A stretch of 64,000 nt of DNA, taken from the IMG/VR virus record IMGVR_UViG_3300031963_006119; one strand, written 5' to 3'. The notes under the pieces were generated by a model, which worked only from the letters and a program-made list of their open reading frames with translations, was not told the origin of the DNA and searched no databases. Both the position numbers and the translations under genes were made by a program. Source of the DNA: a virus. Lineage: Duplodnaviria > Heunggongvirae > Uroviricota > Caudoviricetes. This document shows, one piece after another, positions 1 to 64,000 of the stretch (within the stretch, counting starts at the first letter, position 1; each line of letters begins with the position of its first letter).

Positions 1-133
1 TAGTTTCCTTATAAATGATTTTATTTGGAAACTACTTAGATCAACTTACTCCCAATATAATATTGGCATATAAGGCTTAACAGCGAAAGAATTGCTTTAA
101 GAAGTCTCAAATATATTTATGCCTTTTTTGTGC

Positions 134-162
134 TTGACTTCTAAGTAAAGATACTATATAAT
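134..162 (+). promoter_or_regulatory. sigma70-like promoter (TTGACT-17nt-TATAAT) upstream of OMP gene
   Basis: TTGACT at 134-139, 17-nt spacer, TATAAT at 157-162. Confidence 0.45.
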
Positions 163-203
163 TGCACATGACTAGATTAGTCATACATTTAAAGGAATTA
201 AAA

Positions 204-653
204 ATGAAGAAAATTGCAATAGCAACAATCTTAGCAGTAACCGCAATGTCGGTATCTGCTTTAGAAGTAGGTGTAACAGGTACTCGTGATTATGCAGGTA
301 CTGACCGTGATGGTTATGGTTTGACTGTTGGTCAATCTTTTGGCAAGGTTGGTGTCACAGCCGGGTTTGATCGTTTCACTTCTGGTACTAACGATCAAAA
401 TCGTTACAGCATTGTTACTGGCTACGATGTTGCTAACCTAGGTGTTGTAACTGTAACTCCTAAAGTTGGTGTCGCATATTTGGACAACCAGACTGGGTCT
501 GACGGTTATGCAATGACTGTTGGTATTGGCGCAAGTTTGCCAGTTACTAAACAAGTTAGTGTTGGTCTCGATCTTGCACGTCAATATGGTCAAGACCGTG
601 TTAATACATTCGACGGTAATCGTGTTACTGCCGGTGTTCGTTACAAGTTCTAA
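204..653 (+). CDS. outer-membrane beta-barrel protein (OmpA/OmpW-like), signal peptide
   Basis: RBS AAAGGAAT then ATG at 204. N-terminal signal MKKIAIATILAVTAMSVSA. Alternating amphipathic Gly/Thr/Val-rich strands. C-terminal ...GVRYKF aromatic terminus typical of OM beta-barrels. Confidence 0.6.
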   Translation: MKKIAIATILAVTAMSVSALEVGVTGTRDYAGTDRDGYGLTVGQSFGKVGVTAGFDRFTSGTNDQNRYSIVTGYDVANLGVVTVTPKVGVAYLDNQTGSDGYAMTVGIGASLPVTKQVSVGLDLARQYGQDRVNTFDGNRVTAGVRYKF

Positions 654-674
654 ACTTAGACAATCACAGATAGA

Positions 675-700
675 AAGCACCTTTGGGTGCTTTTTATTTG
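675..700 (+). terminator. rho-independent terminator
   Basis: AGCACC-TTTG-GGTGCT stem followed by TTTTT. Confidence 0.6.
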
Positions 701-776
701 AGTGTTACCATTTTATTTGATTTATTTTTTGATATCTGTTATAGTTATATTTGTATTCAACTTTGCAAGGGTTATT

Positions 777-1166
777 ATGTCTATGCATTTGGAAGGCCCG
801 TGGCTCAGTACCACCGGTAAGAAAAAAGGTAAGAAGAAATTCGCTTCGGCAGAACATGCTAGAAAAGCACGTGAGCAAGAAGAAAGTTGGAAGGCTTTTC
901 AAAAGAAATGGGAAATCCAATCTCCCAGCAAGCCTTTACCAAAGGCGTCTAGCCTAAGCTCGACATACAGTTTAAAAATTCCAGAAGGTCGCAATACAAC
1001 TGCACATATCAAAAGTTTGAACAGCGGATTGGGCACTGCTACTCTTAAGCCAGCCAAAGTGTATACTGGCACTATGGTAAAAGGTATTGCCACTATGCAC
1101 AAGAGTAATGCGGTTCCTGTCTTCAGTGATCAAGAAGCAGTGGACATCTCTAGTATGCGTAGGTAA
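777..1166 (+). CDS. hypothetical lysine-rich protein
   Basis: ORF with internal Met start after noncoding AT-rich stretch; no recognisable domain. Confidence 0.35.
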   Translation: MSMHLEGPWLSTTGKKKGKKKFASAEHARKAREQEESWKAFQKKWEIQSPSKPLPKASSLSSTYSLKIPEGRNTTAHIKSLNSGLGTATLKPAKVYTGTMVKGIATMHKSNAVPVFSDQEAVDISSMRR

Positions 1167-1175
1167 ATACTCTCT

Positions 1176-3113
1176 ATGAATGAAAAACATAAAGTTAGTT
1201 TTGTACAAGTAAATTTCCAAGTAGGTCCAGAAGAACTCAATTCGTTTCATTTACCATACACAGTTGGATGTCTTTGGGCACACGCTCAATCTCAACCAGA
1301 CATTGATTCGCAGTTTGAATTAAATCAATTAATCTGGCGACGTGACCCAATAGAGCAAGTAGTTGAACAATTAAAAAACGATTCAGTAGTTGGCTTTAGT
1401 ACCTACGTTTGGAATCTACAATATAATTTACACTTAGCTGAGGCTCTTAAATTACGCAATCCTAATTGTTTAATTATTTTTGGAGGACCAGAGCCGGCTG
1501 TGTCAGACCCTGCAATATTTTCTAAGTATCCTTGGATTGATGCTATTATTAAAAACGAAGGTGAAATTACTTTTACTGAAATCCTGCGTAACATTGAGAA
1601 CTTTGATCATGTGCCAGGTGTGCTAATAAATCAAAATGGTAGCGTACTAGATACTGGTCAGGCAGCACGAGTTGATGATTTATCAATTTTATCCAGTCCT
1701 TATCTAACAGGCACCTTTGATCAACTGTTAATAGATAATCCCAAGGTTAACTGGTCAGCTACACTGGAAACCAATCGTGGTTGTCCGTATCAGTGTACAT
1801 TTTGTGACTGGGGTAGTTTAACACTAAGCAAAATTAAAAAGTTTACTATAGAGCGTGTATATGCTGAACTTGAATGGATGAGTCGTAACCGCATAGATTT
1901 TGTACACGTTGCTGATGCTAATTTTGGTATTTTTCCTGAGCGAGATCGATCAATTGTAGAGCGATTTATTGAACTACAGCGTCAGTATGGTGCTCCAACT
2001 GGTATCTCTCAATCGTTTGCTAAAAATCAAAATCAAGAAGTAATTGACATTGTAGAACTGCTGGTCAAAAAAACTCTACGACCTACAACAGGTCTTAAGA
2101 TTAGCTTACAAACTTTTGACGATAATACTCTTGATGCTATCAAACGCAAAAATCTTAAAAGCAACAACATTGCTGAAATACTAGAAATTGGACGAGCAAA
2201 AGGTGTACCCATTGGTACCGAATTGATCATGGGGTTGCCGCGAGAAACACTTGAGTCTTGGCAAAACAATCTTTGGAAACTGTTAGACCTAGGTATGCAC
2301 AACGATATCGATATCTACTACTGCCAAGTACTAGAAAATGCAGAATTAAATCGAGTCCAAAAAGAAGTCTACGACATCAAGACTACAAAAATTTATGATT
2401 ATTTTAGTCCGTCGGCTCATGAAAATACTGGGGTTACAGCTGAGAGCATAGATGTTGTAATTAGTACTGCCCATATGTCTTTTGATGACATCATTGAAGC
2501 TAGTATATTCAACTGGAATTTGTTTACTTGGCACGTGGGCGGTTACAGCAACTTAGTTACTAGATTCTTAAATCGTTACAAAAATGTTTCCTATGAGGAA
2601 ATGTATACCAAATTATTTAAACAGGCACAACAGCATGAATGGTATCGTATACTGAAACAACAACAGATTGATGTACTATGTGATTGGTTCAAACACGGGC
2701 GTTGCACACTTGACAGCGGAATACCTGGAATCAAACTTTATGGCAACAGTATTATATTTCATACTCGCATGATACTAACACTTCAACCTGAGGTTGTTGC
2801 CAAATGGTATGACTTGTTAGATGAATTTGTAAAAGAATTTGAACTTGGGCAAGAGTTGCATCAGGACCTTATGGATCTACAACGACATCTTACCGTGCCA
2901 CTCAAAGAACGCAATTCTTATCCACGAACTCAACAATACCAACACAATGTTTGGCAATATTTAAACGATCACTCCAGTGAGTTACACAAAGTACCTACTA
3001 CGCTAAAGTTTGACTTTAACGAATCTACTATGAGCGATGCTCAATTTGTTGAGAGAGTATTTTGGAGACGCCGCCTCCGATTTGGACAGGCTAACATAAC
3101 CCAAATTGTTTGA
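1176..3113 (+). CDS. B12-binding domain radical SAM protein (class B-like)
   Basis: N-terminal cobalamin-binding-like region (VVGFSTYVWN...IIFGGPEP). Radical SAM Cys triad CPYQCTFCDWG. 645 aa. Confidence 0.7.
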   Translation: MNEKHKVSFVQVNFQVGPEELNSFHLPYTVGCLWAHAQSQPDIDSQFELNQLIWRRDPIEQVVEQLKNDSVVGFSTYVWNLQYNLHLAEALKLRNPNCLIIFGGPEPAVSDPAIFSKYPWIDAIIKNEGEITFTEILRNIENFDHVPGVLINQNGSVLDTGQAARVDDLSILSSPYLTGTFDQLLIDNPKVNWSATLETNRGCPYQCTFCDWGSLTLSKIKKFTIERVYAELEWMSRNRIDFVHVADANFGIFPERDRSIVERFIELQRQYGAPTGISQSFAKNQNQEVIDIVELLVKKTLRPTTGLKISLQTFDDNTLDAIKRKNLKSNNIAEILEIGRAKGVPIGTELIMGLPRETLESWQNNLWKLLDLGMHNDIDIYYCQVLENAELNRVQKEVYDIKTTKIYDYFSPSAHENTGVTAESIDVVISTAHMSFDDIIEASIFNWNLFTWHVGGYSNLVTRFLNRYKNVSYEEMYTKLFKQAQQHEWYRILKQQQIDVLCDWFKHGRCTLDSGIPGIKLYGNSIIFHTRMILTLQPEVVAKWYDLLDEFVKEFELGQELHQDLMDLQRHLTVPLKERNSYPRTQQYQHNVWQYLNDHSSELHKVPTTLKFDFNESTMSDAQFVERVFWRRRLRFGQANITQIV

Positions 3114-3148
3114 TTAACAAGTAATTTTGTCAAAAGATGTCAAAAACC

Positions 3149-3177
3149 TTGCATTTCTTTATGGAATGTCGTACAAT
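3149..3177 (+). promoter_or_regulatory. sigma70-like promoter (TTGCAT-17-TACAAT) driving long leader of SleB-like gene
   Basis: TTGCAT 3149-3154, 17-nt spacer, TACAAT 3172-3177. Confidence 0.4.
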
Positions 3178-3441
3178 AGGATATATATTAAACGTTTCGC
3201 ACAGAAACTGAGATAGTAGAACCAAAGTATGTCACAAGCTGAAATGGTTCCGCGGGTCTTGGCCAATGAGAAACCCGTATTTTCGGGACGCCAAGGGTCG
3301 CCAAAGGCACACAAGTTATGAGATTGTGCGTCCAATGGAGACAACTACACGAAAGTAGGGTTCTTTCAGAGCCTCGTGAAGTTAACTCCCTTTATGTAAT
3401 GTGATATGAATTTTGTATCACACCAAGTCAAAGGAGGACTT

Positions 3442-4014
3442 ATGGAAAAGACAATCAGGGCATTAGCCCTTGCAGTAGGTTTGTTGTTTGCAGTAGTTAT
3501 TCTGCAACACATCACAAGCAATAAGTTTCAAGCTCTCAAAATGTCAGCGGGAGTAAGTTTCCCAGATGTTGTAACAATTAAGACTAGAGAAAAAGAACTC
3601 GAATGTTTAGCACTTAACATTTATCGAGAAGCAGGTTATGAGCCTTTTGAAGGAAAGGTAGCCGTAGCACAAGTTACCCTAAACCGTGTTGCGCACCCAG
3701 CGTTTCCAAAAGACGTTTGCGGTGTAGTTTATCAAAAGACTACAACAATAAGAACCATATGCCAGTTCTCATGGTATTGTGATTCAACACATCGTAACAG
3801 ACCAATAAACTCAGAAGCTTACAAAGAAAGCTATGCTGTAGCCAAAAAAGTATTATTGGAAAATTTTAAACTTGACGTATTAAAAACAGCCCTGTATTAT
3901 CATGCAGATTATGTTAACCCACAATGGAAGTTAGAAAAAATTGGAAAAATTGGAACTCACATCTTTTATAACGAAAAACCTAGAACGATTGAAAGAATAT
4001 ATGCAAAATTTTAA
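3442..4014 (+). CDS. cell wall hydrolase, SleB/Hydrolase_2 family
   Basis: RBS AAAGGAGGA then ATG 3442. TM/signal anchor. Motifs ALNIYREAGYEPFEGKVAVAQVTLNRV and FSWYCD typical of SleB-type lytic enzymes. Confidence 0.65.
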   Translation: MEKTIRALALAVGLLFAVVILQHITSNKFQALKMSAGVSFPDVVTIKTREKELECLALNIYREAGYEPFEGKVAVAQVTLNRVAHPAFPKDVCGVVYQKTTTIRTICQFSWYCDSTHRNRPINSEAYKESYAVAKKVLLENFKLDVLKTALYYHADYVNPQWKLEKIGKIGTHIFYNEKPRTIERIYAKF

Positions 4015-4306
4015 TATTGAACAATTTAAAGAAACAATCTCTGCTTCAATCTCTAAAGTATCAGCAGAAACTTTTGGGTGGCTAGGTATTGTAATATTAC
4101 ATGCTTCAACTATTCCTAGTTTACTGGCTGTGATGAGTGGATTAACAGACAGTTTACCACCTGTGGATCTAGTACTGTTAGTTTGGACTGGATTGGTACT
4201 GATGTTTATTAAAGCCGCAGTACAGAAAGACATGTTAAATTTAGTCACTATTGGTATTGGATTTATTGTCCAAGCTATGATGATGGCTTTAATATTCTTT
4301 AAGTAA
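3941..4306 (+). CDS. small membrane protein (start uncertain)
   Basis: Two predicted TM helices; overlaps 3' end of SleB-like gene so true start is probably an internal Met. Confidence 0.35.
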   Translation: MEKLELTSFITKNLERLKEYMQNFNIEQFKETISASISKVSAETFGWLGIVILHASTIPSLLAVMSGLTDSLPPVDLVLLVWTGLVLMFIKAAVQKDMLNLVTIGIGFIVQAMMMALIFFK

Positions 4307-4384
4307 TTTGGTAAAATTCAATCTTGACAGGACCTACGGGTCCTGTTATACTATAGACTGTATTAACAACCCACAGAGGCACAC

Positions 4385-4861
4385 ATGAAAAAGGCATTTT
4401 TAGTTTTACCAATTATTGCAGTTCTTTCTGCTTGTTCTTCAATGAAGGACGTTCCAGAACGCAAGACTTACGCACAACCAACCTGGTATCAGGAATGTGT
4501 GCAAGAAGGTGTTAAGGGTTGGTTCTGGTGGAAAGAGGATTATGTTTATGCTTGCGGTGCAGGCGAGTCAAAATACTCTCAAGCATCTGAAGAACAAATG
4601 GATGCAATCGCTATGAATAACTTTGCCAAACGTATCAATGGTTCTGTTAATTCAGAAACTGTGATTGATATCAAAGACGATGTAAAGACTACTCGTACTA
4701 TGATTTCTTACAAGGTTACTGACACAGCAATTCGCAGGCATGTAAAAAGCGAAAAAGGTCATTTTACAATGAACGGTCGTCACTATACATTTGTTCGACT
4801 TGAAATGAAAAAGAACGTATTCGATCAACTCATAGCTGAAGCTAGTGCTAGGAAGCAGTAA
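4385..4861 (+). CDS. lipoprotein
   Basis: Lipobox LSACSS after signal peptide; RBS AGAGGCACAC upstream. Confidence 0.55.
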   Translation: MKKAFLVLPIIAVLSACSSMKDVPERKTYAQPTWYQECVQEGVKGWFWWKEDYVYACGAGESKYSQASEEQMDAIAMNNFAKRINGSVNSETVIDIKDDVKTTRTMISYKVTDTAIRRHVKSEKGHFTMNGRHYTFVRLEMKKNVFDQLIAEASARKQ

Positions 4862-5169
4862 TGAAAACTCTAGTCCTACTAGGAGCAATTGTAATACTAT
4901 CTGGCTGCTCCTCAGCAACCAAAGTTGCTGATCAAGGACCTCAGTACTGTTATACTACTCAGAACATTCAAACAAAGAATGGTGAGCGAGTAGAAAGCCA
5001 GACACAGGTCGAATGTTCTGACAAGCCAGGGCATTGGCGTAAACAAGCAGGTGTTGCAAAACAATGCCGCCCTTACCAAACTGTAGTTAACATTAAAGGA
5101 CGAGATAAAAATGTTCAAGGCATCCTTTGCCAACATCCGGATGGTTCTTGGCATCCTGAGTTTAATTAG
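4861..5169 (+). CDS. lipoprotein
   Basis: Signal peptide with lipobox LSGCSS; Cys-rich mature part. Confidence 0.5.
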   Translation: MKTLVLLGAIVILSGCSSATKVADQGPQYCYTTQNIQTKNGERVESQTQVECSDKPGHWRKQAGVAKQCRPYQTVVNIKGRDKNVQGILCQHPDGSWHPEFN

Positions 5170-5533
5170 TTTAACAGCCTGTTCATCAACTCCGTATTAC
5201 GGAGATGTTAGTACAGCTCGGACTTATTCAAATCCAGGAAGCTCTATTAACATTCTTTATAACTGGGGCAAGTACACAGCTTATTCTGTCCCAACAGAAG
5301 ATCGAGCAGAACATGAACGTTGCGTATATTTCGCACTTGATGAAATTTCTGTGGGCGAATCTTGCAAATGGTTTAGCAAGACTAGTTCGGCAAGAGGTGA
5401 AGTTCGAGTATCCATTATAAAACCAAACACATGTACAGTATTACATTCTACTATCTGGTACAAAGGCAATCCAAAAAGTTTTAGAGAAGAGGCCTGCCTA
5501 CAAGGTAAGACTTGGAAATTCGTGCATGGATAA
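5141..5533 (+). CDS. lipoprotein
   Basis: Internal Met start MVLGILSLISLTACSS with lipobox; third lipoprotein in a row. Confidence 0.5.
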   Translation: MVLGILSLISLTACSSTPYYGDVSTARTYSNPGSSINILYNWGKYTAYSVPTEDRAEHERCVYFALDEISVGESCKWFSKTSSARGEVRVSIIKPNTCTVLHSTIWYKGNPKSFREEACLQGKTWKFVHG

Positions 5534-5549
5534 GCGATAAATACTACTT

Positions 5550-6968
5550 ATGATATTTGCTATCTTACTTGCACTATCCGGCCTAACTCTATCAGCAGTG
5601 GCCATATACTACAGCGTTATAGGTCTTACCGCAGTATTTGCCGCGGCATTTTGGCCCATTGTTGTTATGGGCACTACATTAGAAATATCTAAGTTAGTTG
5701 CCGCAAGTTGGCTCAAAGCATATTGGACTAAGATACCTTTAGGAATGAAAGTGTACATGAGTGCCGCAGTAATAGTACTCATGGTCATTACTAGCATGGG
5801 AATATTTGGTTTCTTAAGCAAAGCACATTTGGATCAAAATATTGTAAGTGGCGATGTCCAAAGCAAGATAGCTATTTACGATGAAAAAATCAAAACGGCA
5901 AAGGACAATATAGATGCGAACCGGAAGGCGCTTAGACAGATGGATGAAGCTGTGGACCAAGTTATGGGTCGAAGCAATGATGAAAAAGGTGCCGACAAAG
6001 CTGTTGCAATCCGAAGAGCACAACAAAAAGAACGTGTCCGCCTTCAATCTGAGATTGCGGCCGAACAGAAAACTATTGCCGCCCTTAGCGAAGAAAGAGC
6101 GCCTATTGCTGCCGAGGTACGCAAAGTTGAAGCAGAAGTAGGCCCAATCAAATACATAGCGGCCCTACTGTACGGAGATAATCCTGATGCTAATTTGCTA
6201 GAACGTGCAGTAACATGGGTTATTATAATAATTGTATTTGTGTTTGACCCACTGGCAATATTAATGTTATTAGGCGCACAGATGACTTGGCAGTGGTATA
6301 GAGAAAATAAAGATAAGTTAAGAGATGAATATGATTTCTCAGACGGTATCAGAGGGCCGATACTAAAAGAAGATGAAGAGCTTCCTACTGTTACAGAACC
6401 TATAGTTTCTCAGCCTGACATAGAAGAAGGCAATCGATTAATAGCAGAGATTGAAAAAGAAGAACTAGAATTTATTGATTTTGACAAGCAAGAATCTGAA
6501 CCAAAAGTAGAAACAATAACTAAGATAGAACAAGAAGAAACTAAAGAAGATCCTCAACCTAAGGTTGAAGCTACCAATGTAGATCAGCCTGAAGATCTGT
6601 CTAAAAAAAAACTTATAGAATCATCGGAAGAATTTCGCCTAACTAAAGAGCAGTTAGATGCTTTAGATAATTTAGAAGAATGGAATCAAGCCAAGCATGA
6701 TTGGAAAGAAGATAATCCAAATCTAAGTCTTAAATTTTTTAAACAACTTTATCTCGATGGCAAGATAAACAAACTTCCCTGGGAAGATTATGTAGGTAGA
6801 GCACAAGCTAAAAAAACCTATATGATGAAGGATAAAGATCAGCAAGTGACTTTGGAAACAGTTGAATCAAACGATGTTGAGCAAAATCCTACTGTGGGAT
6901 ACATACAGAATGAAGAACAAAAAAAACAAACAGCAATCTGGAAAAGCATAAGATCCAAAGATGAGTGA
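5550..6968 (+). CDS. membrane protein with coiled-coil and acidic C-terminal region
   Basis: Multiple N-terminal TM helices, coiled-coil segment, later TM pair, Glu/Lys-rich tail. Confidence 0.5.
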   Translation: MIFAILLALSGLTLSAVAIYYSVIGLTAVFAAAFWPIVVMGTTLEISKLVAASWLKAYWTKIPLGMKVYMSAAVIVLMVITSMGIFGFLSKAHLDQNIVSGDVQSKIAIYDEKIKTAKDNIDANRKALRQMDEAVDQVMGRSNDEKGADKAVAIRRAQQKERVRLQSEIAAEQKTIAALSEERAPIAAEVRKVEAEVGPIKYIAALLYGDNPDANLLERAVTWVIIIIVFVFDPLAILMLLGAQMTWQWYRENKDKLRDEYDFSDGIRGPILKEDEELPTVTEPIVSQPDIEEGNRLIAEIEKEELEFIDFDKQESEPKVETITKIEQEETKEDPQPKVEATNVDQPEDLSKKKLIESSEEFRLTKEQLDALDNLEEWNQAKHDWKEDNPNLSLKFFKQLYLDGKINKLPWEDYVGRAQAKKTYMMKDKDQQVTLETVESNDVEQNPTVGYIQNEEQKKQTAIWKSIRSKDE

Positions 6969-7338
6969 TATTACTTTAGTTACACCACCAGACAAATACT
7001 ACAGCCAGGAATATAGTTTTTTGCTAGTATACCCTAGTGCAGTAATCAAATCTCAGTTCCAAGACCTAATAGAAAGTTTTGATAAACCCGTTATAGTTTA
7101 CCTTTACGAAAAAGAAGACGATCACGAACCTGAATGGTTATTTGATTGTTTTTACAAAGCAGACTGTGTCATATTAGACATTGACAATTGCGATACAAAG
7201 ATTAGAGATCTAGTAGCTTACTTTATAGCCAAAGATAAAACCTATTGGTTGACAAATGGTAGCGATAACTTATATAATATAATCAGTAAGAATAGAATTT
7301 TTAATCTAGACTTTTTATCTGGTAAATTAGGAGATTAG
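6961..7338 (+). CDS. hypothetical protein
   Basis: ORF overlapping previous stop (ATGA); no recognised domain. Confidence 0.45.
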   Translation: MSDITLVTPPDKYYSQEYSFLLVYPSAVIKSQFQDLIESFDKPVIVYLYEKEDDHEPEWLFDCFYKADCVILDIDNCDTKIRDLVAYFIAKDKTYWLTNGSDNLYNIISKNRIFNLDFLSGKLGD

Positions 7339-7339
7339 T

Positions 7340-7579
7340 TTGAGGTATCAAAAATCAGAACTTAAAGGACTTCGAGTTGAAGTTCGTAATGATGATGTTA
7401 ACGGAGCTCTACGAAGGTTCAAAAGGAAAGTAGAAGACAGCGGTCTCTTGCAAGATCTTAGAGATAAAGAGTTCTACGAAAAACCAACTACAGCTAGAAA
7501 AAAAGCAAAAGCGGCGGCAAGATCGCGCTGGCTTAAAAAACTATCACAAGATCCTTTTAATATAAAGCCAAGAAAGTAA
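7340..7579 (+). CDS. rpsU: ribosomal protein bS21 homolog (TTG start)
   Basis: VNGALRRFKRKVEDSGLLQDLRDKEFYEKPTTARKKAKAAARSR matches the bS21 signature (LRRFKR...REFYEKPT..RK.AK). Confidence 0.8.
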   Translation: MRYQKSELKGLRVEVRNDDVNGALRRFKRKVEDSGLLQDLRDKEFYEKPTTARKKAKAAARSRWLKKLSQDPFNIKPRK

Positions 7580-7582
7580 CAT

Positions 7583-8161
7583 ATGGCAATGCACACAGAA
7601 TTGTGGTTTCCTAGTGTCATATGGTCGTCTATGACACACTTTGGTAACAACGCTGAATTAAAACGGTTTGCGTATGAAAGACAAAAAACTGATCCAGGTA
7701 GAGTTATTAGCAACTTTGGGGGTTATCAAAGTAGCGATATTAAATCAGGTGATAACGCTGATGTTGATGCGCTAGTAGAAGCTATTGGATTAGAAATTTC
7801 AGGATGTGCAAGACAAGTTGGTCTGCCGCAATTAGAATTATATAATATATGGATTAATATTAATCCACCAAATGCCTACAATCATCTCCACAATCATACT
7901 AATAGCGTATTAAGTGGAGTTTACTATGTTGATGCTCAAGAGGGACAAGGTAATATTCAGTTTGAACGATCAGACAACGGCGAATACCATATTCCTACTC
8001 AAGTAGAAAAAGGAACCTATTACACAAGTACTAGGGCTACCTATGCCTCTAAATCAGGTGCTCTGTATATATTTCCAGGTTGGCTCAAACACAGCGTACA
8101 GAGTAATAAATCAAACTCAGATAGAATCAGTATATCATTTAACTACGGCGAAAAACAATGA
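7583..8161 (+). CDS. 2OG-Fe(II) oxygenase superfamily protein (phage TIGR02466-like family)
   Basis: HxH...SGVYY...H motif pattern. Paralog of ORF 23627-24169, which shares the SGVYY motif. Confidence 0.5.
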
Positions 8162-9324
8162 GAATTGAACAAGATATAAAGTTAGACTACAAAGATGTGT
8201 TAATTCGTCCTAAGCGTAGTACATTAGGCTCTCGGCAGGAAGTAGACTTATTCCGTAAGTTTAAATTTAGAAATTACAGTCCTGCTTTTGAGCACGAAAA
8301 TTGGGAAGAATATCAATACACTGGTGTTCCAATCATGGCTGCTAATATGGACGGAGTTGGTACGTTTGCTATGGCAGACATTCTTGCACATGAAGGCATG
8401 TTTACATGTCTAGTTAAGACATATAGTGCAGAAGAATTAATTGACTTCTTTAATGCAGATGAATATTATAGAACTCATCGAGTAGCATACTCAATGGGAA
8501 TTACACAAGCTGACTACGATAAGTTTGCTAATGTGTACAGCGAAACACTAACAAACATTAAATACGTTTGTGTGGATGTTGCTAACGGCTATTCCGAGCG
8601 GTTTGCAACTTTTATTAGAAAGCTTCGTGAAGCATATCCAGAAATCGTAATCATTGCTGGCAATGTAGTGACAGGCGAAATGACTGAGGAGTTAATTTTA
8701 AGTGGAGCAGATATTATTAAAGTGGGCATTGGTCCTGGGAGCGTTTGCACAACTCGTATTCAAACTGGCGTTGGCTATCCTCAGCTTAGTGCTGTTATGG
8801 AGTGTGCTGATGCTGCTCATGGTTTGGGGGGACATATTATTGCAGACGGGGGTTGTACCTGTCCAGGAGATGTCGCCAAGGCATTTGCCGCAGGAGCGGA
8901 TTTTGTTATGCTCGGAGGGATGCTGGCTGGACACGATGAAGGCGGCGGAGAAGTCATTACAAGACTCTACGAAACTAACGAGTTACAGGCCCGACAGCGT
9001 ATCCTAGAAGACGGGCAGTCAGAGTGGACATGGACTGGCTGCAAAATAGAAGAAAAGAAATTTGTAGAATTTTATGGTATGAGTTCTGAAGCAGCCAACC
9101 TAAAACATTTTGGTGGTTTAAAAGAATACCGTAGCGCCGAAGGGCGAGAAGTTTTAGTACCTTATAAAGGTAAGGTACTAAATACTGTACAGGACATACT
9201 AGGCGGTTTGCGTAGTACCTGTACGTATGCAGGCGCTAAGACGCTAAAGCAACTTAGCAAATGCACAACCTTTGTTCGTGTAACTCAGCAATTTAATGCT
9301 GTTTATGCAAGCAATGGTAAATAA
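8158..9324 (+). CDS. guaC: GMP reductase (IMPDH/GMPR family) with internal insertion
   Basis: [23 protein letters not shown]..., [56 protein letters not shown] closely follow bacterial GuaC. Confidence 0.8.
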
Positions 9325-9382
9325 ACTTGAGCGCCGATAATCGGGCTCAATATTAAATCTTGCTTATTATAAGGAGAAAATT

Positions 9383-9847
9383 ATGACAAGACTTACAACT
9401 CTAGACTTACCCTCATTTCACAGAGCTACTATCGGATTCGATAGAATGTTCAATGAGTTAGAAAGACAATTTGCTAACTCAGCATCGCAGGGATATCCTC
9501 CATACAACATTGCACAACTAAGCGAAGACGACTATACAATTAGTATCGCAGTCGCTGGGTTCAGTATGGATGACTTGGAAATTACCAAGGACAAAAATAT
9601 CCTACGCATTGAGGGGACCTCTCCGAAGGGAGATGACACAGTAAATTATCTACACAAAGGAATTGGTGCTCGCAATTTCCGTAGAGAATTTACTCTTGCT
9701 GACCATGTTGAAGTAGAAGGTGCTACACTAGAACTAGGCATGCTCAACATTAGTTTGAAGCGTGAAGTTCCAGAAGCACTACAACCTAAGAAGATTGCTA
9801 TTCAAGCACCTTCTAAAGTTGAAGCACTAACTATAGACAGCGAGTAA
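9383..9847 (+). CDS. ibpA: small heat shock protein, IbpA/Hsp20 family
   Basis: IGFDRMFNELERQF...GYPPYNI...YTISIAVAGF...L.IEG matches the IbpA alpha-crystallin domain. Confidence 0.8.
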   Translation: MTRLTTLDLPSFHRATIGFDRMFNELERQFANSASQGYPPYNIAQLSEDDYTISIAVAGFSMDDLEITKDKNILRIEGTSPKGDDTVNYLHKGIGARNFRREFTLADHVEVEGATLELGMLNISLKREVPEALQPKKIAIQAPSKVEALTIDSE

Positions 9848-9851
9848 CAGT

Positions 9852-9885
9852 CTAGGGGGAGTTAACCCTCCCCCTATTTTAACCT
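9852..9885 (+). terminator. rho-independent terminator
   Basis: GGGGGAG-TTAACC-CTCCCCC hairpin then TATTTT. Confidence 0.55.
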
Positions 9886-9896
9886 AGGAGACATAA

Positions 9897-10202
9897 ATGA
9901 GTACTTTAGCAGATATCCAAATTGACGAAAAAATTAAACAGATCACTCAAGAGCCGGCCAAATACAAAGTTATTTTTATTAACGATGATGTTACCCCAAT
10001 TGAATGGGTAATAGAAGTTTTAGTGAAAACTTTTAAACATAGCCAAACTAGTGCAGAAGCACTTACACTTCAAATTCACAGCGAAGGTAGTGCAGTAGTT
10101 GGTATATACTCATACGAAATTGCAGAACAAAAAAGTGTAGAAACTACTGTAGCTTCAAGAGACAAGGGATTTCCCTTGCAGATTAGGTTAGAAAAAGAAT
10201 GA
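9897..10202 (+). CDS. clpS: ATP-dependent Clp protease adaptor ClpS
   Basis: YKVIFINDDVTPIEWVIEVL...A..L.L.IH.EG.AVVG matches ClpS core. Confidence 0.75.
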   Translation: MSTLADIQIDEKIKQITQEPAKYKVIFINDDVTPIEWVIEVLVKTFKHSQTSAEALTLQIHSEGSAVVGIYSYEIAEQKSVETTVASRDKGFPLQIRLEKE

Positions 10203-10771
10203 GCAATTTAAAAGAACTTACAAAAGAACAACATACAAATGCTGAACGCCAAGCATTTGTAAAAGTTATCGTAAGCGGTAAAATTAATCCCGAACTATAT
10301 GCCACATACTTGTGGAATCAACATAAAAAATATGATCTATTAGAAGCACTTGCAGGCGCACAAGGCCTACTCAGTGATTTACCAGATATCAGACGTAAAC
10401 TGAAAATTGAAGAAGATTTTGCAGAACTTTGGACAAAAGATGTTCAGCCAGTTATAGTACCTAGTACTATAGAATACATCAATCACATGCGAAACATAAT
10501 GATTGATGCTGACGCACTTATGGCACATATCTATGTACTACACATGGGAGATTTAAGCGGCGGCCAAATGATTGCAAAGATGGTTCCTGGTCAAGGTCGA
10601 ATGTATCAGTTCAATACAGACAAAGATAAGCTCAAAGAACTAATTAGAGCTAAGACAAAAGACAGCATGGCCGAAGAAGCAAAGTATGTATTTGAGTCAA
10701 GCACTAAATTATTTCAAGAACTAATGGAGTTAGACATTGAGCATTATTTGGAATCATCTGATCAAGTGTAA
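10199..10771 (+). CDS. heme oxygenase
   Basis: Heme oxygenase signature HMGDLSGGQMI and overall helical HO fold-length (190 aa). Confidence 0.65.
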   Translation: MSNLKELTKEQHTNAERQAFVKVIVSGKINPELYATYLWNQHKKYDLLEALAGAQGLLSDLPDIRRKLKIEEDFAELWTKDVQPVIVPSTIEYINHMRNIMIDADALMAHIYVLHMGDLSGGQMIAKMVPGQGRMYQFNTDKDKLKELIRAKTKDSMAEEAKYVFESSTKLFQELMELDIEHYLESSDQV

Positions 10772-11432
10772 AGACGACATCATAGCAGTTTTTGACCAAC
10801 AGGCTAATGAAGTACACGAAGATGGAATGGAACACTTTAATCAACCCGATTCAGGATGGATTAATAGGGTATGGTCTAATCAGTATGTACGCAGAGCTCA
10901 CATAGATGTAGTTGATGCTAGAGTCACTAAAGGTCTATGGATGATGCATGTATGCGTGTTTCCAGAACTAACCAACGGTGGACCTATATACGGCTTTGAT
11001 GTTATTGCCGGCAAAAATAAGATGACTGGAGCATTCCACGATTTTAGTCCGTCAAGCGGTGGTGCAGATCATCCTATGATATTAGGCTACAAAGATAGTG
11101 TAGAAAATTTTATTCCAAAAAAACAAAGAGAGTTGCCTCAGTGGGCTAAGAATATCTTTACAGACAAAATGTTAGCTGCCGGCAACGTAAACACCGAAGA
11201 AGAAGCAGTTGCAATTATAAACATAGCACTTAACAATCTTCATGCATATTTTGATGAAATCAGCGGATTCCAAAATACATGCGGTGTTGATGAAACCATC
11301 AAAGCACAGAATTGGTACTGTCACAATCAGCGACAGAATCCCCATACTCCTAACGTAATGAAAAGTTTAGGTTTAAATGAAGCAGACGTTGATAAGTTTT
11401 GCACAGACATGCTGTTCCCTAACATCGTATAA
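10737..11432 (+). CDS. ferredoxin-dependent bilin reductase (PebS/PcyA/PcyX-like); start uncertain
   Basis: Sits directly after heme oxygenase as in phage ho1-pebS/pcyX pairs. About 230 aa, right size. Overlaps HO 3' end so the real start may be Met at about 10827. Confidence 0.5.
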   Translation: MSIIWNHLIKCKDDIIAVFDQQANEVHEDGMEHFNQPDSGWINRVWSNQYVRRAHIDVVDARVTKGLWMMHVCVFPELTNGGPIYGFDVIAGKNKMTGAFHDFSPSSGGADHPMILGYKDSVENFIPKKQRELPQWAKNIFTDKMLAAGNVNTEEEAVAIINIALNNLHAYFDEISGFQNTCGVDETIKAQNWYCHNQRQNPHTPNVMKSLGLNEADVDKFCTDMLFPNIV

Positions 11433-11452
11433 ATATACAATAAGGATTTATT

Positions 11453-13099
11453 ATGCGATTTTACGACTTTGGAAAAACTATTGTACATGAAGCAGTTGAA
11501 TCTGATCTTGAAGCACAAAAAGCTATACACGATCTAGATACAATTGGCGTTTTTCTTGGAAATCTTCCTCCAGAAAAAGAAAATGTAAAAGCATCTGTTG
11601 CGACAAAATTAAAAAATTTGTCATCATCAATAAGTGCATTTTTAGCCAAAGCTAAGATACAAACTGCACAACCTGCACAACCTGCACCTGCACAACCTGC
11701 ACCTGCACAACCTGCACCTGCACAACCTGCACCTGCACCTGCTAGAATGTCTACAGAGAGTATTTTAGAAGCAGAAGGTGCTAGCAGCGCAATTATTTCT
11801 ACTATCGATACACTAAAGCAACAAATAAAGGCGGTTGAAGCTTCAGATATTGATGAGAAAATAAAGAAAAATTTTATTAAACCGTTTAGACAACAATTAG
11901 ACGCTTTAACTAAACAAGTGGAAGAACTCCAGTTAGCAAAAGACGATGCTGTACAAAAACAACAAGAAGCTGAAAGTTTTGTTAAAGAAGTAAGTGTTTA
12001 CCTTGTAGCTTTAGGAAACAAAGTACAAGGTTATCAAGAAGAAAATTTAGAAAAAATGTCTTCTAAAGAAAAAACACAGGCAAAGAAAAAAGCAGTAAAC
12101 GCAGCTGAATTTACAAAAACATTAAAACAAGCCTTGTTTGGAAAAATTGTAGATATTCAAGAAGAGGCCAACGCATCACCAATTGAGATTAAACAGTTCT
12201 TAGCAGCCTGCGTAAAAGGCGATGTAATTAACATGTTATCAGTTATCGGTACCGATCGCGGAAATATTAAAAACTATGTAAATCCTAAATATAAAAAATT
12301 GTTTGATATATTTGTAGAACAGAATATTTTTAGTTATTCGCCAGGTAAAACATCTGGGGCAATTGGCCCAGGAGAAATGGCCTTATCAATGATGGGAAAC
12401 CCAGCTGAGAAAGCTAAAAAAGGTGACTTAAAAGTAGGCGATGTTGAAGTAGAAATTAAGGCCAGTGCATCTACAGGCGGTAGATTAAACAGTAAGAGTA
12501 TTGCAAAAGCAACTGCGGGATGGGATCTTTGGAGGAAAGGTATTGCTAATATTGTAGCAACTGCTCCTAAGAACGCATCTATTTTTACTACTGACAAAAA
12601 AGGCGCTAGGGTAAAAGTTGCAGTTAACAAATTTAATGGCGATCAATACAACATTACAAACGGCAAAGCAAAATTAGGCAATAAGTACAATTGGAATCCA
12701 AAAGGGTTTCAGGCACTGAACGAAGAAGTACTCGAGCCATACAGTAATTTTGATAAAACATTTGAACTATTTCATACTACTATCAAATCACTAGTGTTAA
12801 ACTTTGATTCTATTAAAAATGCTGATAAATTAATTGCTTCAGCTGTTGAGCAAGACGGCACTGTAGATTGGATGAAAATGAATAGAGCCTATACTAAAAT
12901 AGCATACGAAAGCTATCACCTAGCAGACGGCATAACAACAATTATGTTTTTAAGAACAGATACTTTAGATTATAGTATTATTAAAGACGGTAATGACCTA
13001 GTTAAGAAATTAGGAAAGACTGTAACAATGGGTGCAGGATTTAACTGGAATGACGATCAACAAACTCCAACTCCAGGTTATATGGCAGCTAAGTCGTAA
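11453..13099 (+). CDS. hypothetical protein with PAQPA tandem repeats
   Basis: 15-bp nucleotide repeat CAACCTGCACCTGCA x5 (11671-11750) encoding (PAQPA)n linker; rest coiled-coil/Lys-rich. Confidence 0.5.
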   Translation: MRFYDFGKTIVHEAVESDLEAQKAIHDLDTIGVFLGNLPPEKENVKASVATKLKNLSSSISAFLAKAKIQTAQPAQPAPAQPAPAQPAPAQPAPAPARMSTESILEAEGASSAIISTIDTLKQQIKAVEASDIDEKIKKNFIKPFRQQLDALTKQVEELQLAKDDAVQKQQEAESFVKEVSVYLVALGNKVQGYQEENLEKMSSKEKTQAKKKAVNAAEFTKTLKQALFGKIVDIQEEANASPIEIKQFLAACVKGDVINMLSVIGTDRGNIKNYVNPKYKKLFDIFVEQNIFSYSPGKTSGAIGPGEMALSMMGNPAEKAKKGDLKVGDVEVEIKASASTGGRLNSKSIAKATAGWDLWRKGIANIVATAPKNASIFTTDKKGARVKVAVNKFNGDQYNITNGKAKLGNKYNWNPKGFQALNEEVLEPYSNFDKTFELFHTTIKSLVLNFDSIKNADKLIASAVEQDGTVDWMKMNRAYTKIAYESYHLADGITTIMFLRTDTLDYSIIKDGNDLVKKLGKTVTMGAGFNWNDDQQTPTPGYMAAKS

Positions 13100-13214
13100 A
13101 AATAAATTTCTTTCAGCCTATTATTGACCTAAGTTAATTAATTATTATTAACTAAGCATAGAATATTTCCTCACCTCTCGTTAAATAGTATAAGGGGTAA
13201 CCGAGGAGAGGGTC

Positions 13215-13661
13215 ATGAAATACATCACAGCATTGGGGGCAATGCTAGTGTTTGCAGGTAGTGCATTCGCTACAGAGCTAATACATAATTTTCAAAGTCC
13301 AGCCTTTATACCAGGCAATGGATTCAGTCAGCACGTCTTGTCAATCCATCAATTAGAAGAATCTAAAAAGAAAGAAATTAAGAGCGAAGAACTGGCTGCT
13401 ATAGCTAAGGCAGAAGCTGCTGCAAAACAAACAAATCTAAGTAAATTCCTTGTTAACGTAGAAGCACGTATCTACGCACAATTGTCTAAACAATTAGCAG
13501 ATCAAATGTTTGCTGAAGGTACAGGAACAAGCGGAACTATGGACTTTCAAGGAACTAATATCAGTTGGGTTAAATCGGCCACAGAAGTAACTCTAACTAT
13601 TATTGAGGCCAACGGTAGCCGAACAGAAATTACTGTACCTATAGCGAGCTTTGCATTTTAA
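13215..13661 (+). CDS. CsgF-like curli assembly protein
   Basis: Signal peptide then NFQSPAFIPGNGFSQ, matching the conserved CsgF N-terminal FQFxNPxF...G motif. About 130-aa mature size as for CsgF. Confidence 0.55.
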   Translation: MKYITALGAMLVFAGSAFATELIHNFQSPAFIPGNGFSQHVLSIHQLEESKKKEIKSEELAAIAKAEAAAKQTNLSKFLVNVEARIYAQLSKQLADQMFAEGTGTSGTMDFQGTNISWVKSATEVTLTIIEANGSRTEITVPIASFAF

Positions 13662-14908
13662 TGAAATTAATATTATCATTGTTACTTGTCACTGTTCTTT
13701 CAGGATGCGCCACCATACACATGGATGCGGCTAGGGAAGATGCTGTGGCTCTAACACCAAGAGAGAGTCTTACTAATAAAATACCACAGTTAGACGGTCC
13801 TCCAATGACCATTGCAGTTTACGGATTCACAGACAAGACAGGACAAATGAAACCTAATGATAGGTTAGCTGTGTTTTCAAAGGCAGTGACACAAGGATCT
13901 GAAGTATTTTTAATCAAAGCACTTCAAGACTCAAAAAATTGGTTTAAAGTTGTAGAGCGTGTGGGATTAGATAACCTTATTAAAGAGCGACAGTTGATAC
14001 GTAATCAACGCGAGGTTTATGAAGGTAAAGATGCTAGACCATTAAAGCCAATGACTGTGGCAGGAATTATGATCGAAGGTGGTATCATTGGCTACGACAG
14101 CAACATACGCAGTGGCGGCAACGGCGCACGATTCTTAGGTATTGGCGGAAGTCAACAATATCGTGTAGATGAAATTGTAATTAGTCTTAGACTAGTAAGT
14201 GTAAACAGTGGGGAAGTATTAATTTCTAATGCTGTGAGCAAAACTATCTATAGCACACAACATAACGTTGGCGTATTAAGATTTGTTGATGCTGGAACCA
14301 AAGCACTAGAATTAGAAAACGGGCAGGCTCTAAATGAACCTACAACATATGCTGTTCGTGTTGCTATAGAACAAGCAGTATATGACATGATCATTGAAGG
14401 CGAAAAGAAAGGAATGTGGAGATTTAAAAAATCTGTAACACAAGAAGTGCCTGTAGTAAAGGAGGAAAAGAAAGATGAGCTGGTTCAACCACAAACCTCA
14501 CAAGCACCCCAAGGAGCCCCAGAGCCCTTACCACCCGCACCGATCGAGCCCGTCAAGCAAGAAAGCAATGGAGCAAGCCAAACAGTCGAGCCCAAAGCAG
14601 AAAAAATAACAAGGATAGTTCCTATACAACCAGAACATTTAGTAGTTGTAGAAAAAGTAGAAACAAATACAAATACTGCTCCAGTAGTTAAGCCACCCGC
14701 TCAATTGTGGAGTTCTAGATATCTTAAAGAAGATTCGTTTGTATACAAAGAACCAAATGAAAAAAGTCAACGAACATGGCAATTGAAAAAGGGAACAGAA
14801 TTTAATATCATTTCTCCAGGTCCGGAGGGGTGGCATTATGTAGTAGACGCAGAGAAGCGTAAGGGGTATGTGCGAGCTGACGTGCTTTCAGAACACAGAC
14901 CAAAATGA
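13661..14908 (+). CDS. csgG: CsgG-family curli secretion channel lipoprotein with C-terminal Pro-rich linker and SH3b-like domain
   Basis: Lipobox LSGCAT. IMIEGGIIGYDSNIRSGGNGARFLGIGGSQQYRVDEIVISLRLVSVNSGEVL is near-identical in pattern to the E. coli CsgG core. Extra about 140 aa with PxP linker and W...GYV SH3b-like end. Confidence 0.8.
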   Translation: MKLILSLLLVTVLSGCATIHMDAAREDAVALTPRESLTNKIPQLDGPPMTIAVYGFTDKTGQMKPNDRLAVFSKAVTQGSEVFLIKALQDSKNWFKVVERVGLDNLIKERQLIRNQREVYEGKDARPLKPMTVAGIMIEGGIIGYDSNIRSGGNGARFLGIGGSQQYRVDEIVISLRLVSVNSGEVLISNAVSKTIYSTQHNVGVLRFVDAGTKALELENGQALNEPTTYAVRVAIEQAVYDMIIEGEKKGMWRFKKSVTQEVPVVKEEKKDELVQPQTSQAPQGAPEPLPPAPIEPVKQESNGASQTVEPKAEKITRIVPIQPEHLVVVEKVETNTNTAPVVKPPAQLWSSRYLKEDSFVYKEPNEKSQRTWQLKKGTEFNIISPGPEGWHYVVDAEKRKGYVRADVLSEHRPK

Positions 14909-14987
14909 GAGTTAAGCATAGGAGAAAGTCTTTATTAAACTTAAAATTAGATGCATTAACAAACATAACTTGCATCTGGAGCGAAAA

Positions 14988-15659
14988 ATGAAAAAAAGAA
15001 TCACAGGCGGTGGTAAGTTGTCGAGAAAAGTACTTACAATTCTAATGATGGCTGGAATGCTGTCATCGGGGGCGTGGGCCAACGATGTTTATGTTGATCA
15101 GATCGGTGATAATACATCTGTATCTATTACACAAACAGGAGCAGGCAACACAGTAAACGGTAATGTTGGTGGCAACGGCAACGTTGATGATGCTGCTATA
15201 ATTCGTGGCGATCTCAATAATGTAACTATAAGTCAAATTGGTGCTAGCAATACACTTAGTATGATTGTTAACAATGAATCTAATGGAACAGGATCTACCA
15301 TAGTAGTTTCAGCAGATGGTAGCAACAACAATCAAACTATCGGTTGTGGTACTGCATTAAGTTCAAGTTGTAATGCTAGTATTATTAGATCTGAAATTAC
15401 AGGTAATAGCAACAATACTATACAGACGTTAAGTGGTGGCGTTGTGCAGAGTAAAATTAATATTAATGGCGATTACAACAATGTAACACATACAGCATCA
15501 GGTGTAGGTTTACATAATGGAGAAATAACAGTTTCAGGCAGTGGCACTAATCAACTTGCCAATGCAGTGACACTAACACAGAGTGGAGTATTCGCTAAAA
15601 ATGCAGTTATTACCAGCAACGGTTCTAATAATAACGTTATTGTTACTCAGTCCGATTAA
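14988..15659 (+). CDS. secreted curlin-repeat (CsgA/CsgB-like) protein
   Basis: Signal peptide. Repeated Q-x-G-x-x-N-x-(x)5-x-Q units (DQIGDNTSVSITQTGAGNTVNG, ISQIGASNTLSM, TLTQSGVFAKNAVITSNGSNNNVIVTQ) resembling curlin repeats. Asn/Ser/Thr/Gly-rich. Confidence 0.55.
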   Translation: MKKRITGGGKLSRKVLTILMMAGMLSSGAWANDVYVDQIGDNTSVSITQTGAGNTVNGNVGGNGNVDDAAIIRGDLNNVTISQIGASNTLSMIVNNESNGTGSTIVVSADGSNNNQTIGCGTALSSSCNASIIRSEITGNSNNTIQTLSGGVVQSKININGDYNNVTHTASGVGLHNGEITVSGSGTNQLANAVTLTQSGVFAKNAVITSNGSNNNVIVTQSD

Positions 15660-16704
15660 TAGCTTTGCCGGTGTTGGTAAAGTTACTGAACAGACTGGGC
15701 CTACAGAAATTGTAAGGAATAAGAAAAGTATTCCTTCTAGTCTAAACACGGGTGTGGAGATGAATGACACCATCTCCACAGCTAAAGCCAAAGCTGAATT
15801 AACCTTTGAAGATAAAACTACAGTTAAACTTACAGAACACAGTAAAATGATCATAGATGATTTTGTCTATGATCCAAAAAAAGGTTCTGGTAAATTAGCC
15901 ATCAATATGGCCTTAGGCACAGCTCGTTATGCAAGCGGACAAATAGCAAAAAATAATCCGCAACAGGTTGCTATCAAAACACCTACCGCTACTATTGCTG
16001 TGCGAGGCACTGATTTTTCTATGACAGTAGATGAATTAGGACGCAGTCTTGTAGTACTACTTCCTAGTTGTTCTCCAAACGGAGGCTGTGTTACTGGTGC
16101 TATCGAAGTTAGAAATCTAGCAGGTGTTGTGATATTAGATGTACCATATCAAGCTACATTAGTTAACAGTGCTTACACAGTACCTACAGAACCTACAATT
16201 GTAAAATTAGACCAAGCAAACATTAACAACATGTTGATCATTAGCAAACCTAAAGAAGTTGCAGATACAGAACAGGCTGGCCTAGCTAAGAAAGAAAAAT
16301 CTATTTTAGATTTTAACGAACTAGATATCGATTTGTTAAAGTTTAGTGCATTAGATGAAAATTCTTTAGATAAAAAAAATGAGTTAGATAGAAATGATTT
16401 AAATGCAGACCTATTAGCATTTAATGAATTAAATGAACTTGATAGACAAAATGCTAGTTTGTTGAGCAATGAATTAGACAATCCAATATTACCAGGATAC
16501 TCAGCAAACAAACCATTAGGCTTGTTGTATTATTTTAATGATGATCAAACTAAGGTTACATTATACAAGGCAGGTACACACAATACCACAGCAACATTTG
16601 ATACAACAAAGAACATTACATTTACCTTAATTCAAGATGGGCAGACTATTATTCAAAACGTGAATAAAGGTAGTACCAGCACTCTTATTGTAACACAAAA
16701 TTAA
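15583..16704 (+). CDS. secreted FecR-domain protein (start uncertain, overlaps upstream gene by about 55-77 nt in another frame)
   Basis: Signal peptide LLPATVLIITLLLLSPINSFA. FecR-like beta region (..TTVKLTEHSKMIIDDFVY...GTARY...VAIKTPTATIAVRGTDFSM). C-terminal Asp/Leu/Asn repeat region. Confidence 0.5.
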   Translation: MEYSLKMQLLPATVLIITLLLLSPINSFAGVGKVTEQTGPTEIVRNKKSIPSSLNTGVEMNDTISTAKAKAELTFEDKTTVKLTEHSKMIIDDFVYDPKKGSGKLAINMALGTARYASGQIAKNNPQQVAIKTPTATIAVRGTDFSMTVDELGRSLVVLLPSCSPNGGCVTGAIEVRNLAGVVILDVPYQATLVNSAYTVPTEPTIVKLDQANINNMLIISKPKEVADTEQAGLAKKEKSILDFNELDIDLLKFSALDENSLDKKNELDRNDLNADLLAFNELNELDRQNASLLSNELDNPILPGYSANKPLGLLYYFNDDQTKVTLYKAGTHNTTATFDTTKNITFTLIQDGQTIIQNVNKGSTSTLIVTQN

Positions 16705-16719
16705 CTAGTAGGTTTAGAA

Positions 16720-16750
16720 ATAAAAAACCCGCCAGGCGGGTTTTTTATGG
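16720..16750 (+). terminator. rho-independent terminator
   Basis: AAAAACCCGCC-AGG-CGGGTTTTTT. Confidence 0.7.
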
Positions 16751-16762
16751 TAAATACTTCAT

Positions 16763-17317
16763 ATGAAAATACTTGAAATAATCCAAGAAGCAGAAGCTAG
16801 CGACGATGAATTGCGTCAGCGGTACGGTGACTTTGATCCAGAAGATAAGCCAATGTTGCCTACTACTAAAGTTGGTGGAGCGCCGGCACCGACGCTATGG
16901 ACTGCATACGAAGCTATTCAAGATATATTAGGTAGAAGTCGAGTAACAGACGACGATGATGACTTAGAGCCCGGCATGTATTATGTCTACCCCAGTAACG
17001 AAACACCAATGTTTAAAGATACCGAAGAATCTGGCCCTGGCGGCAGTATTAATATTCCAAATTTAGAAAGCAAGGCTGCTCGTGATGTTGCGATTGCAGC
17101 TCACGAAGCATGTCATGCTTATGTACACGATCGTACAAAAGGTAGCGGGCGTGTTTATGCTAATGAAAAGATTATTAATAATCTAGCAGAGAAGTGGTTA
17201 CGTAAACATCTAAGCGGCACAGCATTACACGTTGCACTAGAAACTATCACAGGCAGTCGTATTAGTTATGGTAAGGATTACATGCCTAAAGGTCCAACAT
17301 CGGACAAAAGAAAATGA
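16763..17317 (+). CDS. hypothetical protein
   Basis: ORF after terminator; HEACHAY motif could be a metalloprotease-like HExxH, unverified. Confidence 0.45.
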   Translation: MKILEIIQEAEASDDELRQRYGDFDPEDKPMLPTTKVGGAPAPTLWTAYEAIQDILGRSRVTDDDDDLEPGMYYVYPSNETPMFKDTEESGPGGSINIPNLESKAARDVAIAAHEACHAYVHDRTKGSGRVYANEKIINNLAEKWLRKHLSGTALHVALETITGSRISYGKDYMPKGPTSDKRK

Positions 17318-17778
17318 AAATAAATGAACTAATGGCGGCAACTTCAGTGCCGTGGAAATGGACTTATCGCAGTGAGCGTCAGGCCACTGCTGAATTTACT
17401 GTGGGCAATGTGCTGTATGAATTCAAAGCAAAGAATTCAGAATACGATCATGTAGATGCAGACCGTGATGTAGTAGGCTACGATGATGAAGAAGAAAATG
17501 AAGAAGTTGACTACCGTGGTTACTGGGAAATTAGTTTTAACGGTGACGGCAAAACTAGCATGACCGGAACTGGTAACTCCGCACAAGTTATATCAGCTAT
17601 CACTGCTATAATAAAAGATTTCTTAATAACATACGACGATAAGATTCAAGTGATAGAATATGATGTACAAGGGTCTAGCGGTAGGGCAGGAGTATATGGT
17701 CGTATTTTTAATAAGCTGTTGCCAAATTGGACACAAGAAGATGGCTCACTACACGATGTGGAGGTAAAAAGACCATGA
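17314..17778 (+). CDS. hypothetical acidic protein
   Basis: ATGA overlap with previous gene. Confidence 0.45.
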   Translation: MKINELMAATSVPWKWTYRSERQATAEFTVGNVLYEFKAKNSEYDHVDADRDVVGYDDEEENEEVDYRGYWEISFNGDGKTSMTGTGNSAQVISAITAIIKDFLITYDDKIQVIEYDVQGSSGRAGVYGRIFNKLLPNWTQEDGSLHDVEVKRP

Positions 17779-18068
17779 GAAAAATATTATTAATTTTATT
17801 AGTTTGTTTGTCTAGCACAGTCAATGCACAATTTAGATATGATTATCCCTTGTTGTGTGACAGTACTGAAAAGATCATAAAAAGCCTTGGGGAAAATTAT
17901 AAAGAAATATTAACCTGGGGCGGAAAGCATTCTAGTGATAATAGTGCCTACAGTTTATGGATCAATGAAAAAGAAGGATCTTGGACATTACTTAAAATGA
18001 CTCCTGAAACTAGTTGCATACTAGGAGTAGGCACAGAATCTAAAATTAAACTAGGTACGTCAATATAA
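17775..18068 (+). CDS. small secreted protein
   Basis: Signal peptide MRKILLILLVCLSSTVNA; internal Met start overlapping upstream stop. Confidence 0.45.
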   Translation: MRKILLILLVCLSSTVNAQFRYDYPLLCDSTEKIIKSLGENYKEILTWGGKHSSDNSAYSLWINEKEGSWTLLKMTPETSCILGVGTESKIKLGTSI

Positions 18069-20113
18069 TGATTAAAAAAATACTTTTAAGTCCATGGACT
18101 GCTCTATTAACTCTAGCGTTAGTAGTAGGCATACGAATAGCAGATCCTACATTCGTTGAAAGTGTAAGACTACGCTACTTTGATACATTAATTACTTCTA
18201 AAGCACCTACAGAAAATAACATCTATACAGTTAACATAGACGAAGCTGCTTTAGACAAATACGGCCAATGGCCATTACCCAGGGCAGAATATGCTAAAAT
18301 TATTAAAGATTTGTATGATCGTGGTGCTGGCCTTGTCGTTCTCAATGTGCTTATGGCTGAGCCTGATCGCACTGGTGGCGACTCAACTCTTGCCTCAGCT
18401 CTTAAACAATATCCTGTAGTACTAGGATCAGTGCCTGCTGATAAAACTAAAAATATACCACGCAACCCAGGCAGTGCTGTACTAGGGCCAGAGTGGTTAG
18501 ATCAAATTGTACAATACCCGGGCCTTATTGCTAACGTACCGCAGTTAGAAAATTCAGCAGCAGGAATTGGTATTGTATCAACTATGCCTGAAGTTGACGG
18601 AGTGAATCGTCGATTACCTCTTATCGTTGCAGTTGGCGATAAACTTTATCCTAGCATAGCTATGGAAACACTGCGAGTAGCAGCTGGCGATTCAACCTTT
18701 CAAATCAAACTTTTTGAAGGCGGTGTTGAAAAAATGCGTATACCTAAGTTTGGTCCTGTTACTACAGATAACTTAGGTCGGGTATGGATTGATTGGAGTC
18801 AACAAAGTAAAAATGTTAGTTTACTTGAGTTGCCTAAAAACCTAGATGGTGCTATTGTTATTGTTGGTCCAACCGCAGCTGGTATCAGTAATCCTGTACC
18901 AACCAGTATGGGTGCTGTATTCCCACATGCTGTGCAGGCTAGTGTTATTGCTACAATGATTAACGGTATAGTTATACAGAGACCAGATTATGCCAACGGT
19001 GTAGAAATCTTAACACTAGTATTAGCAGGTATACTATTATTATTCTTAACAAGGTGGACTTATGTTGGTATTATTTCAGGTGTTGTTATTATTGGGACTA
19101 GTGTATTCGCTGGCTCCTATGCTTATGCACAGTTTAGTTGGCTCTTCGATTCAACTGGTATTGTGGTCGGGCTTGTTCTGGTTATGCTTCATGCTTATGG
19201 CATTAAGTTTATAAGCGAGTTCTTACAGAAACAAGCAATCAAGAAACAATTTGCAGGCTATGCTAGCCCTACAGTAGTTAGACTGTTACAAGAAAATCCA
19301 GACTTAATTAAGAAGGGTGTTAAGAAAGAAGTCAGTATACTGTTCTCAGACTTACGCGGCTTTACACCCTTAGGTGAAAGTTTTGGAGATGACGTTGCAG
19401 GTCTTACAAAAATAATGAACGGCTACATGGATGCCATTACACAACCTGTACTAGATGCAGACGGTATGATTATTAAGTACATTGGTGATGCTAGTATGCA
19501 TATACATAATGCACCTATTGAAGATTTGAACCATCCTGCTACAGCAGTACGCACAGGATTGAAGATGCTTAAAGCAGTGGAGAAATTTAATGAAGAAATC
19601 ATTATACCTCAAGGAAGACCTGCCGTTGGCATGGGTGCTGGTATTAATACAGGGTTGGGATATATTGGAGAGATGGGATCAACTGCAAGACACAGCTACG
19701 ATGTACTAGGTGATGCTGTTAGTACTGCTGCCCGTATTGAAAGTAAATGTAAAGAGTATGGATGCTTGTTGCTAGTTGGCGGCGCAACAGTTGATCGCTG
19801 TGGAGATGACTTCTTCTTCCTTAAGATTGATGATCTTGCTGTAAAAGGTAAGAGTGTAGGAATTGCTATCTATACAGTATTAGATGATATCACTGATACG
19901 TATCATGTTGCTAAAAAAATACACGAATCAATGCACGGTGCATACAGAGGACAAAAGTTTAGTACGGCTATTAGCATGTGTAAACAACTAAAAGGTCAGT
20001 TTGACGGCAAAATGGACAAGTATTACGACATGTGGATAGAGCGTTGTGAGTTCCAGCAGACTCAAACTCTACCTAAAGATTGGAACGGCGTTTTTATAGC
20101 GACAAGTAAATAA
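18068..20113 (+). CDS. membrane CHASE2-sensor class III adenylate/guanylate cyclase
   Basis: N-terminal TM, periplasmic CHASE2-like region, 3-4 TM helices. Cyclase catalytic core ILFSDLRGFTPLGE...YIGDASM...GINTGLGYIGEMGS. Confidence 0.7.
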   Translation: MIKKILLSPWTALLTLALVVGIRIADPTFVESVRLRYFDTLITSKAPTENNIYTVNIDEAALDKYGQWPLPRAEYAKIIKDLYDRGAGLVVLNVLMAEPDRTGGDSTLASALKQYPVVLGSVPADKTKNIPRNPGSAVLGPEWLDQIVQYPGLIANVPQLENSAAGIGIVSTMPEVDGVNRRLPLIVAVGDKLYPSIAMETLRVAAGDSTFQIKLFEGGVEKMRIPKFGPVTTDNLGRVWIDWSQQSKNVSLLELPKNLDGAIVIVGPTAAGISNPVPTSMGAVFPHAVQASVIATMINGIVIQRPDYANGVEILTLVLAGILLLFLTRWTYVGIISGVVIIGTSVFAGSYAYAQFSWLFDSTGIVVGLVLVMLHAYGIKFISEFLQKQAIKKQFAGYASPTVVRLLQENPDLIKKGVKKEVSILFSDLRGFTPLGESFGDDVAGLTKIMNGYMDAITQPVLDADGMIIKYIGDASMHIHNAPIEDLNHPATAVRTGLKMLKAVEKFNEEIIIPQGRPAVGMGAGINTGLGYIGEMGSTARHSYDVLGDAVSTAARIESKCKEYGCLLLVGGATVDRCGDDFFFLKIDDLAVKGKSVGIAIYTVLDDITDTYHVAKKIHESMHGAYRGQKFSTAISMCKQLKGQFDGKMDKYYDMWIERCEFQQTQTLPKDWNGVFIATSK

Positions 20114-20114
20114 T

Positions 20115-20447
20115 TTACTTACCTGTACTGTCAAATTTCTGACTTTGGCTTTGATATTTGTTAATAATAAAATCTAATTCTGCTCGATCATCGTTATTAA
20201 GTTGTTGATCAAGCATTGTTTTGTGTTCTAGCACCATTGCTAGTTTTGTGTTCATGCGAATCATGTCGTTGTCTAACATTCGTACACGATCTACTAACTT
20301 AATCAGCGTACCCATTGTTTCACCTATGATAGGATCTATTTCCTCAGTTACCCACTTCCATATAAAGTAGATAAAATATCCCATGCCCATTGCGGCAATA
20401 ATAGGAAATCCATACTCATTAATTGCTTTTGCAATATCATCTAACAT
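20115..20447 (-). CDS. small membrane protein (opposite strand)
   Basis: 110 aa, one TM (FPIIAAMGMGYFIYFIW) plus coiled coil. Converges on the cyclase stop. Confidence 0.45.
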   Translation of the reverse strand: MLDDIAKAINEYGFPIIAAMGMGYFIYFIWKWVTEEIDPIIGETMGTLIKLVDRVRMLDNDMIRMNTKLAMVLEHKTMLDQQLNNDDRAELDFIINKYQSQSQKFDSTGK

Positions 20448-20725
20448 TAGTCTCTCCTTGCATCGTTCTTACCTTCGTTAGCCGCAATTCGGTCTACGTT
20501 AGGTTTTACTTTTAGTGCATAGCTCATGAGAGCATCGATCTTTACTAGATCGTTGTTCATAGTTTGTACACGATTATCAAGCTGTGCAATAATGTTTTTT
20601 AGTGTTTTTACTGATCCAGTAACGCCCGCTAGAATAAACTTCAGCGAGATAAACACAAAGATTCCGGCCGCTAGTGCCCCTGCGATCGGAAATCCAACAT
20701 CTCCTACTAATGTTAGAAAATCCAT
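20447..20725 (-). CDS. small membrane protein (opposite strand)
   Basis: 92 aa, N-terminal TM (FPIAGALAAGIFVFISL) then coiled-coil. Stop/start overlap with 20115-20447. Confidence 0.45.
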   Translation of the reverse strand: MDFLTLVGDVGFPIAGALAAGIFVFISLKFILAGVTGSVKTLKNIIAQLDNRVQTMNNDLVKIDALMSYALKVKPNVDRIAANEGKNDARRD

Positions 20726-20825
20726 AAAAAAAGCCCCCTACGCTCTGCTATTGTATTTAGCTGTAGCCACTCCAAAAATTAGAATTTGGTAAATACAATG
20801 ACACTTTTAGTTCAAAGGAGAGGGA

Positions 20826-21110
20826 ATGAACAGTGACTTAAAACTATTTAAATGGATAATACTACTTCTAGCGTTACCGTTAGGATTAGCATATTTCAGC
20901 GATGGTGATAGATTCCGTTACCCATGCCAAAACCCAGACAATTGGGAGAAAGCAGAATGTCAGCTACCGAGATGTGATGTAACACGAACATGCCCGGAGC
21001 ATATATTCAAAGGCGGTAGAGATCCTAGACTAGGACCACCAAAGGACGGGGATACTCCAGCAATGAGTAAACCAGCTACTTCAAAAATTGATATTAAGGA
21101 ATGCAAATAA
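20826..21110 (+). CDS. small secreted Cys-containing protein
   Basis: RBS GGAGAGGGA, signal peptide, 4 Cys. Confidence 0.4.
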   Translation: MNSDLKLFKWIILLLALPLGLAYFSDGDRFRYPCQNPDNWEKAECQLPRCDVTRTCPEHIFKGGRDPRLGPPKDGDTPAMSKPATSKIDIKECK

Positions 21111-21667
21111 TGGAACTACTAAAAAAATTCACTAAAAAAGATGAAGATACAGGAGAACACTTTATCTATACTGAAGAGCAATTAATGGCTCGCTTAAAAT
21201 TCTTTATCGGTATTTGTCTATCACTGACACTATTCGGTATTGTATTTGTTGTGCTGTATTCATTAATATTTGTAACACAGCCTTTAAACGCAATTAGTCC
21301 AATTGATCAAAAATTCTTTGAATTAATTATTCCAATTGCTACATTCTTAACAGGTACACTAAGTGGTATTATGTTAGCAGGTGGTGATAAAGATCTAAGA
21401 GCCAAAGCATTAGATGCAGCTAATAAAGCACCTACAGTAAGCCCAGCACCAACAACACCTGCACCTAGCGGATTTAGTGCTAGTGCAAGTTTTGGCGGAG
21501 CAACTGCTAGTTTCAATAAGCCAGCAGCCCCAAGTTTTGGCGCACAGCCATTAGGTGGTACTCCAATGAGTGCTGTACCAAGTTGGGGGACTATTCCAAC
21601 TTCAACACCTATGATGAGTGCTACAGGCAAACCGATGCCAGTACAAGATCCAGAACCAGAACTGTAA
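21101..21667 (+). CDS. membrane protein with Ala/Pro/Ser-rich C-terminal low-complexity tail
   Basis: Two TM helices then APTVSPAPTTPAPSGFSASASFGG... tail. Confidence 0.4.
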   Translation: MQIMELLKKFTKKDEDTGEHFIYTEEQLMARLKFFIGICLSLTLFGIVFVVLYSLIFVTQPLNAISPIDQKFFELIIPIATFLTGTLSGIMLAGGDKDLRAKALDAANKAPTVSPAPTTPAPSGFSASASFGGATASFNKPAAPSFGAQPLGGTPMSAVPSWGTIPTSTPMMSATGKPMPVQDPEPEL

Positions 21668-21679
21668 ACTTATTAGTTC

Positions 21680-21712
21680 AAAAAAAAGGCCCGAAGGGGC
21701 CTTTTTTAATGA
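21680..21712 (+). terminator. rho-independent terminator
   Basis: AAAAAAAAGGCCC-GAAG-GGGCCTTTTTT. Confidence 0.7.
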
Positions 21713-21903
21713 CTGCTATTTTTCTTTATTGATTCCTTCAATGATCGTTATTAAAAAATACAATGAAAAACTGCTGGATAGTAGTTGATTTCTATTGTAA
21801 ATACATGTATAATAAACTTGTTCAGGTAGAAAACTCAGTATTTACACTGAGGTAATTTTAAACTGATAATTATTATTTCATGACACACACTAAGGAGAAG
21901 TAT

Positions 21904-22443
21904 ATGAAAACAGTTGGTGATAAACTAGAAAAATTTGCAGTCACAGGTGTTAAGCCAGGACAACCAGAAGATGCGTTCTTTGAAATTACAGACGAGAGTT
22001 TTGCAGGAAAATGGAAAGTAATCGTTTACTATCCAAAAGATTTTACATTTGTTTGCCCTACAGAAATTGTAGCCTACGACAAATTGGCACAAGACTTTGC
22101 TGATCGCGATGCAGTATTGCTCACAGGTAGCACAGACAATGAGTTCTGCAAAGTTAGCTGGCAAAATGCTCACGCAGATCTAAAGAAAATTACTCATACA
22201 CAATTTGCTGATACACAGCGTGGCGAGTTGAGCTTGATTGAACAGTTGGGCGTGTTCTACGCACCAGCAGGTGCCGCACTTCGTGCAACATTCATCGTTG
22301 ATCCAAACAATGAAATCCAACACGTTACTGTTAACAACTTAAACGTTGGTCGTAGCCCAGAAGAAACACTTCGTGTATTGGATGCGCTACAAACTGGCGA
22401 ACTTTGCGCTTGTAATCGCACAGTCGGGGGAGAGACTCTATAA
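21904..22443 (+). CDS. peroxiredoxin (AhpC/TSA family)
   Basis: RBS AAGGAGAAG. Peroxidatic motif DFTFVCPTEI. Resolving Cys near C-terminus (GELCAC). Confidence 0.75.
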   Translation: MKTVGDKLEKFAVTGVKPGQPEDAFFEITDESFAGKWKVIVYYPKDFTFVCPTEIVAYDKLAQDFADRDAVLLTGSTDNEFCKVSWQNAHADLKKITHTQFADTQRGELSLIEQLGVFYAPAGAALRATFIVDPNNEIQHVTVNNLNVGRSPEETLRVLDALQTGELCACNRTVGGETL

Positions 22444-22856
22444 TGTTAGACTGCCTAATAGTAGGTGATAGCATTGCAGTTGGTACAGCAATGGCTAGAC
22501 CAGAGTGCGTAAGTTATTCAAAAGGTGGATGGAACAGTTGGCAATGGAACAAAGATTATTTGTCTAAAGCCTCCTCACAACCTGCTAAAACTATTATTAT
22601 TAGTCTAGGAGCCAATGATCACAAAGGCGTCAAGACAGAAGCAGAACTTCGTAAAATGCGAGAAGCTGTTAAGGGCGATCGAGTATTTTGGATTGACCCT
22701 GGACAAGATCGTAAACCTATTCCGCACGATGCTATTGTACGCATTGCCAAAGAATACGGTGATGTGATATTGCCTAGACCAAAAAGCCATATGAGTGCAG
22801 ACGGAATCCATCCTACTGGACGTGGATATAAAATCTTAGGAGATCAAACACGATGA
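22443..22856 (+). CDS. SGNH/GDSL-like hydrolase
   Basis: N-terminal block IVGDSIAVG (GDS(L)-type), about 137 aa. Confidence 0.45.
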   Translation: MLDCLIVGDSIAVGTAMARPECVSYSKGGWNSWQWNKDYLSKASSQPAKTIIISLGANDHKGVKTEAELRKMREAVKGDRVFWIDPGQDRKPIPHDAIVRIAKEYGDVILPRPKSHMSADGIHPTGRGYKILGDQTR

Positions 22857-23359
22857 GTTTTATTGAAACAATAAAAGGCGCACTACCAGACTATGCAAAG
22901 GATACCAAGTTAAATCTTGATGCTGTTTTAGTACGCAGTACACTAGACGCAGATGTAGCCTTGGGTTGTGCTGTGGCTGCACTAGCCGCAACAGGTAACG
23001 GCAAGGTACTAAGCATCCTGTTAGCAGATGCTCCTGTACATGCAGAGTCAGCAATGACAGCCGCAAGCATTATGGCACAGAACAACGTGTGGTACCCATT
23101 CGTTGAGATGGCTGATGATCCTGCACTCAAAGGATTGCCTGCTCAGTTACGTATGAACGCTATTGCAAGTCACGGCGGAACAACTAAAGCAAACTTTGAA
23201 GCATTTAGTTTGGCTGCTAGTATTGTGGGCAAGTGTCACTTCTGTGTTAAGGCACATTACGAGACATTGAAGACAGAAGGATACACTGTTGAACAGCTTC
23301 GTGACATTGGTCGTATTGCTAGTGTGATGAACTCAGTTGCTAAGGTTTTGAATAGCTAA
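22853..23359 (+). CDS. AhpD-family alkylhydroperoxidase / carboxymuconolactone decarboxylase-like protein
   Basis: CxxC-type core KCHFCVKAH as in AhpD. Follows the peroxiredoxin gene. Confidence 0.55.
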   Translation: MSFIETIKGALPDYAKDTKLNLDAVLVRSTLDADVALGCAVAALAATGNGKVLSILLADAPVHAESAMTAASIMAQNNVWYPFVEMADDPALKGLPAQLRMNAIASHGGTTKANFEAFSLAASIVGKCHFCVKAHYETLKTEGYTVEQLRDIGRIASVMNSVAKVLNS

Positions 23360-23473
23360 TTTCACGATAGTGAATTAATGATTTTCACTATGTACTTTAG
23401 GTAGTTTTGTCAGTATAATGTTTATAAGTACTAATGCAAGACAGTACTTATTTCATTAACAAGGAGAACTATT

Positions 23474-23545
23474 ATGTGGACAACACCAACAGCAACTGAT
23501 ATGCGTTTTGGTTTCGAAATCACAATGTACGTGATGAATCGTTAA
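23474..23545 (+). CDS. pqqA: PqqA-like 23-aa precursor peptide
   Basis: RBS AAGGAGAA 7 nt upstream. MWTTPTATDMRFGFEITMYVMNR versus the canonical PqqA [23 protein letters not shown]: W2, P5, D9, R11, G13, E15, T17, Y19 and NR end conserved. Followed by terminator. Confidence 0.6.
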   Translation: MWTTPTATDMRFGFEITMYVMNR

Positions 23546-23562
23546 TAGTAAAAATGTTCTAG

Positions 23563-23597
23563 AAAGCTGCCCCACTTCGGTGGGGTTCTTTTTGACT
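23563..23597 (+). terminator. rho-independent terminator
   Basis: AAAGCTGCCCCAC-TTCG-GTGGGGTTCTTTTT. Confidence 0.65.
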
Positions 23598-23626
23598 TAA
23601 TGTTTAAATAATGTTATAGTTATCTT

Positions 23627-24169
23627 ATGATTGAATACGAATATTACGACTGGAATAATCTCATTGGTCCAAACCAACGAGAAAAATATGTCACCAACAT
23701 CCGACGGTTGGTAGCTGACGGACAATATTGGACAAATAGTCCTCGATATCAAACAAATGTAAATATTTTTGGATTACCTGGAGAAGAATGGACTAATCTA
23801 AAAATGAGTTTTATTTGGAGTTGTTTTGCTTATCTAAAAAGAGACGTTCCAATTAAAACAATTAAAAGCTGGGGGTATATGACATCACTGTCCTACACCG
23901 TAGAAGATAGAAATACTTATTGGCATCAGCATCTTAGACAAGATTCTAAAGTTATAAGCGGAGTATACTATCTTCAATTACCATCAGGTGTTGATATGTC
24001 AACTGCTGGAACCGAGTTCGCTCCGCAAGGGCCAGAAAACCCTGGACATCACTTCGCTGAAGCTCGAATAGGGCATTGGATCATTTGGCCCGGAAAAACT
24101 TGGCATCGTCCAGGAATTCTGCAGAGTCAAGAAGATCGCTTTATTGTTGCGGCTGATTTAGAGTTTTAA
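23627..24169 (+). CDS. 2OG-Fe(II) oxygenase superfamily protein (paralog of 7583-8161)
   Basis: Shares WHQHL...SGVYYLQLP...IWPGKTWHRP pattern with the 7583 ORF. Confidence 0.45.
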   Translation: MIEYEYYDWNNLIGPNQREKYVTNIRRLVADGQYWTNSPRYQTNVNIFGLPGEEWTNLKMSFIWSCFAYLKRDVPIKTIKSWGYMTSLSYTVEDRNTYWHQHLRQDSKVISGVYYLQLPSGVDMSTAGTEFAPQGPENPGHHFAEARIGHWIIWPGKTWHRPGILQSQEDRFIVAADLEF

Positions 24170-24184
24170 TATAAGTACTTAATC

Positions 24185-24406
24185 ATGGAGAAAAAAATGG
24201 AAGAAAAAGAAGCTAAACGCTGGGTATTTAAAGCAGAGGATATTTTTGAGGACATTCCCACAGATCCTGAGAACTGTCTAATGAAAATTCCTGAAGAAGT
24301 ATCTAATGCTATAGGGCTAGCACCTGGCGATCGAGTAAAAGTTTTATGGGGTGATCAGGGCACTATTATTATAGAAAAGGCAAAAGAAACAGATGCCAAA
24401 GAATGA
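24185..24406 (+). CDS. hypothetical small acidic protein
   Basis: RBS GGAGAAAAAAATG; 73 aa. Confidence 0.4.
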   Translation: MEKKMEEKEAKRWVFKAEDIFEDIPTDPENCLMKIPEEVSNAIGLAPGDRVKVLWGDQGTIIIEKAKETDAKE

Positions 24407-24614
24407 CGATCTACTAGAAGTTGAGGGCGAAATAGTAGAGGTTTTACCAAATCAAACATTTAACGTACTATTAGATGTGAACAAAAGCATGATTGTCTGC
24501 TACACCAGCGGACGTATGCGTCAAAACAAAATCCGATTAGTAGCAGGAGATCGTGTAAAAGTAGAAATGAGCTCATACGATCTATCCAAAGGACGTATTT
24601 CATTCCGTATATAA
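24393..24614 (+). CDS. infA: translation initiation factor IF-1 homolog
   Basis: LEVEGEIVEVLPNQTFNVLLDVNKSMIVCYTSGRMRQNKIRLVAGDRVKVEMSSYDLSKGRISFR aligns along its length with bacterial IF-1 (S1-like OB fold; ..G.V.E.LPN..F.V.L.NG......SGKMR.N.IR...GD.V.VE...YDLSKGRI.FR). Confidence 0.8.
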   Translation: MPKNDDLLEVEGEIVEVLPNQTFNVLLDVNKSMIVCYTSGRMRQNKIRLVAGDRVKVEMSSYDLSKGRISFRI

Positions 24615-24709
24615 TATTGGGTTTTAACTCCGATAAACTTGACTGTTAATTTTTTTCGTGTAAAGTGTAAATACAGTAGTGAATAGTTCTACTGTTTTGG
24701 AGAAGTACC

Positions 24710-25228
24710 ATGCAGATCTACACCAAAGGAAGTACACGAAAAACCCAAAAAATCGTTAAGGATTTGACTCGCTTCTGCGCAGAAATGCTCATGAGCAAGC
24801 GCCTTGCAGACGGTTTGTTGATCCGTATAGAATTTATTAAAGATCTTGACAATCAGTATGATGGCGATTGCGAGTATGTTGATGAAGAATCCCGCCCAAA
24901 AGAGTTCCTTATTAGAGTTAACAACTCATTAAAATTAAGCAAAAAACTTAGAACCATATGCCATGAAATGGTACATGTAAAACAGTATGCAACAGGTGAA
25001 ATGAAATACATGAGCCGTCCTGCCCGTTTTACCAAATTCCAAGGCACACTTTACCCAGACGAATTTGACTATTGGGATAGTCCGTGGGAAATTGAAGCAT
25101 TTGGACGTGAACCCGGATTGTATACCAGATGGATCGATTCTAGAGGTCATACCAAAAACATCATTTTTGACACACGTCACGTAGACGACGATATAACTTC
25201 TGAAGAGATAGAATATATTAAAGGTTGA
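24710..25228 (+). CDS. HExxH zinc metallopeptidase-like protein (paralog of 30933-31337)
   Basis: ICHEMVHVKQYATGE motif; same HEMVHV block in 30933 ORF. Confidence 0.45.
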   Translation: MQIYTKGSTRKTQKIVKDLTRFCAEMLMSKRLADGLLIRIEFIKDLDNQYDGDCEYVDEESRPKEFLIRVNNSLKLSKKLRTICHEMVHVKQYATGEMKYMSRPARFTKFQGTLYPDEFDYWDSPWEIEAFGREPGLYTRWIDSRGHTKNIIFDTRHVDDDITSEEIEYIKG

Positions 25229-25287
25229 CTGCCGTTTAGATTGATACTATAATATGTACTGTTATAGGCAACTACTAAAGGCAACAC

Positions 25288-26487
25288 ATGGCTTACCCAA
25301 AAAAAGTAACTGATCTTTTTGGACAAGATCTTTTCAAACTACTTGGTCCCAAAAAAGATCGCGTTCAATGGAACTCGCTCTCTTTCAAAGAAAAAGAAGA
25401 GCGTATCAAACACATCCCCGTTTATATTAGTACTCGTAGACTAGGTAAAACTCCTAGCTTTGAAGACATGTTAGTGGAGTGCTTCCGTGTGCTATCAAAT
25501 CTTGGATCAAACAATCCGTTGCGTGGAATTGACTTGCCCGAATTAAACAGTCTACTGAATGCAAGCAGTATTCATAATACTCCACCATTAAATTACTTTG
25601 GCGGGCTAACTAAAGTTGAAGAACTATACAAGAACGCAGAAAAACAAAGAGATATTTTTCTGAAACACATTCTTGTTGATCTAGTGTTTCAATTTGAACC
25701 CGGACTAGTATTTCCAGGTGTGGGGCGAAAAGATTCGCAAGGACGCATCTTTGTTAATGATGCCCAACACCGTACACTAGCATGTATGTTTTTTGGAATT
25801 GAAGAAGTTCCTCTTAACTACATCCTAAGTGACGACGAATACTGGGACGTTCAACAATATGCGGCTATCAATATTAATAGTCTGCAATGTTCTGACTTTG
25901 ACAAGTTTCGTATTCGTGTGCAACGAGGCGAAGCAAGCGTACAGGCTAAGTTCTCTGTTGATCCTGAAGACCAACTATGCATGGACATGAATGATGTGTT
26001 TCAACGCAACGATATTATTGTAGTTGAAAAGGGTGACAAAGAAGTAAGCATTAACAGCAAGGTGCTAACAGGTATTGGTAACATGGTCAAGTACTGGAAA
26101 GACTACGGCCCTAGCATTTCTACTCGTGCTATTGAGCTAAATGCTGTGATGTTCCCTACCAGCACATTTCAAACTGCTAATAGCTGGGGGCTGATGGAGT
26201 TTCTTAAAGCGCAGGATAACACTATTAATCCTATGCTAATGGACTATGCTATTCAGCAGGCAATTAAAACTTGGTTGCCCAAAGACAATCATGGTAACAA
26301 ACTGCACGATCAAATTAAAAAGAAGTGCAAAGAAGATAACGAAATCAATTCTATCCGTTTTGAGCCTATGGTGATTGCTGAAGGTATTCGACAGCTCTGC
26401 GAAGCCTACGGTGGCCCTGTAACCTGGAACTGGAATGAGCCACAGTGGACTGAAGAAAAGTTTGAGTTTGAATTGGACCTTGTTTAA
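25288..26487 (+). CDS. hypothetical protein
   Basis: 399-aa ORF, no recognised motif. Confidence 0.45.
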   Translation: MAYPKKVTDLFGQDLFKLLGPKKDRVQWNSLSFKEKEERIKHIPVYISTRRLGKTPSFEDMLVECFRVLSNLGSNNPLRGIDLPELNSLLNASSIHNTPPLNYFGGLTKVEELYKNAEKQRDIFLKHILVDLVFQFEPGLVFPGVGRKDSQGRIFVNDAQHRTLACMFFGIEEVPLNYILSDDEYWDVQQYAAININSLQCSDFDKFRIRVQRGEASVQAKFSVDPEDQLCMDMNDVFQRNDIIVVEKGDKEVSINSKVLTGIGNMVKYWKDYGPSISTRAIELNAVMFPTSTFQTANSWGLMEFLKAQDNTINPMLMDYAIQQAIKTWLPKDNHGNKLHDQIKKKCKEDNEINSIRFEPMVIAEGIRQLCEAYGGPVTWNWNEPQWTEEKFEFELDLV

Positions 26488-26981
26488 TGTGCAATGACTA
26501 TACAAAAGTCAATGCTCTGATTGAGGAACGCAAGCAGAATCCCTTCAAAGGGTTGTGTGAAGCTACATACATCAGCGACAGAATTTATTCTGAATTTGCA
26601 AAACGCAAAGATCTTAAATGGGTCAAAGTTCAAGATCTTAGACTCAAGTATCGTTGGTCAGATGCAGAGGCTCAGCTGATGTATGCTAAAACTCTAGACG
26701 GTTGGACGGACGGAGTTGGTGTTTACAGATTGTTTGACTTTGGTAAAGGTGAAAACAAAGTAGTTAAAGAAGATGGCATTGATAAACTGTTTCACGAACC
26801 TCAGCATGATCATATTGTTAGTCGAGACGAAGCTAAACAATTGGGCTGGACTGATGAACAAATTAATCATCCAAATAATTTGCAGTACATTAGTGCTATC
26901 CAAAATTTTATGAAAAGAAACTTTACCAAAAACATGTGGGAAGCAGTAAGTCCAACAGTGGGCAATCTTTTCAAAAAATAA
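26487..26981 (+). CDS. hypothetical protein (possible HNH-like)
   Basis: ATG overlapping previous stop; HEPQHDHIVSRDEAK resembles an HNH core weakly. Confidence 0.4.
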   Translation: MCNDYTKVNALIEERKQNPFKGLCEATYISDRIYSEFAKRKDLKWVKVQDLRLKYRWSDAEAQLMYAKTLDGWTDGVGVYRLFDFGKGENKVVKEDGIDKLFHEPQHDHIVSRDEAKQLGWTDEQINHPNNLQYISAIQNFMKRNFTKNMWEAVSPTVGNLFKK

Positions 26982-26982
26982 C

Positions 26983-27011
26983 TTGACAGCTAACATATTT
27001 GAGTATATAAT
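26983..27011 (+). promoter_or_regulatory. sigma70-like promoter TTGACA-17-TATAAT
   Basis: TTGACA 26983-26988, TATAAT 27006-27011. Confidence 0.5.
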
Positions 27012-27043
27012 ATACACATTACTTAGGCATTGAGAGGCATACT

Positions 27044-27868
27044 ATGAGCAAACTTCCTGACCCAAACGATCTTGATTGGGGCGCAATGAGCAAAAAACAA
27101 TTCAAGTATATGGAAATGGCTTACGAGCTTGCTGACGAAGAAGACGAAGCTCTTACTAGGCCTAAGACTCGAGTACAGCCCCTAAAGAAAAAAATGTTCA
27201 AAACTCAGGAAGTACTAGCTGTGGCATTTGCGGCTCAGGCTAGAAACAGTGGCTATGTTAAAGTTACTGAACGTTTTAACGAACCTGAGAACAAGACTCG
27301 TTTTGCAAATAAAGAACTGGTAAAATTTCATTACGCTGAACCTTCGCAGTGGATTCCACCAGACCATATTCCGTTAACAGTAACAGAAGATGACTATGAA
27401 AATGTAGACATTGCTCTTAAACATTTTAGACGCTATACTCTAGGTGTTATTGGCAATCAACTCACTGGCTTCCAGAAAGATGTATTTGATGCAGTTAATT
27501 TGGACGAAGTGGACGGCGGAAAACTAGGTGTCTTATCCTATGTTCCAGAATTGGTAAAGCGCGAAGTTGAAGAAAATAAATTTAAGAAGCTGTTGCGTAC
27601 AGAATATCATGCTAGTCAAGACATAGGCAAAGAAGGCGATTCCATTGAAGGTGTAATGAAGATTCTTAGCCGATTCTATTCAGAGCAATGGCAGAGCTAT
27701 AACTATGTTGCTGACTATATGGGTAACCTAGTTAGCTTTATGAACAAGTACGAACACGCAGTTGACGAAAGAAAGAAGTTTAAAGCCAAAGTTAAAGGAC
27801 ACGGAAAAAATAGAACTTTTGAAGTTCCTGAGACTAGGCTTAATCACGTTAAATTATATAAAGTATAA
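27044..27868 (+). CDS. hypothetical protein
   Basis: RBS GAGAGG; 274 aa. Confidence 0.45.
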   Translation: MSKLPDPNDLDWGAMSKKQFKYMEMAYELADEEDEALTRPKTRVQPLKKKMFKTQEVLAVAFAAQARNSGYVKVTERFNEPENKTRFANKELVKFHYAEPSQWIPPDHIPLTVTEDDYENVDIALKHFRRYTLGVIGNQLTGFQKDVFDAVNLDEVDGGKLGVLSYVPELVKREVEENKFKKLLRTEYHASQDIGKEGDSIEGVMKILSRFYSEQWQSYNYVADYMGNLVSFMNKYEHAVDERKKFKAKVKGHGKNRTFEVPETRLNHVKLYKV

Positions 27869-27870
27869 CA

Positions 27871-28728
27871 ATGAAAATTACAGTTGTATCAGATCTGCAT
27901 TTAGAGTTTTCTGATTGCTACGATATTAAGAACGCAGACAATGCTGATGTTCTGATTCTCTCAGGCGACATTATGGTTGCTGAGGATCTGCACGACCATC
28001 CAAACTTTGATTTCAATCCTTATAGTCATGGTGCGTTTGCTGACCTTGGTCGCAAGCAACAACGAGTAGCCACCTTCCGTGATTTCTTAAAGCGGATGAG
28101 CAACTTGTTTCCACATGTAATCTATATTGCAGGTAATCATGAGTTCTATCATGGCAAGTGGGTTAAAGGTATTCAGTACCTCAGAGATGAGTGTGCTAAG
28201 TTTCCTAATGTCTACTTCTTAGAGCGTGATGTTAAAGTTATTGACGATGTTGTGTTTGTCGGCGGAACTTTGTGGACTGACATGAACAAGCATGATCCGT
28301 TGACTCTGCATGCTGTGCGTGATATGATGAACGATTTCCGCATCATTAAAAACGATGAAAGAGGATTCACTCCGTTAAAACCTGCTGACACAGTTATTCG
28401 TCACCGTGAAACGCTTCAGTATGTTAAGCATATTCTTAGCGAACACAAAGACAAACGCTGTGTAGTAGTTGGACATCATAGTCCTAGTTTGCAAAGCATA
28501 CACCCTACATATGCAAGTGAGTTTTTGATGAACGGTGCATATCACAGTGATTTGAGTGAGTTCATTTTGGATCATCCACAAGTCAAACTGTGGACACACG
28601 GACATACTCATCATCCGTTTGATTATATGATTGGCGAAACACGAATTGTGTGTAACCCACGTGGTTATGAAAACGATGGTTACAGCGAAGACACAGGTTG
28701 GAATCCAAACATCATAATTGAAGTCTAA
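27871..28728 (+). CDS. calcineurin-like metallophosphoesterase
   Basis: DLHLEF, GDIMVA, GNHEFYHG, GHHSPS, HGHTH motifs. Confidence 0.65.
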   Translation: MKITVVSDLHLEFSDCYDIKNADNADVLILSGDIMVAEDLHDHPNFDFNPYSHGAFADLGRKQQRVATFRDFLKRMSNLFPHVIYIAGNHEFYHGKWVKGIQYLRDECAKFPNVYFLERDVKVIDDVVFVGGTLWTDMNKHDPLTLHAVRDMMNDFRIIKNDERGFTPLKPADTVIRHRETLQYVKHILSEHKDKRCVVVGHHSPSLQSIHPTYASEFLMNGAYHSDLSEFILDHPQVKLWTHGHTHHPFDYMIGETRIVCNPRGYENDGYSEDTGWNPNIIIEV

Positions 28729-28963
28729 CGTGAGCGAAGATATCTTTGCTGACTGGAAGAAGAATCGGTTCATAGTGGCCGATTCTTCTCTTACCGGTAC
28801 AGAAAAACACATAATAGTTTTAACTGATTTAGCATACTGGATAGAACATGCTGATGCTCTTGTAGAATGGTGCAGACATAATCCAAAAGCACAAACGCAG
28901 GGTATGACAGTTGAAATATCAGATGACAAAACTCTAACGCATTTTATATTAAAGTGGACATGA
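28718..28963 (+). CDS. small protein, member of LRW/LKW-tail paralog family
   Basis: Ends ...THFILKWT; compare 28954, 32808, 33116 ORFs. Confidence 0.4.
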   Translation: MKSNVSEDIFADWKKNRFIVADSSLTGTEKHIIVLTDLAYWIEHADALVEWCRHNPKAQTQGMTVEISDDKTLTHFILKWT

Positions 28964-29217
28964 ACATAGAACAAGATATCATTAATCGGGCTGGTAAGCG
29001 AATGTCCGACGAGATAGACTTTCATATCTTATCCGAAATGTTGATTGAATTAGGTTGGACTAAAATTGTGCTCAAACCAATGACACAAGAAACAGGGCAA
29101 GTTCTTGACACTTGGGTTGAGAAAAATGTCAAAGGACCTTTTGAGACAATGGGCTTAGTGTGGTTGTTTCAAGATTCTAAAGATGCTACAATGTTTATTT
29201 TACGGTGGGTCTCTTAA
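28954..29217 (+). CDS. small protein, LRW-tail paralog family
   Basis: Ends ...TMFILRWVS. Confidence 0.4.
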   Translation: MDMNIEQDIINRAGKRMSDEIDFHILSEMLIELGWTKIVLKPMTQETGQVLDTWVEKNVKGPFETMGLVWLFQDSKDATMFILRWVS

Positions 29218-29676
29218 ATGAAAGTTATTTTCTATAAAAAAATTGGACGCAAGTACGAAGCTGTATCAGAATACGACAACGAACTATTAGATGCGTTTCC
29301 CAAAGGTGATCATTTAGTGTCCGTTTACCCAGGCGGTGGCAGTAGACGTTTTAACATTGATCCAAACTATGCGGCTATGATTGCCGCTGGGCGTGTTGCT
29401 GAAGATGCTATCTGTCGTAAGATACAGGAAGCTACAGAACTACGCCCAATGAGCAGAGAGATAGACGAACACACTCAACGCAAATGGAAAGAATTTATTT
29501 CTGACGTGCCGGAAGAATTTCGTTTCATGTTTTCACATGGTTCTGCTCGAGATGCTGCCGAAGCTGGGGTCAAAGCCATGCAGGAAGAGGCAGACAAATT
29601 AATGACAAATCATGCTGTGCGCAAGGCATTTGAAAAATTTTTATTGGTTGCAAATTTAACAAAGGAAAATCACTAA
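29218..29676 (+). CDS. hypothetical protein
   Basis: 152-aa ORF. Confidence 0.45.
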   Translation: MKVIFYKKIGRKYEAVSEYDNELLDAFPKGDHLVSVYPGGGSRRFNIDPNYAAMIAAGRVAEDAICRKIQEATELRPMSREIDEHTQRKWKEFISDVPEEFRFMFSHGSARDAAEAGVKAMQEEADKLMTNHAVRKAFEKFLLVANLTKENH

Positions 29677-29852
29677 TGGCAAAAATTGTTCTATCATTTA
29701 TCATCTTATCTTTTATTTTCTATTTTGGCATTACTGCTGTAAGATCAATGTCAGGAAAAGAGAAATGGGCCTTGACAAAAACTGTAGCATACAGTACAAT
29801 TGTCGCATTACTAGCTGTTCTAGTGATGATGGTAATCGTAATTTTATTCTAA
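29676..29852 (+). CDS. small two-TM membrane protein (58 aa, below ORF-track cutoff)
   Basis: TAATG overlap with upstream stop; MAKIVLSFIILSFIFYFGITAV...VAYSTIVALLAVLVMMVIVILF. Confidence 0.4.
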   Translation: MAKIVLSFIILSFIFYFGITAVRSMSGKEKWALTKTVAYSTIVALLAVLVMMVIVILF

Positions 29853-29861
29853 GGAAACACA

Positions 29862-30656
29862 ATGAAACGTATTTTTACTCTTGCAGTTCTTGCCGCCGCA
29901 GTTCTTGCTACTGGATGTACTCGTATCGAAACTGGTGAAGTTGGTGTACGAGTTGGATTTGACAAACAGGTACAGCCAGGTGAGCTGTTGCCCGGCTCGT
30001 TCAATCAAGTGTTGATTGGTGATGTGCTAACATTTCCAATCAAGGATGTTAATGTTACACTAGAGAATATGACTCCAGTGGCCAAAGACAACTCAACAAT
30101 GAAAGACTTGGATGCTGTGGTTGTTTACAACATCAATCCACAACAAGTGTCTGAACTGTACGCTACAAAGAATAGAGCATTTCACGCAGAGTTCAAAGGC
30201 GACACCTATGTGATGTACAACTACATTGTTCAGAATGCTCGTAATGCTATCTACAAGGCCGCACGTAAGTACGAAGCACTGGATATGGCAGACAACCGCG
30301 GTGAAATGGAAAAGTTCATCCAGGAAGAAATTGTTCGAAACCTAGCAGACGAAAAGTTGGACGGCAGTATTATGATTAGCCAAGTGCTGATTCGTAACGT
30401 TGTGCCAGCAGACAGTGTTGTTGAAAGTGCTAACGCATTGGTTCGAAGCAAGAACGAATTGAAGCAGAAGGAAGTTGAAGTTAAGACTGCTGAAGCCGAA
30501 AGCCGTAGAATGGCAGCACTAGCCAACAACTCAGGTGCAAGTATTCAGTTCATGCAGGCACAGGCCATGTTGAACATCAGTGAAGGTATTAAGAACGGAC
30601 AGGTACAGACCATTGTTGTGCCCAGTAACTTTAATGCATTAATGATGAACAAATAA
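29862..30656 (+). CDS. SPFH/band-7 domain lipoprotein
   Basis: Lipobox LATGCT. RIETGEVGVRVGFDKQVQPGELLPG...P matches the start of SPFH domains. C-terminal coiled coil. Confidence 0.5.
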   Translation: MKRIFTLAVLAAAVLATGCTRIETGEVGVRVGFDKQVQPGELLPGSFNQVLIGDVLTFPIKDVNVTLENMTPVAKDNSTMKDLDAVVVYNINPQQVSELYATKNRAFHAEFKGDTYVMYNYIVQNARNAIYKAARKYEALDMADNRGEMEKFIQEEIVRNLADEKLDGSIMISQVLIRNVVPADSVVESANALVRSKNELKQKEVEVKTAEAESRRMAALANNSGASIQFMQAQAMLNISEGIKNGQVQTIVVPSNFNALMMNK

Positions 30657-30658
30657 TT

Positions 30659-30853
30659 ATGGATATGAATCAAGCGGCTGTATTTTTAGCAGGAAGTATT
30701 TTAATAATGTTAGGATTTGTTATTGTTGTAGCAGGAACCATCGCTATAAACAATATGATCCATAAATATTGGAAACCAGTAAAGATATGGACATTTGAAT
30801 CATATCCCCCCAGCGTTATGATACAGCAGAAAGACGAAAATAAAACTACGTAA
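30659..30853 (+). CDS. small membrane protein
   Basis: One TM (AAVFLAGSILIMLGFVIVVAGTIAI). Confidence 0.4.
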   Translation: MDMNQAAVFLAGSILIMLGFVIVVAGTIAINNMIHKYWKPVKIWTFESYPPSVMIQQKDENKTT

Positions 30854-30865
30854 TGTCTGTATAAA

Positions 30866-30904
30866 GAAAAGGGTCTTGACGACCCTTTTCTTTTGTGCTA
30901 TAAT
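30866..30904 (+). promoter_or_regulatory. overlapping terminator hairpin and TTGACG-17-TATAAT promoter
   Basis: AAAGGGTC-TTGAC-GACCCTTT hairpin + T-run; TTGACG 30876-30881 and TATAAT 30899-30904. Confidence 0.5.
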
Positions 30905-30932
30905 ACACAAATAGCAACACAGAAAGAATCCT

Positions 30933-31337
30933 ATGGAATTCAAAGTCAGCGGTAGTAAACGAAATAAAAAGTTTGTAGAAGCTATTCTTCCTAGTTTGAT
31001 TACACAACTTGGTTTGGATTCAAGTCGTAAGGCTGTTATAATCCAAATTGAAGATGACGGAACAGCTAATATGGGATCAACTATTCCTGTTGACGTGTTA
31101 GACTCTTATATTGTTGTAGTTAAGCCACATCGTAATCTTAAAGAAATTGGGTTTACACTAGCACATGAAATGGTGCATGTCCGTCAAATGGCCAAGGGCA
31201 TACTAAAAAGTGTCAAAAATGGTTATACGTGGGCCGGCAAGCGTTATAGCAACAAAACAAAATATTTAGATATGCCCTGGGAACAGGATGCATTTGCTCG
31301 GCAAGAAATTATTTTTCGTAGGGCGATTGAAGAATGA
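30933..31337 (+). CDS. HExxH zinc metallopeptidase-like protein (paralog of 24710-25228)
   Basis: LAHEMVHVRQMAKG. Confidence 0.45.
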   Translation: MEFKVSGSKRNKKFVEAILPSLITQLGLDSSRKAVIIQIEDDGTANMGSTIPVDVLDSYIVVVKPHRNLKEIGFTLAHEMVHVRQMAKGILKSVKNGYTWAGKRYSNKTKYLDMPWEQDAFARQEIIFRRAIEE

Positions 31338-31516
31338 ACGAACGAATTCAAGAACTTGAAATCCAATGTTGGGAGCCTCGTCAGTATGGACCTGCTTGGT
31401 TTAACTCAACAAAGTTCGCCGAGTTGATTGTTCGGGAATGTATGTCTAATTTATATCTACATGGGTATGACGATGCTAGGGCACAGATTAAACAGCATTT
31501 TGGAGTTGAAGAATGA
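31334..31516 (+). CDS. small protein, FAELIVREC paralog A
   Basis: Begins MNERIQELE...KFAELIVRECMSN; tandem paralog follows. Confidence 0.45.
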   Translation: MNERIQELEIQCWEPRQYGPAWFNSTKFAELIVRECMSNLYLHGYDDARAQIKQHFGVEE

Positions 31517-31806
31517 ATGAACGAATTAAGACCCTAGCCAAAGTCGCTGGCTACGATGAAATTAACAAAGCCGCAATGAAGTTGATAGGGTTTGACCCAG
31601 AAAAGTTCGCCGAATTGATTGTGCGAGAATGTTGTCTAGCATTGAATCCCATGTTGCGTGATATGATCAGTCGCGGGCAGGGAGTAGACATGATTAAACT
31701 ACATTTTGGAATGAATCCCAAAGAAATCACAACTGCTATGCTTGACGCCTCCATTGCACAATGCGAACAAGAATTAGTAAAAAAGAATGAACGAACAGAT
31801 GTTTGA
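31513..31806 (+). CDS. small protein, FAELIVREC paralog B
   Basis: Begins MNERIKTLA...KFAELIVRECCLA. Confidence 0.45.
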   Translation: MNERIKTLAKVAGYDEINKAAMKLIGFDPEKFAELIVRECCLALNPMLRDMISRGQGVDMIKLHFGMNPKEITTAMLDASIAQCEQELVKKNERTDV

Positions 31807-31860
31807 CAAAAGAGATAACATCATTTATAATGAAACATCAGTAAACAATAAGGAACAAAA

Positions 31861-32574
31861 ATGCTTACAGTAAAAGAATGGATGGAATTAGTTGATTATC
31901 GTATCACCGAAGGCGGGGATTACGGTTGGATGTGTTTTGGCCCAGACGCTTATAGTTTAAGTTCTTGGAATGGTGATCATGACGGCTACAGTTTTAATAT
32001 TGTTTTTGACACTAGAACTCAAACAGTATATACTGTAGAAGTATGCGATTATAAAAACGAACGTGCATATCGTATTATCAACCCTTTGTTTAAAACCATC
32101 CACGACAGTGAATCTGAGGATCGTGGTGTACTAGGCAATCAAGCCTGGGATGATGTTAATTGGATTGATTTGGAAGCTGACGACGACTTTATCCAAAAAG
32201 GACTTGCTATTCGTGATGGCGAAGATTACGACACTCGTGTAAGCGTTCCGTTGGACTTGCCCGATGATATGCTGTTTGATCTTATGAAGCAGGCACATGA
32301 GCGTGACATTACACTTAATGAACTGATGGAAGATGTTATTCGCAATGCTGTTGATAATGCAAAAAAAGATCCAGATGCATTTAAGGAAAGTTTTAGCGAG
32401 TTTCATAATGCTAAACCTGCAATGATGAAATCAAAAAAAAAAGAAAAAGTAAAGCGTAAACACCTAGCATATGAACTGCTAGGCGTTATCACTGATGTTG
32501 AGGAAGGCGCAGGCTTTGACGATATATGTTTAGAAACTATTAAAAGAGTTTGCGGCGAACTACAAAATGATTGA
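31861..32574 (+). CDS. hypothetical acidic protein
   Basis: 237 aa. Confidence 0.45.
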   Translation: MLTVKEWMELVDYRITEGGDYGWMCFGPDAYSLSSWNGDHDGYSFNIVFDTRTQTVYTVEVCDYKNERAYRIINPLFKTIHDSESEDRGVLGNQAWDDVNWIDLEADDDFIQKGLAIRDGEDYDTRVSVPLDLPDDMLFDLMKQAHERDITLNELMEDVIRNAVDNAKKDPDAFKESFSEFHNAKPAMMKSKKKEKVKRKHLAYELLGVITDVEEGAGFDDICLETIKRVCGELQND

Positions 32575-32807
32575 CTTACACTTTAGCATTAGGAATCCGT
32601 GGAGCAAAAAATGGCGCAACATTCGCTGTTGGCATGGTAATACTCCTTGGGATCGCAAGCACTGGGAAGTTGAAGTCATACAAAGTGCAGATCTAATTGC
32701 TTTTACATTTTCATTAACACACAGACAGGACCATGCTGGTATTAGAATTAGTACCGCATTACTCGGATATGAAATACAAGCGACGATCTACGATTCAAGA
32801 CACTGGG

Positions 32808-33134
32808 ATGAAAAGACAGCGTCCTATCACAGTTGAAGACTATCTAGCCAGCGAGGATGAACTAGTGTTCTTTTGGGATCCAAGCTCAATTAAACCGCCT
32901 GAGGATTTAATGAGCAAGGCTATACGAGTTCTTATTAGCGATCCCAAAGATCATCACGGTGTTCGAGGACTTGATATTAAAAGATGGGCTCAAGCCAACT
33001 GCAAAACTTTCTTTTGGTATGATGTTACTGACGTAAGTGATGCAAGTTATATCACTGACGAAATTCACGCATACTATTTTATCGATGAAAAAGATGTAAC
33101 ATTTTTTATGCTTCGATGGGGCGGACAGATGTGA
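32808..33134 (+). CDS. small protein, LRW-tail paralog family (start chosen at internal Met)
   Basis: Ends ...VTFFMLRWGGQM; ORF 32567-32836 overlaps and may instead be real upstream. Confidence 0.35.
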   Translation: MKRQRPITVEDYLASEDELVFFWDPSSIKPPEDLMSKAIRVLISDPKDHHGVRGLDIKRWAQANCKTFFWYDVTDVSDASYITDEIHAYYFIDEKDVTFFMLRWGGQM

Positions 33135-33355
33135 TAGAATATCGTCATCTTGATCATGAAGTTCTAATTGATGCTCATAAACACGGACCTGCCAGTAAAT
33201 GGTGCATTGATCAGTTTGGAGCTCGATGGGAAGCTATAGGTAATCGATCTGGACGCTGGTGTCTCTTTTGGGCCGGCCGTGATGCTCCTAAAAAATATAG
33301 GTTCTGCTTTGCTGACGAGCAAGATATGGTTTGGTTCGTATTAAGGTGGTTGTAA
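33116..33355 (+). CDS. small protein, LRW-tail paralog family
   Basis: Ends ...MVWFVLRWL. Confidence 0.4.
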   Translation: MGRTDVIEYRHLDHEVLIDAHKHGPASKWCIDQFGARWEAIGNRSGRWCLFWAGRDAPKKYRFCFADEQDMVWFVLRWL

Positions 33356-33357
33356 AA

Positions 33358-33744
33358 ATGAATGATATAAAAGAATTCTGTCACAAGTATGATGCATATG
33401 TACAAGAAAGCAAGCGCATGCATCGTAGAAGTCGCCGTATTGATTATAAGATGTGGAGTGAAAGCGACCCTAACATATATCAAGCTATTCCTTACGATGA
33501 AGTTAAGTGCGTAGAAATTCACCTGCCTGAGGATCGATTCCGTGCTCTATTAGAACATGACGAATGGTTATCAAAAGCAGGGTTACATGACAACAATTTC
33601 TTCAATAACAACGTAAGTCGAGTATCAAATCTAGTAGTACAAGCTGAACGAGAAACTCGCATACGACATGAAAATCCAAGTGTAAGAATTGCTTGGGAAA
33701 AATATCAAACATTGTTAAGATTAGTAGATAGCCATTATGATTAA
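33358..33744 (+). CDS. hypothetical protein (paralog of 34661-35065)
   Basis: Shared C-terminal block NPSVRIAWEKYQTLLRLV versus NPSVQLAWEKYKLLAGLS. Confidence 0.45.
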   Translation: MNDIKEFCHKYDAYVQESKRMHRRSRRIDYKMWSESDPNIYQAIPYDEVKCVEIHLPEDRFRALLEHDEWLSKAGLHDNNFFNNNVSRVSNLVVQAERETRIRHENPSVRIAWEKYQTLLRLVDSHYD

Positions 33745-34066
33745 AGAGCGTAAATTTCTTGCCTATTGGGACTGTCTTGGATTTGAAGGAATCTGGGACA
33801 TCACTACCTACGAGCGCCAAAAGCTTCTAGCTGATCTTAAGAATACTACGGTAACTGCTCCGGTTAATCTTAACGCTATGATGCTGAGAGCTAGATACAA
33901 TCCACAACGTAGTCCTGAGATTTGGTTGTTTACTGCTACTGATACAATTAGGCAAGAAGAGTTAATGGATATTGCTCGAGACAATCCGCAGTATCTTGTG
34001 GACCTAATTCGCGAGCGAGGTACTAGTCTTTATCGTAACACACCGCAGAAACAAGTTATTACATGA
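33737..34066 (+). CDS. hypothetical protein
   Basis: 109 aa. Confidence 0.4.
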   Translation: MIKERKFLAYWDCLGFEGIWDITTYERQKLLADLKNTTVTAPVNLNAMMLRARYNPQRSPEIWLFTATDTIRQEELMDIARDNPQYLVDLIRERGTSLYRNTPQKQVIT

Positions 34067-34698
34067 TTAAGCTACAGGGCAAACTCCCTCGTGATATTGT
34101 ACTGGCCTGTTCAGGCGGTGTAGACTCAATGGCTGCACTAGATTTCTTGCGTAGAAATCATCGTGTAACTGTGGCCTACTTTAATCATAAAACTGAGCAT
34201 GGACAAAAAGCTGGTGCTTGGCTTAGAGAACAATGCCGTACCAAGTATACTGATGTTCGATACAGAGAACACACTATTGAAGGCGAATGTCCAAAAAATA
34301 TGAGCAAAGAAGAATGGTGGCGTAATGAACGCTATGCTTGGTTCAATGGTGAAGCTTGGAAAGGCCATACTGTAGTAACTGCACACCATTTGGATGATTG
34401 TGTAGAGACTTGGATTTGGAGTAGTATGCATGGTACAGCAAAAATTATTCCGTACACTCGGCAAAATGTAGTACGACCGTTTCGCTTAACCAGAAAGAGG
34501 GACTTCGAACTGTGGACAAATTTAAATAACATTGAGTATATAGAGGATGACAGTAATGCAAATATCTGTTATACTCGTAACTATATTAGACATGAGATGA
34601 TGCCGCATGTATTAAAAGTAAACCCAGGCATTCATAAACTTATTGCGAAGAGAGTACGAAATGAAGATTGGACTGAGTTACAGCCGATGTGTGCGTGA
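34063..34698 (+). CDS. tilS: PP-loop ATPase, TilS-like tRNA(Ile)-lysidine synthetase catalytic domain
   Basis: PP-loop LACSGGVDSMAAL. HTVVTAHHLDDCVETWIWSSMHG matches TilS block (TAHHLDDQ.ET). 211 aa, an N-terminal domain only. Confidence 0.6.
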   Translation: MIKLQGKLPRDIVLACSGGVDSMAALDFLRRNHRVTVAYFNHKTEHGQKAGAWLREQCRTKYTDVRYREHTIEGECPKNMSKEEWWRNERYAWFNGEAWKGHTVVTAHHLDDCVETWIWSSMHGTAKIIPYTRQNVVRPFRLTRKRDFELWTNLNNIEYIEDDSNANICYTRNYIRHEMMPHVLKVNPGIHKLIAKRVRNEDWTELQPMCA

Positions 34699-35065
34699 TA
34701 TTGTTGACGGAAAAGTAGACATTGACGATGTGTTGGTGTTGATCACTCGCACTGATTTTGATCCGAGAGATGCTGATCAATGGAAAGGTATCTGGGAAGG
34801 ATACGGGGGCGGCCAAACTTTTGGTAACCCACTTAGTAATCCAGAATGGATGGACTATCCTGCAGAGGATGAAGATCGATTTCGTAGCGTAAGCATTGAA
34901 CTTTGGGAAACTGGTAAACTGCACCAACCTCGCAAGTTTGGGTCTCACCCTCGACGATTGCCCTACTACTGGTTAGAAACGTTTGCTCCTGAAACAGAAG
35001 TTGCATCTAACCCCTCAGTACAACTCGCTTGGGAAAAATATAAACTTCTAGCAGGTCTAAGCTGA
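34661..35065 (+). CDS. hypothetical protein (paralog of 33358-33744)
   Basis: See 33358. Confidence 0.45.
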   Translation: MKIGLSYSRCVRDIVDGKVDIDDVLVLITRTDFDPRDADQWKGIWEGYGGGQTFGNPLSNPEWMDYPAEDEDRFRSVSIELWETGKLHQPRKFGSHPRRLPYYWLETFAPETEVASNPSVQLAWEKYKLLAGLS

Positions 35066-35502
35066 TGCTGGTTAATGTAACACATGATTCTCACTTAGCG
35101 TATTTAAAAGATGACCCTGTACGTCCGCACATACCCGTAGAGTTTAGGATTAGAAAACCCAATCAAGTTTGGTTATTAGAAGATGATTTTAGCGGTAGTG
35201 TACATGGCGTAATCTGTGTTGCATATACACACACTGTACCTACCACAGAACAAGAGTTAATGAACTTCTGCGACAACGATGGTGATATTGTTGTGTTTTA
35301 TACAGTATGGAGTTATACCAAAGGTGCAGGTCGAGACATAGTATTTGGTGTTGCGAGACATATCAAACAAACTAGAAAAGTTAGTCGGTATGTAACATTA
35401 AGCCCTAAGACAGAAATGGCTAGAAAGTTTCACTTAGCCAACGGAGCAATAGTTTTACAAGAAAACCCAGAAAGTGTTAATTACGAATATTTGGAGATAT
35501 AA
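35065..35502 (+). CDS. hypothetical protein
   Basis: ATG overlapping previous stop. Confidence 0.45.
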   Translation: MLVNVTHDSHLAYLKDDPVRPHIPVEFRIRKPNQVWLLEDDFSGSVHGVICVAYTHTVPTTEQELMNFCDNDGDIVVFYTVWSYTKGAGRDIVFGVARHIKQTRKVSRYVTLSPKTEMARKFHLANGAIVLQENPESVNYEYLEI

Positions 35503-35975
35503 TGGAAGATACCAACGAGTATGAAGAATTTGCTAAACGCATGGAAGAACGTTTTCCAAAAATGTTCGAAGGCAGATATGGTGGCTTTGCTGTAGGTGCG
35601 GGTTGGTATCCTATTATCGAAGCATTGTGTGCTAACATTCAAAGTCACGCAGATTGGCGAAACGATCAACGAAAACGGCTGTTAGAAAATAACAAGTATG
35701 TTCATCCAATACCCGAAGCAGTTCCGCAAGTAACTGTGGAACAGATTAAAGAAAAGTTTGGCGGACTACGCTTCTACTACCAAGGCGGCGACGACACTAT
35801 TGCAGGCATGGTACGTATGGCAGAAGCCTGGGCAGATGCAAGTTGCGAAGAGTGTGGTGCTCCTGGTACACAGCGTAATGGCGGATGGATTAGAACATTG
35901 TGTGATCTGCATGAGAATGAACATCAAGAACGATTACGCAGTCAAGAAATGAAAATGTCAGGATTTGAAGAATGA
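35502..35975 (+). CDS. hypothetical protein with C-terminal Cys cluster
   Basis: CEECGAPG...C..H zinc-ribbon-like. Confidence 0.45.
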   Translation: MEDTNEYEEFAKRMEERFPKMFEGRYGGFAVGAGWYPIIEALCANIQSHADWRNDQRKRLLENNKYVHPIPEAVPQVTVEQIKEKFGGLRFYYQGGDDTIAGMVRMAEAWADASCEECGAPGTQRNGGWIRTLCDLHENEHQERLRSQEMKMSGFEE

Positions 35976-36208
35976 GCGGCACGCCAGCAGACAAGAGTCC
36001 TGGTATAACAGGTTTCATTGAAATCTTTGAAGGTAGGCTAGCTAAAATGAAGCTACACCTTAAAGAAGAACTAGATAAGGCCAAAAGCGACAGAGATCGT
36101 AAAAGCATACGTAGGATTACTGCTGATGCTAGAAAGCTCAACCGGACACTAAAAGAAATGCGTAATGCTACAGCTAGGCATTGCCCACATTGCGGAGAGA
36201 AAATATGA
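35972..36208 (+). CDS. small basic protein with C-terminal CxxC
   Basis: ARHCPHCGEKI end. Confidence 0.4.
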   Translation: MSGTPADKSPGITGFIEIFEGRLAKMKLHLKEELDKAKSDRDRKSIRRITADARKLNRTLKEMRNATARHCPHCGEKI

Positions 36209-36651
36209 AGCCACAAGCACCAGCAGAAGGTATTTTAAAAACTAACGACTTTGGAAATTCAAAATGGTATCACGTAGTATGCGGATGCGGACAACCAGAT
36301 CATGCTTTAACTGTAGAAGTAGAAGCAGACGAAATGGGTGTTAGTGTGAACACATATGCTACAGTTAAAACTGACTACTGGACTGAAGCAGTTAAAAAGC
36401 GTTACGATATCAATAGTCCTTGGTTGCAAGAGTGGGATTGGTTTTGGAAAGATCTAGTAAACGGTGTTGTTACTAGGCTGCGCTTAACATGGGACGTTTG
36501 GACTAAAGGTTATGTTCGTGCAGAAACTACTGTTTTAATGAGTGAACAGCAGGCAATCAATTATGCACATACATTGACAAGTGCAGTCAAAGATGTTAAA
36601 CTGTTTAGAGATGAAAGTTTAAAGGAAGTACAAAATGGCTCAACACGGTAA
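36205..36651 (+). CDS. hypothetical protein
   Basis: RBS GGAGAGAAAATATG internal start. Confidence 0.4.
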   Translation: MKPQAPAEGILKTNDFGNSKWYHVVCGCGQPDHALTVEVEADEMGVSVNTYATVKTDYWTEAVKKRYDINSPWLQEWDWFWKDLVNGVVTRLRLTWDVWTKGYVRAETTVLMSEQQAINYAHTLTSAVKDVKLFRDESLKEVQNGSTR

Positions 36652-37474
36652 TTATTGGAGTTGCTCAAAGTTTGCAGATTGGATTCGCGGCACCAAAAAG
36701 CTCGGCGCCGGCACAGCCGAAGAATGGGATGAGTGGACTACTCAAGCACAAATGAAACACAACTTTCGCTACTGGTTAGCCGAAGAAGCACTTGGACACA
36801 TCCAAGACTTTGTCACATGGCCTGAAAGGAAATTAAATGACATTAGATATTATATTAATAATCGTTGGGTCAGTCGCAGCCATAGCCTTACTGCTCATGC
36901 TCGCGATATTAAGCCTGGGGATTGGTGCGATGTGGGCAATCGGTTTCTTCCTTGCCTTTTTAACGAGCTGGTGGATTTTGTTGAGATAGAGCAAGCCTGG
37001 CATCACTGCATATGGAGTGACGAAGCTAAAACTAAATTTGAAACTCCTTGGTGGCGCAAGGGATGGCTGCGTTGGAGAACTTGGCGTTGTCCAGAAGCTG
37101 GTATGGAATACTTAAAATGGGCATCAACTCTAACTAACGAAGAATGGTTAGACGAAGGTGAAAAGCACAAAGCAGAGCCTACATACCAAGCTACGGCTGC
37201 TAAAGAAATTATCGAACTTTACACCTGGTGGACTGTTACCTATCGCACTCGTCCAGACCCATACGAAGCAAGTGGCTGGAGTGCTCACTGTGATGCTATG
37301 CGTGTAAAGTACCCTGGTAGCATGTTCTCAAGTCTTAATTCAAAAGACCCAGAAGATCGCAAGGCCAGCGACAAAGCACACAAGTTACTTACTAAGATCG
37401 AAAAGGCTTATGAAAAGGAAGACGAAGCTATGATGATTCGTCTAATTAAAATCCGTCAATCACTTTGGACATGA
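36635..37474 (+). CDS. hypothetical Trp-rich protein
   Basis: 279 aa. Confidence 0.45.
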   Translation: MAQHGNYWSCSKFADWIRGTKKLGAGTAEEWDEWTTQAQMKHNFRYWLAEEALGHIQDFVTWPERKLNDIRYYINNRWVSRSHSLTAHARDIKPGDWCDVGNRFLPCLFNELVDFVEIEQAWHHCIWSDEAKTKFETPWWRKGWLRWRTWRCPEAGMEYLKWASTLTNEEWLDEGEKHKAEPTYQATAAKEIIELYTWWTVTYRTRPDPYEASGWSAHCDAMRVKYPGSMFSSLNSKDPEDRKASDKAHKLLTKIEKAYEKEDEAMMIRLIKIRQSLWT

Positions 37475-38229
37475 ATATGACATCAGTAACACAGCTTGGA
37501 CAGATACTAGCACAAATTAAACCAGCGCAATACACCTGGTTAGATGATTTTGAAGTTAAGACTGAAGATCAAGAAAAGACGTTTGATGCACCATTCGATG
37601 TGTTAGCCTCTATTATTTCTGCTATTGACGCAGACGCACCACTTTGGGAAATTGGAGAAGCTTGGAAATCTCTTAAGTATTCGAAAGGATTCGATGGCCT
37701 AAAGGTAACTGCTCCTAACGATTTTCAAATTCAGCGAGCAAATCAGATTCGCAAGTATTACAGGAATAAACTTACTATTCTAGCATTGAAGTCGCAGAGT
37801 ATGAGTAACTTTAGAGTAGATCTGCAAGAGCTGTTAAGCATGGATCCAACAAAATTAAAATTAAAGTTTTTGCCTATGATGATTCGCTTGCCTTCTTTTT
37901 ATAAAGAAGATACTATAATAGATAATCTAAAGAAAACTACAGTAGTGCCCATGCATAATCGTGCTCGACCCGAAAAGGAATCTAGGACATTGACATTTGT
38001 AGATAAGATTCATCGCAAAACTAAAAATCAAGATCTAAATTGGTACTGGTTTGTAAATGAACAAAATGTACTGCATCGTTTGAGCGTAGACGGCAAAAAC
38101 AAACTAAGTCATATTCTTGAAAAGTTTCTAGATAAACCTGTAACCATTGAGGCAAATTATCCTGTTCAGACTGTGCGAGGAACTGATCTTAGTTTCTTCA
38201 GTGTTGAAGGTGACTGGAAATTGTTATGA
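37465..38229 (+). CDS. hypothetical protein
   Basis: 254 aa. Confidence 0.45.
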   Translation: MDMNMTSVTQLGQILAQIKPAQYTWLDDFEVKTEDQEKTFDAPFDVLASIISAIDADAPLWEIGEAWKSLKYSKGFDGLKVTAPNDFQIQRANQIRKYYRNKLTILALKSQSMSNFRVDLQELLSMDPTKLKLKFLPMMIRLPSFYKEDTIIDNLKKTTVVPMHNRARPEKESRTLTFVDKIHRKTKNQDLNWYWFVNEQNVLHRLSVDGKNKLSHILEKFLDKPVTIEANYPVQTVRGTDLSFFSVEGDWKLL

Positions 38230-38447
38230 ATCGAGATGTAAGAACTCTAGTAGATCTTGCTATGGAAGTTGAAATGGAAGATCCTATTGACTGGGGCATG
38301 TTAGCTATTAGTGAACATGATGCTTATGAACTTATGGCTTCCCATGTACTTGAGATGAATAATGATAACTTGACAAACAAGGCTATTATTGTTAAACTAC
38401 TAGTAGAGAATTTTGTACTAAATCTCAAACTAATGGAATTAAGATAA
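38226..38447 (+). CDS. hypothetical small protein
   Basis: 73 aa. Confidence 0.35.
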   Translation: MNRDVRTLVDLAMEVEMEDPIDWGMLAISEHDAYELMASHVLEMNNDNLTNKAIIVKLLVENFVLNLKLMELR

Positions 38448-38689
38448 TGACAGTTAAAAAAACATACGCAGATACTGTTGATCTGCACTGCACGGATAAA
38501 AATGAAATAGTGCCAGCTGAAATCCTAGAATTTCGCCCAGGCATGCTTATTAGTGTAAGTATACAAAGAAAAATTAAAATGATACTTAAATTTAATCATC
38601 GAGGCAATAACTATGTTGGCTCGATGGCAGGTCTTGAGTTTACTACTGCTGGCCCAAAAGAAACTATTACTTACGAAGGAAGAAGATAA
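38447..38689 (+). CDS. hypothetical small protein
   Basis: 80 aa. Confidence 0.35.
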
Positions 38690-39306
38690 TGCCACTAATC
38701 CCAATGGTTGTTGAACAAGAGACTCGCGGCGAGCGTTCATATGATATTTACAGCCGCTTGCTCAAAGATCGAATTGTTATGCTCAACGGCCCTGTAGAAG
38801 ATAATATGGCTAATGTAATTGTAGCACAGTTATTATTTTTAGAAGCAGAGAATCCAGACAAAGACATTAACCTATATATTAATTCGCCTGGCGGTGCAGT
38901 TACCGCAGGACTAGCTATCTACGACACAATGCAGTACATCAAATGTGATATTCGTACTATTGTCATGGGTCAGGCATGTTCAATGGGCTCGTTCCTAGCA
39001 CAAGCAGGCACGGCAGGTAAGCGAGTAGTACTGCCTGAAAGCCGTACTATGATACATCGAGTTAGTTCAGGTACTCCTGGAACACGTGGTTCAGTTCATG
39101 TACAAGAACTTCAATTTGAAGATGCTATTCGTTCAATGGAAGAAAGTAAAAAACTCAACAAGCGATTAACCGAGCTGTATGTCAAACACAACACCAAAGG
39201 CAAACAATACGATGAGCTTTTTGAAACAATGAAATTTGATACTTTCTTAAATGCACAAGAAGCGGTTGATTACGGTTTAGCAGATAAAGTTGTAGAGAAA
39301 CGATAA
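38689..39306 (+). CDS. clpP: ATP-dependent Clp protease proteolytic subunit ClpP
   Basis: [54 protein letters not shown], catalytic Ser in GQACSMGS, His in MIHRV; near-collinear with bacterial ClpP. Confidence 0.85.
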
Positions 39307-39309
39307 TGA

Positions 39310-39687
39310 GTGACGGAGGAAAAGGCAGTGCAAGAAGAAAAGGCGCAGATGATGCAAAATACAGCAGTGGATGGGACCGAATCTACGGTACAAGATACAA
39401 TGGCGGCACTAAAAGGGATCCCAACAGAGGAAGCCCTGACCCAGATGCTCAAAGAACAGATCCTAAGAGTGACGTTCCTCAAACTAGACGGTGATCAAAG
39501 AATTATGACCTGTACAAAAAGTTTGAATTATATTCCAGAAAAGTCACGTCCATCCAACAGTTCAAAGCCAAGCAAGCCTGGCACAATCAATGTTTGGGAC
39601 ATAGACGCTGACAACTGGCGTAGTTTTCGATATGATCGAGTTCAAGCAGTTGAACTTAACATTTCAAACATACAAGAGGTTGGTTGA
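39310..39687 (+). CDS. hypothetical protein
   Basis: 125 aa. Confidence 0.4.
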   Translation: MTEEKAVQEEKAQMMQNTAVDGTESTVQDTMAALKGIPTEEALTQMLKEQILRVTFLKLDGDQRIMTCTKSLNYIPEKSRPSNSSKPSKPGTINVWDIDADNWRSFRYDRVQAVELNISNIQEVG

Positions 39688-39883
39688 CAAATCTCCGTTT
39701 TGAGCCTATTATAAGGTAGTTTTTTAGAACTGGGATAAATAAAATATATGAAAAAGGAAATGCTTTCAATGCTATTCGTAACACTATCCCCCGTAGCGTC
39801 AACAACACTTGGATCAGAGAATCCAGGCAGTGACGCCACCATGACTAGGGTTATGAAGTTGTAAGTAAGCACTAACAAACTTT

Positions 39884-39916
39884 AAAAACCCTGGACTAAA
39901 CACCCAGGGTTTTTTG
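39884..39916 (+). terminator. rho-independent terminator before tRNA island
   Basis: CCCTGG-ACTAAACAC-CCAGGG + TTTTTT. Confidence 0.65.
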
Positions 39917-39941
39917 TTGCGTAAAAACAACAAAAAAACAG

Positions 39942-39970
39942 TTGACAGGCAAGCAATAAGGCAATACAAT
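39942..39970 (+). promoter_or_regulatory. sigma70-like promoter TTGACA-17-TACAAT
   Basis: TTGACA 39942-39947, TACAAT 39965-39970. Confidence 0.5.
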
Positions 39971-40034
39971 AGACACTTACTTAAACAACAAAGCGGCTGC
40001 AGAGTTGTTCAAGTAAAAAGATTTTAAAAAGTAG

Positions 40035-40063
40035 TTGACACAGAACTTTTTCGGTGTTATACT
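40035..40063 (+). promoter_or_regulatory. sigma70-like promoter TTGACA-17-TATACT ahead of first tRNA
   Basis: TTGACA 40035-40040, TATACT 40058-40063. Confidence 0.5.
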
Positions 40064-40170
40064 ACGTAAACTGTAACAAGTTTACAAACGTTCTTTAAAA
40101 AGTTGAATACGGAAACAGATTAATCTGTTTTCATCTGTGTACAAAAGTGTACAGTTGAAAGCAGATTTAT

Positions 40171-40243
40171 TCCTCAGTAGCACAGCGGTAGTTGCACTTG
40201 ACTGTTAATCAAGGTGTCCGTGGTTCGATCCCACGCTGAGGAG
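40171..40243 (+). tRNA. tRNA-Asn (GTT)
   Basis: Manual cloverleaf: acceptor TCCTCAG/CTGAGGA, anticodon loop CTGTTAA, T-loop GGTTCGATCC, CCA encoded. Confidence 0.75.
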
Positions 40244-40251
40244 CCAATTTA

Positions 40252-40338
40252 GGAGCGTGGGCCGGATGGTAAGGCAGCGGTTTGCTAAACCGTAGATCAC
40301 GTAAAAAGGGTCACAGGGTTCGACTCCCTGACGCTCCG
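40252..40338 (+). tRNA. tRNA-Ser (GCT), long variable arm
   Basis: Acceptor GGAGCGT/ACGCTCC, anticodon loop TTGCTAA, 87 nt with extra arm, CCA encoded. Confidence 0.7.
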
Positions 40339-40349
40339 CCAAATTAAAT

Positions 40350-40421
40350 GCACGATTCGTCTATCGGTTAGGACGCTGCCCTTTCAAGGCGGAAAGACGA
40401 GTTCGATTCTCGTATCGTGTA
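40350..40421 (+). tRNA. tRNA-Glu (TTC)
   Basis: Acceptor GCACGAT/ATCGTGT, anticodon loop CTTTCAA, T-loop TTCGATT. Confidence 0.7.
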
Positions 40422-40680
40422 CCAAGTTTTTTAGTAAGTTGTTTAAGGTTACCTAGTCCGCTAGGGGTGAACGAAAAGGTGATTGCGTAGCAGAAATGCT
40501 CGGCCTTGATACCCATGAAGCAGGAGGGTTCTAGAGTATGACGAGACACCATCGAGTCAAAGGGCAAGAACTATTCCAAACTCCAGGAAGGCGGCGGAAC
40601 TACTAGGCCTGTAATGAGGTCTTGACGCAAGTTGGTGATGCGTGTCAAGAACTTCCTCAAACAATTTATTAAAGATTTTG

Positions 40681-40754
40681 CACCGTTAGCTCAGTTGGTT
40701 AGATCGCTTGCCTGTCACGCAAGAGGCCAGGGGTTCGAGTCCCCTACGGTGCGC
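40681..40754 (+). tRNA. tRNA-Asp (GTC)
   Basis: GCACCGTTAGCTCAGTTGGTTAGA..., anticodon loop CTGTCAC, GGTTCGAGTCC, CCA. Confidence 0.8.
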
Positions 40755-40809
40755 CATATTAGTTGACTTTGATTGTAAAGAGTGTACAATTAAAATATAG
40801 AAAGTTTTT

Positions 40810-40880
40810 GCCCTTATAGTTAAATGGTATAACGACGGTTTTGTAATCCGTAGTTTGCAGTTCGATTCTGTGTAGGGGCA
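40810..40880 (+). tRNA. tRNA-Thr (TGT)
   Basis: Acceptor GCCCTTA/TAGGGGC, anticodon loop TTTGTAA, CCA. Confidence 0.7.
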
Positions 40881-40897
40881 CCAAAGTGTTAGTTTTT

Positions 40898-40978
40898 GCC
40901 CCGGTGGTGTAATGGTAGCCACGCTGGTCTTAGAAGCCAGTGCCGCAAGGCGTGTCGGTTCGAGTCCGACCTGGGGCA
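40898..40978 (+). tRNA. tRNA-Leu (TAG), long variable arm
   Basis: Acceptor GCCCCGG/CTGGGGC, anticodon loop CTTAGAA, variable arm TGCCGCAAGGCGTGT, CCA. Confidence 0.75.
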
Positions 40979-40991
40979 CCAATGTTAGTAA

Positions 40992-41062
40992 GCGGGATTA
41001 GTTTAATGGTAAAACAGCAGATTTCCAATCTTCGGTCATCAGTTCGATTCTGATATCCCGCT
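40992..41062 (+). tRNA. tRNA-Gly (TCC)
   Basis: Acceptor GCGGGAT/ATCCCGC, anticodon loop TTTCCAA, CCA. Confidence 0.7.
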
Positions 41063-41081
41063 CCAATTTTAAAAGGTAGAT

Positions 41082-41306
41082 ATGAAAGCAAAAACTTTAA
41101 GTCGTGGTCCAACTATTGATACTAATAAATGTGTTGAAAATGTTGGTGGTAGATTTGATCTAGTATTAATTGCTTCAGTTAGAGCTAGAGAAATAGCAAG
41201 GAAACACAGGAACGACGAAATGTCTACCCAAGTTAATGCGCCAGTTTCTGCACTGCTTGAAATTCAAGAAGGCAAAATTGGTAGAGAGTATCTAAGAAAA
41301 GTATAA
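41082..41306 (+). CDS. rpoZ: DNA-directed RNA polymerase omega subunit homolog
   Basis: RBS AAAAGG. VENVGGRFDLVLIASVRAREIARK matches the RpoZ signature (GNRFDLVLVAARRARQ). 74 aa. Embedded between tRNA genes. Confidence 0.6.
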   Translation: MKAKTLSRGPTIDTNKCVENVGGRFDLVLIASVRAREIARKHRNDEMSTQVNAPVSALLEIQEGKIGREYLRKV

Positions 41307-41327
41307 TCGGAGTGTGGCGCAGTCTGG

Positions 41328-41402
41328 CTAGCGCACCTGGTTTGGGACCAGGGGGTCCAAGGTTCGAATCCTTGTACTCCGACCATTTTTTGGGCTGTTA
41401 GT
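41328..41402 (+). tRNA. tRNA-Pro (TGG)
   Basis: C1-G72 start CGGAGTG as in bacterial tRNA-Pro, anticodon loop TTTGGGA, CCA. Confidence 0.75.
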
Positions 41403-41411
41403 GATAATGGG

Positions 41412-41483
41412 AGCACGGGGCCTTTGCAAGGCTTAGGTCGGGGTTCGATCCCCCGACGGTCCACCAAATATGCGGGTATGATG
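41412..41483 (+). tRNA. tRNA-Ala (TGC)
   Basis: Acceptor with G3:U70 wobble (Ala identity), anticodon loop TTTGCAA, T-arm CGGGGTTCGATCCCCCG, CCA. Confidence 0.7.
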
Positions 41484-41491
41484 TAATGGTA

Positions 41492-41562
41492 ACCTGAAAC
41501 CTTGCCAAGGTTTATTCGCGAGTTCGATTCTCGCTACCCGCTCCAAATGTTTTAGAAATATT
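41492..41562 (+). tRNA. tRNA-Gly (GCC)
   Basis: Acceptor GCGGGTA/TACCCGC, anticodon loop TTGCCAA, CCA. Confidence 0.75.
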
Positions 41563-41594
41563 TTTAAAAAGATGTTGACAAGACAGTAAAAATT

Positions 41595-41623
41595 TGCTAA
41601 AATAGACACATGTTAAGAATTTA
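41595..41623 (+). promoter_or_regulatory. consensus sigma70 promoter TTGACA-17-TAAAAT driving ORF-free region
   Basis: TTGACA 41595-41600, TAAAAT 41618-41623. Confidence 0.5.
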
Positions 41624-41629
41624 AGGGTG

Positions 41630-42830
41630 GTTTATCATCCTGTAGGCGGCTTGCCGTTTACAAAGAATAAGTGTGGCGACACACCCAAAGCTAGAATGCC
41701 TACATACTAGCGCCAGCAATGGTTCACGTAAACAAGCCTGCTCACTACCGCGAGGTAGCGTTCACTCATAAGACCGGTGGATGTAACAGCAAAGCTGATG
41801 TATGGGAAAGAACATTGTTCGACGTGCCGCAAGGAACACGGGGCAGTGAAAAGTAACAGGTGGTGCTGACTTCCATATAAAACCAATCAGTTAGTTGGTA
41901 TGAGAAAGGGTAGTGTACTTGTTCGAGGGGTCGCACCTAAGAGCTCGTATACAATGTAAATGGTTAGTGGGCTGTAGTAATACAGTACACCGATCGTGAA
42001 ACATCACTGAGTAGCTCGCGAGGCAAAAGGTATGTGGTGAGTTGTATTTTGTATTCCAAAAGAGTATGAAGCAACTGAGGCAGCTCATCGCGGTAGGTTA
42101 ATGTAGATCAATGGTAGATCATCTTCCTGTTAAGAAGAATGCTGTCGGTTCAAATCCGATCATTTAAACAAAAATGCAAAGACTGCCTCGGTCGTATGTG
42201 AAAAGTATCTAATACTTGAGTGGTAACACAATCAAGTCTAATGAAGCTCGCAAGGTAACATTAGTTTATACTGGAAGTTTCGTAGGGTGTTAGCGCACTC
42301 GAATAGCTCGCAAGGTTAACGGAATAGATGGTGTAGAATAGCATATGGCGTCAAGTCTACTGCCTGACTTAAAACGGCGATACTGTAAGCAGACTAGGTT
42401 ACATAGTGATATGGACTTAGTGGATGTCTAGAGAACGTATACTCGCAAGGTGTACGGTAATGCTAGAGGTGCTTATGGTTAAGATGTAATCTCAGTCTTA
42501 ACACTATTCTAAAACACATTACCACAAACAGCAATTAGAGCTGGTTGTATAACAATGTCGTAGTGTGTTTCAGAATAGCAGAAATGTTATGCACATGACA
42601 ATTCGTTGTCAGCAAGAGAATGTCACGCTATAAAGGTTTCTTCGAAGGACTGATATAGTAGAAGGGGACGGGTTCAACTCCCGGCTGATCGGAAGATCGG
42701 CGCAGATTGGTTGCTAACTGGACTAGTATCCCAAGTGACGTACCGAGTCCCGCTCGAGCTTGTTAATTCGGGTGAATGGTGCTTATAACGATGGAAGTAC
42801 TAATGAGTTGTCAGCTGTATAATATTTTGA
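41630..42830 (+). ncRNA. promoter-driven ORF-free structured region (candidate large ncRNA) with repeated CTCGCAAGG motifs, degenerate tRNA-like segment and tmRNA-like T-arm
   Basis: No + strand ORF in 1.2 kb of a gene-dense genome. Motif [A/G]CTCGC[A/G]AGG at 42013, 42245, 42305, 42441. tRNA-like 42097-42167. GGGGACGGGTTCAACTCCCGGCTGATCGG at 42664-42692. Confidence 0.35.
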
Positions 42831-42906
42831 AGCGGAGTAGAGGAGTCCAGTCGTCCTCGCTAGTCTCATAAGCTAGAGATCGCAGGTGCGAATCCTGCCT
42901 CCGCAA
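42831..42906 (+). tRNA. tRNA with CAT anticodon (Met or lysidine-Ile2), A1/A72 mismatch
   Basis: Anticodon stem-loop CTAGT-CTCATAA-GCTAG, T-arm GCAGGTGCGAATCCTGC, CCA; long D-loop. Confidence 0.6.
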
Positions 42907-42923
42907 CCAGTTTTATTTTCAAA

Positions 42924-43010
42924 GGAAGCGTGGCAGAGCCCGGCTTATTGCGTTAGTCTTGAAAACTAAAGACTCGAAAGGGTCCGTGAGTTCGAATCTC
43001 ACCGCTTCCG
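42924..43010 (+). tRNA. tRNA-Ser (TGA), long variable arm
   Basis: Acceptor GGAAGCG/CGCTTCC, anticodon loop CTTGAAA, 87 nt, CCA. Confidence 0.7.
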
Positions 43011-43028
43011 CCAGACATTAAAAAATAC

Positions 43029-43057
43029 TTGACAAGTAGACACAAATCATATACAAT
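43029..43057 (+). promoter_or_regulatory. sigma70-like promoter TTGACA-17-TACAAT
   Basis: TTGACA 43029-43034, TACAAT 43052-43057, RBS AAAAGGA before ATG 43084. Confidence 0.5.
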
Positions 43058-43083
43058 TAACACATAGAGAAAAGGACACAAAC

Positions 43084-43656
43084 ATGGAACTTACACTTCG
43101 TAAAGCAAGCGCACTTCAGAACAGCATCAACGATACTGTTAAAAGTATCACGTTGACACAAACAATTCGCATCAACGAGTTCCAAGAGGCTGAAGCTGAA
43201 ATATCTAAGGCTGCTCAGGAATTTAACAGCAATGTGTTTCGTCGTGTAGCACTGACAGATGTGCTGTACGAAATTCGCAAGGCAGTGAGCCGTGCAAATG
43301 CACAAGCAGGTGTCAATGAAAAGTTGGCAGACTTGGCTCAGCTTGAGAAAGATATCCAATTCTTTTCAGGTCTAACAGCTCATGACGTTCGTGAGTCTGC
43401 TCAAGTCATTGAGGGCAAGTTGAATAAAATTCGGAACCGCAAAGAAGACACTCGTGCAAGTTTGTACGGCCACAGTGATGAAGTTAGTACTTCTGTATTG
43501 ACTCGCAAAGATGTAGATACATTCCGTGCAAAAGTAGCAGAAGCCAAAAAGGCCAAGCAGAAATTGCAGGACGAGCTCTTAGAGCTTAATGTTCGTACAA
43601 CTATTGCCCTAAGTGGTAAGGCTGTGGACATTCTTAAGCACGAAGAATTGATCTAA
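43084..43656 (+). CDS. hypothetical coiled-coil protein
   Basis: 190 aa, good RBS, Lys/Glu/Ala-rich helical. Confidence 0.5.
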   Translation: MELTLRKASALQNSINDTVKSITLTQTIRINEFQEAEAEISKAAQEFNSNVFRRVALTDVLYEIRKAVSRANAQAGVNEKLADLAQLEKDIQFFSGLTAHDVRESAQVIEGKLNKIRNRKEDTRASLYGHSDEVSTSVLTRKDVDTFRAKVAEAKKAKQKLQDELLELNVRTTIALSGKAVDILKHEELI

Positions 43657-44165
43657 GGAAAACCCGGGCTCCCTTGCCCGTTATACACAGGGGGTGGGGC
43701 AGTCACCATAAAGAGTGCTAGGCGTGTAGTGCATTGGCCTTCCGATCCCGTGTAGGGAATCCGGGGACGCATTAGGTGAGGTTTAGCACCTTTCCAAAAG
43801 AATAAATGTTATGGACAGAGTAACCGCTCAGTCTAGGGCTCATGTGGTGTGAGTAGCTAGACACTTTATAAATGCTCTTTGAAGTTTAACTACACTTGAG
43901 AACACCAGTAGGTACTAAGTCGACTAACTGCTGAACGTGCAAGGAAGATACGGAGTTAAACAGTTTGGTTCGATTCCAACAGAGAGCACCTATAAGGTTT
44001 TGGTAGTATGCTGGTAACAGTAAACTACCCGGAAGAAGGCGAGAGATGAGGATGAACACCGTTATCGCTTCATGCGATGACTCCAATACTGGCAATCAGT
44101 CTTGAAAACTGATCGTGTTTGTATGCCCCGAATCTATCGAACTTGTGATTTGCTGTTCGGAAATA
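43645..44165 (+). ncRNA. rnpB: RNase P RNA-like (rnpB-like) element
   Basis: GC-rich, ORF-free island. GGAAAACCCGGGCTCCC (43657), CCAACAGAGAGCACC (43976), GCTGGTAACAGTAAACTACCCGGAAGAAGGC (44010) and GCCCCGAATCTATCGAAC (44125), in the same order as M1 RNA motifs AGGAAAGUCCGGGCUCC / CAACAGAGAGCA / GCUGGUAACAG..GGUAAACUCCACCCGGAGCAAGG / ACAGAACCCGGCUUAUCGG. Confidence 0.5.
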
Positions 44166-44302
44166 CGCAAGCCACTGTGCTTTGCATATTGTAATTTGCT
44201 TAGGGCCTAGAGTAACCTCAGCCCGTTTGCACCTTGCACAGTTCATTACTTACTTGCTAACTTTCGTTTTTTTATAAGTAATCTTACAAAGGAGACAAAC
44301 TT

Positions 44303-44977
44303 ATGTATGCAACAGGTGTTTTTCGTTCTGCATCGCAGATTAATAGTGCAATGGGCCGTGTTTACGGACATATGGCACTGGCAGTTATCACATCAATGAT
44401 TGTAAGTTATCTTGTAGGATCAAATACAACGCTGATGGAATTTTTCTTTACAGGCGCAATGAAATGGCTTGTAATCTTTGCGCCGCTTGTAGCCATTCTT
44501 GGCGTTAGCTTTGCAATGGACAAAATGAGTAAGAGTGCGTTACAGCTATTTTTACATGGATTTGCCGCATTAATGGGTCTAAGTTTTGCTACAATCTTTG
44601 TAGTATATAACATGGGAAGCATTGTAAGCGCATTCATGGGAGCTGCCGTTCTATTTGCTACAATGAGTGGCTATGGCTACTTCACTAAACGTAATTTGGA
44701 CGGAGTTGGCCAATTTATGTTCATTGGGTTGATTGCGATTGTTATTGCAAGTATAATCAATATTTTTATTGGTAGTACAGTTTTTCAAATGGTCATTAGT
44801 GCTATCGGAATTATTGTGTTCTTAGGCTTAACAGCATACGACACACAAAAGATTCGTGAGATGGTTAGTTACGACAATGATGGTAAGGCAGAAATTGCAG
44901 GCGCTCTTAGCTTGTACTTAGACTTTATCAACTTGTTCTTAATGTTACTACAACTATTTGGTGGTCGTAAGGACTAA
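44303..44977 (+). CDS. Bax inhibitor-1/YccA family membrane protein
   Basis: RBS AAAGGAGA; 7 predicted TM helices; 224 aa; BI-1/YccA-like N-terminal cytoplasmic segment and terminal basic motif (GGRKD). Confidence 0.6.
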   Translation: MYATGVFRSASQINSAMGRVYGHMALAVITSMIVSYLVGSNTTLMEFFFTGAMKWLVIFAPLVAILGVSFAMDKMSKSALQLFLHGFAALMGLSFATIFVVYNMGSIVSAFMGAAVLFATMSGYGYFTKRNLDGVGQFMFIGLIAIVIASIINIFIGSTVFQMVISAIGIIVFLGLTAYDTQKIREMVSYDNDGKAEIAGALSLYLDFINLFLMLLQLFGGRKD

Positions 44978-44984
44978 AGAATTT

Positions 44985-45056
44985 GCCTGGTTAGCTCAGG
45001 GGTAGAGCAACGCCTTTACACGGCGAAGGTCCGCGGTTCGAAACCGTGACCAGGTA
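44985..45056 (+). tRNA. tRNA-Val (TAC)
   Basis: GCCTGGTTAGCTCAGGGGTAGAGC..., anticodon loop TTTACAC, T-arm CGCGGTTCGAAACCGTG, CCA. Confidence 0.7.
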
Positions 45057-45129
45057 CCAGAAATGTTTCCGTATTCAAGAGTGTGGCAAAAATACAACAA
45101 TATTTTTGTCACTTTTTAAAGAAAATCTC

Positions 45130-45158
45130 TTGACAGAGATAAATAAATACAGTATACT
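45130..45158 (+). promoter_or_regulatory. sigma70-like promoter TTGACA-17-TATACT of short transcription unit
   Basis: TTGACA 45130-45135, TATACT 45153-45158. Confidence 0.45.
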
Positions 45159-45321
45159 ATACACATAGTAAGAAATTAACTAACAGAAAGAAAGATGATC
45201 AAAATGTTTAAGCAAATTAGAAAACATCAGATGTTTTGCATTCGCTGGTATCGACTACCAGGCGAGGGCCTTTCTGTAGGAGCAAGTTACGCATAACCAG
45301 TAACAGCTCAAAAAACAAAAA

Positions 45322-45362
45322 GACCCTCGGAATGTAAAATACTCCGGGGGTTTTTCTTTTAG
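45322..45362 (+). terminator. rho-independent terminator
   Basis: GACCCTCGGA...TCCGGGGG hairpin + TTTTTCTTTT. Confidence 0.6.
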
Positions 45363-45598
45363 TGCTATAGGAAACGAGATCCTGCTATCACTTTAAACTA
45401 GCAAATGGGCGGCCTAGGGGATGAAGTCTGTGGCGACAACACAGATGTTAAAATCCTAGAGTAGTTAAGAACACTATAGGGACGACTGGACTCATAGCCC
45501 AGAACTTTGTAAAAGGCGTTATTAGTGTTCTTAACTACACACTCTTCATTCGCCCTGCGACGGCGTCTAAAAGCATAGCGGAGAGTGTCACTAAGTTT

Positions 45599-45682
45599 GG
45601 AGATGTAGGAAAATTGGTAACCCCAGTGGACTGTAAATCCGCCGCCCTTCGGGCACTACTGGTTCGACTCCAGTCATCTCCA
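45599..45682 (+). tRNA. tRNA-Tyr (GTA), long variable arm
   Basis: Acceptor GGAGATG/CATCTCC, anticodon arm GTGGA-CTGTAAA-TCCGC, 84 nt, CCA. Confidence 0.75.
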
Positions 45683-45690
45683 CCAAACAT

Positions 45691-45762
45691 AGCCGCGTAG
45701 CTCAGAGGAAGAGCACTCGCTTGATAAGCGATAGGTCGACATTTCGAAACTGTCCGTGGCTA
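45691..45762 (+). tRNA. tRNA-Ile (GAT)
   Basis: AGCCGCGTAGCTCAGAGG..., anticodon loop TTGATAA, CCA. Confidence 0.7.
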
Positions 45763-45772
45763 CCAAATTAAT

Positions 45773-45843
45773 GTATCTCTAATGTAATGGCAGCATCACA
45801 GTCTCCAAAACTGTTCGTCGGGGTTCGAGTCCCTGGAGGTACG
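45773..45843 (+). tRNA. tRNA-Trp (CCA)
   Basis: Acceptor GTATCTC/GAGGTAC, anticodon arm ACAGT-CTCCAAA-ACTGT, T-arm CGGGGTTCGAGTCCCTG, CCA. Confidence 0.75.
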
Positions 45844-45853
45844 CCAAGTATAA

Positions 45854-45925
45854 CTCGCTTTAGTATAATGGATAATACAGTAGGCTTCTACCCTACGAAT
45901 ATGGGTTCGATTCCTGTAGGCGAGG
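45854..45925 (+). tRNA. tRNA-Arg (TCT)
   Basis: Acceptor CTCGCTT/AGGCGAG, anticodon arm GTAGG-CTTCTAC-CCTAC, CCA. Confidence 0.7.
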
Positions 45926-45935
45926 CCAGTAATAC

Positions 45936-46010
45936 GCACAGGTGGCAGAGAGGCCCAATGCAGTGGATTGCAAATCCGCAAAACCGTGAGTTCGAATCTC
46001 ACCCTGTGCT
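45936..46010 (+). tRNA. tRNA-Cys (GCA)
   Basis: Acceptor GCACAGG/CCTGTGC, anticodon loop TTGCAAA, T-arm GTGAGTTCGAATCTCAC, CCA. Confidence 0.7.
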
Positions 46011-46135
46011 CCAGTTACTGCAACAATCCGCTCGGGCTTCGTAGCGGAATGTAGTATTGAAGCCTATAAGTCCTGTGGAAGCAGGGGTCTAGATCCGTGT
46101 CCAAAGCGGTGTGGCTAACGAAGTGCCAAATTTAT

Positions 46136-46206
46136 TGGGGTATAGTGTAATGGTAGCACCACAGACTTTGACTCTGTTAGTCTAGGTTCGAACCCTAGTA
46201 CCCCTG
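46136..46206 (+). tRNA. tRNA-Gln (TTG)
   Basis: D-arm GTGT-AATGGTA-GCAC, anticodon arm ACAGA-CTTTGAC-TCTGT, T-arm CTAGGTTCGAACCCTAG, CCA; 1:72 pair uncertain. Confidence 0.65.
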
Positions 46207-46210
46207 CCAT

Positions 46211-46283
46211 AGTGATGTAGCATAGCGGCTAATGTACCTCCTTCATACGGAGTTTATCGTCGGTTCGAGTCCGACCATCACTA
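46211..46283 (+). tRNA. second tRNA with CAT anticodon (Met or lysidine-Ile2)
   Basis: Acceptor AGTGATG/CATCACT, anticodon loop TTCATAC, T-arm GTCGGTTCGAGTCCGAC, CCA. Confidence 0.7.
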
Positions 46284-46304
46284 CCAACTTTAAAGGAGAA
46301 ATAT

Positions 46305-46496
46305 ATGCCAACGATTAGATATCTTGATACTAGTATGTACGGATCGTATTTTGTCGACTGCGAAATATTAGAAAAAATAGACGAAGACACATTTAAGATT
46401 AAATTCTATGATGACAATATAGATGAATATGAAATAAAGGTAGTTGAGCGTGATCGTCTTGAGTTTCCTAAGTTTAGTGATTACGCATCTTATTAA
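46305..46496 (+). CDS. hypothetical small protein
   Basis: RBS AAAGGAGAAA then ATG; 63 aa; sits inside tRNA island. Confidence 0.45.
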   Translation: MPTIRYLDTSMYGSYFVDCEILEKIDEDTFKIKFYDDNIDEYEIKVVERDRLEFPKFSDYASY

Positions 46497-46670
46497 GGAG
46501 AAAACAAAATGGGGCGATCGTAGTTTTACTTATGATAGTAGCTTTAATTTACTTTATTGACAAAAATTTAAAATAGGAGAATGACATGAAACGTTCAAGT
46601 AAACGTTAGTGTCAACCTTGACCCCGTATTGGTCCTGGTTGGCACATTAAATCAATTTAATTACGACCAA

Positions 46671-46743
46671 CCACTTGTAGCGTTAACGGTAGCGCACTTG
46701 ACTCTTAATCAATGAGGTGTGAGTTCGAATCTCACCGGGTGGA
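46671..46743 (+). tRNA. tRNA-Lys (CTT)
   Basis: Acceptor CCACTTG/CGGGTGG (2 G-U), anticodon loop CTCTTAA, T-arm GTGAGTTCGAATCTCAC, CCA. Confidence 0.6.
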
Positions 46744-46750
46744 CCAATAC

Positions 46751-46823
46751 GGGAGTATGGTGAAATGGTTATCACAGCAGACTTTTAATCTGCCAGTTCC
46801 GGGTTCGAGTCCCGGTGCTCCTA
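46751..46823 (+). tRNA. tRNA-Lys (TTT)
   Basis: Acceptor GGGAGTA/TGCTCCT, D-arm GTGA-AATGGTTA-TCAC, anticodon arm GCAGA-CTTTTAA-TCTGC, CCA. Confidence 0.7.
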
Positions 46824-46837
46824 CCATAGATAAACAC

Positions 46838-46935
46838 ACTTTCAATCTGAATTGACAGATACAAACAACCAAGGGGAGCCTCTGGGTTCATCCAGTTTCA
46901 TCCTGAATTGACAGGAACAAGGTTGTAAGGGGAGC
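46838..46935 (+). repeat. two imperfect about 38-bp direct repeats (CTGAATTGACAG..AAGGGGAGCC)
   Basis: CAATCTGAATTGACAGATACAAACAACCAAGGGGAGCC and CATCCTGAATTGACAGGAACAAGGTTGTAAGGGGAGCC, each carrying a TTGACA hexamer. Confidence 0.5.
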
Positions 46936-46959
46936 CGAGTGTGTTTTTCTATGGTAATA

Positions 46960-47031
46960 CGGCCCTTGGTGAAATGGATATCATTTCGGTCTTCGAAACC
47001 GACGGTGGGAGTTCGATCCTCTCAGGGCCGG
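46960..47031 (+). tRNA. tRNA-Arg (TCG)
   Basis: Acceptor CGGCCCT/AGGGCCG, anticodon arm TCGGT-CTTCGAA-ACCGA, T-arm GGGAGTTCGATCCTCTC, CCA. Confidence 0.65.
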
Positions 47032-47041
47032 CCAAATATAT

Positions 47042-47113
47042 ACCCCTGTCGTTCAATGGATAGGATACCATGCTACGAACGTGGGGACGGTGGTTCGATT
47101 CCATCCAGGGGTG
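47042..47113 (+). tRNA. tRNA-Arg (ACG)
   Basis: Acceptor ACCCCTG/CAGGGGT, anticodon arm CCATG-CTACGAA-CGTGG, T-arm GGTGGTTCGATTCCATC, CCA. Confidence 0.7.
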
Positions 47114-47122
47114 CCAATCAAT

Positions 47123-47193
47123 GGTGTTGTTAGTGTAGTGGTAACACGACTGTCTGTGAAACAGTAGACCAGGGTTCGATTCCCGACTTCACC
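47123..47193 (+). tRNA. tRNA-His (GTG) with G-1/C73 but two T-T mismatches in acceptor stem
   Basis: D-arm GTGT-AGTGGTA-ACAC, anticodon arm ACTGT-CTGTGAA-ACAGT, extra 5' G and discriminator C typical of His, CCA; acceptor and T stems imperfect. Confidence 0.5.
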
Positions 47194-47332
47194 CCAAATT
47201 TGTAGTAACCAGCTAGGTGCTGTGTAAAAGGTGTTGCGGATAGTAGAGGTCTCATAGAGATAAGCTCGCTGTCGTTAAAGATCGTGACGCAAACTAATTG
47301 AGTTTTGTCTCAACCTACTACATTTTATTTTT

Positions 47333-47405
47333 GCCGCTTTAGCTGATGTGGTCATAGCAACGGATTGAAAATCCGAGGAACCCTGTTCGATCCGGGGAGG
47401 CGGCA
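47333..47405 (+). tRNA. tRNA-Phe (GAA)
   Basis: Acceptor GCCGCTT/AGGCGGC, anticodon loop TTGAAAA, T-arm CCCTGTTCGATCCGGGG, CCA. Confidence 0.7.
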
Positions 47406-47435
47406 CCATTAACTGTGTATGATTTTATATTATGG

Positions 47436-47510
47436 AGCGACCGGGGGATTCGAACCTCCGCTTCTTGGGTTACAGTCCCAAGTGTAGTGACCACTCTACT
47501 ACGAGTCGCA
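47436..47510 (-). tRNA. atypical tRNA on minus strand (anticodon region ACTGTAA/TGT, C33 or enlarged loop)
   Basis: Reverse complement reads GCGACTCGTAGTAGAGTGGTCACTACACTTGGGACTGTAACCCAAGAAGCGGAGGTTCGAATCCCCCGGTCGCTCCA: clear T-arm/CCA and D-arm GTAG/CTAC but 6-bp anticodon stem or 9-nt loop and imperfect acceptor. Confidence 0.45.
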
Positions 47511-47517
47511 TATTGAT

Positions 47518-48360
47518 TTAAGGTATTGTGCTACTAGTTGCCAACAGTTCTTTTATTTTGTCAAAAATTATCTTATTTCCTTCTGCGTTCATTGCATTAG
47601 CAGATTGTTGATAACCAATGTTATATTGGCTGTTATCTTTATATAGCTCGCGCATAGAAAGATCTACAGGTCCAGACGTAATAGTATACCAAGAAGGGTA
47701 CCATTGATCTTTACTAAAAAAATGTACACAGGGTATTTTTTTATTATGCAAGTACGAATCAATTTGCATTAATGCCCCATAGTATCTGTTTAATTGTAAA
47801 TCTGGATGATACATATATTTTCTAGTTAGTTCAAAAGCAGTCCAAAGTTCTTGGTAAAACTTTTCATCGTCTGATGCTATTCGAACCTGATCTAATAGTG
47901 CTTGTTTAATTTCACTACTATCCCCATCTTGCCATTTTATAAATGCATCAGTATAGTTTTCAAAATGAATGTTATAATATTCTAATAATTGTAAACATGC
48001 TCCGTTAGGGACGTTTTCAAAAAAATCAATATAAAAATCATGTTCTTTAAAGTCAGTTCCCCACATTGATTCTACCCAATTTCGAGCAGTGTATTTTCTA
48101 TCAAATGTAGTTTTGTCTATGTTCGAAACATCTTTGTTCCAGCTAGGCATAAAGATATGATACGGTGCGGCATGGAATATAATTGCTGTATCTAGTTTTT
48201 TAGTTTTCTTTAAATTGAATAATATTCTTTCCTCACTGCAATGTGGGATTCCAGAATGGACAATATTAGCATCAAACTCTTTTTTTAATAAACTTACAAA
48301 ATTCCATTCTTGGTTAGGATCATATCTAGAAATACTATCTCCATACACACCTATGTTCAT
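47518..48360 (-). CDS. hypothetical protein (possible SGNH-type hydrolase), opposite strand
   Basis: 280-aa ORF on - strand starting MNIGVYGDSIS (GDS block); divergent from promoter at 48446. Confidence 0.45.
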   Translation of the reverse strand: MNIGVYGDSISRYDPNQEWNFVSLLKKEFDANIVHSGIPHCSEERILFNLKKTKKLDTAIIFHAAPYHIFMPSWNKDVSNIDKTTFDRKYTARNWVESMWGTDFKEHDFYIDFFENVPNGACLQLLEYYNIHFENYTDAFIKWQDGDSSEIKQALLDQVRIASDDEKFYQELWTAFELTRKYMYHPDLQLNRYYGALMQIDSYLHNKKIPCVHFFSKDQWYPSWYTITSGPVDLSMRELYKDNSQYNIGYQQSANAMNAEGNKIIFDKIKELLATSSTIP

Positions 48361-48445
48361 TCTGAACTCCTAAAAAAGTATTTAGTAGTAGTTTTTTTTT
48401 AAAAATTATATGTGGATCGGTAGAAGATTAATTTTACCACACCAG

Positions 48446-48474
48446 TTGACAACATTACAACTTGACTATATAAT
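48446..48474 (+). promoter_or_regulatory. consensus sigma70 promoter TTGACA-17-TATAAT
   Basis: TTGACA 48446-48451, TATAAT 48469-48474. Confidence 0.55.
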
Positions 48475-48480
48475 AGCAAT

Positions 48481-48711
48481 ATGTATAACGTAATAGGAAA
48501 AGAAGAAACACTCAAAGTTCTTACACTTGCTGAAGCAATGAATGTTGCAAAGCATATGAATGAATATGTAACTATCGTTGGAAAAGATTTTGAAATCGTT
48601 GGCATATTTGGTGCTGACACAGTGAGCAATGGTAAACTACCAAGTGGTCACGATTACACTTGGAACAAGGCTAGCCGAATTGGTCGTGTGAAAAAAGAAC
48701 GTTCATCATGA
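48481..48711 (+). CDS. hypothetical small protein
   Basis: 76 aa. Confidence 0.4.
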
Positions 48712-49109
48712 TAAAAGAACTATTCGAAGGCCTTGATGAAAAAACAAAAACCTGCGGAATGTGCTTATTGAATCTTCCTTTAGGAATGTTTGGTACAGAT
48801 GGTGGTGCAAAGTATCTTAGATATGAATGTAAACCATGTGCAAAGAAACAATCTGCTTTATTGAAGAAGATAAAATCGACTGCACCTATTAGACCTAAAG
48901 ATTATACATGCCCTATTTGTAACAGAAACGAAGAAGAAGCAAAGGGACACAATCCTAATAAAAAAGGAGTTTGGTGTGCAGACCACGATCATGCTACTGG
49001 AAAATTTAGAGGTTGGCTTTGTCATAAATGTAATTTAGGGTTAGGTAATATGAATGATGATATTAGTAGACTAGAATCTGCTATAAAATACTTAAAGGAG
49101 CGAGTATAA
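48708..49109 (+). CDS. recombination endonuclease VII-like Holliday junction resolvase
   Basis: CxxC...CxxC zinc cluster and [23 protein letters not shown] block characteristic of T4 gp49/Endo VII family. Confidence 0.6.
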
Positions 49110-49576
49110 TGCCTTGGATTGAAAATGTAGCAGCCGCTGATATTCCAACAGGATTCCATCACGACGCCGGCGCTAACAGTATGCTGATCAGTATTGTGGA
49201 TCCTGCCAGCTGGCGTCCTGAAGCTAAACACCAATTCAAAGAGCGTCATAACTTTGAATTTTTAGATGTAGAAGAAAAAGACGAAGTGTTAGAGGAAGCA
49301 ATGAAGTGTAGTCACGAGCAGGCCGCAGAGCTTGTTCGACTGCTACAACACGCATTAGAGAACCGTATGAATGTTGTTGTGCATTGTTATGCAGGCGTAT
49401 GTCGTAGTGGTGCTGTGTGCGAAGTCGGAGTCATGATGGGCTTCAATGACACAGAACGTTTCCGTAGTCCAAACTTGCTAGTCAAGCATCGTATGATGAA
49501 GGCTTTGGGTTGGACATATGATGCTGACGAAAAACCAAACATTGATGATTGGCGTACATTTAGGAGTATTGATTAA
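49109..49576 (+). CDS. dual-specificity/protein-tyrosine phosphatase-like protein
   Basis: CX5R P-loop VHCYAGVCRSGAV. Confidence 0.6.
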   Translation: MPWIENVAAADIPTGFHHDAGANSMLISIVDPASWRPEAKHQFKERHNFEFLDVEEKDEVLEEAMKCSHEQAAELVRLLQHALENRMNVVVHCYAGVCRSGAVCEVGVMMGFNDTERFRSPNLLVKHRMMKALGWTYDADEKPNIDDWRTFRSID

Positions 49577-49767
49577 TGTATCTATGTAGAGAAGAAGTTC
49601 AAAAGATTCTGGACACTATAGACAAGTTTCCGGAGGCTACTAGTTTTGAGTTAATTCAAGACAACCACAGTGGCATTGGTAGTGTTACTGCGCTTATTGT
49701 GCATACCACAATTAACGGACTCCCTGGTGAGTTTAAAACTGAAATATCTGGCGTGGAGAATTGGTAA
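49576..49767 (+). CDS. hypothetical small protein
   Basis: 63 aa. Confidence 0.35.
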   Translation: MYLCREEVQKILDTIDKFPEATSFELIQDNHSGIGSVTALIVHTTINGLPGEFKTEISGVENW

Positions 49768-49988
49768 TGTATAAAACTATGTACAAAGAAGTTGAAGTTG
49801 ATGTTGATCTCAGCGACTTCGACACAGACGACTTAATTGAAGAATTGGAAAGCCGCGGCGCAGGTGTAACCGACTACGGTGATGGCAAAGATATTCTTAA
49901 TGCTATCTACGAAAAACGTAGACTGGGCAAAGACTATCAACAAGATTTAGATCAATTGATTTGGTTGGGTTTAGGGAAGATTCTATGA
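49761..49988 (+). CDS. hypothetical small acidic protein
   Basis: 75 aa. Confidence 0.35.
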   Translation: MVMYKTMYKEVEVDVDLSDFDTDDLIEELESRGAGVTDYGDGKDILNAIYEKRRLGKDYQQDLDQLIWLGLGKIL

Positions 49989-50001
49989 GTGGAGGATTGT
50001 A

Positions 50002-50517
50002 ATGTCTGTGTGTTATCAACTAGTTGGAGTTCCTGGTGCAGGTAAATCTACTTGGCTAGACAATCAAGACTGGATCAAAGGATTTGTTTCATTTGGTCAA
50101 ACTGGAATTAATTACTGGACTCCAAAAAGTGACTACGTAATAGTTTCTACAGATTACTTTGTAGAACGATTTGCTCGTCGAATGGGTTCAACCTATTCGG
50201 AAGTTTTTGATAAGGTAATGCCTAGAGCTATTCGTTTAATGATGCGTCGAGTTCGAAAAGCGCAGTCTGAAGGTCGCCGCATTATTTGGGATCAAACATC
50301 TACAACTTTGGCAAGTCGTAAACGTAAGTTTAATGCCTTGCCAGACTATGAGCATGTTGCTGTAGTGTTTAAGACTCCGGACTGGACAGAATTAGAACGT
50401 AGACTAAGCAATCGTCCTAACAAGATCGTTCCATTAGAAGTTGTTAAAAGTATGATTGATAACTTTGAAATGCCGACTGAAGCAGAAGGATTTAAAGAAA
50501 TCTGGTACGCTGATTAA
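50002..50517 (+). CDS. P-loop kinase-like protein (polynucleotide kinase / zeta-toxin-like)
   Basis: Walker A GVPGAGKST at N-terminus, 171 aa. Confidence 0.5.
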   Translation: MSVCYQLVGVPGAGKSTWLDNQDWIKGFVSFGQTGINYWTPKSDYVIVSTDYFVERFARRMGSTYSEVFDKVMPRAIRLMMRRVRKAQSEGRRIIWDQTSTTLASRKRKFNALPDYEHVAVVFKTPDWTELERRLSNRPNKIVPLEVVKSMIDNFEMPTEAEGFKEIWYAD

Positions 50518-50558
50518 CTGTGGCTTTTTTTTACAACATGCCCTGTCAGTCTATTTGG

Positions 50559-50587
50559 TTGACAGGGCTTTGTCTTGACTATATAAT
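50559..50587 (+). promoter_or_regulatory. sigma70-like promoter TTGACA-17-TATAAT overlapping an inverted repeat
   Basis: CCCTGTCA...TGACAGGG hairpin; TTGACA 50559-50564, TATAAT 50582-50587. Confidence 0.5.
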
Positions 50588-50618
50588 ATATGCATTACTA
50601 AAGATAAGAGAGAAAAAA

Positions 50619-51176
50619 ATGACAACTTGGTTGACTAGTGACCTGCATTTTGGACACGCAAACATTATGAACTTTTGTTCACAAGCAAGAGCAAGATTTC
50701 ATAATGATGTAACGTACATGAACGAAAAAATGATAGAAGAATGGAATGAAACTATTGCTCAAGATGACACCGTTTACATTCTAGGAGATGTTGCATTTCT
50801 TCCAGCTGACAAAGCTGTAAAGATTTTGCAACGATTGAATGGCAGAAAAATTTTGATTGAAGGAAATCACGATCGTAAACTGTTAAATGATCCAGTGTTT
50901 CGTAGATGTTTTGTAGAAATACATCCGTATTTGTGCATTAACTACGAAAAGACTCGTGTAGTAATGTTTCACTATCCTATTGCAGAATGGGATCAAATGC
51001 ATAGAGGTGCTGTTCACTTTCATGGTCACTTACACGGTGGCAAGAGTGGATTAGAAGAATATCGTGCAAGAGACATGGGTATGGATGCAACAGGAATGAT
51101 TGCGGTTACTATGGAGCGAGCCATTGCTGATGCAATGACTGGCAAGGTTAAAGGACACCACACCACTGTTATGTAA
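50619..51176 (+). CDS. calcineurin-like metallophosphoesterase
   Basis: RBS AGAGAGAAAAAAATG; SDLHFGH, GDVAF, GNHD, HYP, HGHLH motifs. Confidence 0.65.
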   Translation: MTTWLTSDLHFGHANIMNFCSQARARFHNDVTYMNEKMIEEWNETIAQDDTVYILGDVAFLPADKAVKILQRLNGRKILIEGNHDRKLLNDPVFRRCFVEIHPYLCINYEKTRVVMFHYPIAEWDQMHRGAVHFHGHLHGGKSGLEEYRARDMGMDATGMIAVTMERAIADAMTGKVKGHHTTVM

Positions 51177-51179
51177 GGA

Positions 51180-51689
51180 GTGATTATGACAATCGTAGAA
51201 AGAGCTAGGGTATTTGCAACAGCGGCACATTCAGCTGTAGCTCAACTTCGTAAGTACACAGGTGAACCATACATCGTTCACCCTGCTGAAGTTGTTCGCA
51301 TTGTTAGTACAGTGACTCACACTGACGCAATGTTAGCGGCGGCTTGGTTACATGATGTTGTAGAAGACACTGGTGTTACTAACGAAGTGATCCGTGCTGA
51401 ATTCGGAGACGAAGTTGCAGAGTTAGTGGGATGGTTAACTGATGTTAGTCGTCCTGAACAAGGCAATCGAGCTGTGCGCAAGGCTATTGACAGGGCACAC
51501 TCTGCTATGGCACCGGCAGCGGCGCAAACAGTAAAGTTAGCTGACTTAATCTCTAACACTCGTAGTATTATGGCACACGATGAAAAGTTTGCTAGAACAT
51601 ACTTAGAAGAAAAGAGATTGTTGTTAGAAGTAATGACTAAGGGCGATCCTGTGTTATTAGCTGAAGCTAGAAAGAATATCAGCAAATGA
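51180..51689 (+). CDS. HD-domain phosphohydrolase
   Basis: H...HD motif (AAHSA...AAWLHDVVED), 169 aa. Confidence 0.55.
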   Translation: MIMTIVERARVFATAAHSAVAQLRKYTGEPYIVHPAEVVRIVSTVTHTDAMLAAAWLHDVVEDTGVTNEVIRAEFGDEVAELVGWLTDVSRPEQGNRAVRKAIDRAHSAMAPAAAQTVKLADLISNTRSIMAHDEKFARTYLEEKRLLLEVMTKGDPVLLAEARKNISK

Positions 51690-51777
51690 CATATCGTCAG
51701 TACTATTGGCGAGAGATGATGAGAGCTCTCAAGGCTTTCATCATCTACTCACGGGGATTCATTTTAGGTAAACGTAT

Positions 51778-51939
51778 ATGAAAATTAAATTTGATAAAGA
51801 AACTATGCCCGACGAATTGTATAATGCACTACTACAGCATTTTGTAAATGAAGCAGTTGGACTAGGAGTAGAAGTAACCAAGCATACTCGATTTGAAGAT
51901 TGGGTAGTTGAGTGCAACATCAAGGTACCATTACAATGA
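51778..51939 (+). CDS. possible small protein (53 aa, below ORF-track cutoff)
   Basis: ATGAAAATTAAATTTGAT... ORF in otherwise empty 220-bp gap; weak RBS. Confidence 0.25.
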   Translation: MKIKFDKETMPDELYNALLQHFVNEAVGLGVEVTKHTRFEDWVVECNIKVPLQ

Positions 51940-52115
51940 AGGACGAAAGTCATTTACCAGTAGCAGAACAGAGTCTAGTTTTTCGTTTGCGTAAGCGAGC
52001 AGAAATACGTAGGCAAATTAAAGATCGTAAATCAGTGCAAGAAGGTGCCAATGATCGCATTGCGGATCTCTTAGAGGAAGCCGCTAACGAAATTGAAAGA
52101 CTGCAAAATGAGTGA
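51912..52115 (+). CDS. hypothetical small protein (start uncertain)
   Basis: 67-aa ORF, coiled-coil-like. Confidence 0.3.
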   Translation: MQHQGTITMKDESHLPVAEQSLVFRLRKRAEIRRQIKDRKSVQEGANDRIADLLEEAANEIERLQNE

Positions 52116-52482
52116 ACTATATCAATATATATTTAGCGACTATGCAGGTACTGGAGAAGGGCGCACCATGTGCGTTCTAATCACACGAGCATATCCAAAA
52201 AAAGATGACTACGAAGTACAACCAGATTTTGTTACAGACGAAACAGGTAAAATGGTGTATGTTCCAGGCAAACTAAAGCATAGTCAAAAATTTATTGCGG
52301 CTAGAGAATTCAAAGAACGATTTGGAGACTTCTATATTCATTTCGCAGAGAATTTGAGCAAGGAAGACTTCTTAACCAGATCTGGTAGACTTTTACCTGA
52401 AATGGTGTTAAAATTAGTTAACAGTGAGGATCAGCCTGGCAATCTTTACTTTGCACAAGAATTCCATTTTAACTTTAGCTGA
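52093..52482 (+). CDS. hypothetical protein
   Basis: 129 aa. Confidence 0.4.
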   Translation: MKDCKMSELYQYIFSDYAGTGEGRTMCVLITRAYPKKDDYEVQPDFVTDETGKMVYVPGKLKHSQKFIAAREFKERFGDFYIHFAENLSKEDFLTRSGRLLPEMVLKLVNSEDQPGNLYFAQEFHFNFS

Positions 52483-52488
52483 GGACAT

Positions 52489-53805
52489 ATGCGTACACAA
52501 CCCGAATACATTATTGGTGCTTTAGAAGATCACCCTAGCCGTCTTAATAAAGAAGGTATCCTCGAGTCGGCTATGGAAGAAGGACTAGACGAGTTCTTTG
52601 AAGGTGTACGTATGGCCTTGGATCCTCTTGTAACATTTGGCGTTAAGCAAGTACCAGAAGCTACTGTAGACGGGCAAGGACTTACTTGGGCTAATTTTAA
52701 AACACTTGCAGATCAACTTAATCGTAGAGAACTAACCGGTCATGCGGCACGTGATGCTATTAAACTATGCATGGACACAGCTACAGCATCACAGTGGAAT
52801 CGATTCTATCGACGCATCCTTATTAAGGATTTGCGTTGCGGTGTTTCGGAAAAGACTGTAAACAAGGTTGCTAAAAAATTCCCGCAGTACACAATTCCAA
52901 TCTTTGAATGTCAGCTTGCGCATGACTCAGCTAATCACGAAAAGAAGATGACTGGCAAGAAACAGATTGAAGTTAAACTAGACGGTGTTCGAGTCATTGC
53001 TGTAGTTCGTGTTGACGGCAGAGTCGAACTGTTTAGCCGCAATGGTAAAGAGTTTCATAACTTTGGACACATCGCAGACGAAATTTCTAAAGTAGTAAAA
53101 TTTAATCCGCCAGCTTATGACCTAGTGCTAGACGGCGAAGTAATGAGCGCCAGCTTTCAGGACCTAATGAAGCAGGTTCACCGTAAGGACAATGTTGCCG
53201 CAAGCGATGCAGTACTGCATCTGTTTGACATGTGTCCATTAGAGGATTTCCAAAAAGGTGTATGGGAAAAGCCACAGAGTGTCCGCAGTCAAATGGTTCA
53301 GGCTTGGGTTTCAAAACATGTGGCTTTTCTGCCACACGTCCAATGCTTAGACTGGGAAACTGTGGACTTAGACACCCCCGACGGACAAAAACGCTTTGTA
53401 GACCTGAATAAACGTGCTGTAGACGGTGGTTATGAGGGTGTTATGATCAAGGATGTTGATGCACCCTACGAGTGCAAGCGGAGCCACAGTTGGCTCAAAG
53501 CTAAACCATTTATAGAAGTAACATTAAGTATTACAGCCGTAGAAGAAGGAACCGGAAAAAATGAAGGAAGACTTGGGGCTTTTGTATGCAGTGGCGCGGA
53601 TGATGGGCGTGATATTAGGGTCAATGTTGGCAGTGGCTTTACGGATGATCAAAGATCCAGTTTTTGGACTAGTCGTAATGATCTTCTTAGTGCTTTGGTG
53701 GAAGTCCGTGCAGACGCCGTAACACAAAATCAAGACGGTACATATAGCCTTCGCTTTCCTAGGTTCAAAACTTTTAGAGGATTTGAAAAGGATGAAAAGT
53801 TATGA
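52489..53805 (+). CDS. ATP-dependent DNA ligase
   Basis: Adenylation motif I EVKLDGVR, 438 aa, OB-fold C-terminal region. Confidence 0.7.
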   Translation: MRTQPEYIIGALEDHPSRLNKEGILESAMEEGLDEFFEGVRMALDPLVTFGVKQVPEATVDGQGLTWANFKTLADQLNRRELTGHAARDAIKLCMDTATASQWNRFYRRILIKDLRCGVSEKTVNKVAKKFPQYTIPIFECQLAHDSANHEKKMTGKKQIEVKLDGVRVIAVVRVDGRVELFSRNGKEFHNFGHIADEISKVVKFNPPAYDLVLDGEVMSASFQDLMKQVHRKDNVAASDAVLHLFDMCPLEDFQKGVWEKPQSVRSQMVQAWVSKHVAFLPHVQCLDWETVDLDTPDGQKRFVDLNKRAVDGGYEGVMIKDVDAPYECKRSHSWLKAKPFIEVTLSITAVEEGTGKNEGRLGAFVCSGADDGRDIRVNVGSGFTDDQRSSFWTSRNDLLSALVEVRADAVTQNQDGTYSLRFPRFKTFRGFEKDEKL

Positions 53806-53967
53806 TAAAAATTGGCAGCAGATGGAAGACAGTTGACAACACATTTATAGTTATTGACGTAATAGAAAAAGAAGGAGACCCATGGGTCTATTATAAAAAC
53901 ATTAAAACACTACAAGAATATAACTGTCGCCAAGAAGCATTCGTAGGACGCTTCGGCGAAATAGTAA

Positions 53968-54201
53968 ATGAAAATTAATACAACACACAGTCAATTAAAA
54001 ACAATTAAACAAGGTGAGCCGGGCTTTATGCTCACTGACGGACTTGTAGTCGCACCAAGAGCAGGTTTTGAAATAAGTCAAAATTGTCCAGCTGAATATA
54101 AAAGTATTTTTATTACAGCAATTAATGCTGGCTGGATTAAACCCATAGCTAATGTCTATGCTCGAGATTTGACTTTCCAAGCATTAAAAGAATCGACGTG
54201 A
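53968..54201 (+). CDS. hypothetical small protein
   Basis: 77 aa. Confidence 0.35.
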   Translation: MKINTTHSQLKTIKQGEPGFMLTDGLVVAPRAGFEISQNCPAEYKSIFITAINAGWIKPIANVYARDLTFQALKEST

Positions 54202-54488
54202 CTTGGTTAGGACAACCTACTTATCATATAGTTGGCAATAACATAGAAGAACGGCGTAAAGTTCTTCTATACCAGTTTAGCATGGGCGATGTAGAAGACC
54301 CACAGCTATATGCCGCGTTTCCAATAAGTGAATGGCAAAAAACTGAAATTGGTCAGTGGTGTATGAAAAATGCCACAGACATAGAGTGGCACACAAACAT
54401 AGATCACCATTCATTGGGCTATAATGTAGTAATAACAGGTGTTCTCTCGGGCAAACATTTAACCTACTTTTTACTCAAAAAAGGTTGA
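54198..54488 (+). CDS. hypothetical small protein
   Basis: 96 aa. Confidence 0.35.
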   Translation: MTWLGQPTYHIVGNNIEERRKVLLYQFSMGDVEDPQLYAAFPISEWQKTEIGQWCMKNATDIEWHTNIDHHSLGYNVVITGVLSGKHLTYFLLKKG

Positions 54489-54543
54489 CTTCTTTTGGAT
54501 AAGCATATATACTAACGACTTACACAACTGTTAGGAGTAAAGC

Positions 54544-55833
54544 ATGGCAACCAAAGTCGGAATCAAAGTACCAAAAAAGAAAGCTCGGTTGGCGCCCACT
54601 GTACGCCAAGGATCCAAAATCAAAGGTCCTAGCTTTGAAGGTTGGGAAACTTGGCCAGGTGAACAGTATCACCGTGCTGTGCGTTCTGCTCGTGACTTTT
54701 ATTACGACAATTACAAGCCTGCAGATTTGCTACCAGAAGTTCTAGCATGGATGAAAGAAAATGGTTACAAGGCTGACGAAATCAAAAGTGTAAAAGCCGC
54801 TGGTGTAAACATTACCGTTTGCATCTACTGCAAACTGCTTCGTAATGGTATGCCTGACTACAATAAAGTACACGACGAGTTTTGGCAAGGCCTTTCTGGA
54901 ACTATGGGTCCAATTAAACCTGTTACTGATTATATTAAAACTGCCCTTGAACTAGCAATAGTTGGAGGCAAATCGATTGTGGTCCAAGAAGCCAAGGCTG
55001 AAAAAGTCAAAGCAAATACCTATACTCCTACTATTCAAGAACGTATTACAGAGCAAGCTCAAAAAGCTGCCGAAGATATCGATAATTGGCTTGAAGGATT
55101 TGTTGAAGATCGCAAAAACTTTAATCCAAAAGGTTTTGATTTTAAGGCTCACTTTAGTAAAATGGGCGTGACACAAGCACACGCTCGCAAATTGGTTGGC
55201 TTTTATCAAAAGGAATTGGAAGAGTTTCGTTCGCTCCAAAACTTACCCACAGCGGCACAACTCAAAAAAATGGATGCTAGAGAAGCAGATCATGTAGAGC
55301 AACTAAAAGAAGCCTACAGTCACCTTGCTAAGAAGGATGTCTCTAACTACATTGCGGCTCTAGAAACGCTTGTAGACGCTTGTACGCTTATCGTAGACAC
55401 CAGCAAAGCTACACGCAAACCTCGTACAGCAAAGCCTAAGTCGGCTGATAAATTGGTTGCTAAACTCAAATATATGAAAGTGGATCAAAAGTACAGTTTG
55501 GCATCCATTAACCCTACAGATATTGTGGGTGCAAATGAACTTTGGGTGTTCAATGTAAAGACTCGCAAGTTGGGCAAATATATTGCGTCTAGCATTGATC
55601 CAACTGGTATGGGCAGAAATGGGAGTGGACTTACAGTCAAAGGTACTACTGTTGAAGGATTTGATCCAGTAAAGAGTATCCAAAAAACTTTGCGTAAACC
55701 AGAAGAACAAATCAAAGCATTTAAAGCTGCCGGTAAGGTTGTATTGCGTAAGTTTTTAGAAGACATCAATACTACAGATACGATCATGAACGGACGTATT
55801 AATAGTGATACTATACTACTTAAAGTAGCATAA
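54544..55833 (+). CDS. hypothetical protein
   Basis: RBS AGGAGTAAAGCATG; 429 aa. Confidence 0.5.
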   Translation: MATKVGIKVPKKKARLAPTVRQGSKIKGPSFEGWETWPGEQYHRAVRSARDFYYDNYKPADLLPEVLAWMKENGYKADEIKSVKAAGVNITVCIYCKLLRNGMPDYNKVHDEFWQGLSGTMGPIKPVTDYIKTALELAIVGGKSIVVQEAKAEKVKANTYTPTIQERITEQAQKAAEDIDNWLEGFVEDRKNFNPKGFDFKAHFSKMGVTQAHARKLVGFYQKELEEFRSLQNLPTAAQLKKMDAREADHVEQLKEAYSHLAKKDVSNYIAALETLVDACTLIVDTSKATRKPRTAKPKSADKLVAKLKYMKVDQKYSLASINPTDIVGANELWVFNVKTRKLGKYIASSIDPTGMGRNGSGLTVKGTTVEGFDPVKSIQKTLRKPEEQIKAFKAAGKVVLRKFLEDINTTDTIMNGRINSDTILLKVA

Positions 55834-55852
55834 ACCCGCTCATACATGTATC

Positions 55853-56968
55853 TTGATAAATACATGTATGAGCACAAACAATCCTAACATTCACGATATA
55901 CTAAAGAGTCTCGGCGATGCTATCGACGGGATTTCTAAACGCGAAGTCCAAAAGACTAAAATTTTCGATAGAGAATTAAGCGGCGACAAAATTAACGGTG
56001 GTATGATTACCAACTTTGCAAGTGTCGGTATTAAAGATACTGCTACAAAGGCAATTTTACGAGTAGCAGATGACGGTATTCGAGTTGATGTAGTTCATAC
56101 AAATGTTGTTGCTTGTCCGTTAACTGTTAAAGGAAACTTAACAGTTGAGGGCGAAATACATGCCCGTAAACTACACGTTGACGAAGTATCAGCGGACATA
56201 AGATATGAAAGAACAAGTCCGCTAGAATTTAAAGGCGAAGACGGTTCATTAGCATATGGTAAGGGACTTATTTGGACAGGTGGTAGTTACACTAAACAAT
56301 TTGTTCTACAGCCAAAGCCGGATCGATTTTTTAGCTCAGAATCTATTGACCTGTTCAAAGACAAATACTACTCTATATCAGGTCTACCAGTGTTAACACA
56401 AACTGAGCTAGGCACTAGTGTTGTTAAAAGTAATCTAAAACAAATAGGTACATTAGACGAGCTTCGTGTTGCAGGCAACGTGGTAGTGGACGAATTTTTA
56501 TTCTGGGATGCTGACACACAACGTTTAGGTTTAGGAACAGATGCACCTAACGGTGCTATTAGTATTATGAGTTGGGATCACGAATTTGTAATTGATCCTA
56601 CTGAAGATAAGAAATTTAAAATAGGCACATGGACTACAACTGCACTAGAAATTATCACAGACGATTCTACTAGGATTGATATTGCACACAATGGTGTTGT
56701 AACTTTTTACGAAAAAGTTGTGTTAAAGCATAAGCTAGGTGTAGGTGTTAAGAACTTTGCTGAGGATGCTGATATCACTACAGCAGGTCCTGTGCGATTC
56801 CAAGATAAAAAGTTTGAAGTAGGTACAGAGATTCCTACAGCAGGTACTTACAAAAAAGGTGATATAGTATGGGACGCAAATCCTCAAGCTGGAGGGTATA
56901 CTGGTTGGATCTGTATACGTGAAGGCACGCCAGGTGTGTGGAAACCATTTGGTCAAATTTCTGTTTAA
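55853..56968 (+). CDS. hypothetical protein (possible virion/structural)
   Basis: 371 aa, beta-rich Gly/Thr/Val composition. Confidence 0.4.
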   Translation: MINTCMSTNNPNIHDILKSLGDAIDGISKREVQKTKIFDRELSGDKINGGMITNFASVGIKDTATKAILRVADDGIRVDVVHTNVVACPLTVKGNLTVEGEIHARKLHVDEVSADIRYERTSPLEFKGEDGSLAYGKGLIWTGGSYTKQFVLQPKPDRFFSSESIDLFKDKYYSISGLPVLTQTELGTSVVKSNLKQIGTLDELRVAGNVVVDEFLFWDADTQRLGLGTDAPNGAISIMSWDHEFVIDPTEDKKFKIGTWTTTALEIITDDSTRIDIAHNGVVTFYEKVVLKHKLGVGVKNFAEDADITTAGPVRFQDKKFEVGTEIPTAGTYKKGDIVWDANPQAGGYTGWICIREGTPGVWKPFGQISV

Positions 56969-56980
56969 TCAAACAATTTT

Positions 56981-57577
56981 ATGTGGGTCTTTGGCAACGG
57001 CGAAAGTCGTAAACATATTGATCTAGATCGTCTTAAAGGTTATAAGATAGGGTGTAACGCTATAATGCGTGACCATGAAGTAGACTATCTAGTATGTGTT
57101 GACAGACGTATGGTCAACGAAGCAATTAAAGATAATATAAACGAGACTACATTAGTTTATACTAGAAAAGACTGGTATGGCGATTATCGACATTTAAAAA
57201 ATGTTAGAGAAGTTCCAGATATTCCATACGAGTCTGTGATACGAGCCGATGAGCCGTTTCAATGGGGCAGTGGCCCTTATGCTGTGTTACTTGCGGCAAA
57301 ATTATCTAAAGAACGTTCTGTTAGTCTAGTAGGCTTTGATTTATACAGTGACAATAAACTTGTAAATAATTTATACAAAGACACACAGGGCTATGATGAA
57401 GCATCAAAGTCCGCAGTCGATCCACGCTATTGGATACACCAAATAGGCAAAGTTTTTGAACATTTTTCAAAAGTAAATTTTACAGTCTATCGTCCGCTTA
57501 ATTGGGAGACTCCCAAAGCCTGGATTAAATCTAACGTTGAGGTTGACAAGATAAGTAACATATACTATAATACATAG
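56981..57577 (+). CDS. hypothetical protein
   Basis: 198 aa. Confidence 0.4.
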   Translation: MWVFGNGESRKHIDLDRLKGYKIGCNAIMRDHEVDYLVCVDRRMVNEAIKDNINETTLVYTRKDWYGDYRHLKNVREVPDIPYESVIRADEPFQWGSGPYAVLLAAKLSKERSVSLVGFDLYSDNKLVNNLYKDTQGYDEASKSAVDPRYWIHQIGKVFEHFSKVNFTVYRPLNWETPKAWIKSNVEVDKISNIYYNT

Positions 57578-57629
57578 TATACTATACAGTGGTCTTTTAA
57601 TGACGTTCACCCCACTTTAAATACTCTGC

Positions 57630-58193
57630 ATGTCATCAAACTTGCTACCTACAAAAAGGAGACTAGAGATGGCAAAATATCTTTCAACAAAAACTTATGG
57701 CAATGACAGAGGTCTGTCATGTTGCTTTAGACAATGGCGTAGTACACATTCACACTGTTCGTTACTACACGGATACTCAATTGGTATCAAATTAATCTTT
57801 GAATCAAAAACACTAGATGATCGCAACTGGGTTATGGACTTTGGTGGACTCAAAGCATTCAAAGAGTGGAGTGAATGGCAATTTGATCACACTACTGTTA
57901 TGGCTTTAGATGATCCTCATCTCCCAAAGTTTAAGGAACTTGCTAAGTTGGGTAAACAAGCTGAAGGCGGTGTATTGGATTTGCGTCTAGTAGAAGCTGT
58001 TGGATGCGAAAAATTTGCTGAACTGGCATATCGCACAATGAATGAAATACTAGAAGCATACAAAGAAGGTCGTGCTTGGACTCATCCAGACGGAAGAGTA
58101 TTTGAAGCACGGTATCCTGTTGGTGCTGGTGTTCGTCTACGTTCAGTTGAAGTGTTTGAACACGCTGGTAACTCTGCTACTTATGAGGGTTAA
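57630..58193 (+). CDS. queD: 6-pyruvoyl-tetrahydropterin synthase / QueD-like protein
   Basis: RQWRSTHSHCSLLHGYS and WVMDFGGLKAF blocks parallel QueD/PTPS (H..H..C..LHGHS, W.IDF..LK). Confidence 0.55.
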   Translation: MSSNLLPTKRRLEMAKYLSTKTYGNDRGLSCCFRQWRSTHSHCSLLHGYSIGIKLIFESKTLDDRNWVMDFGGLKAFKEWSEWQFDHTTVMALDDPHLPKFKELAKLGKQAEGGVLDLRLVEAVGCEKFAELAYRTMNEILEAYKEGRAWTHPDGRVFEARYPVGAGVRLRSVEVFEHAGNSATYEG

Positions 58194-58195
58194 AA

Positions 58196-59026
58196 TTGCC
58201 AAAGATTGACAAAGGTCAATATACTAAAGAAGAATGGCGTAAGATAAAAGAACAGAGGCATTTAGAAAAACAAAAGCCTCAAGAAATTATTACGCCTAAT
58301 TTAGTTACCCATGAAGATAGTCTAAAAAATTATCTTCTTTGTTTAAAACACGGCACAAAATACGGTCCAGAATATGTAAACAAACTCTACAACATGGTTA
58401 AGAGAAACTGTAGTTTAGACTACGAGTTTGTTTGTTTAACAGATAACGCTAATGGACTAGATCCAAGAATAAAAACAATACCTTTGCCCGCCAACTTACA
58501 AGGATGGTGGTGTAAACCTTATATGTACAGTAAAGAGTTGCCTATTAATGGCACAATACTTTACATGGATTTAGATGTAGTAATAGCAAGTAATATAGAT
58601 AAACTTTTTACCTACCAACCTAATCACTGGTGTACTATTAGAGATTTTACCAGAGCTATGCGCCCAAGTTGGAAAAAATATAATAGCAGTGTAGTTCGAT
58701 TTAAAACTGGCCAGCTAGATTATGTCTGGACAGGATTCCGAGAAAATCAACACGATATTCAAAGAAGACTACATGGCGATCAAGATTGGTTATTTGAAGC
58801 TACACAAAAAAATCAAGCAATGCTGTATCCGGACAGTTGGATACTAAGTTGGAAATGGGAAGTTAGACGTACTAAAGAATTTGATTATGGCAGCACTAAA
58901 GGAAATCGAAAATTTAAACAGATAGAAGATGTAAAACCAAGGATTGAATGTTGTGTAACAGTATTTCACGGAGACCCAAATCCTCATAATTGTGAAGACC
59001 CTTGGGTGGTTGACAACTGGCGCTAA
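58196..59026 (+). CDS. hypothetical protein
   Basis: 276 aa, Trp/Cys-rich. Confidence 0.45.
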   Translation: MPKIDKGQYTKEEWRKIKEQRHLEKQKPQEIITPNLVTHEDSLKNYLLCLKHGTKYGPEYVNKLYNMVKRNCSLDYEFVCLTDNANGLDPRIKTIPLPANLQGWWCKPYMYSKELPINGTILYMDLDVVIASNIDKLFTYQPNHWCTIRDFTRAMRPSWKKYNSSVVRFKTGQLDYVWTGFRENQHDIQRRLHGDQDWLFEATQKNQAMLYPDSWILSWKWEVRRTKEFDYGSTKGNRKFKQIEDVKPRIECCVTVFHGDPNPHNCEDPWVVDNWR

Positions 59027-59043
59027 ATCTAGTATAATAACTT

Positions 59044-60144
59044 ATGAAAAAACGTATCGGCTTTGCTTGCAAATATATGTACCCTGATCGAACTCAAAAG
59101 AAAAAACTTTTGGAAGAAATTCAGAGACCACTAAATACTCGGTCAACTACTGTACAATGGTTGAACAGACAAACTAAGGCTGTAGCAGAACAGCGGCTTT
59201 GGGAAATTATGGAGCACAATATTGCTTCGTATAGGAGACTTATAGAATATGTTGGACGTTTGCCGCAAGATCTTAGAATGGTTAGACTGGGTAGCGATTG
59301 CCTTCCTGTGTACACTGAGCCGACTTGGGGGTACTATTGGAAGTTACCAGACGTTAGAGCATATTGTGAAAGAGAGTTTGCCTTGGTGGGCGAAACGGCT
59401 CGTAGGCTTGATGTGCGTGTGTCTATGCATCCTGGCCAGTTTACTGTGTTGGCATCTGAGTCAGATGACATTGTTAATCGATCAATAGAGGAGTTTGAAT
59501 ATCATGCAGATATGGCCCGTTGGATGGGGTTCGGCAAACAATTTCAGGACTTTAAAATCAATGTCCACATCGCGGGTCGCAGAGGTCCAGCCGGTATTAT
59601 CAGCGCACTTGGGCGTCTCTCACCAGAGGCGCGAAACTGTATTACTATCGAAAACGACGAAATGTCTTGGGGAATCGACGCCTCTCTCGAACTATCAAAG
59701 CATCTCGCTTTGGTGCTAGACATACATCATCATTGGATTAATTCTGGAGAATATATTGAAGCTACTGACGACCGTTTTAAAAGGATTATTGATAGCTGGC
59801 GTGGTGTTCGGCCTGTTATACATTATAGTGTTTCACGGGAAGACTGCCTTATTGGCCATTCCAAACACCAGCGCCCCGATCTTTGGACGCTACTAGAAAA
59901 CGGATACAAGAAAGCTAAACTTAGAGCACACAGCGATTACATGTGGAATGACGCTGTAAATGATTGGGCTCTTACATTCCGTGAATATGCAGATATTATG
60001 GTTGAATCTAAATGTAAGAATTTAGCAACATTGGACTTATATAACTATGCCAATACCAATGCAAGTATTAAGAATGAGTACGGATTCTTGGATGTTCAAC
60101 AAGCGCAGGATAGGGCATCAGCAGAAACTGTGCTTATTGCCTAG
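59044..60144 (+). CDS. uvdE: UV damage endonuclease UvdE/UvsE
   Basis: RIGFACKYM start, SMHPGQFTVLAS, NVHIAG, TIENDE, LDIHHH blocks match UvdE TIM-barrel motifs. Confidence 0.7.
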   Translation: MKKRIGFACKYMYPDRTQKKKLLEEIQRPLNTRSTTVQWLNRQTKAVAEQRLWEIMEHNIASYRRLIEYVGRLPQDLRMVRLGSDCLPVYTEPTWGYYWKLPDVRAYCEREFALVGETARRLDVRVSMHPGQFTVLASESDDIVNRSIEEFEYHADMARWMGFGKQFQDFKINVHIAGRRGPAGIISALGRLSPEARNCITIENDEMSWGIDASLELSKHLALVLDIHHHWINSGEYIEATDDRFKRIIDSWRGVRPVIHYSVSREDCLIGHSKHQRPDLWTLLENGYKKAKLRAHSDYMWNDAVNDWALTFREYADIMVESKCKNLATLDLYNYANTNASIKNEYGFLDVQQAQDRASAETVLIA

Positions 60145-60293
60145 GCGCTGTTATCTAAGTAATAAGTTTTTGTGGCTTAAACGCTGTGAAGTAATTACTA
60201 GTATGATAACTGGCCCTGGTGAATCTATTTTTGAAACGTATTGGTGTGACCCTAAAGAATTTCTACTCAACGAATTGAAACGGTAAATACAAT

Positions 60294-60581
60294 ATGAACT
60301 ACTTAACCAAAATGTACGGTCGCACATCAAGCGTAGTACCTAAAACTTCAGACAAAAATCCTAACCGAGTTGCCGGCGGGCTTCGTGGTCAAGGTGTAGA
60401 CACATTTACTATGCTAGGAGAAGATGGTATAGAAAAGCGTATTCCTACTCATGCTTATGTGCAGAGTCTGGAAGAGCAGATAAGAAAACAGCGAGCAGCC
60501 ATCGATGTATTAGATCGAAAGCTAGCTCGCCAAGATAGTGCAATTCAAACTATAGAAAGTTTGTTGCGCTCGCGTAATTAA
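60294..60581 (+). CDS. hypothetical small protein
   Basis: 95 aa. Confidence 0.4.
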   Translation: MNYLTKMYGRTSSVVPKTSDKNPNRVAGGLRGQGVDTFTMLGEDGIEKRIPTHAYVQSLEEQIRKQRAAIDVLDRKLARQDSAIQTIESLLRSRN

Positions 60582-60901
60582 GCACTAGTTTTCGGCTTAC
60601 GGCCACGTGTTGAAGCAGTCTTAGTGGCTGCTTTTTTAACGGTTGCCTTTGCTTTGGTTGCAGTCTTCTTAACGGCTGCTTTTGCTTTAGTCGCTACAAC
60701 TTTTACATCAGCTACATCAACTTTACCGTCTTTGTTAGCATCTGCAACTTCTGCAACAGCTTCAACAGTCTTTTCAACTGCGGCTTTCGCATCAGCTAAA
60801 TCAACTTTTCCGTCTTGATTGACATCAATACCAGTTTTACGATTTGCGTACCAAATCGCTGTACCAGCTACTACAACTATAATTGCAATTATAATTTCCA
60901 T
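60578..60901 (-). CDS. membrane-anchored protein with two EF-hand/dockerin-like DxNxDGxVD motifs and Lys/Ala-rich tail (opposite strand)
   Basis: N-terminal TM IIIAIIVVVAGTAIW; DVNQDGKVDLAD and DANKDGKVDVAD; tail KAKAAVKKTATKAKATVKKAATK. Confidence 0.5.
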   Translation of the reverse strand: MEIIIAIIVVVAGTAIWYANRKTGIDVNQDGKVDLADAKAAVEKTVEAVAEVADANKDGKVDVADVKVVATKAKAAVKKTATKAKATVKKAATKTASTRGRKPKTSA

Positions 60902-61132
60902 GTTAAAATACCTCCTTAAGGTCTTTTATTTAACTAAATACAAATAACTGGAGATTAAATTATGGCAGGACTATACAGCGGAAGTTTAAAATTGGATCGT
61001 GTAACAGGAATTAGACACGACAAAGGTCAATACATGACTTACGTTCCTGTTAAGAAAGATACTACTAAACTTCAAGAATCACCTAAAGGTATGAAAATAA
61101 CCCCTAACGTCACTAGTGACGGACTTAAAAAA

Positions 61133-61420
61133 TCATAACTTACTAATATCTAAACTAGAGCTAGCAGGTAAATCCCATACCTGCTTTTTTTGTACTCCGC
61201 GTTTCTGAGCAAATCTTTTAGCATCACATTTTGAGCAAACATGGAAATAGTTGTTGCTCAACCTCTTTGGATCCATACTTCCTTTTTCTCTTGAAAATTC
61301 CGTATCACAACTATCGCACCGAAATAGAGCATAAGTTCGTTCCCTGTCATACAGATGCTCAACACCCAGTTTACTTTTACGAGTGTGTTGTGTTTTTTCA
61401 ATTCTAGTGCCAATGAACAT
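61133..61420 (-). CDS. hypothetical zinc-ribbon protein (opposite strand)
   Basis: CDSCDT...CSKCD; followed on - strand by hairpin/T-run. Confidence 0.4.
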   Translation of the reverse strand: MFIGTRIEKTQHTRKSKLGVEHLYDRERTYALFRCDSCDTEFSREKGSMDPKRLSNNYFHVCSKCDAKRFAQKRGVQKKQVWDLPASSSLDISKL

Positions 61421-61506
61421 ATACTATTTACATTAAGATTATAAAATTTTACGATAAATAATTGAGCAGGAAAGAAATCCTGCTACATCTAATATCGGAG
61501 TAAAGT

Positions 61507-64000
61507 ATGGCAAGAAAAGAGATTAACATTGGCGTAGAAGGCAATGACGGCACAGGTGATAGTATCCGTGAGTCGTTTAGAAAGACCAACGAAAACTTTA
61601 ATGAACTATATGCTATTTTTGGAGCAGGCGGTACTATTAGATTTACTACGCTAAGTGATACTCCTGACGGCTATGAACCTAATACTGTATTATTTGTTGA
61701 TTCAAACGCTGACGGAATTAAATTTAGAGCCTTAGCTTCTAATTCAGCTGCTGATCCTACTGCCGACGATAGTATTTTAATTAGCTATGATACTCCTAAT
61801 AAAATTGTACTGTCAACATCTTTCAGAGCATTATCACAAGATTTATCACCGCAATTAGGCGGTCCTTTAGATGGAAGAAATAAAGCTATTGCTCGTATAG
61901 CAATATCACAAGAAGCAGTTGACGAGTTTAACGCAGAACAACCTAATCCTCAAATAACCATTGACGATCTAGTTATTACCAAAGGTTACGCTGATAATAG
62001 ATATATTGCGGGTGCCTTACCAATTAGAATTCCAGACGAGCCTGCTAATGCAAGTGATTATACGTTGGTTATTGAATCTTATTCAAATGGTAATATTGTA
62101 GTTACTGGTCACGGATTTGACAATACCATTAACGGAACTCCTTACAAATTTCGAGCAGAAGATACTGATCCATCCGGAATAGTAACTGATACAACTTATT
62201 ATTTACGGTATGCTACAGCAAATCAATTAAGTGTACATGCTACCAGAGCCGATGCTACTGTTCTAAGTCAGTCCGATGCCAATACAAATAAGATATTCAT
62301 TACGGGTACTATTGGTGTAGATGATGAGCATATTTTTGTTGATGCTGCATACGACTCAAACTTACAAGGATTTTATCTAGCTAATCAAGCAATACCTAGA
62401 AAATCAGTAGTTCGCCGTCAGGGTGATAAGATGACTGGACCGTTGATACTGCATGACAGCCCAGGCGAACTTGCAGGGCTAGCCAGCAGCGATGAAGATT
62501 TACAAGCAGCAACTAAATTTTATGTTGACAATACCAGTTATGCTAGTATCAGTAACTTATATGTAACTACGCAGGGCGACGATAGAATGACAGGAGTGCC
62601 AGCTGGTAAAGCAGGAACTTCTTGGAGTTATGCGTATAGAACTATTAACGCAGCAGCTCGGCGAGCTGAAGAAATTATTCAAGCATCTGAAGCTGAACCC
62701 GGTCCGTACATGCAGACTATTACTCGAGACGGCGGCACAACACCAGCTGAAGTACTTGAAGCTGCCATTGTTACTCCTGTGTTTAATCAAGCAAGGTATT
62801 TGATCGAACAAAATAGAGCGTTTGTTGTTAGTGAAGTTACAGGTTACTTACAATTTAAATATCCTAATTTTGATTATAATATTGAAACTTGCGAACGTGA
62901 TCTAGGTTTGATTTTAGATTCTATTGCATTTGATATTAATAGAGGACCCGCAGTTGATGCTACAGCTAACTACCTAACAAGATTGGCTGCTGAAAGATAT
63001 TATGCTAATGCAAGTGCTATTGTAGCAATTACAAGACAATTAACAGAAACTGTTGATGCTATTAATACTGCAAGAGATATGATTGCAGCAGTTCTGTTAA
63101 ATCGTCCATATTTACAAAGACCAATATCAAATATTACACAAGCAGCTATAGCAAGAGTTACTACTAGCGTTTCACATAATCTAGTAAGCGGTAATCAGGT
63201 GATTATTAAAAATGTATCTGGTATGACACAGGTCAACGAGAACGTTTATTATGTAAGAGTAGTAAGCCCAAATCAATTTGAGTTATTCACTGATCGAACA
63301 CTATTAACCGCAGTAAATTCATTATCTTTTACAGCATATAGTTCGGGCGGTATAATTGGTATTAGATATCAAGACGACGAAGGTCAATTTTTTGATATTG
63401 GTAATGATGCTGACGCAACATCAAGAACTGCTATCAGTGATAAGTTTAATTTAGTTACCAACATTATCCAGAACGGTATTAATGCTGGTGCATTAGTAGT
63501 ATATGGTAGTACATACAAAGTTGTTGTTAATAACGGCGGTCTTAGTGCAATTGACCAAGGTGTAGGCAATAACGTAGACTTATTACCAGGAAAAATACTA
63601 GTTGGTAAAATATCAGGCGCACAAGGACGTATTGTTAGCTTAACAACTAATGATCCAGCCGAAGGCGGCCAAGATAAAATTCTTGTGCATTTAATAAAGC
63701 CTATTGATTTTATACCAGGTGAAGATCTAGAGTTTGATAATTTTGTTAAACGCAAACAGATTACGATTTTTATTGAATCAGGTATTTATGAAGAAGACTA
63801 CCCTATTAAAGTTGCTGCCAACGTTTCAGTTGTGGGTGATGAATTTCGTCGCGTAATTATAAGACCAAATCGTCGAGTATCTCAATCACCTTGGGCAAGT
63901 ACTTACTTCTACAGAGATTTAGAATTTGATGGTATACCGCTGGTTACAGGAGGTAATAGATTCTATAACCAAGTAGGCGAAATACAAGGTAGATTTGGAT
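61507..64000 (+). CDS. large structural protein, tail-fiber/tailspike-like (3' partial, runs off window)
   Basis: ATG 61507 with RBS CGGAGTAAAGTATG; >830 aa open frame to window end, so it is absent from the ORF track. Beta-rich, Asn/Thr/Gly-rich composition. Confidence 0.5.
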   Translation, partial: MARKEINIGVEGNDGTGDSIRESFRKTNENFNELYAIFGAGGTIRFTTLSDTPDGYEPNTVLFVDSNADGIKFRALASNSAADPTADDSILISYDTPNKIVLSTSFRALSQDLSPQLGGPLDGRNKAIARIAISQEAVDEFNAEQPNPQITIDDLVITKGYADNRYIAGALPIRIPDEPANASDYTLVIESYSNGNIVVTGHGFDNTINGTPYKFRAEDTDPSGIVTDTTYYLRYATANQLSVHATRADATVLSQSDANTNKIFITGTIGVDDEHIFVDAAYDSNLQGFYLANQAIPRKSVVRRQGDKMTGPLILHDSPGELAGLASSDEDLQAATKFYVDNTSYASISNLYVTTQGDDRMTGVPAGKAGTSWSYAYRTINAAARRAEEIIQASEAEPGPYMQTITRDGGTTPAEVLEAAIVTPVFNQARYLIEQNRAFVVSEVTGYLQFKYPNFDYNIETCERDLGLILDSIAFDINRGPAVDATANYLTRLAAERYYANASAIVAITRQLTETVDAINTARDMIAAVLLNRPYLQRPISNITQAAIARVTTSVSHNLVSGNQVIIKNVSGMTQVNENVYYVRVVSPNQFELFTDRTLLTAVNSLSFTAYSSGGIIGIRYQDDEGQFFDIGNDADATSRTAISDKFNLVTNIIQNGINAGALVVYGSTYKVVVNNGGLSAIDQGVGNNVDLLPGKILVGKISGAQGRIVSLTTNDPAEGGQDKILVHLIKPIDFIPGEDLEFDNFVKRKQITIFIESGIYEEDYPIKVAANVSVVGDEFRRVIIRPNRRVSQSPWASTYFYRDLEFDGIPLVTGGNRFYNQVGEIQGRFG

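What the first reader, a model, noticed from the sequence alone, without database searches (positions are those of the whole stretch)
34063..34698. TilS-like PP-loop domain plus two CAT-anticodon tRNAs: possible phage-directed AUA decoding
A 211-aa protein carries the SGGxDS PP-loop and the TilS-specific HHLDDxxET block. It lacks the C-terminal tRNA-binding domains of full-length TilS. The tRNA island contains two distinct tRNAs with CAT anticodons (42831-42906 and 46211-46283); at least one could be a tRNA-Ile2 needing lysidine. In an AT-rich genome AUA codons are frequent, so the phage may ensure AUA decoding itself.
Basis: inference. Interest (0 to 1): 0.55.

Follow-up and report, generated by a model that had tools for sequence, protein, structure and literature searches.

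The report
Phage mini-TilS without its own tRNA-Ile2
A jumbo phage encodes a shortened, catalytic-domain-only copy of TilS, the bacterial enzyme that lets a tRNA read the isoleucine codon AUA, but the phage's two CAU-anticodon tRNAs are methionine-type, so the enzyme most likely acts on the host's tRNA.

Summary
ORF 34063-34698 (+, 211 aa) is a TilS N-terminal catalytic domain: NCBIfam TIGR02432 scores 108.8 bits against a cut-off of 93.6, and the best PDB fold matches are Aquifex and E. coli TilS. QueC and TtcA are excluded. It has no C-terminal tRNA-binding domain.

It belongs to a large family of about 200-aa proteins found almost only in phages. At least 140 clusters at 50% identity score E<=1e-30. 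Among 185,579 cellular species genomes there is one close copy, on a 3.5-kb MAG contig. The published 'TilS' of Pseudomonas phages MIJ3/PA5oct (203 aa) is a member.

tRNA 42831 is initiator-like. tRNA 46211 has a UUCAUAC loop and 0 of 4 bacterial Ile identity elements. Its orthologues sit in tilS-lacking relatives beside a tRNA(UAU), so it is best read as elongator Met.

In other tilS-carrying phages an Ile2-like tRNA(CAU) lies 16-97 nt upstream of tilS, which supports a role in AUA decoding. In this phage the likeliest substrate is the host's tRNA-Ile2, or a phage tRNA outside the window.

This is a known idea (virus-encoded TilS) in an undescribed architecture. Interest is moderate.

The parts
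34063..34698 (+). mini-TilS: a 211-aa protein consisting of the TilS N-terminal catalytic (PP-loop ATP pyrophosphatase plus TilS-specific helical) domain only
   Evidence: ORF. PF01171 5e-27. TIGR02432 108.8 bits against cut-off 93.6. PDB sequence hits 1wy5 at 4e-15 and 1ni5 at 8e-10. AF2 model with pLDDT 88.7. Foldseek top hits are Aquifex and E. coli TilS, TMq 0.76-0.80. pN 0.13 against pS 0.76 versus the L001 homologue.
34111..34128 (+). PP-loop motif SGGVDS (residues 17-22), the ATP-binding site
   Evidence: Translation. S17, G19, D21 and S22 are invariant in 30 family members. It aligns with SGGVDS of Aquifex TilS.
34384..34410 (+). HHLDDCVET block (residues 108-116), a TilS-type motif
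   Evidence: H108, H109, L110, D111, D112, V114 and E115 are invariant. It aligns with TAHHLNDLLET of Aquifex TilS and TAQHLDDQCET of E. coli TilS.
34576..34593 (+). RNYIRH block (residues 172-177) in the helical subdomain; shared with cellular TilS (RNRIRH / RNFLRL)
   Evidence: R172, N173, Y174, I175, R176 and H177 are invariant. Alignment.
42831..42909 (+). tRNA(CAU) no. 1: initiator-like tRNA-Met, atypical
   Evidence: A1xA72 mismatch, C3-G70, A11-U24, G12-C23 and loop CUCAUAA. It is 75-81% identical to CGCGG-type initiator-like tRNAs of relatives. It lacks the three G-C pairs at the bottom of the anticodon stem, and has a G at T-loop position 55 and no GG in the D loop.
46211..46286 (+). 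tRNA(CAU) no. 2: elongator tRNA-Met-like ('C38 class'), not tRNA-Ile2-like
   Evidence: Loop UUCAUAC (U32, C38). G4-C69, A12-U23 and U29-A41 give an Ile identity score of 0/4. It is 70-79% identical to CAT tRNAs of tilS-lacking relatives that also carry tRNA(UAU), tRNA-Ile(GAU) and an initiator-like tRNA.
45691..45765 (+). tRNA-Ile(GAU): internal positive control for Ile identity
   Evidence: A73, C4-G69, U12-A23, C29-G41 and A38 are all present, 4/4.
40171..47509 (+). tRNA island: 27 plus-strand tRNAs and one marginal minus-strand call. There is no tRNA for AUA and none for UUA/UUG
   Evidence: ARAGORN. Rfam at gathering and at permissive thresholds finds no further tRNA.

Best explanation
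The ORF encodes a phage-specific lysidine synthetase made of the TilS catalytic domain alone (mini-TilS). By homology it should adenylate C2 of the wobble cytidine C34 of a tRNA-Ile2(CAU) and then add lysine. That switches the tRNA from Met/AUG to Ile/AUA. Because it lacks the CTD1 and CTD2 domains that cellular TilS uses to read the tRNA body and acceptor stem, it must pick its substrate from the anticodon arm alone (inferred). In this phage the substrate is not one of the two island-encoded CAU tRNAs, which are initiator-like and elongator-Met-like. The most likely substrate is the host's own tRNA-Ile2. In that case the phage raises the supply of AUA-decoding tRNA for its AUA-rich genes (14.6 per 1000 codons) by adding modification capacity rather than a tRNA gene. 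Shown: family, fold, motifs, truncation, purifying selection, the tRNA classification, and the genomic coupling in relatives. Inferred: enzymatic activity, anticodon-arm-only recognition, and the host tRNA as substrate.
For: The protein is a TilS N-terminal domain by profile, sequence and fold. All shared TilS motifs are invariant in the family. The roughly 200-aa length is conserved across more than 2,200 clusters at 90% identity and at least 140 at 50% identity, so it is not a fragment. pN 0.13 against pS 0.76 versus the 82%-identical homologue in L001 indicates purifying selection. In other tilS-carrying phages an Ile2-like tRNA(CAU) lies 16-97 nt upstream of tilS (L041-43, L064, L065; a further case, L074, is seen). 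One of these hits E. coli genes annotated tRNA-Ile at 85% identity. MIJ3 carries two Ile2-like CAU tRNAs whose anticodon arm carries C29-G41, C32 and A38 and, from memory, is nearly that of E. coli ileX. Among tilS-positive loci with at least 3 tRNAs, 19 of 43 have an A38-type CAU tRNA that does not score as initiator by the rule used (a few are probably mis-scored initiators), and 0 of 43 have tRNA(UAU). Among tilS-negative relatives, 18 of 38 have tRNA(UAU). This mirrors the known TilS-loss to tRNA-Ile(UAU) compensation (PMC13602947). In the window, tRNA2 has 0/4 Ile identity elements while the phage's tRNA-Ile(GAU) has 4/4 (identity set from PMC9976931). No hidden tRNA was found in the island or within about 9 kb upstream and 6 kb downstream of the window. 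The closest tilS-positive relative (L002 plus L209) has the same island composition without an Ile2-like tRNA. So tilS has been kept in two diverged genomes that lack an island-encoded tRNA-Ile2.
Against: No activity data exist for any mini-TilS. Deleting only CTD2 from a type I TilS greatly lowers its activity (PMC11947777), so an enzyme with no C-terminal domain at all might be weak or need a partner; no conserved neighbouring partner gene was found. The host is unknown, so neither its tRNA-Ile2 nor its AUA usage could be examined. If the host is itself AT-rich, the codon-bias rationale weakens. The genome is at least 316 kb and only about 80 kb was inspected, so a phage tRNA-Ile2 could lie elsewhere. 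The tRNA classification rests on identity rules from model bacteria and on comparative logic, not on a trained isotype classifier.
Confidence: 0.55

Rival explanations
1. One reading: one of the two CAU tRNAs in the island (most plausibly 46211-46286) is a phage tRNA-Ile2 that the phage TilS lysidinylates.
For: tRNA2 lacks the C3-G70 pair typical of Met and fMet genes (Silva et al., PMC1635315). It has A1-U72, which it shares with the phage tRNA-Ile(GAU) and which is listed as a context-dependent antideterminant against E. coli MetRS (PMC9976931). Its C38-class orthologues in tilS-lacking relatives have G1-C72. An enzyme without discrimination domains might accept it.
Against: It has 0 of 4 Ile identity elements (C4-G69, U12-A23, C29-G41, A38), against 4/4 for the phage's own tRNA-Ile(GAU). 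Its UUCAUAC loop differs at positions 32 and 38 from every Ile2-like tRNA next to a mini-tilS, all of which have CUCAUAA. Positions 32 and 38 are the ones that separate elongator Met from Ile2 and initiator in B. subtilis (PMC13602947). Its closest relatives (70-79% identity) sit in genomes that already have a tRNA(UAU) for AUA. A1-U72 occurs in 7% of all tRNAs in these phages. If tRNA2 were Ile2, the otherwise complete tRNA set would lack an elongator Met.
Confidence: 0.12
2. The cognate phage tRNA-Ile2(CAU) exists but lies outside the 64-kb window, elsewhere in the genome of at least 316 kb.
For: Most tilS-positive relatives that could be inspected carry an Ile2-like tRNA. Only about a quarter of the genome was seen.
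Against: In every relative examined, the tRNAs form a single island, which usually starts a few kb downstream of tilS; in some lineages tilS sits inside it or downstream of it. The window's island is complete and the flanks carry only a tmRNA. The closest tilS-positive relative shows the same composition over its whole island.
Confidence: 0.18
3. The protein no longer makes lysidine on tRNA-Ile2. It could be an inactive remnant, a PP-loop enzyme with another substrate, or a host-takeover tool that lysidinylates host tRNA-Met while the phage supplies resistant Met tRNAs.
For: It lacks every domain that cellular TilS uses for substrate selection. This phage encodes both Met-type tRNAs, with unusual features, but no Ile2.
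Against: All TilS catalytic-domain motifs are invariant and the gene is under purifying selection. Tight linkage to Ile2-like tRNA genes in other lineages argues for the canonical substrate. Most tilS-positive lineages do not encode an elongator Met tRNA, so the takeover idea does not generalise.
Confidence: 0.1
4. It is another PP-loop ATPase (QueC, TtcA/TtuA, MnmA, ThiI) mis-read as TilS.
For: Weak tails of matches: PHROG QueC-like E=0.038, TtcA 15 bits, TtuA folds at E about 1e-9.
Against: The TilS N-terminal model passes its curated cut-off, while all others lie far below theirs. TilS structures are the top fold hits by 4 or more orders of magnitude, and QueC scores only E=0.013.
Confidence: 0.02

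Closest known systems
Bacterial tRNA(Ile)-lysidine synthetase TilS, type II (Aquifex aeolicus, PDB 1wy5/2e21/2e89) and type I (E. coli MesJ 1ni5, Geobacillus 3a2k)
   Same: Same catalytic N-terminal domain: PP-loop SGGxDS, HHxDDxxET, RNxIRH. About 25% identity, TM-score 0.76-0.80 over the whole query. Presumably the same chemistry: C34 adenylation followed by lysine attack (PMC12069591).
   Different: It stops where the linker to CTD1 begins. [quoted passage not shown] Cellular homologues found here are 430-470 aa and at most 34% identical.
'TilS' of Pseudomonas jumbo phages vB_PaeM_MIJ3 / PA5oct (gp263 / gp37)
   Same: Same mini architecture (203 aa), 43% identical. Encoded near a tRNA cluster in a jumbo phage. 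Published as the first phage TilS, function unknown (PMC6892783).
   Different: MIJ3 carries two Ile2-like tRNA(CAU) genes plus an initiator-like one. This window carries initiator-like and elongator-Met-like tRNAs and no Ile2-like one. The MIJ3 passages read here make no mention of the missing C-terminal domains.
Putative lysidine synthase of chloroviruses (39 of 41 genomes)
   Same: A virus-encoded TilS homologue proposed to boost AUA decoding in an AT-rich virus (bioRxiv 10.1101/2020.07.06.190819).
   Different: Eukaryotic algal host. Sequence relationship and domain content were not examined here.
TilS-independent AUA decoding by tRNA-Ile(UAU) (Mycoplasma mobile; B. subtilis tilS suppressor)
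   Same: Relatives of this phage that lack tilS carry a tRNA with a UAU anticodon instead. This parallels the cellular TilS-loss to UAU compensation (PMC13602947, PMC3575796).
   Different: The phage UAU tRNAs are 90-94 nt with a long variable arm. This window has none.

Membership tests
TilS (tRNA-Ile lysidine synthetase) | PP-loop ATP-binding motif SGGxDS | tested here: met
   S17-G-G-V-D-S22, invariant in the family
TilS (tRNA-Ile lysidine synthetase) | Match to the TilS N-terminal domain model above its curated cut-off | tested here: met
   TIGR02432: 108.8 bits against cut-off 93.6, covering profile positions 2-189 of 189
TilS (tRNA-Ile lysidine synthetase) | TilS-type motifs beyond the PP-loop (HHxDDxxET; RNxxRxxxxP helix of the TilS-specific subdomain) | tested here: met
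   Aligned with Aquifex and E. coli TilS; invariant columns H108-E115 and R172-H177, P181
TilS (tRNA-Ile lysidine synthetase) | Fold of the catalytic domain | tested here: met
   AF2 pLDDT 88.7. Top PDB hits 2e21, 1wy5, 2e89 and 1ni5, E 1e-13 to 2e-11
TilS (tRNA-Ile lysidine synthetase) | At least one C-terminal tRNA-binding domain (CTD1; CTD2 in type I); full-length equivalog model | tested here: not met
   The protein ends at residue 211. There are no Pfam TilS or TilS_C hits at E<=1. NF007942 scores 61.7 bits against cut-off 606. No conserved neighbouring gene that could supply the domain
TilS (tRNA-Ile lysidine synthetase) | A cognate tRNA-Ile2(CAU) substrate | tested here: inconclusive
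   None in the window. Present next to the homologous gene in other phages. The host tRNA is unknown
TilS (tRNA-Ile lysidine synthetase) | ATP- and lysine-dependent formation of lysidine at C34 | not testable with these tools
   Needs biochemistry or complementation
QueC / TtcA / other PP-loop families | Match to the family model above its cut-off; best fold match | tested here: not met
   TtcA 15.3 bits against 272, MnmA 11 against 284, ThiI 10.5 against 264. PHROG QueC-like E=0.038. QueC fold E=0.013
tRNA-Ile2 (CAU, lysidine-requiring), tested on tRNA 46211-46286 | Bacterial Ile identity set: A73, C4-G69, U12-A23, C29-G41, A38 (PMC9976931); C32/A38 loop | tested here: not met
   Only A73 is present. 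G4-C69, A12-U23, U29-A41, C38 and U32
Bacterial initiator tRNA, tested on tRNA 42831-42909 | 1-72 mismatch; A11-U24 and G12-C23; C3-G70; three G-C pairs closing the anticodon stem | tested here: inconclusive
   A1xA72, A11-U24, G12-C23 and C3-G70 are present (discriminators from PMC1635315). Of the three G-C pairs (a criterion from my own knowledge) only G30-C40 is present (A29-U41, U31-G39)

The most novel reading that the evidence does not exclude
The roughly 200-aa phage proteins are a third, virus-specific architectural class of lysidine synthetase. It would work with no tRNA-body-binding domain, telling tRNA-Ile2 from tRNA-Met by the anticodon arm alone (C32/A38, C29-G41). Related jumbo phages would then switch between three ways of securing AUA decoding: tilS plus their own tRNA-Ile2; tilS alone acting in trans on the host's tRNA-Ile2 (this window); or no tilS but a long-variable-arm tRNA(UAU).
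Probability: 0.35. Interest if true: 0.65.

Novelty: new variant of a known kind. Interest (0 to 1): 0.45.

Why it matters
TilS is essential in nearly all bacteria. The biochemical literature treats it as needing appended domains to avoid lysidinylating tRNA-Met. A very large, conserved, virus-restricted family made of the catalytic domain alone would be a natural minimal enzyme. It could be used to ask how much of TilS specificity lies in the anticodon arm, which is directly testable with one purified 211-aa protein and a few transcripts. Ecologically, it adds a tRNA-modification enzyme to the translation toolkit of freshwater jumbo phages, which already includes 27 tRNAs, a tmRNA, S21 and an IF1-like protein. 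It also shows that closely related phages solve the AUA problem in different ways. The general idea of virus-encoded TilS is already in print for MIJ3/PA5oct and chloroviruses, so the conceptual surprise is limited.

Tried and rejected
1. Megablast of the 3-kb region against GenBank phages found nothing; the phage is uncultured.
2. The Bax1-I gene inside the island was used as an anchor to fetch relatives' tRNA islands. It returned 80 loci that were almost all without tRNAs and none with tilS. The gene is widely shared, so this scan was wasted.
3. BLAST of tRNA2 against E. coli genomes found no match. Against GenBank phages, the best full-length hits (75% identity) are Felix-O1-like phage genes labelled tRNA-Met. 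That label carries no isotype information. The three CAT tRNAs of Erwinia phage phiEa21-4 proved too aberrant (UUCAUUA loops) to serve as a labelled triad.
4. BLAST of the second CAT tRNA of L213 against E. coli gave only a weak tRNA-Ile hit (E=0.6), so it is not used as evidence.
5. A search for a conserved neighbouring gene that could replace the missing C-terminal domains found none. The downstream overlapping ORF (34691-35065) is near tilS in only 7 of 81 loci.
6. Looked for hidden or degenerate tRNAs, and for a homologue of the relatives' long-arm tRNA(UAU), in the window. None were found.
7. A1-U72 as a shared Ile mark was rejected as weak, since it occurs in 7% of all tRNAs of these phages.
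8. dS is saturated, so only pN and pS are reported, not dN/dS.
9. The Silva et al. supplement with labelled CAT tRNAs and the TmcAL primary paper are not held.

Full report
**1. The observation**

The ORF at 34063-34698 (+) is real and encodes 211 aa. It carries SGGVDS at residues 17-22 and HHLDDCVET at residues 108-116. Both tRNAs with CAT anticodons are found by ARAGORN and by Rfam at the stated coordinates. They lie in an island of 27 plus-strand tRNAs at 40171-47408, plus one marginal minus-strand call. The window has GC 0.38-0.44.

**2. What the protein is**

- Pfam gives only PF01171 (PP-loop, 5e-27).
- NCBIfam places it in TIGR02432, the TilS N-terminal equivalog domain. It scores 108.8 bits against a curated cut-off of 93.6 and covers the whole profile.
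- The full-length TilS model scores 61.7 bits against a cut-off of 606. TtcA, MnmA and ThiI are at noise level. PHROGs has no family for it.
- Against PDB sequences the only hits are the three solved TilS enzymes.
- An AlphaFold model built on 30 family members is confident (pLDDT 88.7, pTM 0.85). Its best structural matches are Aquifex TilS (E 1e-13, TM 0.78-0.80) and E. coli TilS/MesJ. TtuA sulfurtransferases are four orders of magnitude weaker, and QueC scores E=0.013.
- The alignment to the 317-aa Aquifex enzyme ends at its residue 227, and nothing follows in the phage protein. It is the catalytic domain with its helical TilS-specific subdomain, and nothing else.

**3. The short form is a family, not a fragment**

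- The big protein collection returns 2,215 clusters (90% identity) at E<=1e-5. The best 120 are all 190-221 aa.
- An exhaustive HMMER scan of 1.8 billion 50%-identity representatives gives 140 with E<=1e-30. Almost all are about 180-230 aa.
- IMG/VR holds at least 84 loci, on viral contigs up to 357 kb.
- Among 185,579 bacterial and archaeal species genomes there is a single close copy (62% identity), on a 3.5-kb contig binned with a Crocinitomicaceae MAG. All other hits are at most 34% identical, and most of those checked are ordinary 430-470-aa TilS genes.
- The identical protein occurs on metagenome contigs up to 316,657 bp, so this is a jumbo phage.
- In GenBank phages the nearest relatives (41-43% identity) are two uncultured phages of about 640 kb and the Pseudomonas jumbo phages PA5oct and MIJ3. 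Their annotated tilS is also 203 aa.
- MIJ3's TilS was published in 2019 as the first phage TilS, function unknown (PMC6892783).
- Chloroviruses were separately proposed to use a viral TilS for AUA decoding.
- Recent TilS enzymology recognises only type I (NTD+CTD1+CTD2) and type II (NTD+CTD1). [quoted passage not shown]
- The catalytic-domain-only form is thus seen in databases but not described as a class.
- The gene is under purifying selection: pN 0.13 against pS 0.76 (saturated) versus the 82%-identical copy in L001.
- No conserved neighbour could supply the missing domains.

**4. The two CAU tRNAs**

tRNA 42831-42909:
- It has an A1xA72 mismatch, C3-G70, A11-U24 and G12-C23. Silva et al. 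give these as discriminators of fMet genes (PMC1635315).
- It is 75-81% identical to CGCGG-type initiator-like tRNAs at the same island position in relatives.
- It is atypical. Only one of the three G-C pairs that close the anticodon stem of bacterial initiators is present (that criterion is from my own knowledge). The T loop reads UGCGAAU and the D loop lacks GG.

tRNA 46211-46286:
- It has the anticodon loop UUCAUAC (U32, C38).
- I scored it against the bacterial Ile identity set (A73, C4-G69, U12-A23, C29-G41, A38; PMC9976931). It has none of the four non-discriminator elements. The phage's own tRNA-Ile(GAU) at 45691 has all four.
- Across all loci fetched, mean scores out of 4 were: 21 tRNA-Ile(GAU) genes 3.2; 23 non-initiator CAU tRNAs with A38 2.3; 15 CAU tRNAs with C38 0.27.
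- In B. subtilis, elongator tRNA-Met is told apart from both tRNA-Ile2 and the initiator by nucleotides 32 and 38 (PMC13602947). That is the same partition seen here.
- My recollection that Gram-positive and plastid elongator tRNA-Met carry UUCAUAC is own knowledge and was not verified here.

**5. Comparative test**

- I used the island ORF 43084-43656 as an anchor and fetched 46 loci from relatives. None contained tilS in the sequence fetched, although synteny would place it within the 10-kb upstream flank where that flank was complete.
- These loci carry CAU tRNAs 70-79% identical to tRNA 46211, with the same D arm and UUCAUAC loop. In the same arrays they also carry an initiator-like tRNA, tRNA-Ile(GAU) and a tRNA with a UAU anticodon.
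- With AUA already served by the UAU tRNA, the C38 class is most simply the elongator Met.
- One locus, L213 (tilS status unknown, only a 10.7-kb stretch held), has the full triad: an initiator-like tRNA, an A38 type scoring 4/4, and a C38 type.
- Counts for loci with at least 3 tRNAs:

| Locus set | n | A38-type CAU tRNA not scored as initiator | C38-type CAU tRNA | tRNA(UAU) |
|---|---|---|---|---|
| tilS-positive | 43 | 19 | 0 | 0 |
| tilS-negative | 38 | 6 | 16 | 18 |

- The A38 column rests on a simple rule, and a few entries are probably initiator-like tRNAs that the rule missed.
- These loci are phylogenetically non-independent and the islands are often only partly captured, so this is a pattern, not a statistic.
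- The pattern matches the known cellular trade-off between TilS and tRNA-Ile(UAU) (PMC13602947).

**6. Coupling of mini-tilS to tRNA-Ile2 elsewhere**

- In L041-L043, L064 and L065, tilS sits inside the tRNA array, 16-97 nt downstream of a CAU tRNA with a CUCAUAA loop. Most of these tRNAs have G3-C70 or A3-U70, which Silva et al. treat as Ile indicators, and two have C29-G41.
- L074 shows the same arrangement; it holds only two tRNAs, so it was not in the count.
- The L043 copy hits E. coli genes annotated tRNA-Ile at 85% identity in all 5,426 genomes searched.
- MIJ3 has two CAU tRNAs with an identical body differing only in the acceptor stem, plus an initiator-like one. Their anticodon arm carries C29-G41, C32 and A38 and, from memory, is nearly that of E. 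coli ileX.
- For the family as a whole, lysidinylation of a phage tRNA-Ile2 is therefore well supported by context.

**7. This phage is an exception**

- Its island is complete within the window. A permissive Rfam scan finds no additional tRNA, and there is no homologue of the relatives' UAU tRNA.
- About 9 kb upstream and 6 kb downstream of the window hold only a tmRNA.
- Its closest tilS-positive relative (L002 plus L209, a 357-kb contig) has the same composition: an initiator-like tRNA plus a C38-type CAU tRNA, with no A38 type and no UAU.
- Two diverged genomes have thus kept tilS without an island-encoded tRNA-Ile2.
- AUA accounts for 14.6 per 1000 codons in the window's ORFs, slightly more than AUC. 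That is about three times the E. coli figure quoted in PMC12514573. AUA and UUA/UUG are the notable codons that no phage tRNA covers.
- The simplest reading is that the enzyme works on the host's tRNA-Ile2.
- The alternatives are a phage tRNA-Ile2 elsewhere in the genome of at least 316 kb, or, less likely, tRNA 46211 itself. Its A1-U72 pair is a small hint for the latter, but that pair is common in these phages.

**8. Mechanism**

[quoted passage not shown] Lysidine then switches both aminoacylation (Met to Ile) and decoding (AUG to AUA) (PMC12069591, PMC9976931).
- Shown here: every sequence block of that domain is conserved and the fold is retained.
- Inferred: the mini enzyme is active, and it discriminates using only the anticodon arm. 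The consistent C32/A38 loop, with C29-G41 in most, in tilS-linked tRNAs, against U32/C38 and U29-A41 in the phage's own elongator Met, fits such a rule. It would also protect the phage's tRNA-Met from mis-modification.

**9. Verdict**

- The enzyme call is right.
- The broader idea of phage-directed AUA decoding is plausible and already published for other viruses.
- The new elements are the recognition of a huge, virus-restricted, catalytic-domain-only TilS class and of lineage-specific alternatives for AUA decoding.
- Interest is moderate (0.45). Novelty: a new variant of a known kind.

Noticed in passing
window 42034-42498 (+): A GOLLD RNA (Rfam RF02032, 201 bits against gathering score 150) sits inside the tRNA island. 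It has a tRNA-like element embedded at 42097-42169, which ARAGORN calls Asn(gtt) but which has a poorly paired acceptor stem. The equivalent element in relative L001 is called with a 4-nt anticodon.
   Followed up: partly
window 42831-42909 (+): The initiator-like tRNA has a T loop reading UGCGAAU (G instead of U at position 55) and an 11-nt D loop without the GG dinucleotide. The usual elbow contacts would be missing. It also has only one of the three G-C pairs expected in an initiator anticodon stem.
   Followed up: partly
L166, L170, L180, L186, L191, L201, L204, L210 and other tilS-lacking relatives (e.g. L170:9841-9932): The tRNAs with a UAU anticodon in related phages are 90-94 nt and fold with a long variable arm (loop CAGAUUA / CAGAUAA). 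That is a class-II-like shape not expected for tRNA-Ile. Their charging identity is therefore uncertain.
   Followed up: partly
about 0.4-0.8 kb upstream of the window start (L223:7992-8426): A permuted tmRNA gene (tag ANSSEYALAA) lies just outside the window on contigs identical to it. Another tilS-carrying phage lineage (L027-L029) also has a tmRNA about 9 kb upstream of tilS.
   Followed up: no
window about 7340-7579, about 24393-24614, about 41082-41306, 38689-39306, about 9897-10202: More translation and proteostasis cargo, from precomputed Pfam hits on identical contigs: ribosomal protein S21, an IF1/eIF-1A-fold protein, an RNA polymerase omega (Rpb6)-like ORF inside the tRNA island, a ClpP-like protease followed by a WYL_2 protein (conserved between tilS and the island in many relatives), and ClpS.
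   Followed up: no
window 10199-11432 and 13661-20113: Heme oxygenase plus a ferredoxin-dependent bilin reductase. Also a CsgG (curli secretion), FecR-domain and CHASE2-adenylate/guanylate cyclase block. The cyclase is 53% identical to that of Methylophilales phage Melnitz and 35% to Pelagibacter phage HTVC008M.
   Followed up: partly
window 47433-47509 (-): The only minus-strand tRNA call (Thr tgt) is marginal (Rfam 31 bits against 29). It has a C-C mismatch in the acceptor stem and an A at position 32/33. It may be a pseudo-tRNA next to the only sizeable minus-strand ORF (47518-48360).
   Followed up: no
window about 61507 to beyond 64000 (+): A giant ORF (3,028 aa on identical contigs, weak E1_FCCH hit) starts near 61.5 kb and runs off the window end, so the ORF lister does not show it.
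   Followed up: no
L219 (ERZ27247984 k141_924432) versus window 42521 onward: A strain variant with the identical TilS protein has a different second half of the tRNA island (Lys, Val, Ser, Ala, Thr, then a CGCGGGA-type initiator-like tRNA). Islands are mosaic between otherwise 99.5%-identical genomes.
   Followed up: no

Follow-up and report, generated by a model that had tools for sequence, protein, structure and literature searches.

A predicted phage RNA-gene island with a general tRNA set, a GOLLD RNA, further structured RNAs and a candidate lysine leader

GOLLD RNAs occur in phage and mycobacterial tRNA arrays, contain a linker with a tRNA or pseudo-tRNA, and assemble into cages of 14 RNA subunits (PMC6582537; PMC12286853). 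Phage tRNAs counteract tRNA-targeting defences, and host tRNA-Lys is among the targets (PMC10264068; PMC11464382). We analysed a 64-kb stretch of viral DNA (hereafter the window), which appears to derive from a large uncultured phage of the T4-like/pelagimyophage-like kind, with Methylophilales phage Melnitz as a distant relative. Genes in the window encode ClpP, WYL_2, endonuclease VII, DNA ligase, CsgG and a cyclase-like protein; the last shares 53% identity with its Melnitz homolog and 35% with that of Pelagibacter phage HTVC008M. We propose, with a probability of roughly 0.85, that positions 40171-47509 form a phage RNA-gene island comprising a general tRNA decoder set, a GOLLD RNA, other structured RNAs and a Lys leader. 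tRNA islands that include GOLLD are an established type of system; what is new here is the Lys leader and the additional RNA families.

tRNA genes and decoding capacity

ARAGORN and the Rfam tRNA covariance model (run at its gathering threshold, 29 bits), two independent predictors, called an identical set of 28 tRNA-type genes in 40171-47509 and none in the rest of the window. An earlier note, made from the letters alone, had described a large, nearly complete tRNA island with interspersed non-tRNA genes and proposed ARAGORN as a check; the 28 matching calls in 7.3 kb bear this description out. Its list of 27 tRNAs (24 named, two with anticodon CAT and an atypical one on the minus strand) was recovered in full, and it had overlooked a second Asn(GTT) call at 42097-42169. 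Plus-strand calls numbered 27 (47.7-67.2 bits), and the single minus-strand call scored 31.0 bits. The 3' CCA was encoded, as that note had stated, in 27 of the 28 genes (that of tRNA-His ends at 47196), the sole exception being the overlooked call, which is embedded in GOLLD.

The 26 canonical tRNAs, all on the plus strand, each with an encoded CCA and each called by both predictors, are given here with their Rfam bits in parentheses. Upstream of GOLLD are Asn(GTT) 40171-40246 (55.8), Ser(GCT) 40252-40341 (48.1), Glu(TTC) 40350-40424 (55.9), Asp(GTC) 40680-40756 (64.5), Thr(TGT) 40810-40883 (61.5), Leu(TAG) 40898-40981 (54.2), Gly(TCC) 40992-41065 (64.3), Pro(TGG) 41308-41385 (61.8), Ala(TGC) 41392-41466 (47.7) and Gly(GCC) 41472-41545 (59.9). 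Downstream are an initiator-like tRNA(CAT) 42831-42909 (49.3), Ser(TGA) 42924-43013 (54.1), Val(TAC) 44985-45059 (59.6), Tyr(GTA) 45599-45685 (50.1), Ile(GAT) 45691-45765 (55.6), Trp(CCA) 45773-45846 (51.4), Arg(TCT) 45854-45928 (57.0), Cys(GCA) 45936-46013 (57.1), Gln(TTG) 46136-46209 (62.6), an elongator-type tRNA(CAT) 46211-46286 (60.5), Lys(CTT) 46671-46746 (58.1), Lys(TTT) 46751-46826 (67.2), Arg(TCG) 46960-47034 (56.5), Arg(ACG) 47042-47116 (51.3), His(GTG) 47123-47196 (49.3) and Phe(GAA) 47333-47408 (50.6).

Read directly from the sequence, the initiator-like tRNA(CAT) has an A1•A72 mismatch, A11:U24 and A73, and its anticodon stem is without the three G-C pairs. The elongator-type tRNA(CAT) has a paired A1-U72 and C11:G24 and is probably tRNA-Met; relatives decode AUA with Ile(TAT) and use no third CAT tRNA. 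tRNA-His encodes G-1 and C73, and its acceptor stem contains two U•U mismatches. The minus-strand tRNA-like gene (anticodon TGT, 47433-47509, encoded CCA) was called by both predictors close to the Rfam threshold (31.0 versus 29 bits). It has C33 and an A•C mismatch in the T stem, lies directly 3' of a convergent 280-aa gene (47518-48360), and no homolog of it was found in the loci examined; we regard it as a marginal, borderline call.

All 20 amino acids are represented, provided that Met is assigned to at least one of the CAT tRNAs. Codon/anticodon bookkeeping showed that each four-codon box is served by one U34 tRNA and the two-codon boxes by G34 or U34 tRNAs, with additional isoacceptors for Gly, Arg and Lys and with one initiator-like and one elongator-type CAT tRNA. 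These tRNAs make up a minimal set of general decoders and do not selectively supplement particular codons. This anticodon pattern fits better with replacement of host tRNAs, or insurance against their loss, than with compensation for a codon-usage mismatch with the host. Full translational independence is excluded, unless more tRNAs lie beyond the window, because its tRNAs include no decoder for Leu UUA/UUG or Ile AUA. Across 68 window ORFs (15,231 codons), UUA was the commonest Leu codon of the phage, and the three undecodable codons together made up 5.3%. The corresponding tRNAs, Leu(TAA), Leu(CAA) and Ile(TAT), are present in close relatives, whereas the island lacks all three. The earlier note had concluded from the set that there was either strong codon-usage mismatch or translation independence; the large, nearly complete set on which it built this choice stood, and the independence proved incomplete. 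For replacement or insurance, published work on phage tRNAs and tRNA-targeting defences leads us to consider it most likely that the set would sustain phage translation in the face of dilution or degradation of host tRNAs or their cleavage by such defences.

GOLLD RNA and its tRNA-like module

The main non-tRNA feature of the island is a predicted giant GOLLD RNA of ~880 nt (41615-42498, plus strand). Rfam RF02032 matched 42034-42498, which holds the last 5' hairpin, the linker and the conserved 3' domain, over model positions 1-416 of 416 (201 bits versus a gathering score of 150; E=3e-55). Conservation of the block begins at ~41615 (alignment A3), and the ~420 nt preceding the match (41615-42033) showed 74-95% DNA identity across 13 loci and 115 pairs by RNAalifold, with compensatory changes in 41. 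The 5' region of GOLLD env-38 has the same length, 420 nt (PMC12286853); comparison with the env-38 sequence itself detected no similarity, even in the 3' half. On contiguity, conservation and length, we assigned these ~420 nt to GOLLD as its candidate 5' domain. A sigma-70-like consensus match (TTGACA-17-TGCTAAAAT, 41575-41603, plus strand) ends 11 nt upstream of the start of conservation, and the GOLLD RNA gene appears complete with a promoter of its own.

The linker contains a plus-strand tRNA-like module with anticodon GTT (42097-42169; ARAGORN and Rfam, 57.4 bits), which accounts for the 28th tRNA call. Its outer acceptor pairs are mismatched and it lacks CCA. GOLLD homologs carry the same module with anticodon GTT, CTT or TTT, and CCA is never present. 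The ORF-free structured segments pointed out in the earlier note are conserved structured RNAs; it had not recognised one of them as GOLLD, a tRNA call as a module within this RNA, or the remaining segments as members of widespread RNA families. Directly 3' of GOLLD, a long plus-strand hairpin (42502-42578; z = -3.85; 0/200 shuffles folded as well) may mark a 3' end or processing site; conservation of it was not found in the loci examined.

Further structured RNAs, promoters and protein genes

Four other plus-strand segments appear to be conserved structured RNAs with covariation support (Elements C, D1, D2 and E) and a fifth is conserved (Element H); none had a counterpart in Rfam. Element C (~215 nt, 42597-42812) is closed by a helix and contains a T-arm-like hairpin GGGTTCAACTCCC and a conserved loop, UUCGAA. 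At least 120 pattern matches were found in viral contigs, and nhmmer confirmed 99 unique sequences. Across 30 sequences, 91.9% of cells were paired versus 77.4% in shuffles, both sides had changed in 40 of 53 pairs, and 0/500 shuffles were as good.

Element D1 (~215 nt, 43657-43873) begins at the stop codon of a 190-aa gene. Roughly half of the loci have no ORF in front of it, and at these it follows the 3' CCA of a tRNA. We found at least 117 pattern matches in viral contigs; 96.4% of cells were paired versus 87.2% in shuffles, and covariation was 0.331 versus 0.164, with 0/500 shuffles as good. Element D2 (117 nt, 43874-43990), present in 23 loci and, like C, D1 and E, located among tRNAs in related viral contigs, is tRNA-like: it combines a T-arm and an acceptor-like stem of 8 bp with a long central arm, and it has no conserved CCA. 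Its T-stem covaries (TTGG/CCAA, CGGG/CCCG, TTCG/CGAA), and ARAGORN did not call it, even under relaxed settings.

Element E (~225 nt, 45362-45588) lies just upstream of tRNA-Tyr and usually leads a tRNA block as its first gene. It gave 33 pattern matches and 70 loci by nhmmer; 28 of its 41 pairs over 28 sequences showed compensatory changes, and Rfam gave no match at E<=10. Within Element H (~110 nt, 46834-46944; z = -3.58), a structured segment, CTGAATTGACAG...AAGGGGAGCC occurs two times as an internal direct repeat, and ACACACT/AGTGTGT closes the element; it is 90-93% identical in two related loci (L042 and L039) and was found in 12 loci by nhmmer. Among viral stretches, tRNAs co-occurred with Element C in 126/126, with E in 70/70 and with D1 in 117/118, at a median of 13-21 tRNAs per stretch. 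Judged by these sequence comparisons, Elements C, D1 and E appear to be widespread unannotated RNA families found among tRNAs.

Promoters noticed earlier in the island were matched by consensus-type sigma-70-like sequences, all on the plus strand. Upstream of the first tRNA block, TTGACA-17-TGnTATACT (40035-40063) matches 11 of 12 consensus positions and has an extended -10; TTGACA-17-TACAAT (43029-43057) lies upstream of the 190-aa gene. A short unit (45130-45355) runs from a promoter (45130-45158) to a terminator-like hairpin with a T-run (45322-45355), and a terminator-like hairpin occupies the equivalent position in a related locus (L021). Several such promoters would drive multi-gene tRNA precursors, from which host tRNA-processing enzymes would excise the tRNAs.

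The island appears to hold three or four protein genes, all on the plus strand, and the rpoZ, BI-1/YccA and coiled-coil genes that had been read from the letters were recovered. The RNA polymerase omega (RpoZ/Rpb6)-like protein (74 aa, 41082-41306) matched PF01192 (E=1.3e-10; 41.6 bits versus a cutoff of 26); tblastn detected its homologs in 86 fetched viral stretches, and tRNAs were present in 80 of these. The coiled-coil-like protein (190 aa, 43084-43656) is all-helical in its AF2 model (pLDDT 79); Pfam gave no match for it, and PHROG none that was significant. Its 566 homolog clusters are all ~190 aa and all unnamed, and no homolog was found in cultured phages. At least two tRNAs were present at 38 of 46 homolog loci (maximum 34), and the protein appears to be a marker for tRNA/RNA islands of this type. 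A predicted 63-aa ORF (46305-46496) had no match in Pfam or PHROG. The BI-1/YccA-family membrane protein (44303-44977) matched PF01027 (1.7e-53), and its homologs elsewhere mostly do not adjoin tRNAs.

A candidate leader of the tRNA-Lys pair

Upstream of tRNA-Lys(CTT) on the plus strand, a Shine-Dalgarno sequence (AGGAG, 46575-46579) precedes a mini-ORF at 46586-46609 (ATG AAA CGT TCA AGT AAA CGT TAG, MKRSSKR*). This first part of the element (46575-46609) has 53 unique homologs, 47 of which share the Shine-Dalgarno sequence, the start codon ATG, the TAG stop and two lysines, one at codon 2 and the other at the second-to-last sense codon. The homologous mini-ORFs are Lys-rich, have 6-8 codons, differ in length by threes and vary mostly at third codon positions; the mini-ORF looks translated.

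The second part (46609-46672) forms two mutually exclusive predicted hairpins. H1 (46609-46645) begins with the G of the mini-ORF stop codon, and the 3' strand of H2 (46637-46672) comprises leader and nucleotides 1-2 of tRNA-Lys(CUU). Pairing was kept in 90.8% of cells for H1 and 81.2% for H2, versus 25-50% with the partners slid, and column 79 of the shared strand covaries with both of its partners, columns 49 and 113. We propose the Shine-Dalgarno sequence, Lys-rich mini-ORF and competing hairpins as a candidate ribosome-sensed leader of the Lys tRNA pair. Among viral loci, the mini-ORF leader precedes 48 of 56 unique Lys(CTT) genes at a distance of no more than 130 nt, and Lys(TTT) lies directly 3' of Lys(CTT) in 46 of these 48 cassettes.

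tRNA genes and a putative lysine-codon leader

ARAGORN called 28 tRNA-type genes in the whole 64-kb window, all of them within the island at 40171-47509. The Rfam tRNA covariance model (RF00005, curated threshold) returned the identical 28 calls and no extra ones, confirming the nearly complete tRNA set described in the earlier note; its list was correct, except that the embedded call at 42097-42169 had been left out. The 27 plus-strand calls scored 47.7-67.2 bits against a threshold of 29, and the minus-strand call (47433-47509) scored 31.0 bits. Reading of the gene ends recovered the encoded CCA reported earlier in 27 of the 28 calls; an intact 7-bp acceptor stem, a discriminator base and a 3' CCA, the sequence marks of a chargeable tRNA, were found together in 27. 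The exception was 42097-42169, which lacks CCA and has mismatches at 1:72 and 3:70. The other 26 plus-strand tRNAs all have 7-nt anticodon loops and encode CCA. The tRNA-His gene encodes G-1 and C73, and its CCA end lies at 47196.

Bacterial initiator tRNAs are marked by the lack of a pair at 1:72, by A11:U24 and by a run of three G-C pairs in the anticodon stem. The tRNA(CAT) at 42831-42909 is initiator-like, with an A1•A72 mismatch, A11:U24 and A73, but has just one G-C pair in the anticodon stem. The tRNA(CAT) at 46211 is of the elongator type (1:72 paired, C11:G24). All 20 amino acids are covered, provided that at least one CAT tRNA is Met. The minus-strand call carries anticodon TGT, C33, a T-stem mismatch and an encoded CCA. 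A convergent 280-aa gene without a family match (47518-48360, minus strand) ends 8 nt upstream of this call, which may form a 3'-end structure instead of a decoder. Two ORF-free gaps between tRNAs, 40425-40679 and 47196-47332, folded somewhat better than shuffles (z = -2.1 and -2.4), with no homolog among the loci examined.

Sigma-70-like promoters at 40035, 41575, 43029 and 45130, each a consensus match, would drive multi-gene precursors, which host RNase P and 3' nucleases would cut into tRNAs and other RNAs; no CCA addition would be needed because CCA is encoded. The island tRNAs would then keep phage translation going when host tRNAs are depleted or cleaved.

The tRNA island with its GOLLD RNA is a known kind of system; what is new is the set of unannotated, widespread RNA families, which covariation supports, and the lysine leader. 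We propose that 46575-46826 is a ribosome-sensed tRNA control element and, separately, that the structured elements C, D1 and E are three widespread families of large phage RNAs that accompany tRNA islands beside GOLLD and are new relative to Rfam; we assign this reading a probability of roughly 0.3.

The lysine cassette begins with a Shine-Dalgarno sequence (SD; AGGAG) and a mini-ORF, ATG AAA CGT TCA AGT AAA CGT TAG (46586-46609, plus strand), followed by two hairpins, H1 and H2, and the genes for tRNA-Lys(CUU) and tRNA-Lys(UUU). The codon pattern is kept in homologs: 47 of 53 unique homologs have the SD, ATG, Lys, Arg (rarely Pro), one to four small residues, a further Lys, then Arg or Leu, and without exception a TAG stop, giving a peptide consensus of M-K-R-x-K-R/L-stop. 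Where this order is kept, codon 2 and the second-to-last sense codon always specify Lys, and the 8-codon variants contain a third Lys. Length differences are multiples of three, and variation falls mostly on third positions (GCT/GCA/GCG, CGT/CGA/CGC), with Ser appearing as both TCA and AGT. This codon pattern suggests that the mini-ORF is translated. The island contains one mini-ORF of this kind.

H1 (46609-46645, plus strand) starts at the G of the TAG stop codon. Its 3' strand (GGTTGGCAC) can alternatively pair with CCAACC at 46667-46672 to form H2, the last two bases of which are nucleotides 1-2 of tRNA-Lys. The strand at 46637-46645 is common to both hairpins, which are mutually exclusive. 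Across 42 sequences, H1 was paired in 90.8% and H2 in 81.2% of cells, compared with 25-50% for slid partners, and column 79 of the shared strand covaried with both of its partners (UA/AU/CG with column 49, UA/AU/GC with column 113). The leader lies within 130 nt upstream of 48 of the 56 unique Lys(CTT) genes at viral loci, and Lys(TTT) directly follows Lys(CTT) in 46 of these 48 leader-bearing cassettes.

The cassette resembles the trp, his and pheST attenuators in having an SD and a very short ORF rich in the codons of one amino acid (here Lys), in the exclusive hairpins that come next, the first of them starting from the stop codon, and in the genes of the same amino acid downstream. Two hallmarks of attenuators, the SD with a cognate-codon short ORF and the exclusive helices, are present, the ribosome dependence of the latter being presumed, and the third, an intrinsic terminator, is absent. 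Neither hairpin is followed by a U-tract, nor was a terminator-like site reported there, indicating that the cassette is not a classical terminator-based attenuator. It also differs from trp, his and pheST in that the regulated genes are tRNAs, with no biosynthetic or synthetase genes, in that only two to three Lys codons are present, and in that H2 pairs the tRNA 5' leader and the first two tRNA nucleotides. Because H2 covers this region, the cassette would probably act on how the tRNA folds or is processed by RNase P.

We hypothesize that the position of the ribosome on the Lys codons picks H1 or H2 and thereby governs how the Lys tRNAs fold or are cut by RNase P. If Lys-tRNA(UUU) were scarce, e.g., after PrrC- or PARIS-type cleavage, the ribosome would stall at the early AAA, H1 would form, and the Lys tRNA precursor would keep an accessible 5' end for folding and RNase P. 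If Lys-tRNA were plentiful, a ribosome at the stop codon would melt H1, and H2 would form and sequester the leader and the first tRNA nucleotides. Nucleases of phage-defence systems are documented to attack host tRNA-Lys, and infection is rescued by tRNA-Lys from the phage (PMC11464382). The idea that a phage senses the state of an often-attacked tRNA through leader translation is testable. We found no published precedent for a leader peptide ahead of tRNA genes; if true, this would be the first leader-peptide-type feedback on tRNA maturation.

Large phage tRNA sets are now discussed as an answer to host tRNA depletion and tRNA-cleaving defences. It is possible, but less likely than not, that the island serves mainly for counter-defence, its tRNAs being nuclease-resistant substitutes for host tRNAs that anticodon nucleases or PARIS-type systems cut, with the GOLLD module, D2 and C as decoys. 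[quoted passage not shown] The two Lys tRNAs with their own Lys-codon leader and the several CCA-less tRNA mimics in the island are consistent with such a role. However, a complete decoder set exceeds what would be needed against any single nuclease, and the decoy role is speculation.

Decoding capacity and codon usage

Codon usage was tallied from 68 non-overlapping window ORFs (15,231 codons, GC3 = 0.31). Each four-codon box is served by one U34 tRNA (Leu-UAG, Val-UAC, Ser-UGA, Pro-UGG, Thr-UGU, Ala-UGC, Gly-UCC and Arg-UCG) and the two-codon boxes by the usual G34 or U34 tRNAs; Gly-GCC, Arg-ACG, Arg-UCU and Lys-CUU are extra to these minimal boxes. Under strict wobble, the island set reads 79% of the 15,231 phage codons. 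When U34 was assumed to read a whole box, only UUA/UUG and AUA were left unread. These codons without an island decoder make up 5.3% of phage codons and include UUA, the commonest Leu codon of the phage (31% of Leu). The translation independence considered in the earlier note was therefore upheld only in part.

The closest related islands, on three related viral contig stretches (L042, L039 and L004), hold 31-34 tRNAs; their extras are Leu(TAA), Leu(CAA) and Ile(TAT), besides two CAT tRNAs. Therefore, the window's island most likely lost, or never had, exactly these three. Gene order varies widely among related islands, indicating that the island is a shuffled mosaic. The island is thus a general minimal decoder set, short of autonomy, and does not amount to a selective supplement. 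It is a clear-cut case of a minimal "one tRNA per codon box" design and reveals which decoders such a set can lose. Similarly large and nearly complete sets occur in phage T5, with 23 tRNAs (PMC11464382), and in Shigella phage Sf14, with 26 tRNAs for 19 amino acids (PMC12482277). Unlike the T5 and Sf14 sets, the one described here has CCA encoded in every tRNA and keeps to one U34 tRNA per box.

The classical explanation of phage tRNAs is codon-usage compensation (summarised in PMC10264068), in which the codons of an AT-rich phage differ from those of the host and the island supplies the poorly read decoders. This is the main rival to the role in sustaining translation, and we regard it as somewhat improbable. 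In its favour, third positions are AT-rich, as the GC3 value indicates, and U34 tRNAs form Watson-Crick pairs with the frequent NNA codons. However, the set covers every codon box without selection; it serves rare codons too (CGG/CGA by Arg-UCG, AAG by Lys-CUU) and yet lacks a decoder for the commonest Leu codon. Compensation for the codon-usage mismatch suggested earlier is not supported by this unselective anticodon set. In addition, the closest cultured relative, the Methylophilales phage Melnitz, lives with four tRNAs (PMC9004378), and about four is all that cultured relatives of the window's lineage carry (PMC9004378), indicating that the large set is an expansion within the lineage.

GOLLD and further structured RNAs

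GOLLD RNA reportedly occurs in tRNA islands or arrays, as described by Weinberg in 2009. The Rfam model for GOLLD (RF02032) matched 42034-42498 (plus strand) with 201 bits against a gathering threshold of 150 (E = 3e-55); the match spans model positions 1-416 of 416 and is not truncated. The contiguous segment upstream, 41615-42033 (plus strand), is ORF-free and shows 74-95% identity in 13 related loci, among which the protein genes beside it are far more diverged. It contains 115 conserved predicted pairs, 41 of them with compensatory changes. A promoter-like site at 41575-41603 (plus strand; TTGACA-17-TGCTAAAAT) matches the consensus, and conservation starts 11 nt past it. The published GOLLD env-38 has a 420-nt 5' region that a variable linker joins to a 3' region of about 410 nt (PMC12286853). 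The full-model match, the contiguous 5' domain and this architecture together indicate that the island holds a complete GOLLD gene of about 884 nt, of the known kind: the 3' domain score, a structured and contiguous 5' domain of about 400 nt with a total above 800 nt, and the phage tRNA context were all found. No nhmmer match was obtained between the window's GOLLD and the published env-38 sequence, 3' half included; because even the 3' half did not match, a comparison by sequence is uninformative, and the 5' domain is a presumed homolog of other GOLLD 5' domains. Searches of GenBank phages with the island and its GOLLD by blastn, in near and distant settings, returned tRNA fragments only.

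The tRNA-Asn call at 42097-42169 lies within the insertion-rich linker of the RF02032 alignment. A module is embedded at the same site in 11 loci with a GOLLD homolog (several are identical copies); in these 11 loci, CCA is never present and the anticodon is GTT, CTT or TTT. The inner four pairs of the acceptor covary and the outer pairs are mismatched. From these comparisons we infer that the call is a structural tRNA-like module of GOLLD and that it does not represent a second tRNA-Asn. GOLLD env-38 forms a homo-14-mer cage by cryo-EM with the linker inside (PMC12286853), and the island's GOLLD may likewise form a cage with the tRNA-like insert within. GOLLD genes lie near tRNA islands, sometimes with tRNAs in the linker (PMC12286853), and mycobacterial arrays of 32-37 tRNAs hold a GOLLD with an unexpressed pseudo-tRNA inside (PMC6582537).

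The island shares with GOLLD-bearing phage and mycobacterial arrays about 30 tRNA genes with GOLLD inside and tRNAs on both sides, a linker tRNA or pseudo-tRNA without evident function, and a conserved 3' domain beside a more variable 5' domain of about 420 nt; the phage context is common as well. It differs in its Melnitz/pelagimyophage-like lineage, for which blastn gave no close GOLLD among GenBank phages, in the embedded anticodon, which drifts among GUU, CUU and UUU in relatives, and in its extra conserved RNA families and leader mini-ORF, neither of which has been reported from those arrays. Such islands are hubs of large structured RNAs, here with a full GOLLD that has a promoter-like site and a drifting tRNA-like insert. 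Directly 3' of GOLLD, at 42502-42578, lies a long, nearly perfect hairpin (z = -3.85) without a U-tract and with no conservation among the loci examined; it may be a processing or 3'-end element.

Further conserved gaps were located by blastn and nhmmer against loci fetched through the 190-aa island protein and BI-1; alignments were MAFFT-based, structures were partly set by hand, and counts from motif or collection scans are lower bounds. Element C (42597-42812, plus strand) includes a closing helix of 9-13 bp and two hairpins, one T-arm-like (GGGTTCAACTCCC) and the other capped by a conserved UUCGAA loop; the window's sequence of the closing helix is wholly different and yet still pairs. A 16-nt motif of C gave at least 120 matches in IMG/VR, and nhmmer confirmed at least 112 (99 unique), nearly all full length. 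In 30 sequences and 53 pairs, 91.9% of cells were paired, against 77.4% in column shuffles and 35-45% with slid partners, and two-sided changes occurred in 40 of the 53 pairs, against a shuffle mean of 22.5 and 12-17 with slid partners; none of 500 shuffles reached the observed value, and although kinship of the sequences inflates the shuffle statistics, the slid-partner controls were also clearly lower.

Element D1 (43657-43873, plus strand) begins in the window at the stop codon of the 190-aa gene, as it does, among the matches listed, in 45 of 118 loci; roughly half of the loci have no ORF ahead of D1, which there lies a few nucleotides after a tRNA CCA end. D1 as a general 3' UTR of the 190-aa gene was therefore ruled out. 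A motif search gave at least 117 matches, and 96.4% of cells were paired against 87.2% in shuffles (35 sequences), with a covariation score of 0.331 against 0.164; none of 500 shuffles was as good. Element D2 (43874-43990, plus strand; 117 nt) is tRNA-like, combining an acceptor-like stem of 8 bp with a single long arm and a T-arm that covaries; its CCA is not conserved. An intron-containing, class II or Sec tRNA was rejected for D2, which ARAGORN left uncalled with introns allowed at a 90% threshold. Element E (45362-45588, plus strand) lies 3' of a terminator-like hairpin and has compensatory changes in 28 of 41 pairs (28 sequences); it usually opens a tRNA block, the next gene being most often tRNA-Tyr. 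Element H (46834-46944, plus strand) folds into a hairpin structure that contains repeats and was located in 12 loci. A search of the island against 4,227 Rfam families (E<=1) gave no match for C, D1, D2, E or H, and a scan at E<=10 over 42499-44302 and 45060-45598 gave no match for the elements there. Just upstream of E, 45130-45355 runs from a consensus promoter (45130-45158) to a terminator-like T-run hairpin (45322-45355), with a 33-codon ORF inside and weak sub-threshold Rfam matches to amino-acid operon leaders (His_leader, 24.6 bits, E = 0.076).

Among the matches listed, stretches fetched solely by a C, D1 or E motif carried tRNAs in 126 of 126, 117 of 118 and 70 of 70 cases, respectively, with a median of 13-21 tRNAs per stretch; in contrast, only 15 of 86 loci with a BI-1 homolog had any tRNA. 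At least three further families, each in 70 to more than 120 viral contig stretches, lie outside Rfam, and C, D1 and E are candidates for structural work like that behind the GOLLD and ROOL cages. The T4 tRNA cluster likewise has small stable RNAs inside it or at its end, rnaC (species 1, 139 nt) and rnaD (species 2, 119 nt), encoded at 70908-71171 of NC_000866. T4 rnaC has a T-arm (CCGGGTTCGAATCCCGG) adjoining its 3' end and large inserted hairpins, an architecture that D2 shares and C shares in part. The T4 RNAs differ from C, D1 and E, which are longer (about 215-225 nt), and side by side we saw no sequence similarity by eye between rnaC or rnaD and the window elements. Two assignments were rejected. 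C as a Y RNA (YrlA) with Rsr/Ro60 found no Rfam match and no TROVE domain in the scanned large ORFs, and was further weakened by the deletion of the acceptor-like hairpin in several family members, indicating that it is dispensable. In C and E, AGAGAAAGUC and GGGUGAAUGG resemble short RNase P motifs; an RNase P-like reading failed because these likenesses are in the wrong order and had no Rfam match.

Instead of independent RNA genes, C, D1 and E could be spacers, scaffolds for tRNA-precursor processing or decayed tRNA genes, given that they always lie among tRNAs, often a few nucleotides from a tRNA 3' CCA or 5' end, and that C and D2 contain T-arm-like hairpins. We consider this unlikely: each holds many helices kept by compensatory changes over a length beyond 200 nt, the adjoining tRNAs differ by locus so that there is no fixed partner tRNA, sequence conservation is as high as that of the tRNAs, and the modules move separately, C being downstream of GOLLD here and 1.3 kb upstream of it in L004. 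That the island is a decaying or inactive remnant full of pseudo-tRNAs is highly improbable, because the CCA-less embedded call, the marginal minus-strand call, two U•U mismatches in tRNA-His and the odd T-loop (UGCGAAU) and D-loop of the initiator-like tRNA stand against 26 well-scoring plus-strand tRNAs agreed on by both predictors, which also answers the earlier concern over few intact tRNAs, and against the full-sized sets kept in related islands.

Island protein genes and phage lineage

The protein genes said earlier to be interspersed in the island were recovered. An omega (RpoZ/Rpb6)-like gene at 41082-41306 (plus strand) matched PF01192 (41.6 bits against 26, E = 1.3e-10, profile 1-51 of 53). 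It lies between tRNA genes; tblastn homologs were present in 86 fetched viral stretches, mostly among tRNAs, and in GenBank phage records only in 'Acinetobacter phage MD-2021a' contigs (35% identity). A BI-1/YccA gene at 44303-44977 (plus strand) matched PF01027 (181.9 bits against 34.1, E = 1.7e-53, profile 2-207 of 207). Identity was 70-90% across hundreds of viral contigs and at most 52% to cellular homologs, all from Alphaproteobacteria, indicating a long-resident phage gene; elsewhere it is usually away from tRNAs. These cellular matches were too distant to name a host. The 190-aa protein (43084-43656, plus strand) gave an all-helical AlphaFold2 model (pLDDT 79). Its family comprises 566 clusters, all of about 190 aa and all unnamed; Pfam gave no match and PHROG none of significance, cultured phages had no homolog, and the top-ranking PDB fold was the uncharacterised 3kdq (E = 0.01). 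The gene occurs almost solely inside tRNA islands, often with D1 directly 3'.

The window also encodes endonuclease VII, DNA ligase, a radical-SAM/B12-binding protein (1176-3113) and an IMPDH/GMP-reductase-like protein (8158-9324). A CsgG curli-pore protein (13661-14908), a FecR-like protein (15583-16704) and a 681-aa cyclase-like protein (18068-20113) are encoded as in Melnitz and pelagimyophages; the last is 53% identical to its counterpart in Melnitz and 35% to that in Pelagibacter phage HTVC008M. ClpP and WYL_2 (Sm-like SH3) genes (38689-39687) lie immediately upstream of the island. Because Melnitz-like phages have permuted tmRNAs, a tmRNA was also sought; none was found by ARAGORN with default settings in the window, nor by the Rfam tmRNA models at E<=1 over the island and E<=10 over 42499-44302 and 45060-45598. 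Calls at an ARAGORN threshold of 85% were spurious, since they reuse real tRNAs. IMG/VR contigs that carry related islands reach 383 kb, and tmRNA genes lie near islands or BI-1 in the related stretches L025, L032, L055 and L060/L090, with a tag such as ANDSVYSLAA in L032.

Follow-up and report, generated by a model that had tools for sequence, protein, structure and literature searches.

A homologue of the bacterial RNA polymerase omega subunit in the tRNA array of an uncultivated phage

Phages are known to redirect the RNA polymerase (RNAP) of their hosts by means of sigma factors, anti-sigma factors, covalent modification and small binding proteins, and a phage-encoded version of a subunit of the RNAP core would be a different strategy from all of these routes. 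Here, we ask whether a short open reading frame (ORF) lying between two tRNA genes of a phage encodes such a subunit, namely omega (RpoZ), which is the smallest of the bacterial RNAP subunits and the least understood part of the core, and, if so, what role it could have for the phage. The ORF resides in a stretch of 64,000 nucleotides assigned to Caudoviricetes (IMG/VR record IMGVR_UViG_3300031963_006119), which is referred to as the window throughout. The window is a densely coding phage region with 36-44% G+C and with most of its genes on the + strand.

The omega homologue and the phages that carry it

The translated product of the ORF is MKAKTLSRGPTIDTNKCVENVGGRFDLVLIASVRAREIARKHRNDEMSTQVNAPVSALLEIQEGKIGREYLRKV. 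The initial annotation had described this 74-aa protein as an RpoZ homolog carrying the RpoZ signature, and both the assignment and the signature were borne out, with profile matches that exceed the curated thresholds. The match to Pfam PF01192 (RNA_pol_Rpb6) scored 41.6 bits (E 1.3e-10) against a gathering cut-off of 26 bits, with residues 16-66 aligned to profile positions 1-51 of 53, and the match to the NCBIfam rpoZ equivalog TIGR00690 scored 32.4 bits (positions 4-59 of 60) against a curated cut-off of 23.6 bits. The signature is present as GGRFDLVLIASVRAR at residues 22-36, where the first conserved omega block, (G)NRFxLVxxAxxRAR, is represented by G23 R24 F25 D26 L27 V28 L29 I30 A31 ... 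R34 A35 R36. Nor is the likeness confined to the FDLVL stretch, as the second block, ALxEIxxG, is also found (A57 L58 ... E60 I61 ... G64) and the N-terminal helix likewise aligns to solved omegas. In a phmmer search against all PDB chains, each of the 22 matches was a bacterial omega, aligned over residues 14-71, and the best sequence matches were those of V. cholerae, F. tularensis and E. coli. By these comparisons, the similarity of the product to omega is far above chance.

The predicted structure is consistent with this assignment. An AlphaFold2 model based on 49 homologues (mean pLDDT 86, pTM 0.72; low confidence, with pLDDT 57, for the first 10 residues) has helices at residues 14-21, 24-44, 53-62 and 69-73, matching the omega order of a short, a long and two shorter helices. 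The model superposes on solved omega subunits only: the 50 matches that Foldseek listed from the PDB consist entirely of omega chains of RNAP and an RpoZ model, with the best of those listed being the F. tularensis omega 6wmt_E (TM 0.66/0.70, rmsd 2.5 A, 65 columns). The Foldseek E-values are weak (at least 0.03) because the protein is small. Sequence and predicted fold together confirm the ORF as a genuine RpoZ/omega homologue.

The best isolated relatives of the window are the Methylophilales phage Melnitz (Kyanoviridae) and the Pelagibacter phage HTVC008M. Judged from sequence similarity, the relationship to Melnitz is distant. A 681-aa cyclase-domain protein shows 53% identity to its Melnitz counterpart, synteny extends to a curli-like CsgF/CsgG module, and a megablast of the region against deposited phages returned short tRNA matches only, with no close DNA match. 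Besides omega, the window encodes further parts of the host machinery, namely IF-1, ClpP, ClpS and 28 tRNAs. Contigs encoding exactly the window omega protein come from 56 blocks of a public assembly collection, and the longest of these contigs, k141_990718 of ENA ERZ27247957, measures 316,657 bp, suggesting that the phage is widespread and that its genome is probably very large.

Beyond these identical copies, a search of a 5.8-billion-protein index yielded 223 clusters (90% identity) at E<=1e-3. The best 120 of these 223 show 61-96% identity and are nearly all 72-79 aa in length, the longer members among them being over-called ORFs that read through an upstream tRNA. An exhaustive phmmer scan of 1.84 billion representatives gave 214 clusters (50% identity) at E<=1e-3 and 36 at E<=1e-10, and at least 168 omega loci were confirmed in IMG/VR. 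In a codon-level comparison, the median dN/dS of the omega family was 0.20 over 317 pairs, and the values for the window omega and its nearest relatives were 0.11-0.17, with dS near saturation. These ratios show that the omega gene is under purifying selection in a large and diverse family of uncultivated phages. With more than 200 variants and their distinctive N-termini at the ppGpp site, these phage omegas could serve as a natural panel for studying the roles of omega in sigma loading, processivity and alarmone sensing.

The initial annotation had also called phage omega rarely reported, and our searches agree: tblastn against 50,697 deposited phage records found no omega homologue in a true phage record, and the full-text literature searched held neither a description of a phage-encoded bacterial-type omega nor an earlier report of a phage with a subunit of the host RNAP core. 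The tblastn matches in two records named 'Acinetobacter phage MD-2021a' were discarded, as these are mislabelled bacterial chromosome in which gmk-rpoZ-spoT and pilus genes are present. The window protein belongs to no family in PHROGs, and the large neighbour proteins on omega contigs of 354 kb and 364 kb gave no or weak matches to isolated phages. The protein family is already known, and so are phages carrying parts of the host machinery, but the sources searched appear to contain no description of a large, distinctive family of phage-borne subunits of the host RNAP core.

Omega within the tRNA array

The tRNA genes of the window span 40.1-47.5 kb, and omega is set among them with 16 nt upstream and 1 nt downstream to the flanking tRNAs, both of which are on the same strand as the ORF (Table 1). 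The upstream spacer, which reads CCA-ATTTTAAAAGGTAGAT-ATG, contains a Shine-Dalgarno-like AAGG at 41073-41076, 5 nt 5' of the start codon, and is too short to hold a promoter. The locus has the features of a tRNA-punctuated layout, i.e. a shared strand, gaps too short for a promoter or terminator and a ribosome binding site inside the spacer. The promoter-like site closest upstream of omega lies between tRNA-Asp and tRNA-Thr, and the terminator scan found no terminator-like site between the upstream promoter candidates and omega, nor within the putative transcription unit that includes omega. In the promoter scan, the next promoter-like site after this unit is at 41575. A further match within the ORF itself (41278-41307; TTGGTA-18-TATAAT) would start transcription inside tRNA-Pro and was therefore treated as a chance match.

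Table 1 Features of the omega locus, with positions counted from the first nucleotide of the window
Feature	Coordinates	Strand	Basis and remarks
Sigma-70-like promoter candidate at the head of the tRNA array, TTGACA-17-TATACT	40035..40063	+	Consensus scan, 11/12
Sigma-70-like promoter candidate, TTGACT-16-TACAAT	40763..40790	+	Consensus scan, 10/12; consensus match only
Putative transcription unit: tRNA-Thr, tRNA-Leu, tRNA-Gly, omega, tRNA-Pro, tRNA-Ala, tRNA-Gly	40810..41545	+	tRNA list, promoter/terminator scan
tRNA-Gly(tcc), CCA encoded	40992..41065	+	ARAGORN; Rfam tRNA 64.3 bits; 5' neighbour of omega
Spacer from the CCA end of tRNA-Gly to the omega ATG	41066..41081	+	Sequence; 16 nt, A/U-rich
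Omega (RpoZ-like) CDS	41082..41306	+	ORF list; ATG start, 74 aa, TAA stop
tRNA-Pro(tgg)	41308..41385	+	ARAGORN; Rfam tRNA 61.8 bits; starts 1 nt past the omega stop

Sites of the form TTGACA-N16-18-TANNNT are frequent across the window, with 19 occurrences against 4.06 +/- 1.87 expected (a count reached in none of 100 shuffles), and the + (coding) strand accounts for 18 of the 19. For the T4-type late motif TATAAATA, a single occurrence compares with 5.8 expected. Such a promoter pattern is the signature anticipated for a region read by unmodified host sigma-70 RNAP. Among approximately 80 ORFs scanned in the 64-kb window, which may belong to a genome exceeding 300 kb, comparison with Pfam or PHROGs revealed no homologue of RNAP beta/beta' or of sigma. 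The relative Melnitz encodes a T4-type (gp33-like) late-transcription coactivator.

For the locus comparison, we used 80 IMG/VR loci with omegas of 44-77% identity to that of the window and contigs of up to 364 kb. In all 80, omega shares the strand of a tRNA array and lies either inside the array or at its border. Spacing statistics were drawn from 54 distinct proteins of the relatives' loci: a same-strand tRNA ends no more than 40 nt upstream of the omega start in 38 of 51 distinct relatives (median gap 21 nt), and in 29 of 50 no more than 10 nt separate the stop codon from the tRNA that follows (median gap 7.5 nt). The flanking tRNAs vary by lineage (Met/Arg, Met/Pro, Met/Gly, Gly/Pro, Asn/Thr, Gly/Trp, Arg/His, Ala/Gly and others), whereas the plan of the spacer is constant, consisting of an encoded CCA, a U-rich stretch, AAGG, 5-9 nt and the ATG.

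The position between tRNA-Gly and tRNA-Pro had been noted as odd in the initial annotation; the position itself stands, but the oddity does not, since the arrangement is conserved in the 80 loci and other ORFs are placed just as tightly. In the 80-locus set, 98 ORFs occupy the space between two tRNAs and leave at most 40 nt free on each side, and these ORFs encode 72 distinct proteins. Only 24 of these 72 proteins are omega and the remaining 48 belong to other families, and we therefore rejected the notion that omega is uniquely tRNA-linked. The window itself has a Bax1-I-like gene that stops 7 nt short of tRNA-Val. Small ORFs set closely among tRNAs are the normal architecture here, with omega a regular and not a unique tenant, so that the position is informative on the organisation of the array more than on omega.

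The arrays of these phages combine tRNAs and large structured RNAs with closely packed small ORFs in a mosaic, a layout which would imply tRNA processing as the means by which mRNAs are cut out. In the window, the array includes a full-length GOLLD RNA with an embedded tRNA, as well as at least one conserved, covarying structured RNA without an Rfam match, which in close relatives is found directly 5' of tRNA-Met-omega. A conserved element at 43661-44010 was considered as a tmRNA or tRNA and dismissed, as ARAGORN (default settings), Rfam (E<=10) and comparison with the Melnitz tmRNA were all negative. Just 3' of the array lies an RNA-end-repair-like gene set. Across loci, the genes co-occurring most with omega encode a Cys-phosphatase, a metallophosphoesterase-like protein and a P-loop kinase, all of the RNA-end-processing type.

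Divergence from cellular omegas and the N-terminus

Among 185,579 species genomes scanned in GTDB, the cellular omegas most similar to the window protein showed 36-49% identity to it and all were from Gammaproteobacteria; the scan pattern, G[NS]RFDLVL[IV]A, is biased towards this class and restricts the comparison set to it, and the scan did not single out a donor lineage. The best of 80 cellular omegas matched the window protein at 47.8 bits (43% identity), whereas every one of 59 other phage omegas scored at least 57 bits. Across the family, 89% of phage-phage scores exceed the best phage-cell score, and a few phage members with the N-terminus MARITSE... are near cellular sequences, at up to 70 bits. 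On these scores, the phage omega family is coherent.

The two ends of the protein set the phage members apart. The residues preceding RFDLV number 15 in E. coli omega, 21-26 in most phage members and 23 in the window protein, and most phage omegas share the conserved N-terminal segment (L)SRGPxIDTEKC, with S7, R8 and C17 invariant among the close relatives of the window omega. An extension of the form SR-x3-5-[IVLM]-[DN] is carried by 92 of 149 short phage representatives but by none of the 80 cellular omegas, 79 of which start with MAR; the cellular-type start MAR[IL]T is retained in 5 of 174 phage family sequences. The C-terminus of the phage omegas is uniformly short, with GREYLKKV a few residues from the stop and without an acidic tail.

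These differences bear on the alarmone ppGpp. At site 1 of E. coli RNAP, Ala2 and Arg3 of omega touch ppGpp at its 5'-diphosphate, and the enzyme commonly used as lacking this site carries rpoZ delta2-5 along with three substitutions in rpoC (PMC13192712). In the alignment, P10-T11 of the window omega correspond to Ala2-Arg3 of E. coli and are preceded by 8 extra residues, so that the free N-terminal Ala2-Arg3 end of proteobacterial ppGpp site 1 is absent. The invariant Ser7-Arg8 could still reach ppGpp, making an altered contact possible, and because 5 of the 174 sequences begin with MAR[IL]T, loss of the Ala2/Arg3 contact is not a universal function of phage omegas. The remodelled N-terminus, as read from the alignments, fits the idea of an altered ppGpp response without proving it.

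A gene encoding only a SpoT hydrolase domain is located 9.9 kb downstream of omega in the window. This neighbour is suggestive, given that bacterial rpoZ and spoT share an operon, as in the gmk-rpoZ-spoT cluster of the bacterial contig described above; at the window locus, this neighbourhood of cellular rpoZ is replaced by tRNA-Gly and tRNA-Pro. However, of the 47 loci that extend for at least 7 kb downstream of omega, only 6 include a SpoT-hydrolase-like gene within reach, and phage alarmone hydrolases have other documented uses and may counter tRNA-targeting toxSAS toxins. We have therefore set the SpoT-hydrolase link aside as support for a ppGpp model.

Possible roles and comparison with known systems

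On balance, we lean towards an explanation in which a phage-adapted omega, produced early from transcripts of the tRNA array, occupies the place of omega on host RNAP and may alter the behaviour of the enzyme. Host sigma-70 RNAP would transcribe omega early as part of a tRNA precursor. The omega mRNA would acquire its 3' end when RNase P cleaves at the 5' end of tRNA-Pro, and its 5' end when tRNA-Gly is processed on the 3' side by RNase E-type cleavage in the A/U-rich spacer, giving an mRNA of ~240 nt with a 16-nt leader that includes the Shine-Dalgarno sequence and a 1-nt trailer. The protein would then bind host beta' at the omega position and either supplement or replace host omega. We have fair confidence that early transcription, tRNA processing and binding to host beta' proceed in this manner.

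[quoted passage not shown] With these known functions, a phage copy would keep the captured RNAP efficient on strong phage sigma-70 promoters; a benefit to phage transcription is likely in kind, its detail being left unspecified. We infer an effect on host RNAP that may involve the ppGpp response, sigma-70 loading or processivity. The initial annotation had suggested roles of this sort, in the assembly or stability of host RNAP and possibly in ppGpp control, and such roles would be in keeping with the features described here. In the most speculative step, we hypothesise from the remodelled N-terminus that an extension in place of the free Ala2-Arg3 end changes the answer of RNAP to ppGpp.

A reading that we regard as unlikely is that the phage omega is a countermeasure against the stringent response, disabling or retuning ppGpp site 1 on the captured host RNAP. 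If so, strong sigma-70 promoters, such as those of tRNA arrays, GOLLD RNA and early genes, would run at full speed in starved hosts with high ppGpp, as are typical of oligotrophic waters, and the SpoT-like alarmone hydrolase 10 kb away would act in concert with omega. The phage would then be the first virus replacing a core subunit of host RNA polymerase. A plain matter of dosage, in which a phage omega equivalent to that of the host tops up the pool after host shut-off, keeping beta' folded and RNAP intact with regulation unaltered, seems similarly doubtful to us. Such a role would suit the conservation of all core omega motifs and of the fold, the further host 'spare parts' of the window phage (IF-1, ClpP, ClpS and 28 tRNAs) and the ribosomal protein S21 gene adjoining a tRNA in Melnitz. 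However, the family has diverged to at most ~50% identity to the cellular omegas sampled, the phage-specific N-terminal motif and the uniformly short C-terminus point to adaptation over simple copying, and E. coli omega is both stable and dispensable (PMC5811629).

The N-terminal segment might instead act as an adaptor or decoy, with the protein sitting at the omega site or on free beta' and the segment docking a phage regulator or blocking a host factor or defence that reads omega. That omega can serve as an activator contact is illustrated by the GTA regulator GafA, which binds omega directly (PMC9638019), and the SRGPxID extension is conserved and absent from the cellular omegas sampled; yet the most frequent companions of omega are RNA-end-processing-type enzymes and not transcription factors, and we judge this role to be improbable. 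Even less credible is a subunit of a multisubunit RNAP encoded by the phage itself. The exact protein does occur on contigs of jumbo-phage size (up to 316,657 bp) and some jumbo phages encode beta/beta'-like RNAPs, but the known enzymes of this kind are without alpha and omega (PMC7598289), the protein is a bacterial-type omega whose nearest solved structures are gammaproteobacterial, the 64-kb window has no beta/beta' homologue, and the region is packed with consensus host sigma-70 promoters. Finally, a product of only 74 aa in a region dominated by RNA genes could have been an ORF arising by chance or a host-derived fragment in decay. This is refuted by the conservation data, as the gene has hundreds of intact homologues with a dN/dS of ~0.2 and a conserved Shine-Dalgarno sequence and start codon, in addition to profile matches above curated thresholds, and we give it virtually no credence.

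The favoured explanation, a phage-adapted omega acting on host RNAP, can be placed alongside several known systems. With gammaproteobacterial RpoZ (V. cholerae, F. tularensis, E. coli), the window protein shares the Pfam/TIGR family, the helical fold and the blocks NRFDLVLxAxxRAR and ALxEIxxG, and in size it resembles short cellular omegas such as the 72-aa Francisella protein. In contrast to cellular RpoZ, it is phage-encoded, resides in a tRNA array and not in gmk-rpoZ-spoT, and has 36-49% identity to the cellular omegas sampled; compared with E. coli omega, it has an 8-residue N-terminal extension with an invariant Ser-Arg and the ending GREYLKKV without an acidic tail. Copies of small subunits of the host machinery in large aquatic phages, including S21 of Melnitz and IF-1, ClpP and ClpS of the window, are likewise host-derived. 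IF-1 co-occurs with omega in 22 of the 80 loci, and the Melnitz S21 gene begins 13 nt after a tRNA, in a layout like that of phage omega. However, these proteins serve translation or proteolysis, whereas omega is a subunit of the RNAP core.

Phage T4 appropriates host RNAP with AsiA, MotA, gp55, gp33 and Alt/Mod, all of them phage inventions, which act by modifying alpha or by binding to sigma, to the beta flap or to beta'. The window phage would likewise depend on host RNAP reprogrammed by a small phage protein, but here the protein supplied is a homologue of a core subunit. Protein genes within tRNA operons are also familiar, as in thrU-tyrU-glyT-thrT-tufB of E. coli and in the tRNA punctuation of mitochondria. 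Phage omega is similarly situated on the tRNA strand and only a few nucleotides from its tRNAs, so that by analogy tRNA processing would define the ends of its mRNA, and the 1-nt gap from stop codon to tRNA in the window is tighter than in the E. coli operon.

The RNAPs of the jumbo phages phiKZ and AR9 are, like this omega, encoded by large phages and related to cellular RNAP, but they comprise split beta/beta' and no omega, whereas the 64-kb window has omega and no beta/beta' (PMC7598289 for the jumbo-phage enzymes). A parallel in the use of omega as a regulatory handle on RNAP by a virus-derived element is the GafA-omega contact in RcGTA (PMC9638019); there, an activator encoded by the element contacts the omega of the host, whereas the window phage encodes omega itself.

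Open reading frames within the tRNA array

In the phages that carry the RpoZ homologue (omega), here represented by 80 IMG/VR loci, mosaic arrays of tRNA genes and ORFs seem to be the rule. In the window, a Bax1-I / YccA-like membrane protein is encoded inside the tRNA array, and its stop codon is followed after 7 nt by tRNA-Val at 44985, a tight junction that this gene has in common with omega. Across the omega loci, recurrent ORFs other than omega are sandwiched by tRNAs with gaps of 0-27 nt (e.g. L163 8643-8822, L181 2581-2733 and L162 644-1219), including a family of 59-77 aa (MKPGPNYRMSS...KRAMIDAELCAA), one of 49-50 aa (MPMYETTVRTPQGE...GPRAVPYIPK) and a 2OG-oxygenase-like family of 181-191 aa related to the product of window 23627-24169. 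Additionally, some lineages, but not the window, carry a second small ORF that starts with MSKGSRPRPxSV..F.NNYDAIFGK and overlaps the stop codon of omega (TAATG).

The 'Acinetobacter phage MD-2021a' records, including the tblastn-derived locus L220, were rejected as phage, as they represent bacterial chromosome (ispH, gmk-rpoZ-spoT and type IV pilus genes). False 'phage rpoZ' matches arise because these entries are mislabelled in the phage collection.

Coordinates and supporting matches of the features (window positions unless a locus or accession is given)
Feature	Position	Strand	Evidence or remark
Curli-like CsgF/CsgG, FecR-domain, adenylate/guanylate cyclase-domain module	13215-20113	+	
Translation initiation factor IF-1	24393-24614	+	Pfam eIF-1a 71.6 bits; PDB IF-1 E 1e-18
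ClpP protease homologue	38689-39306	+	220 bits
255-nt gap between tRNA-Glu and tRNA-Asp	40425-40679	+	
Promoter-like site TTGACA-17-TAAAAT	41575-41603		directly 5' of GOLLD RNA
GOLLD RNA	41575-42520	+	Rfam RF02032; nhmmer conservation
tRNA-Asn	42097-42169		embedded within GOLLD RNA
Conserved non-coding element	43661-44010 (core 43736-43881)	+	nhmmer homologues
Further conserved non-coding stretches, inside array	44029-44271, 42606-42804, 46487-46670	+	nucleotide-level conservation
Bax1-I / YccA-like membrane protein	44303-44977	+	182 bits
RNA-end-repair-like set: Cys phosphatase, AAA_33 P-loop kinase, aq_1665-like protein, ATP-dependent ligase	49109-49576, 50002-50517, 50520-51176, 52489-53805	+	
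RelA/SpoT-type hydrolase-domain-only protein, 169 aa	51180-51689	+	Pfam HD_4, 65 bits
Small ORF overlapping omega stop	L038 6194-6364; L043 6192-6458; L051 6195-6434		
'Acinetobacter phage MD-2021a' locus (L220)	CAKLQH020000003.1 145694-155909		

Structured and conserved non-coding elements

The array also holds a GOLLD RNA, for which the Rfam match spans 42034-42498 (201 bits) and approximately 910 nt (roughly 41612-42520) are conserved end to end in six omega loci, with two more partial matches. For the conserved element at 43661-44010, homologues were found in approximately 50 distinct omega loci (best E 1e-55), and in close relatives an element of this type, tRNA-Met and omega occur in this order, with the element 95-200 nt upstream of omega. 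From 29 sequences, RNAalifold predicted 22 pairs, of which 11 show double compensatory changes, as well as a hairpin whose loop, UGUGGUG, is invariant. The 3' part (43874-43993) looks tRNA-like. Neither Rfam (E<=10) nor ARAGORN with its default settings recognised the element, which also did not resemble the tmRNA of Methylophilales phage Melnitz; it is a candidate for a new structured RNA. The further conserved stretches had 17-19 or more matches each, across many omega loci. The gap separating tRNA-Glu from tRNA-Asp has no ORF, no Rfam match and no homologue among the omega loci; an imperfect inverted repeat lies within it (~40630-40650).

Host-type and auxiliary genes

Just past the array, four genes form an RNA-end-repair-like set, in which the Cys (DSP/PTP-type) phosphatase (56 of the 80 omega loci, median identity 74%) is more conserved than omega. 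A 218-aa probable phosphoesterase, which resembles aq_1665 of Aquifex (PDB 1xm7), is present in 57 of these loci and the kinase in 19, and the set also encodes the ligase. In the PDB, the RelA/SpoT-type product matched the hydrolase domains of Rel proteins as well as Mesh1 and small alarmone hydrolases (best E 1.7e-17), and such a gene lies downstream of omega in 9/80 loci. IF-1 is likewise found in 22/80.

The ClpP homologue, together with a ClpS adaptor homologue elsewhere in the window (E 8e-27, one of 50 ORFs scanned), suggests a phage-encoded Clp module. A pooled Pfam scan of the window additionally identified cyanophage-style auxiliary genes, namely heme oxygenase, ferredoxin-dependent bilin reductase, Hsp20, AhpC/TSA, PP-loop ATPase, PTPS (QueD-like), radical SAM and Band_7. 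The curli-like module is syntenic with that of Melnitz, the closest, albeit distant, isolated relative, at 42-53% amino-acid identity.
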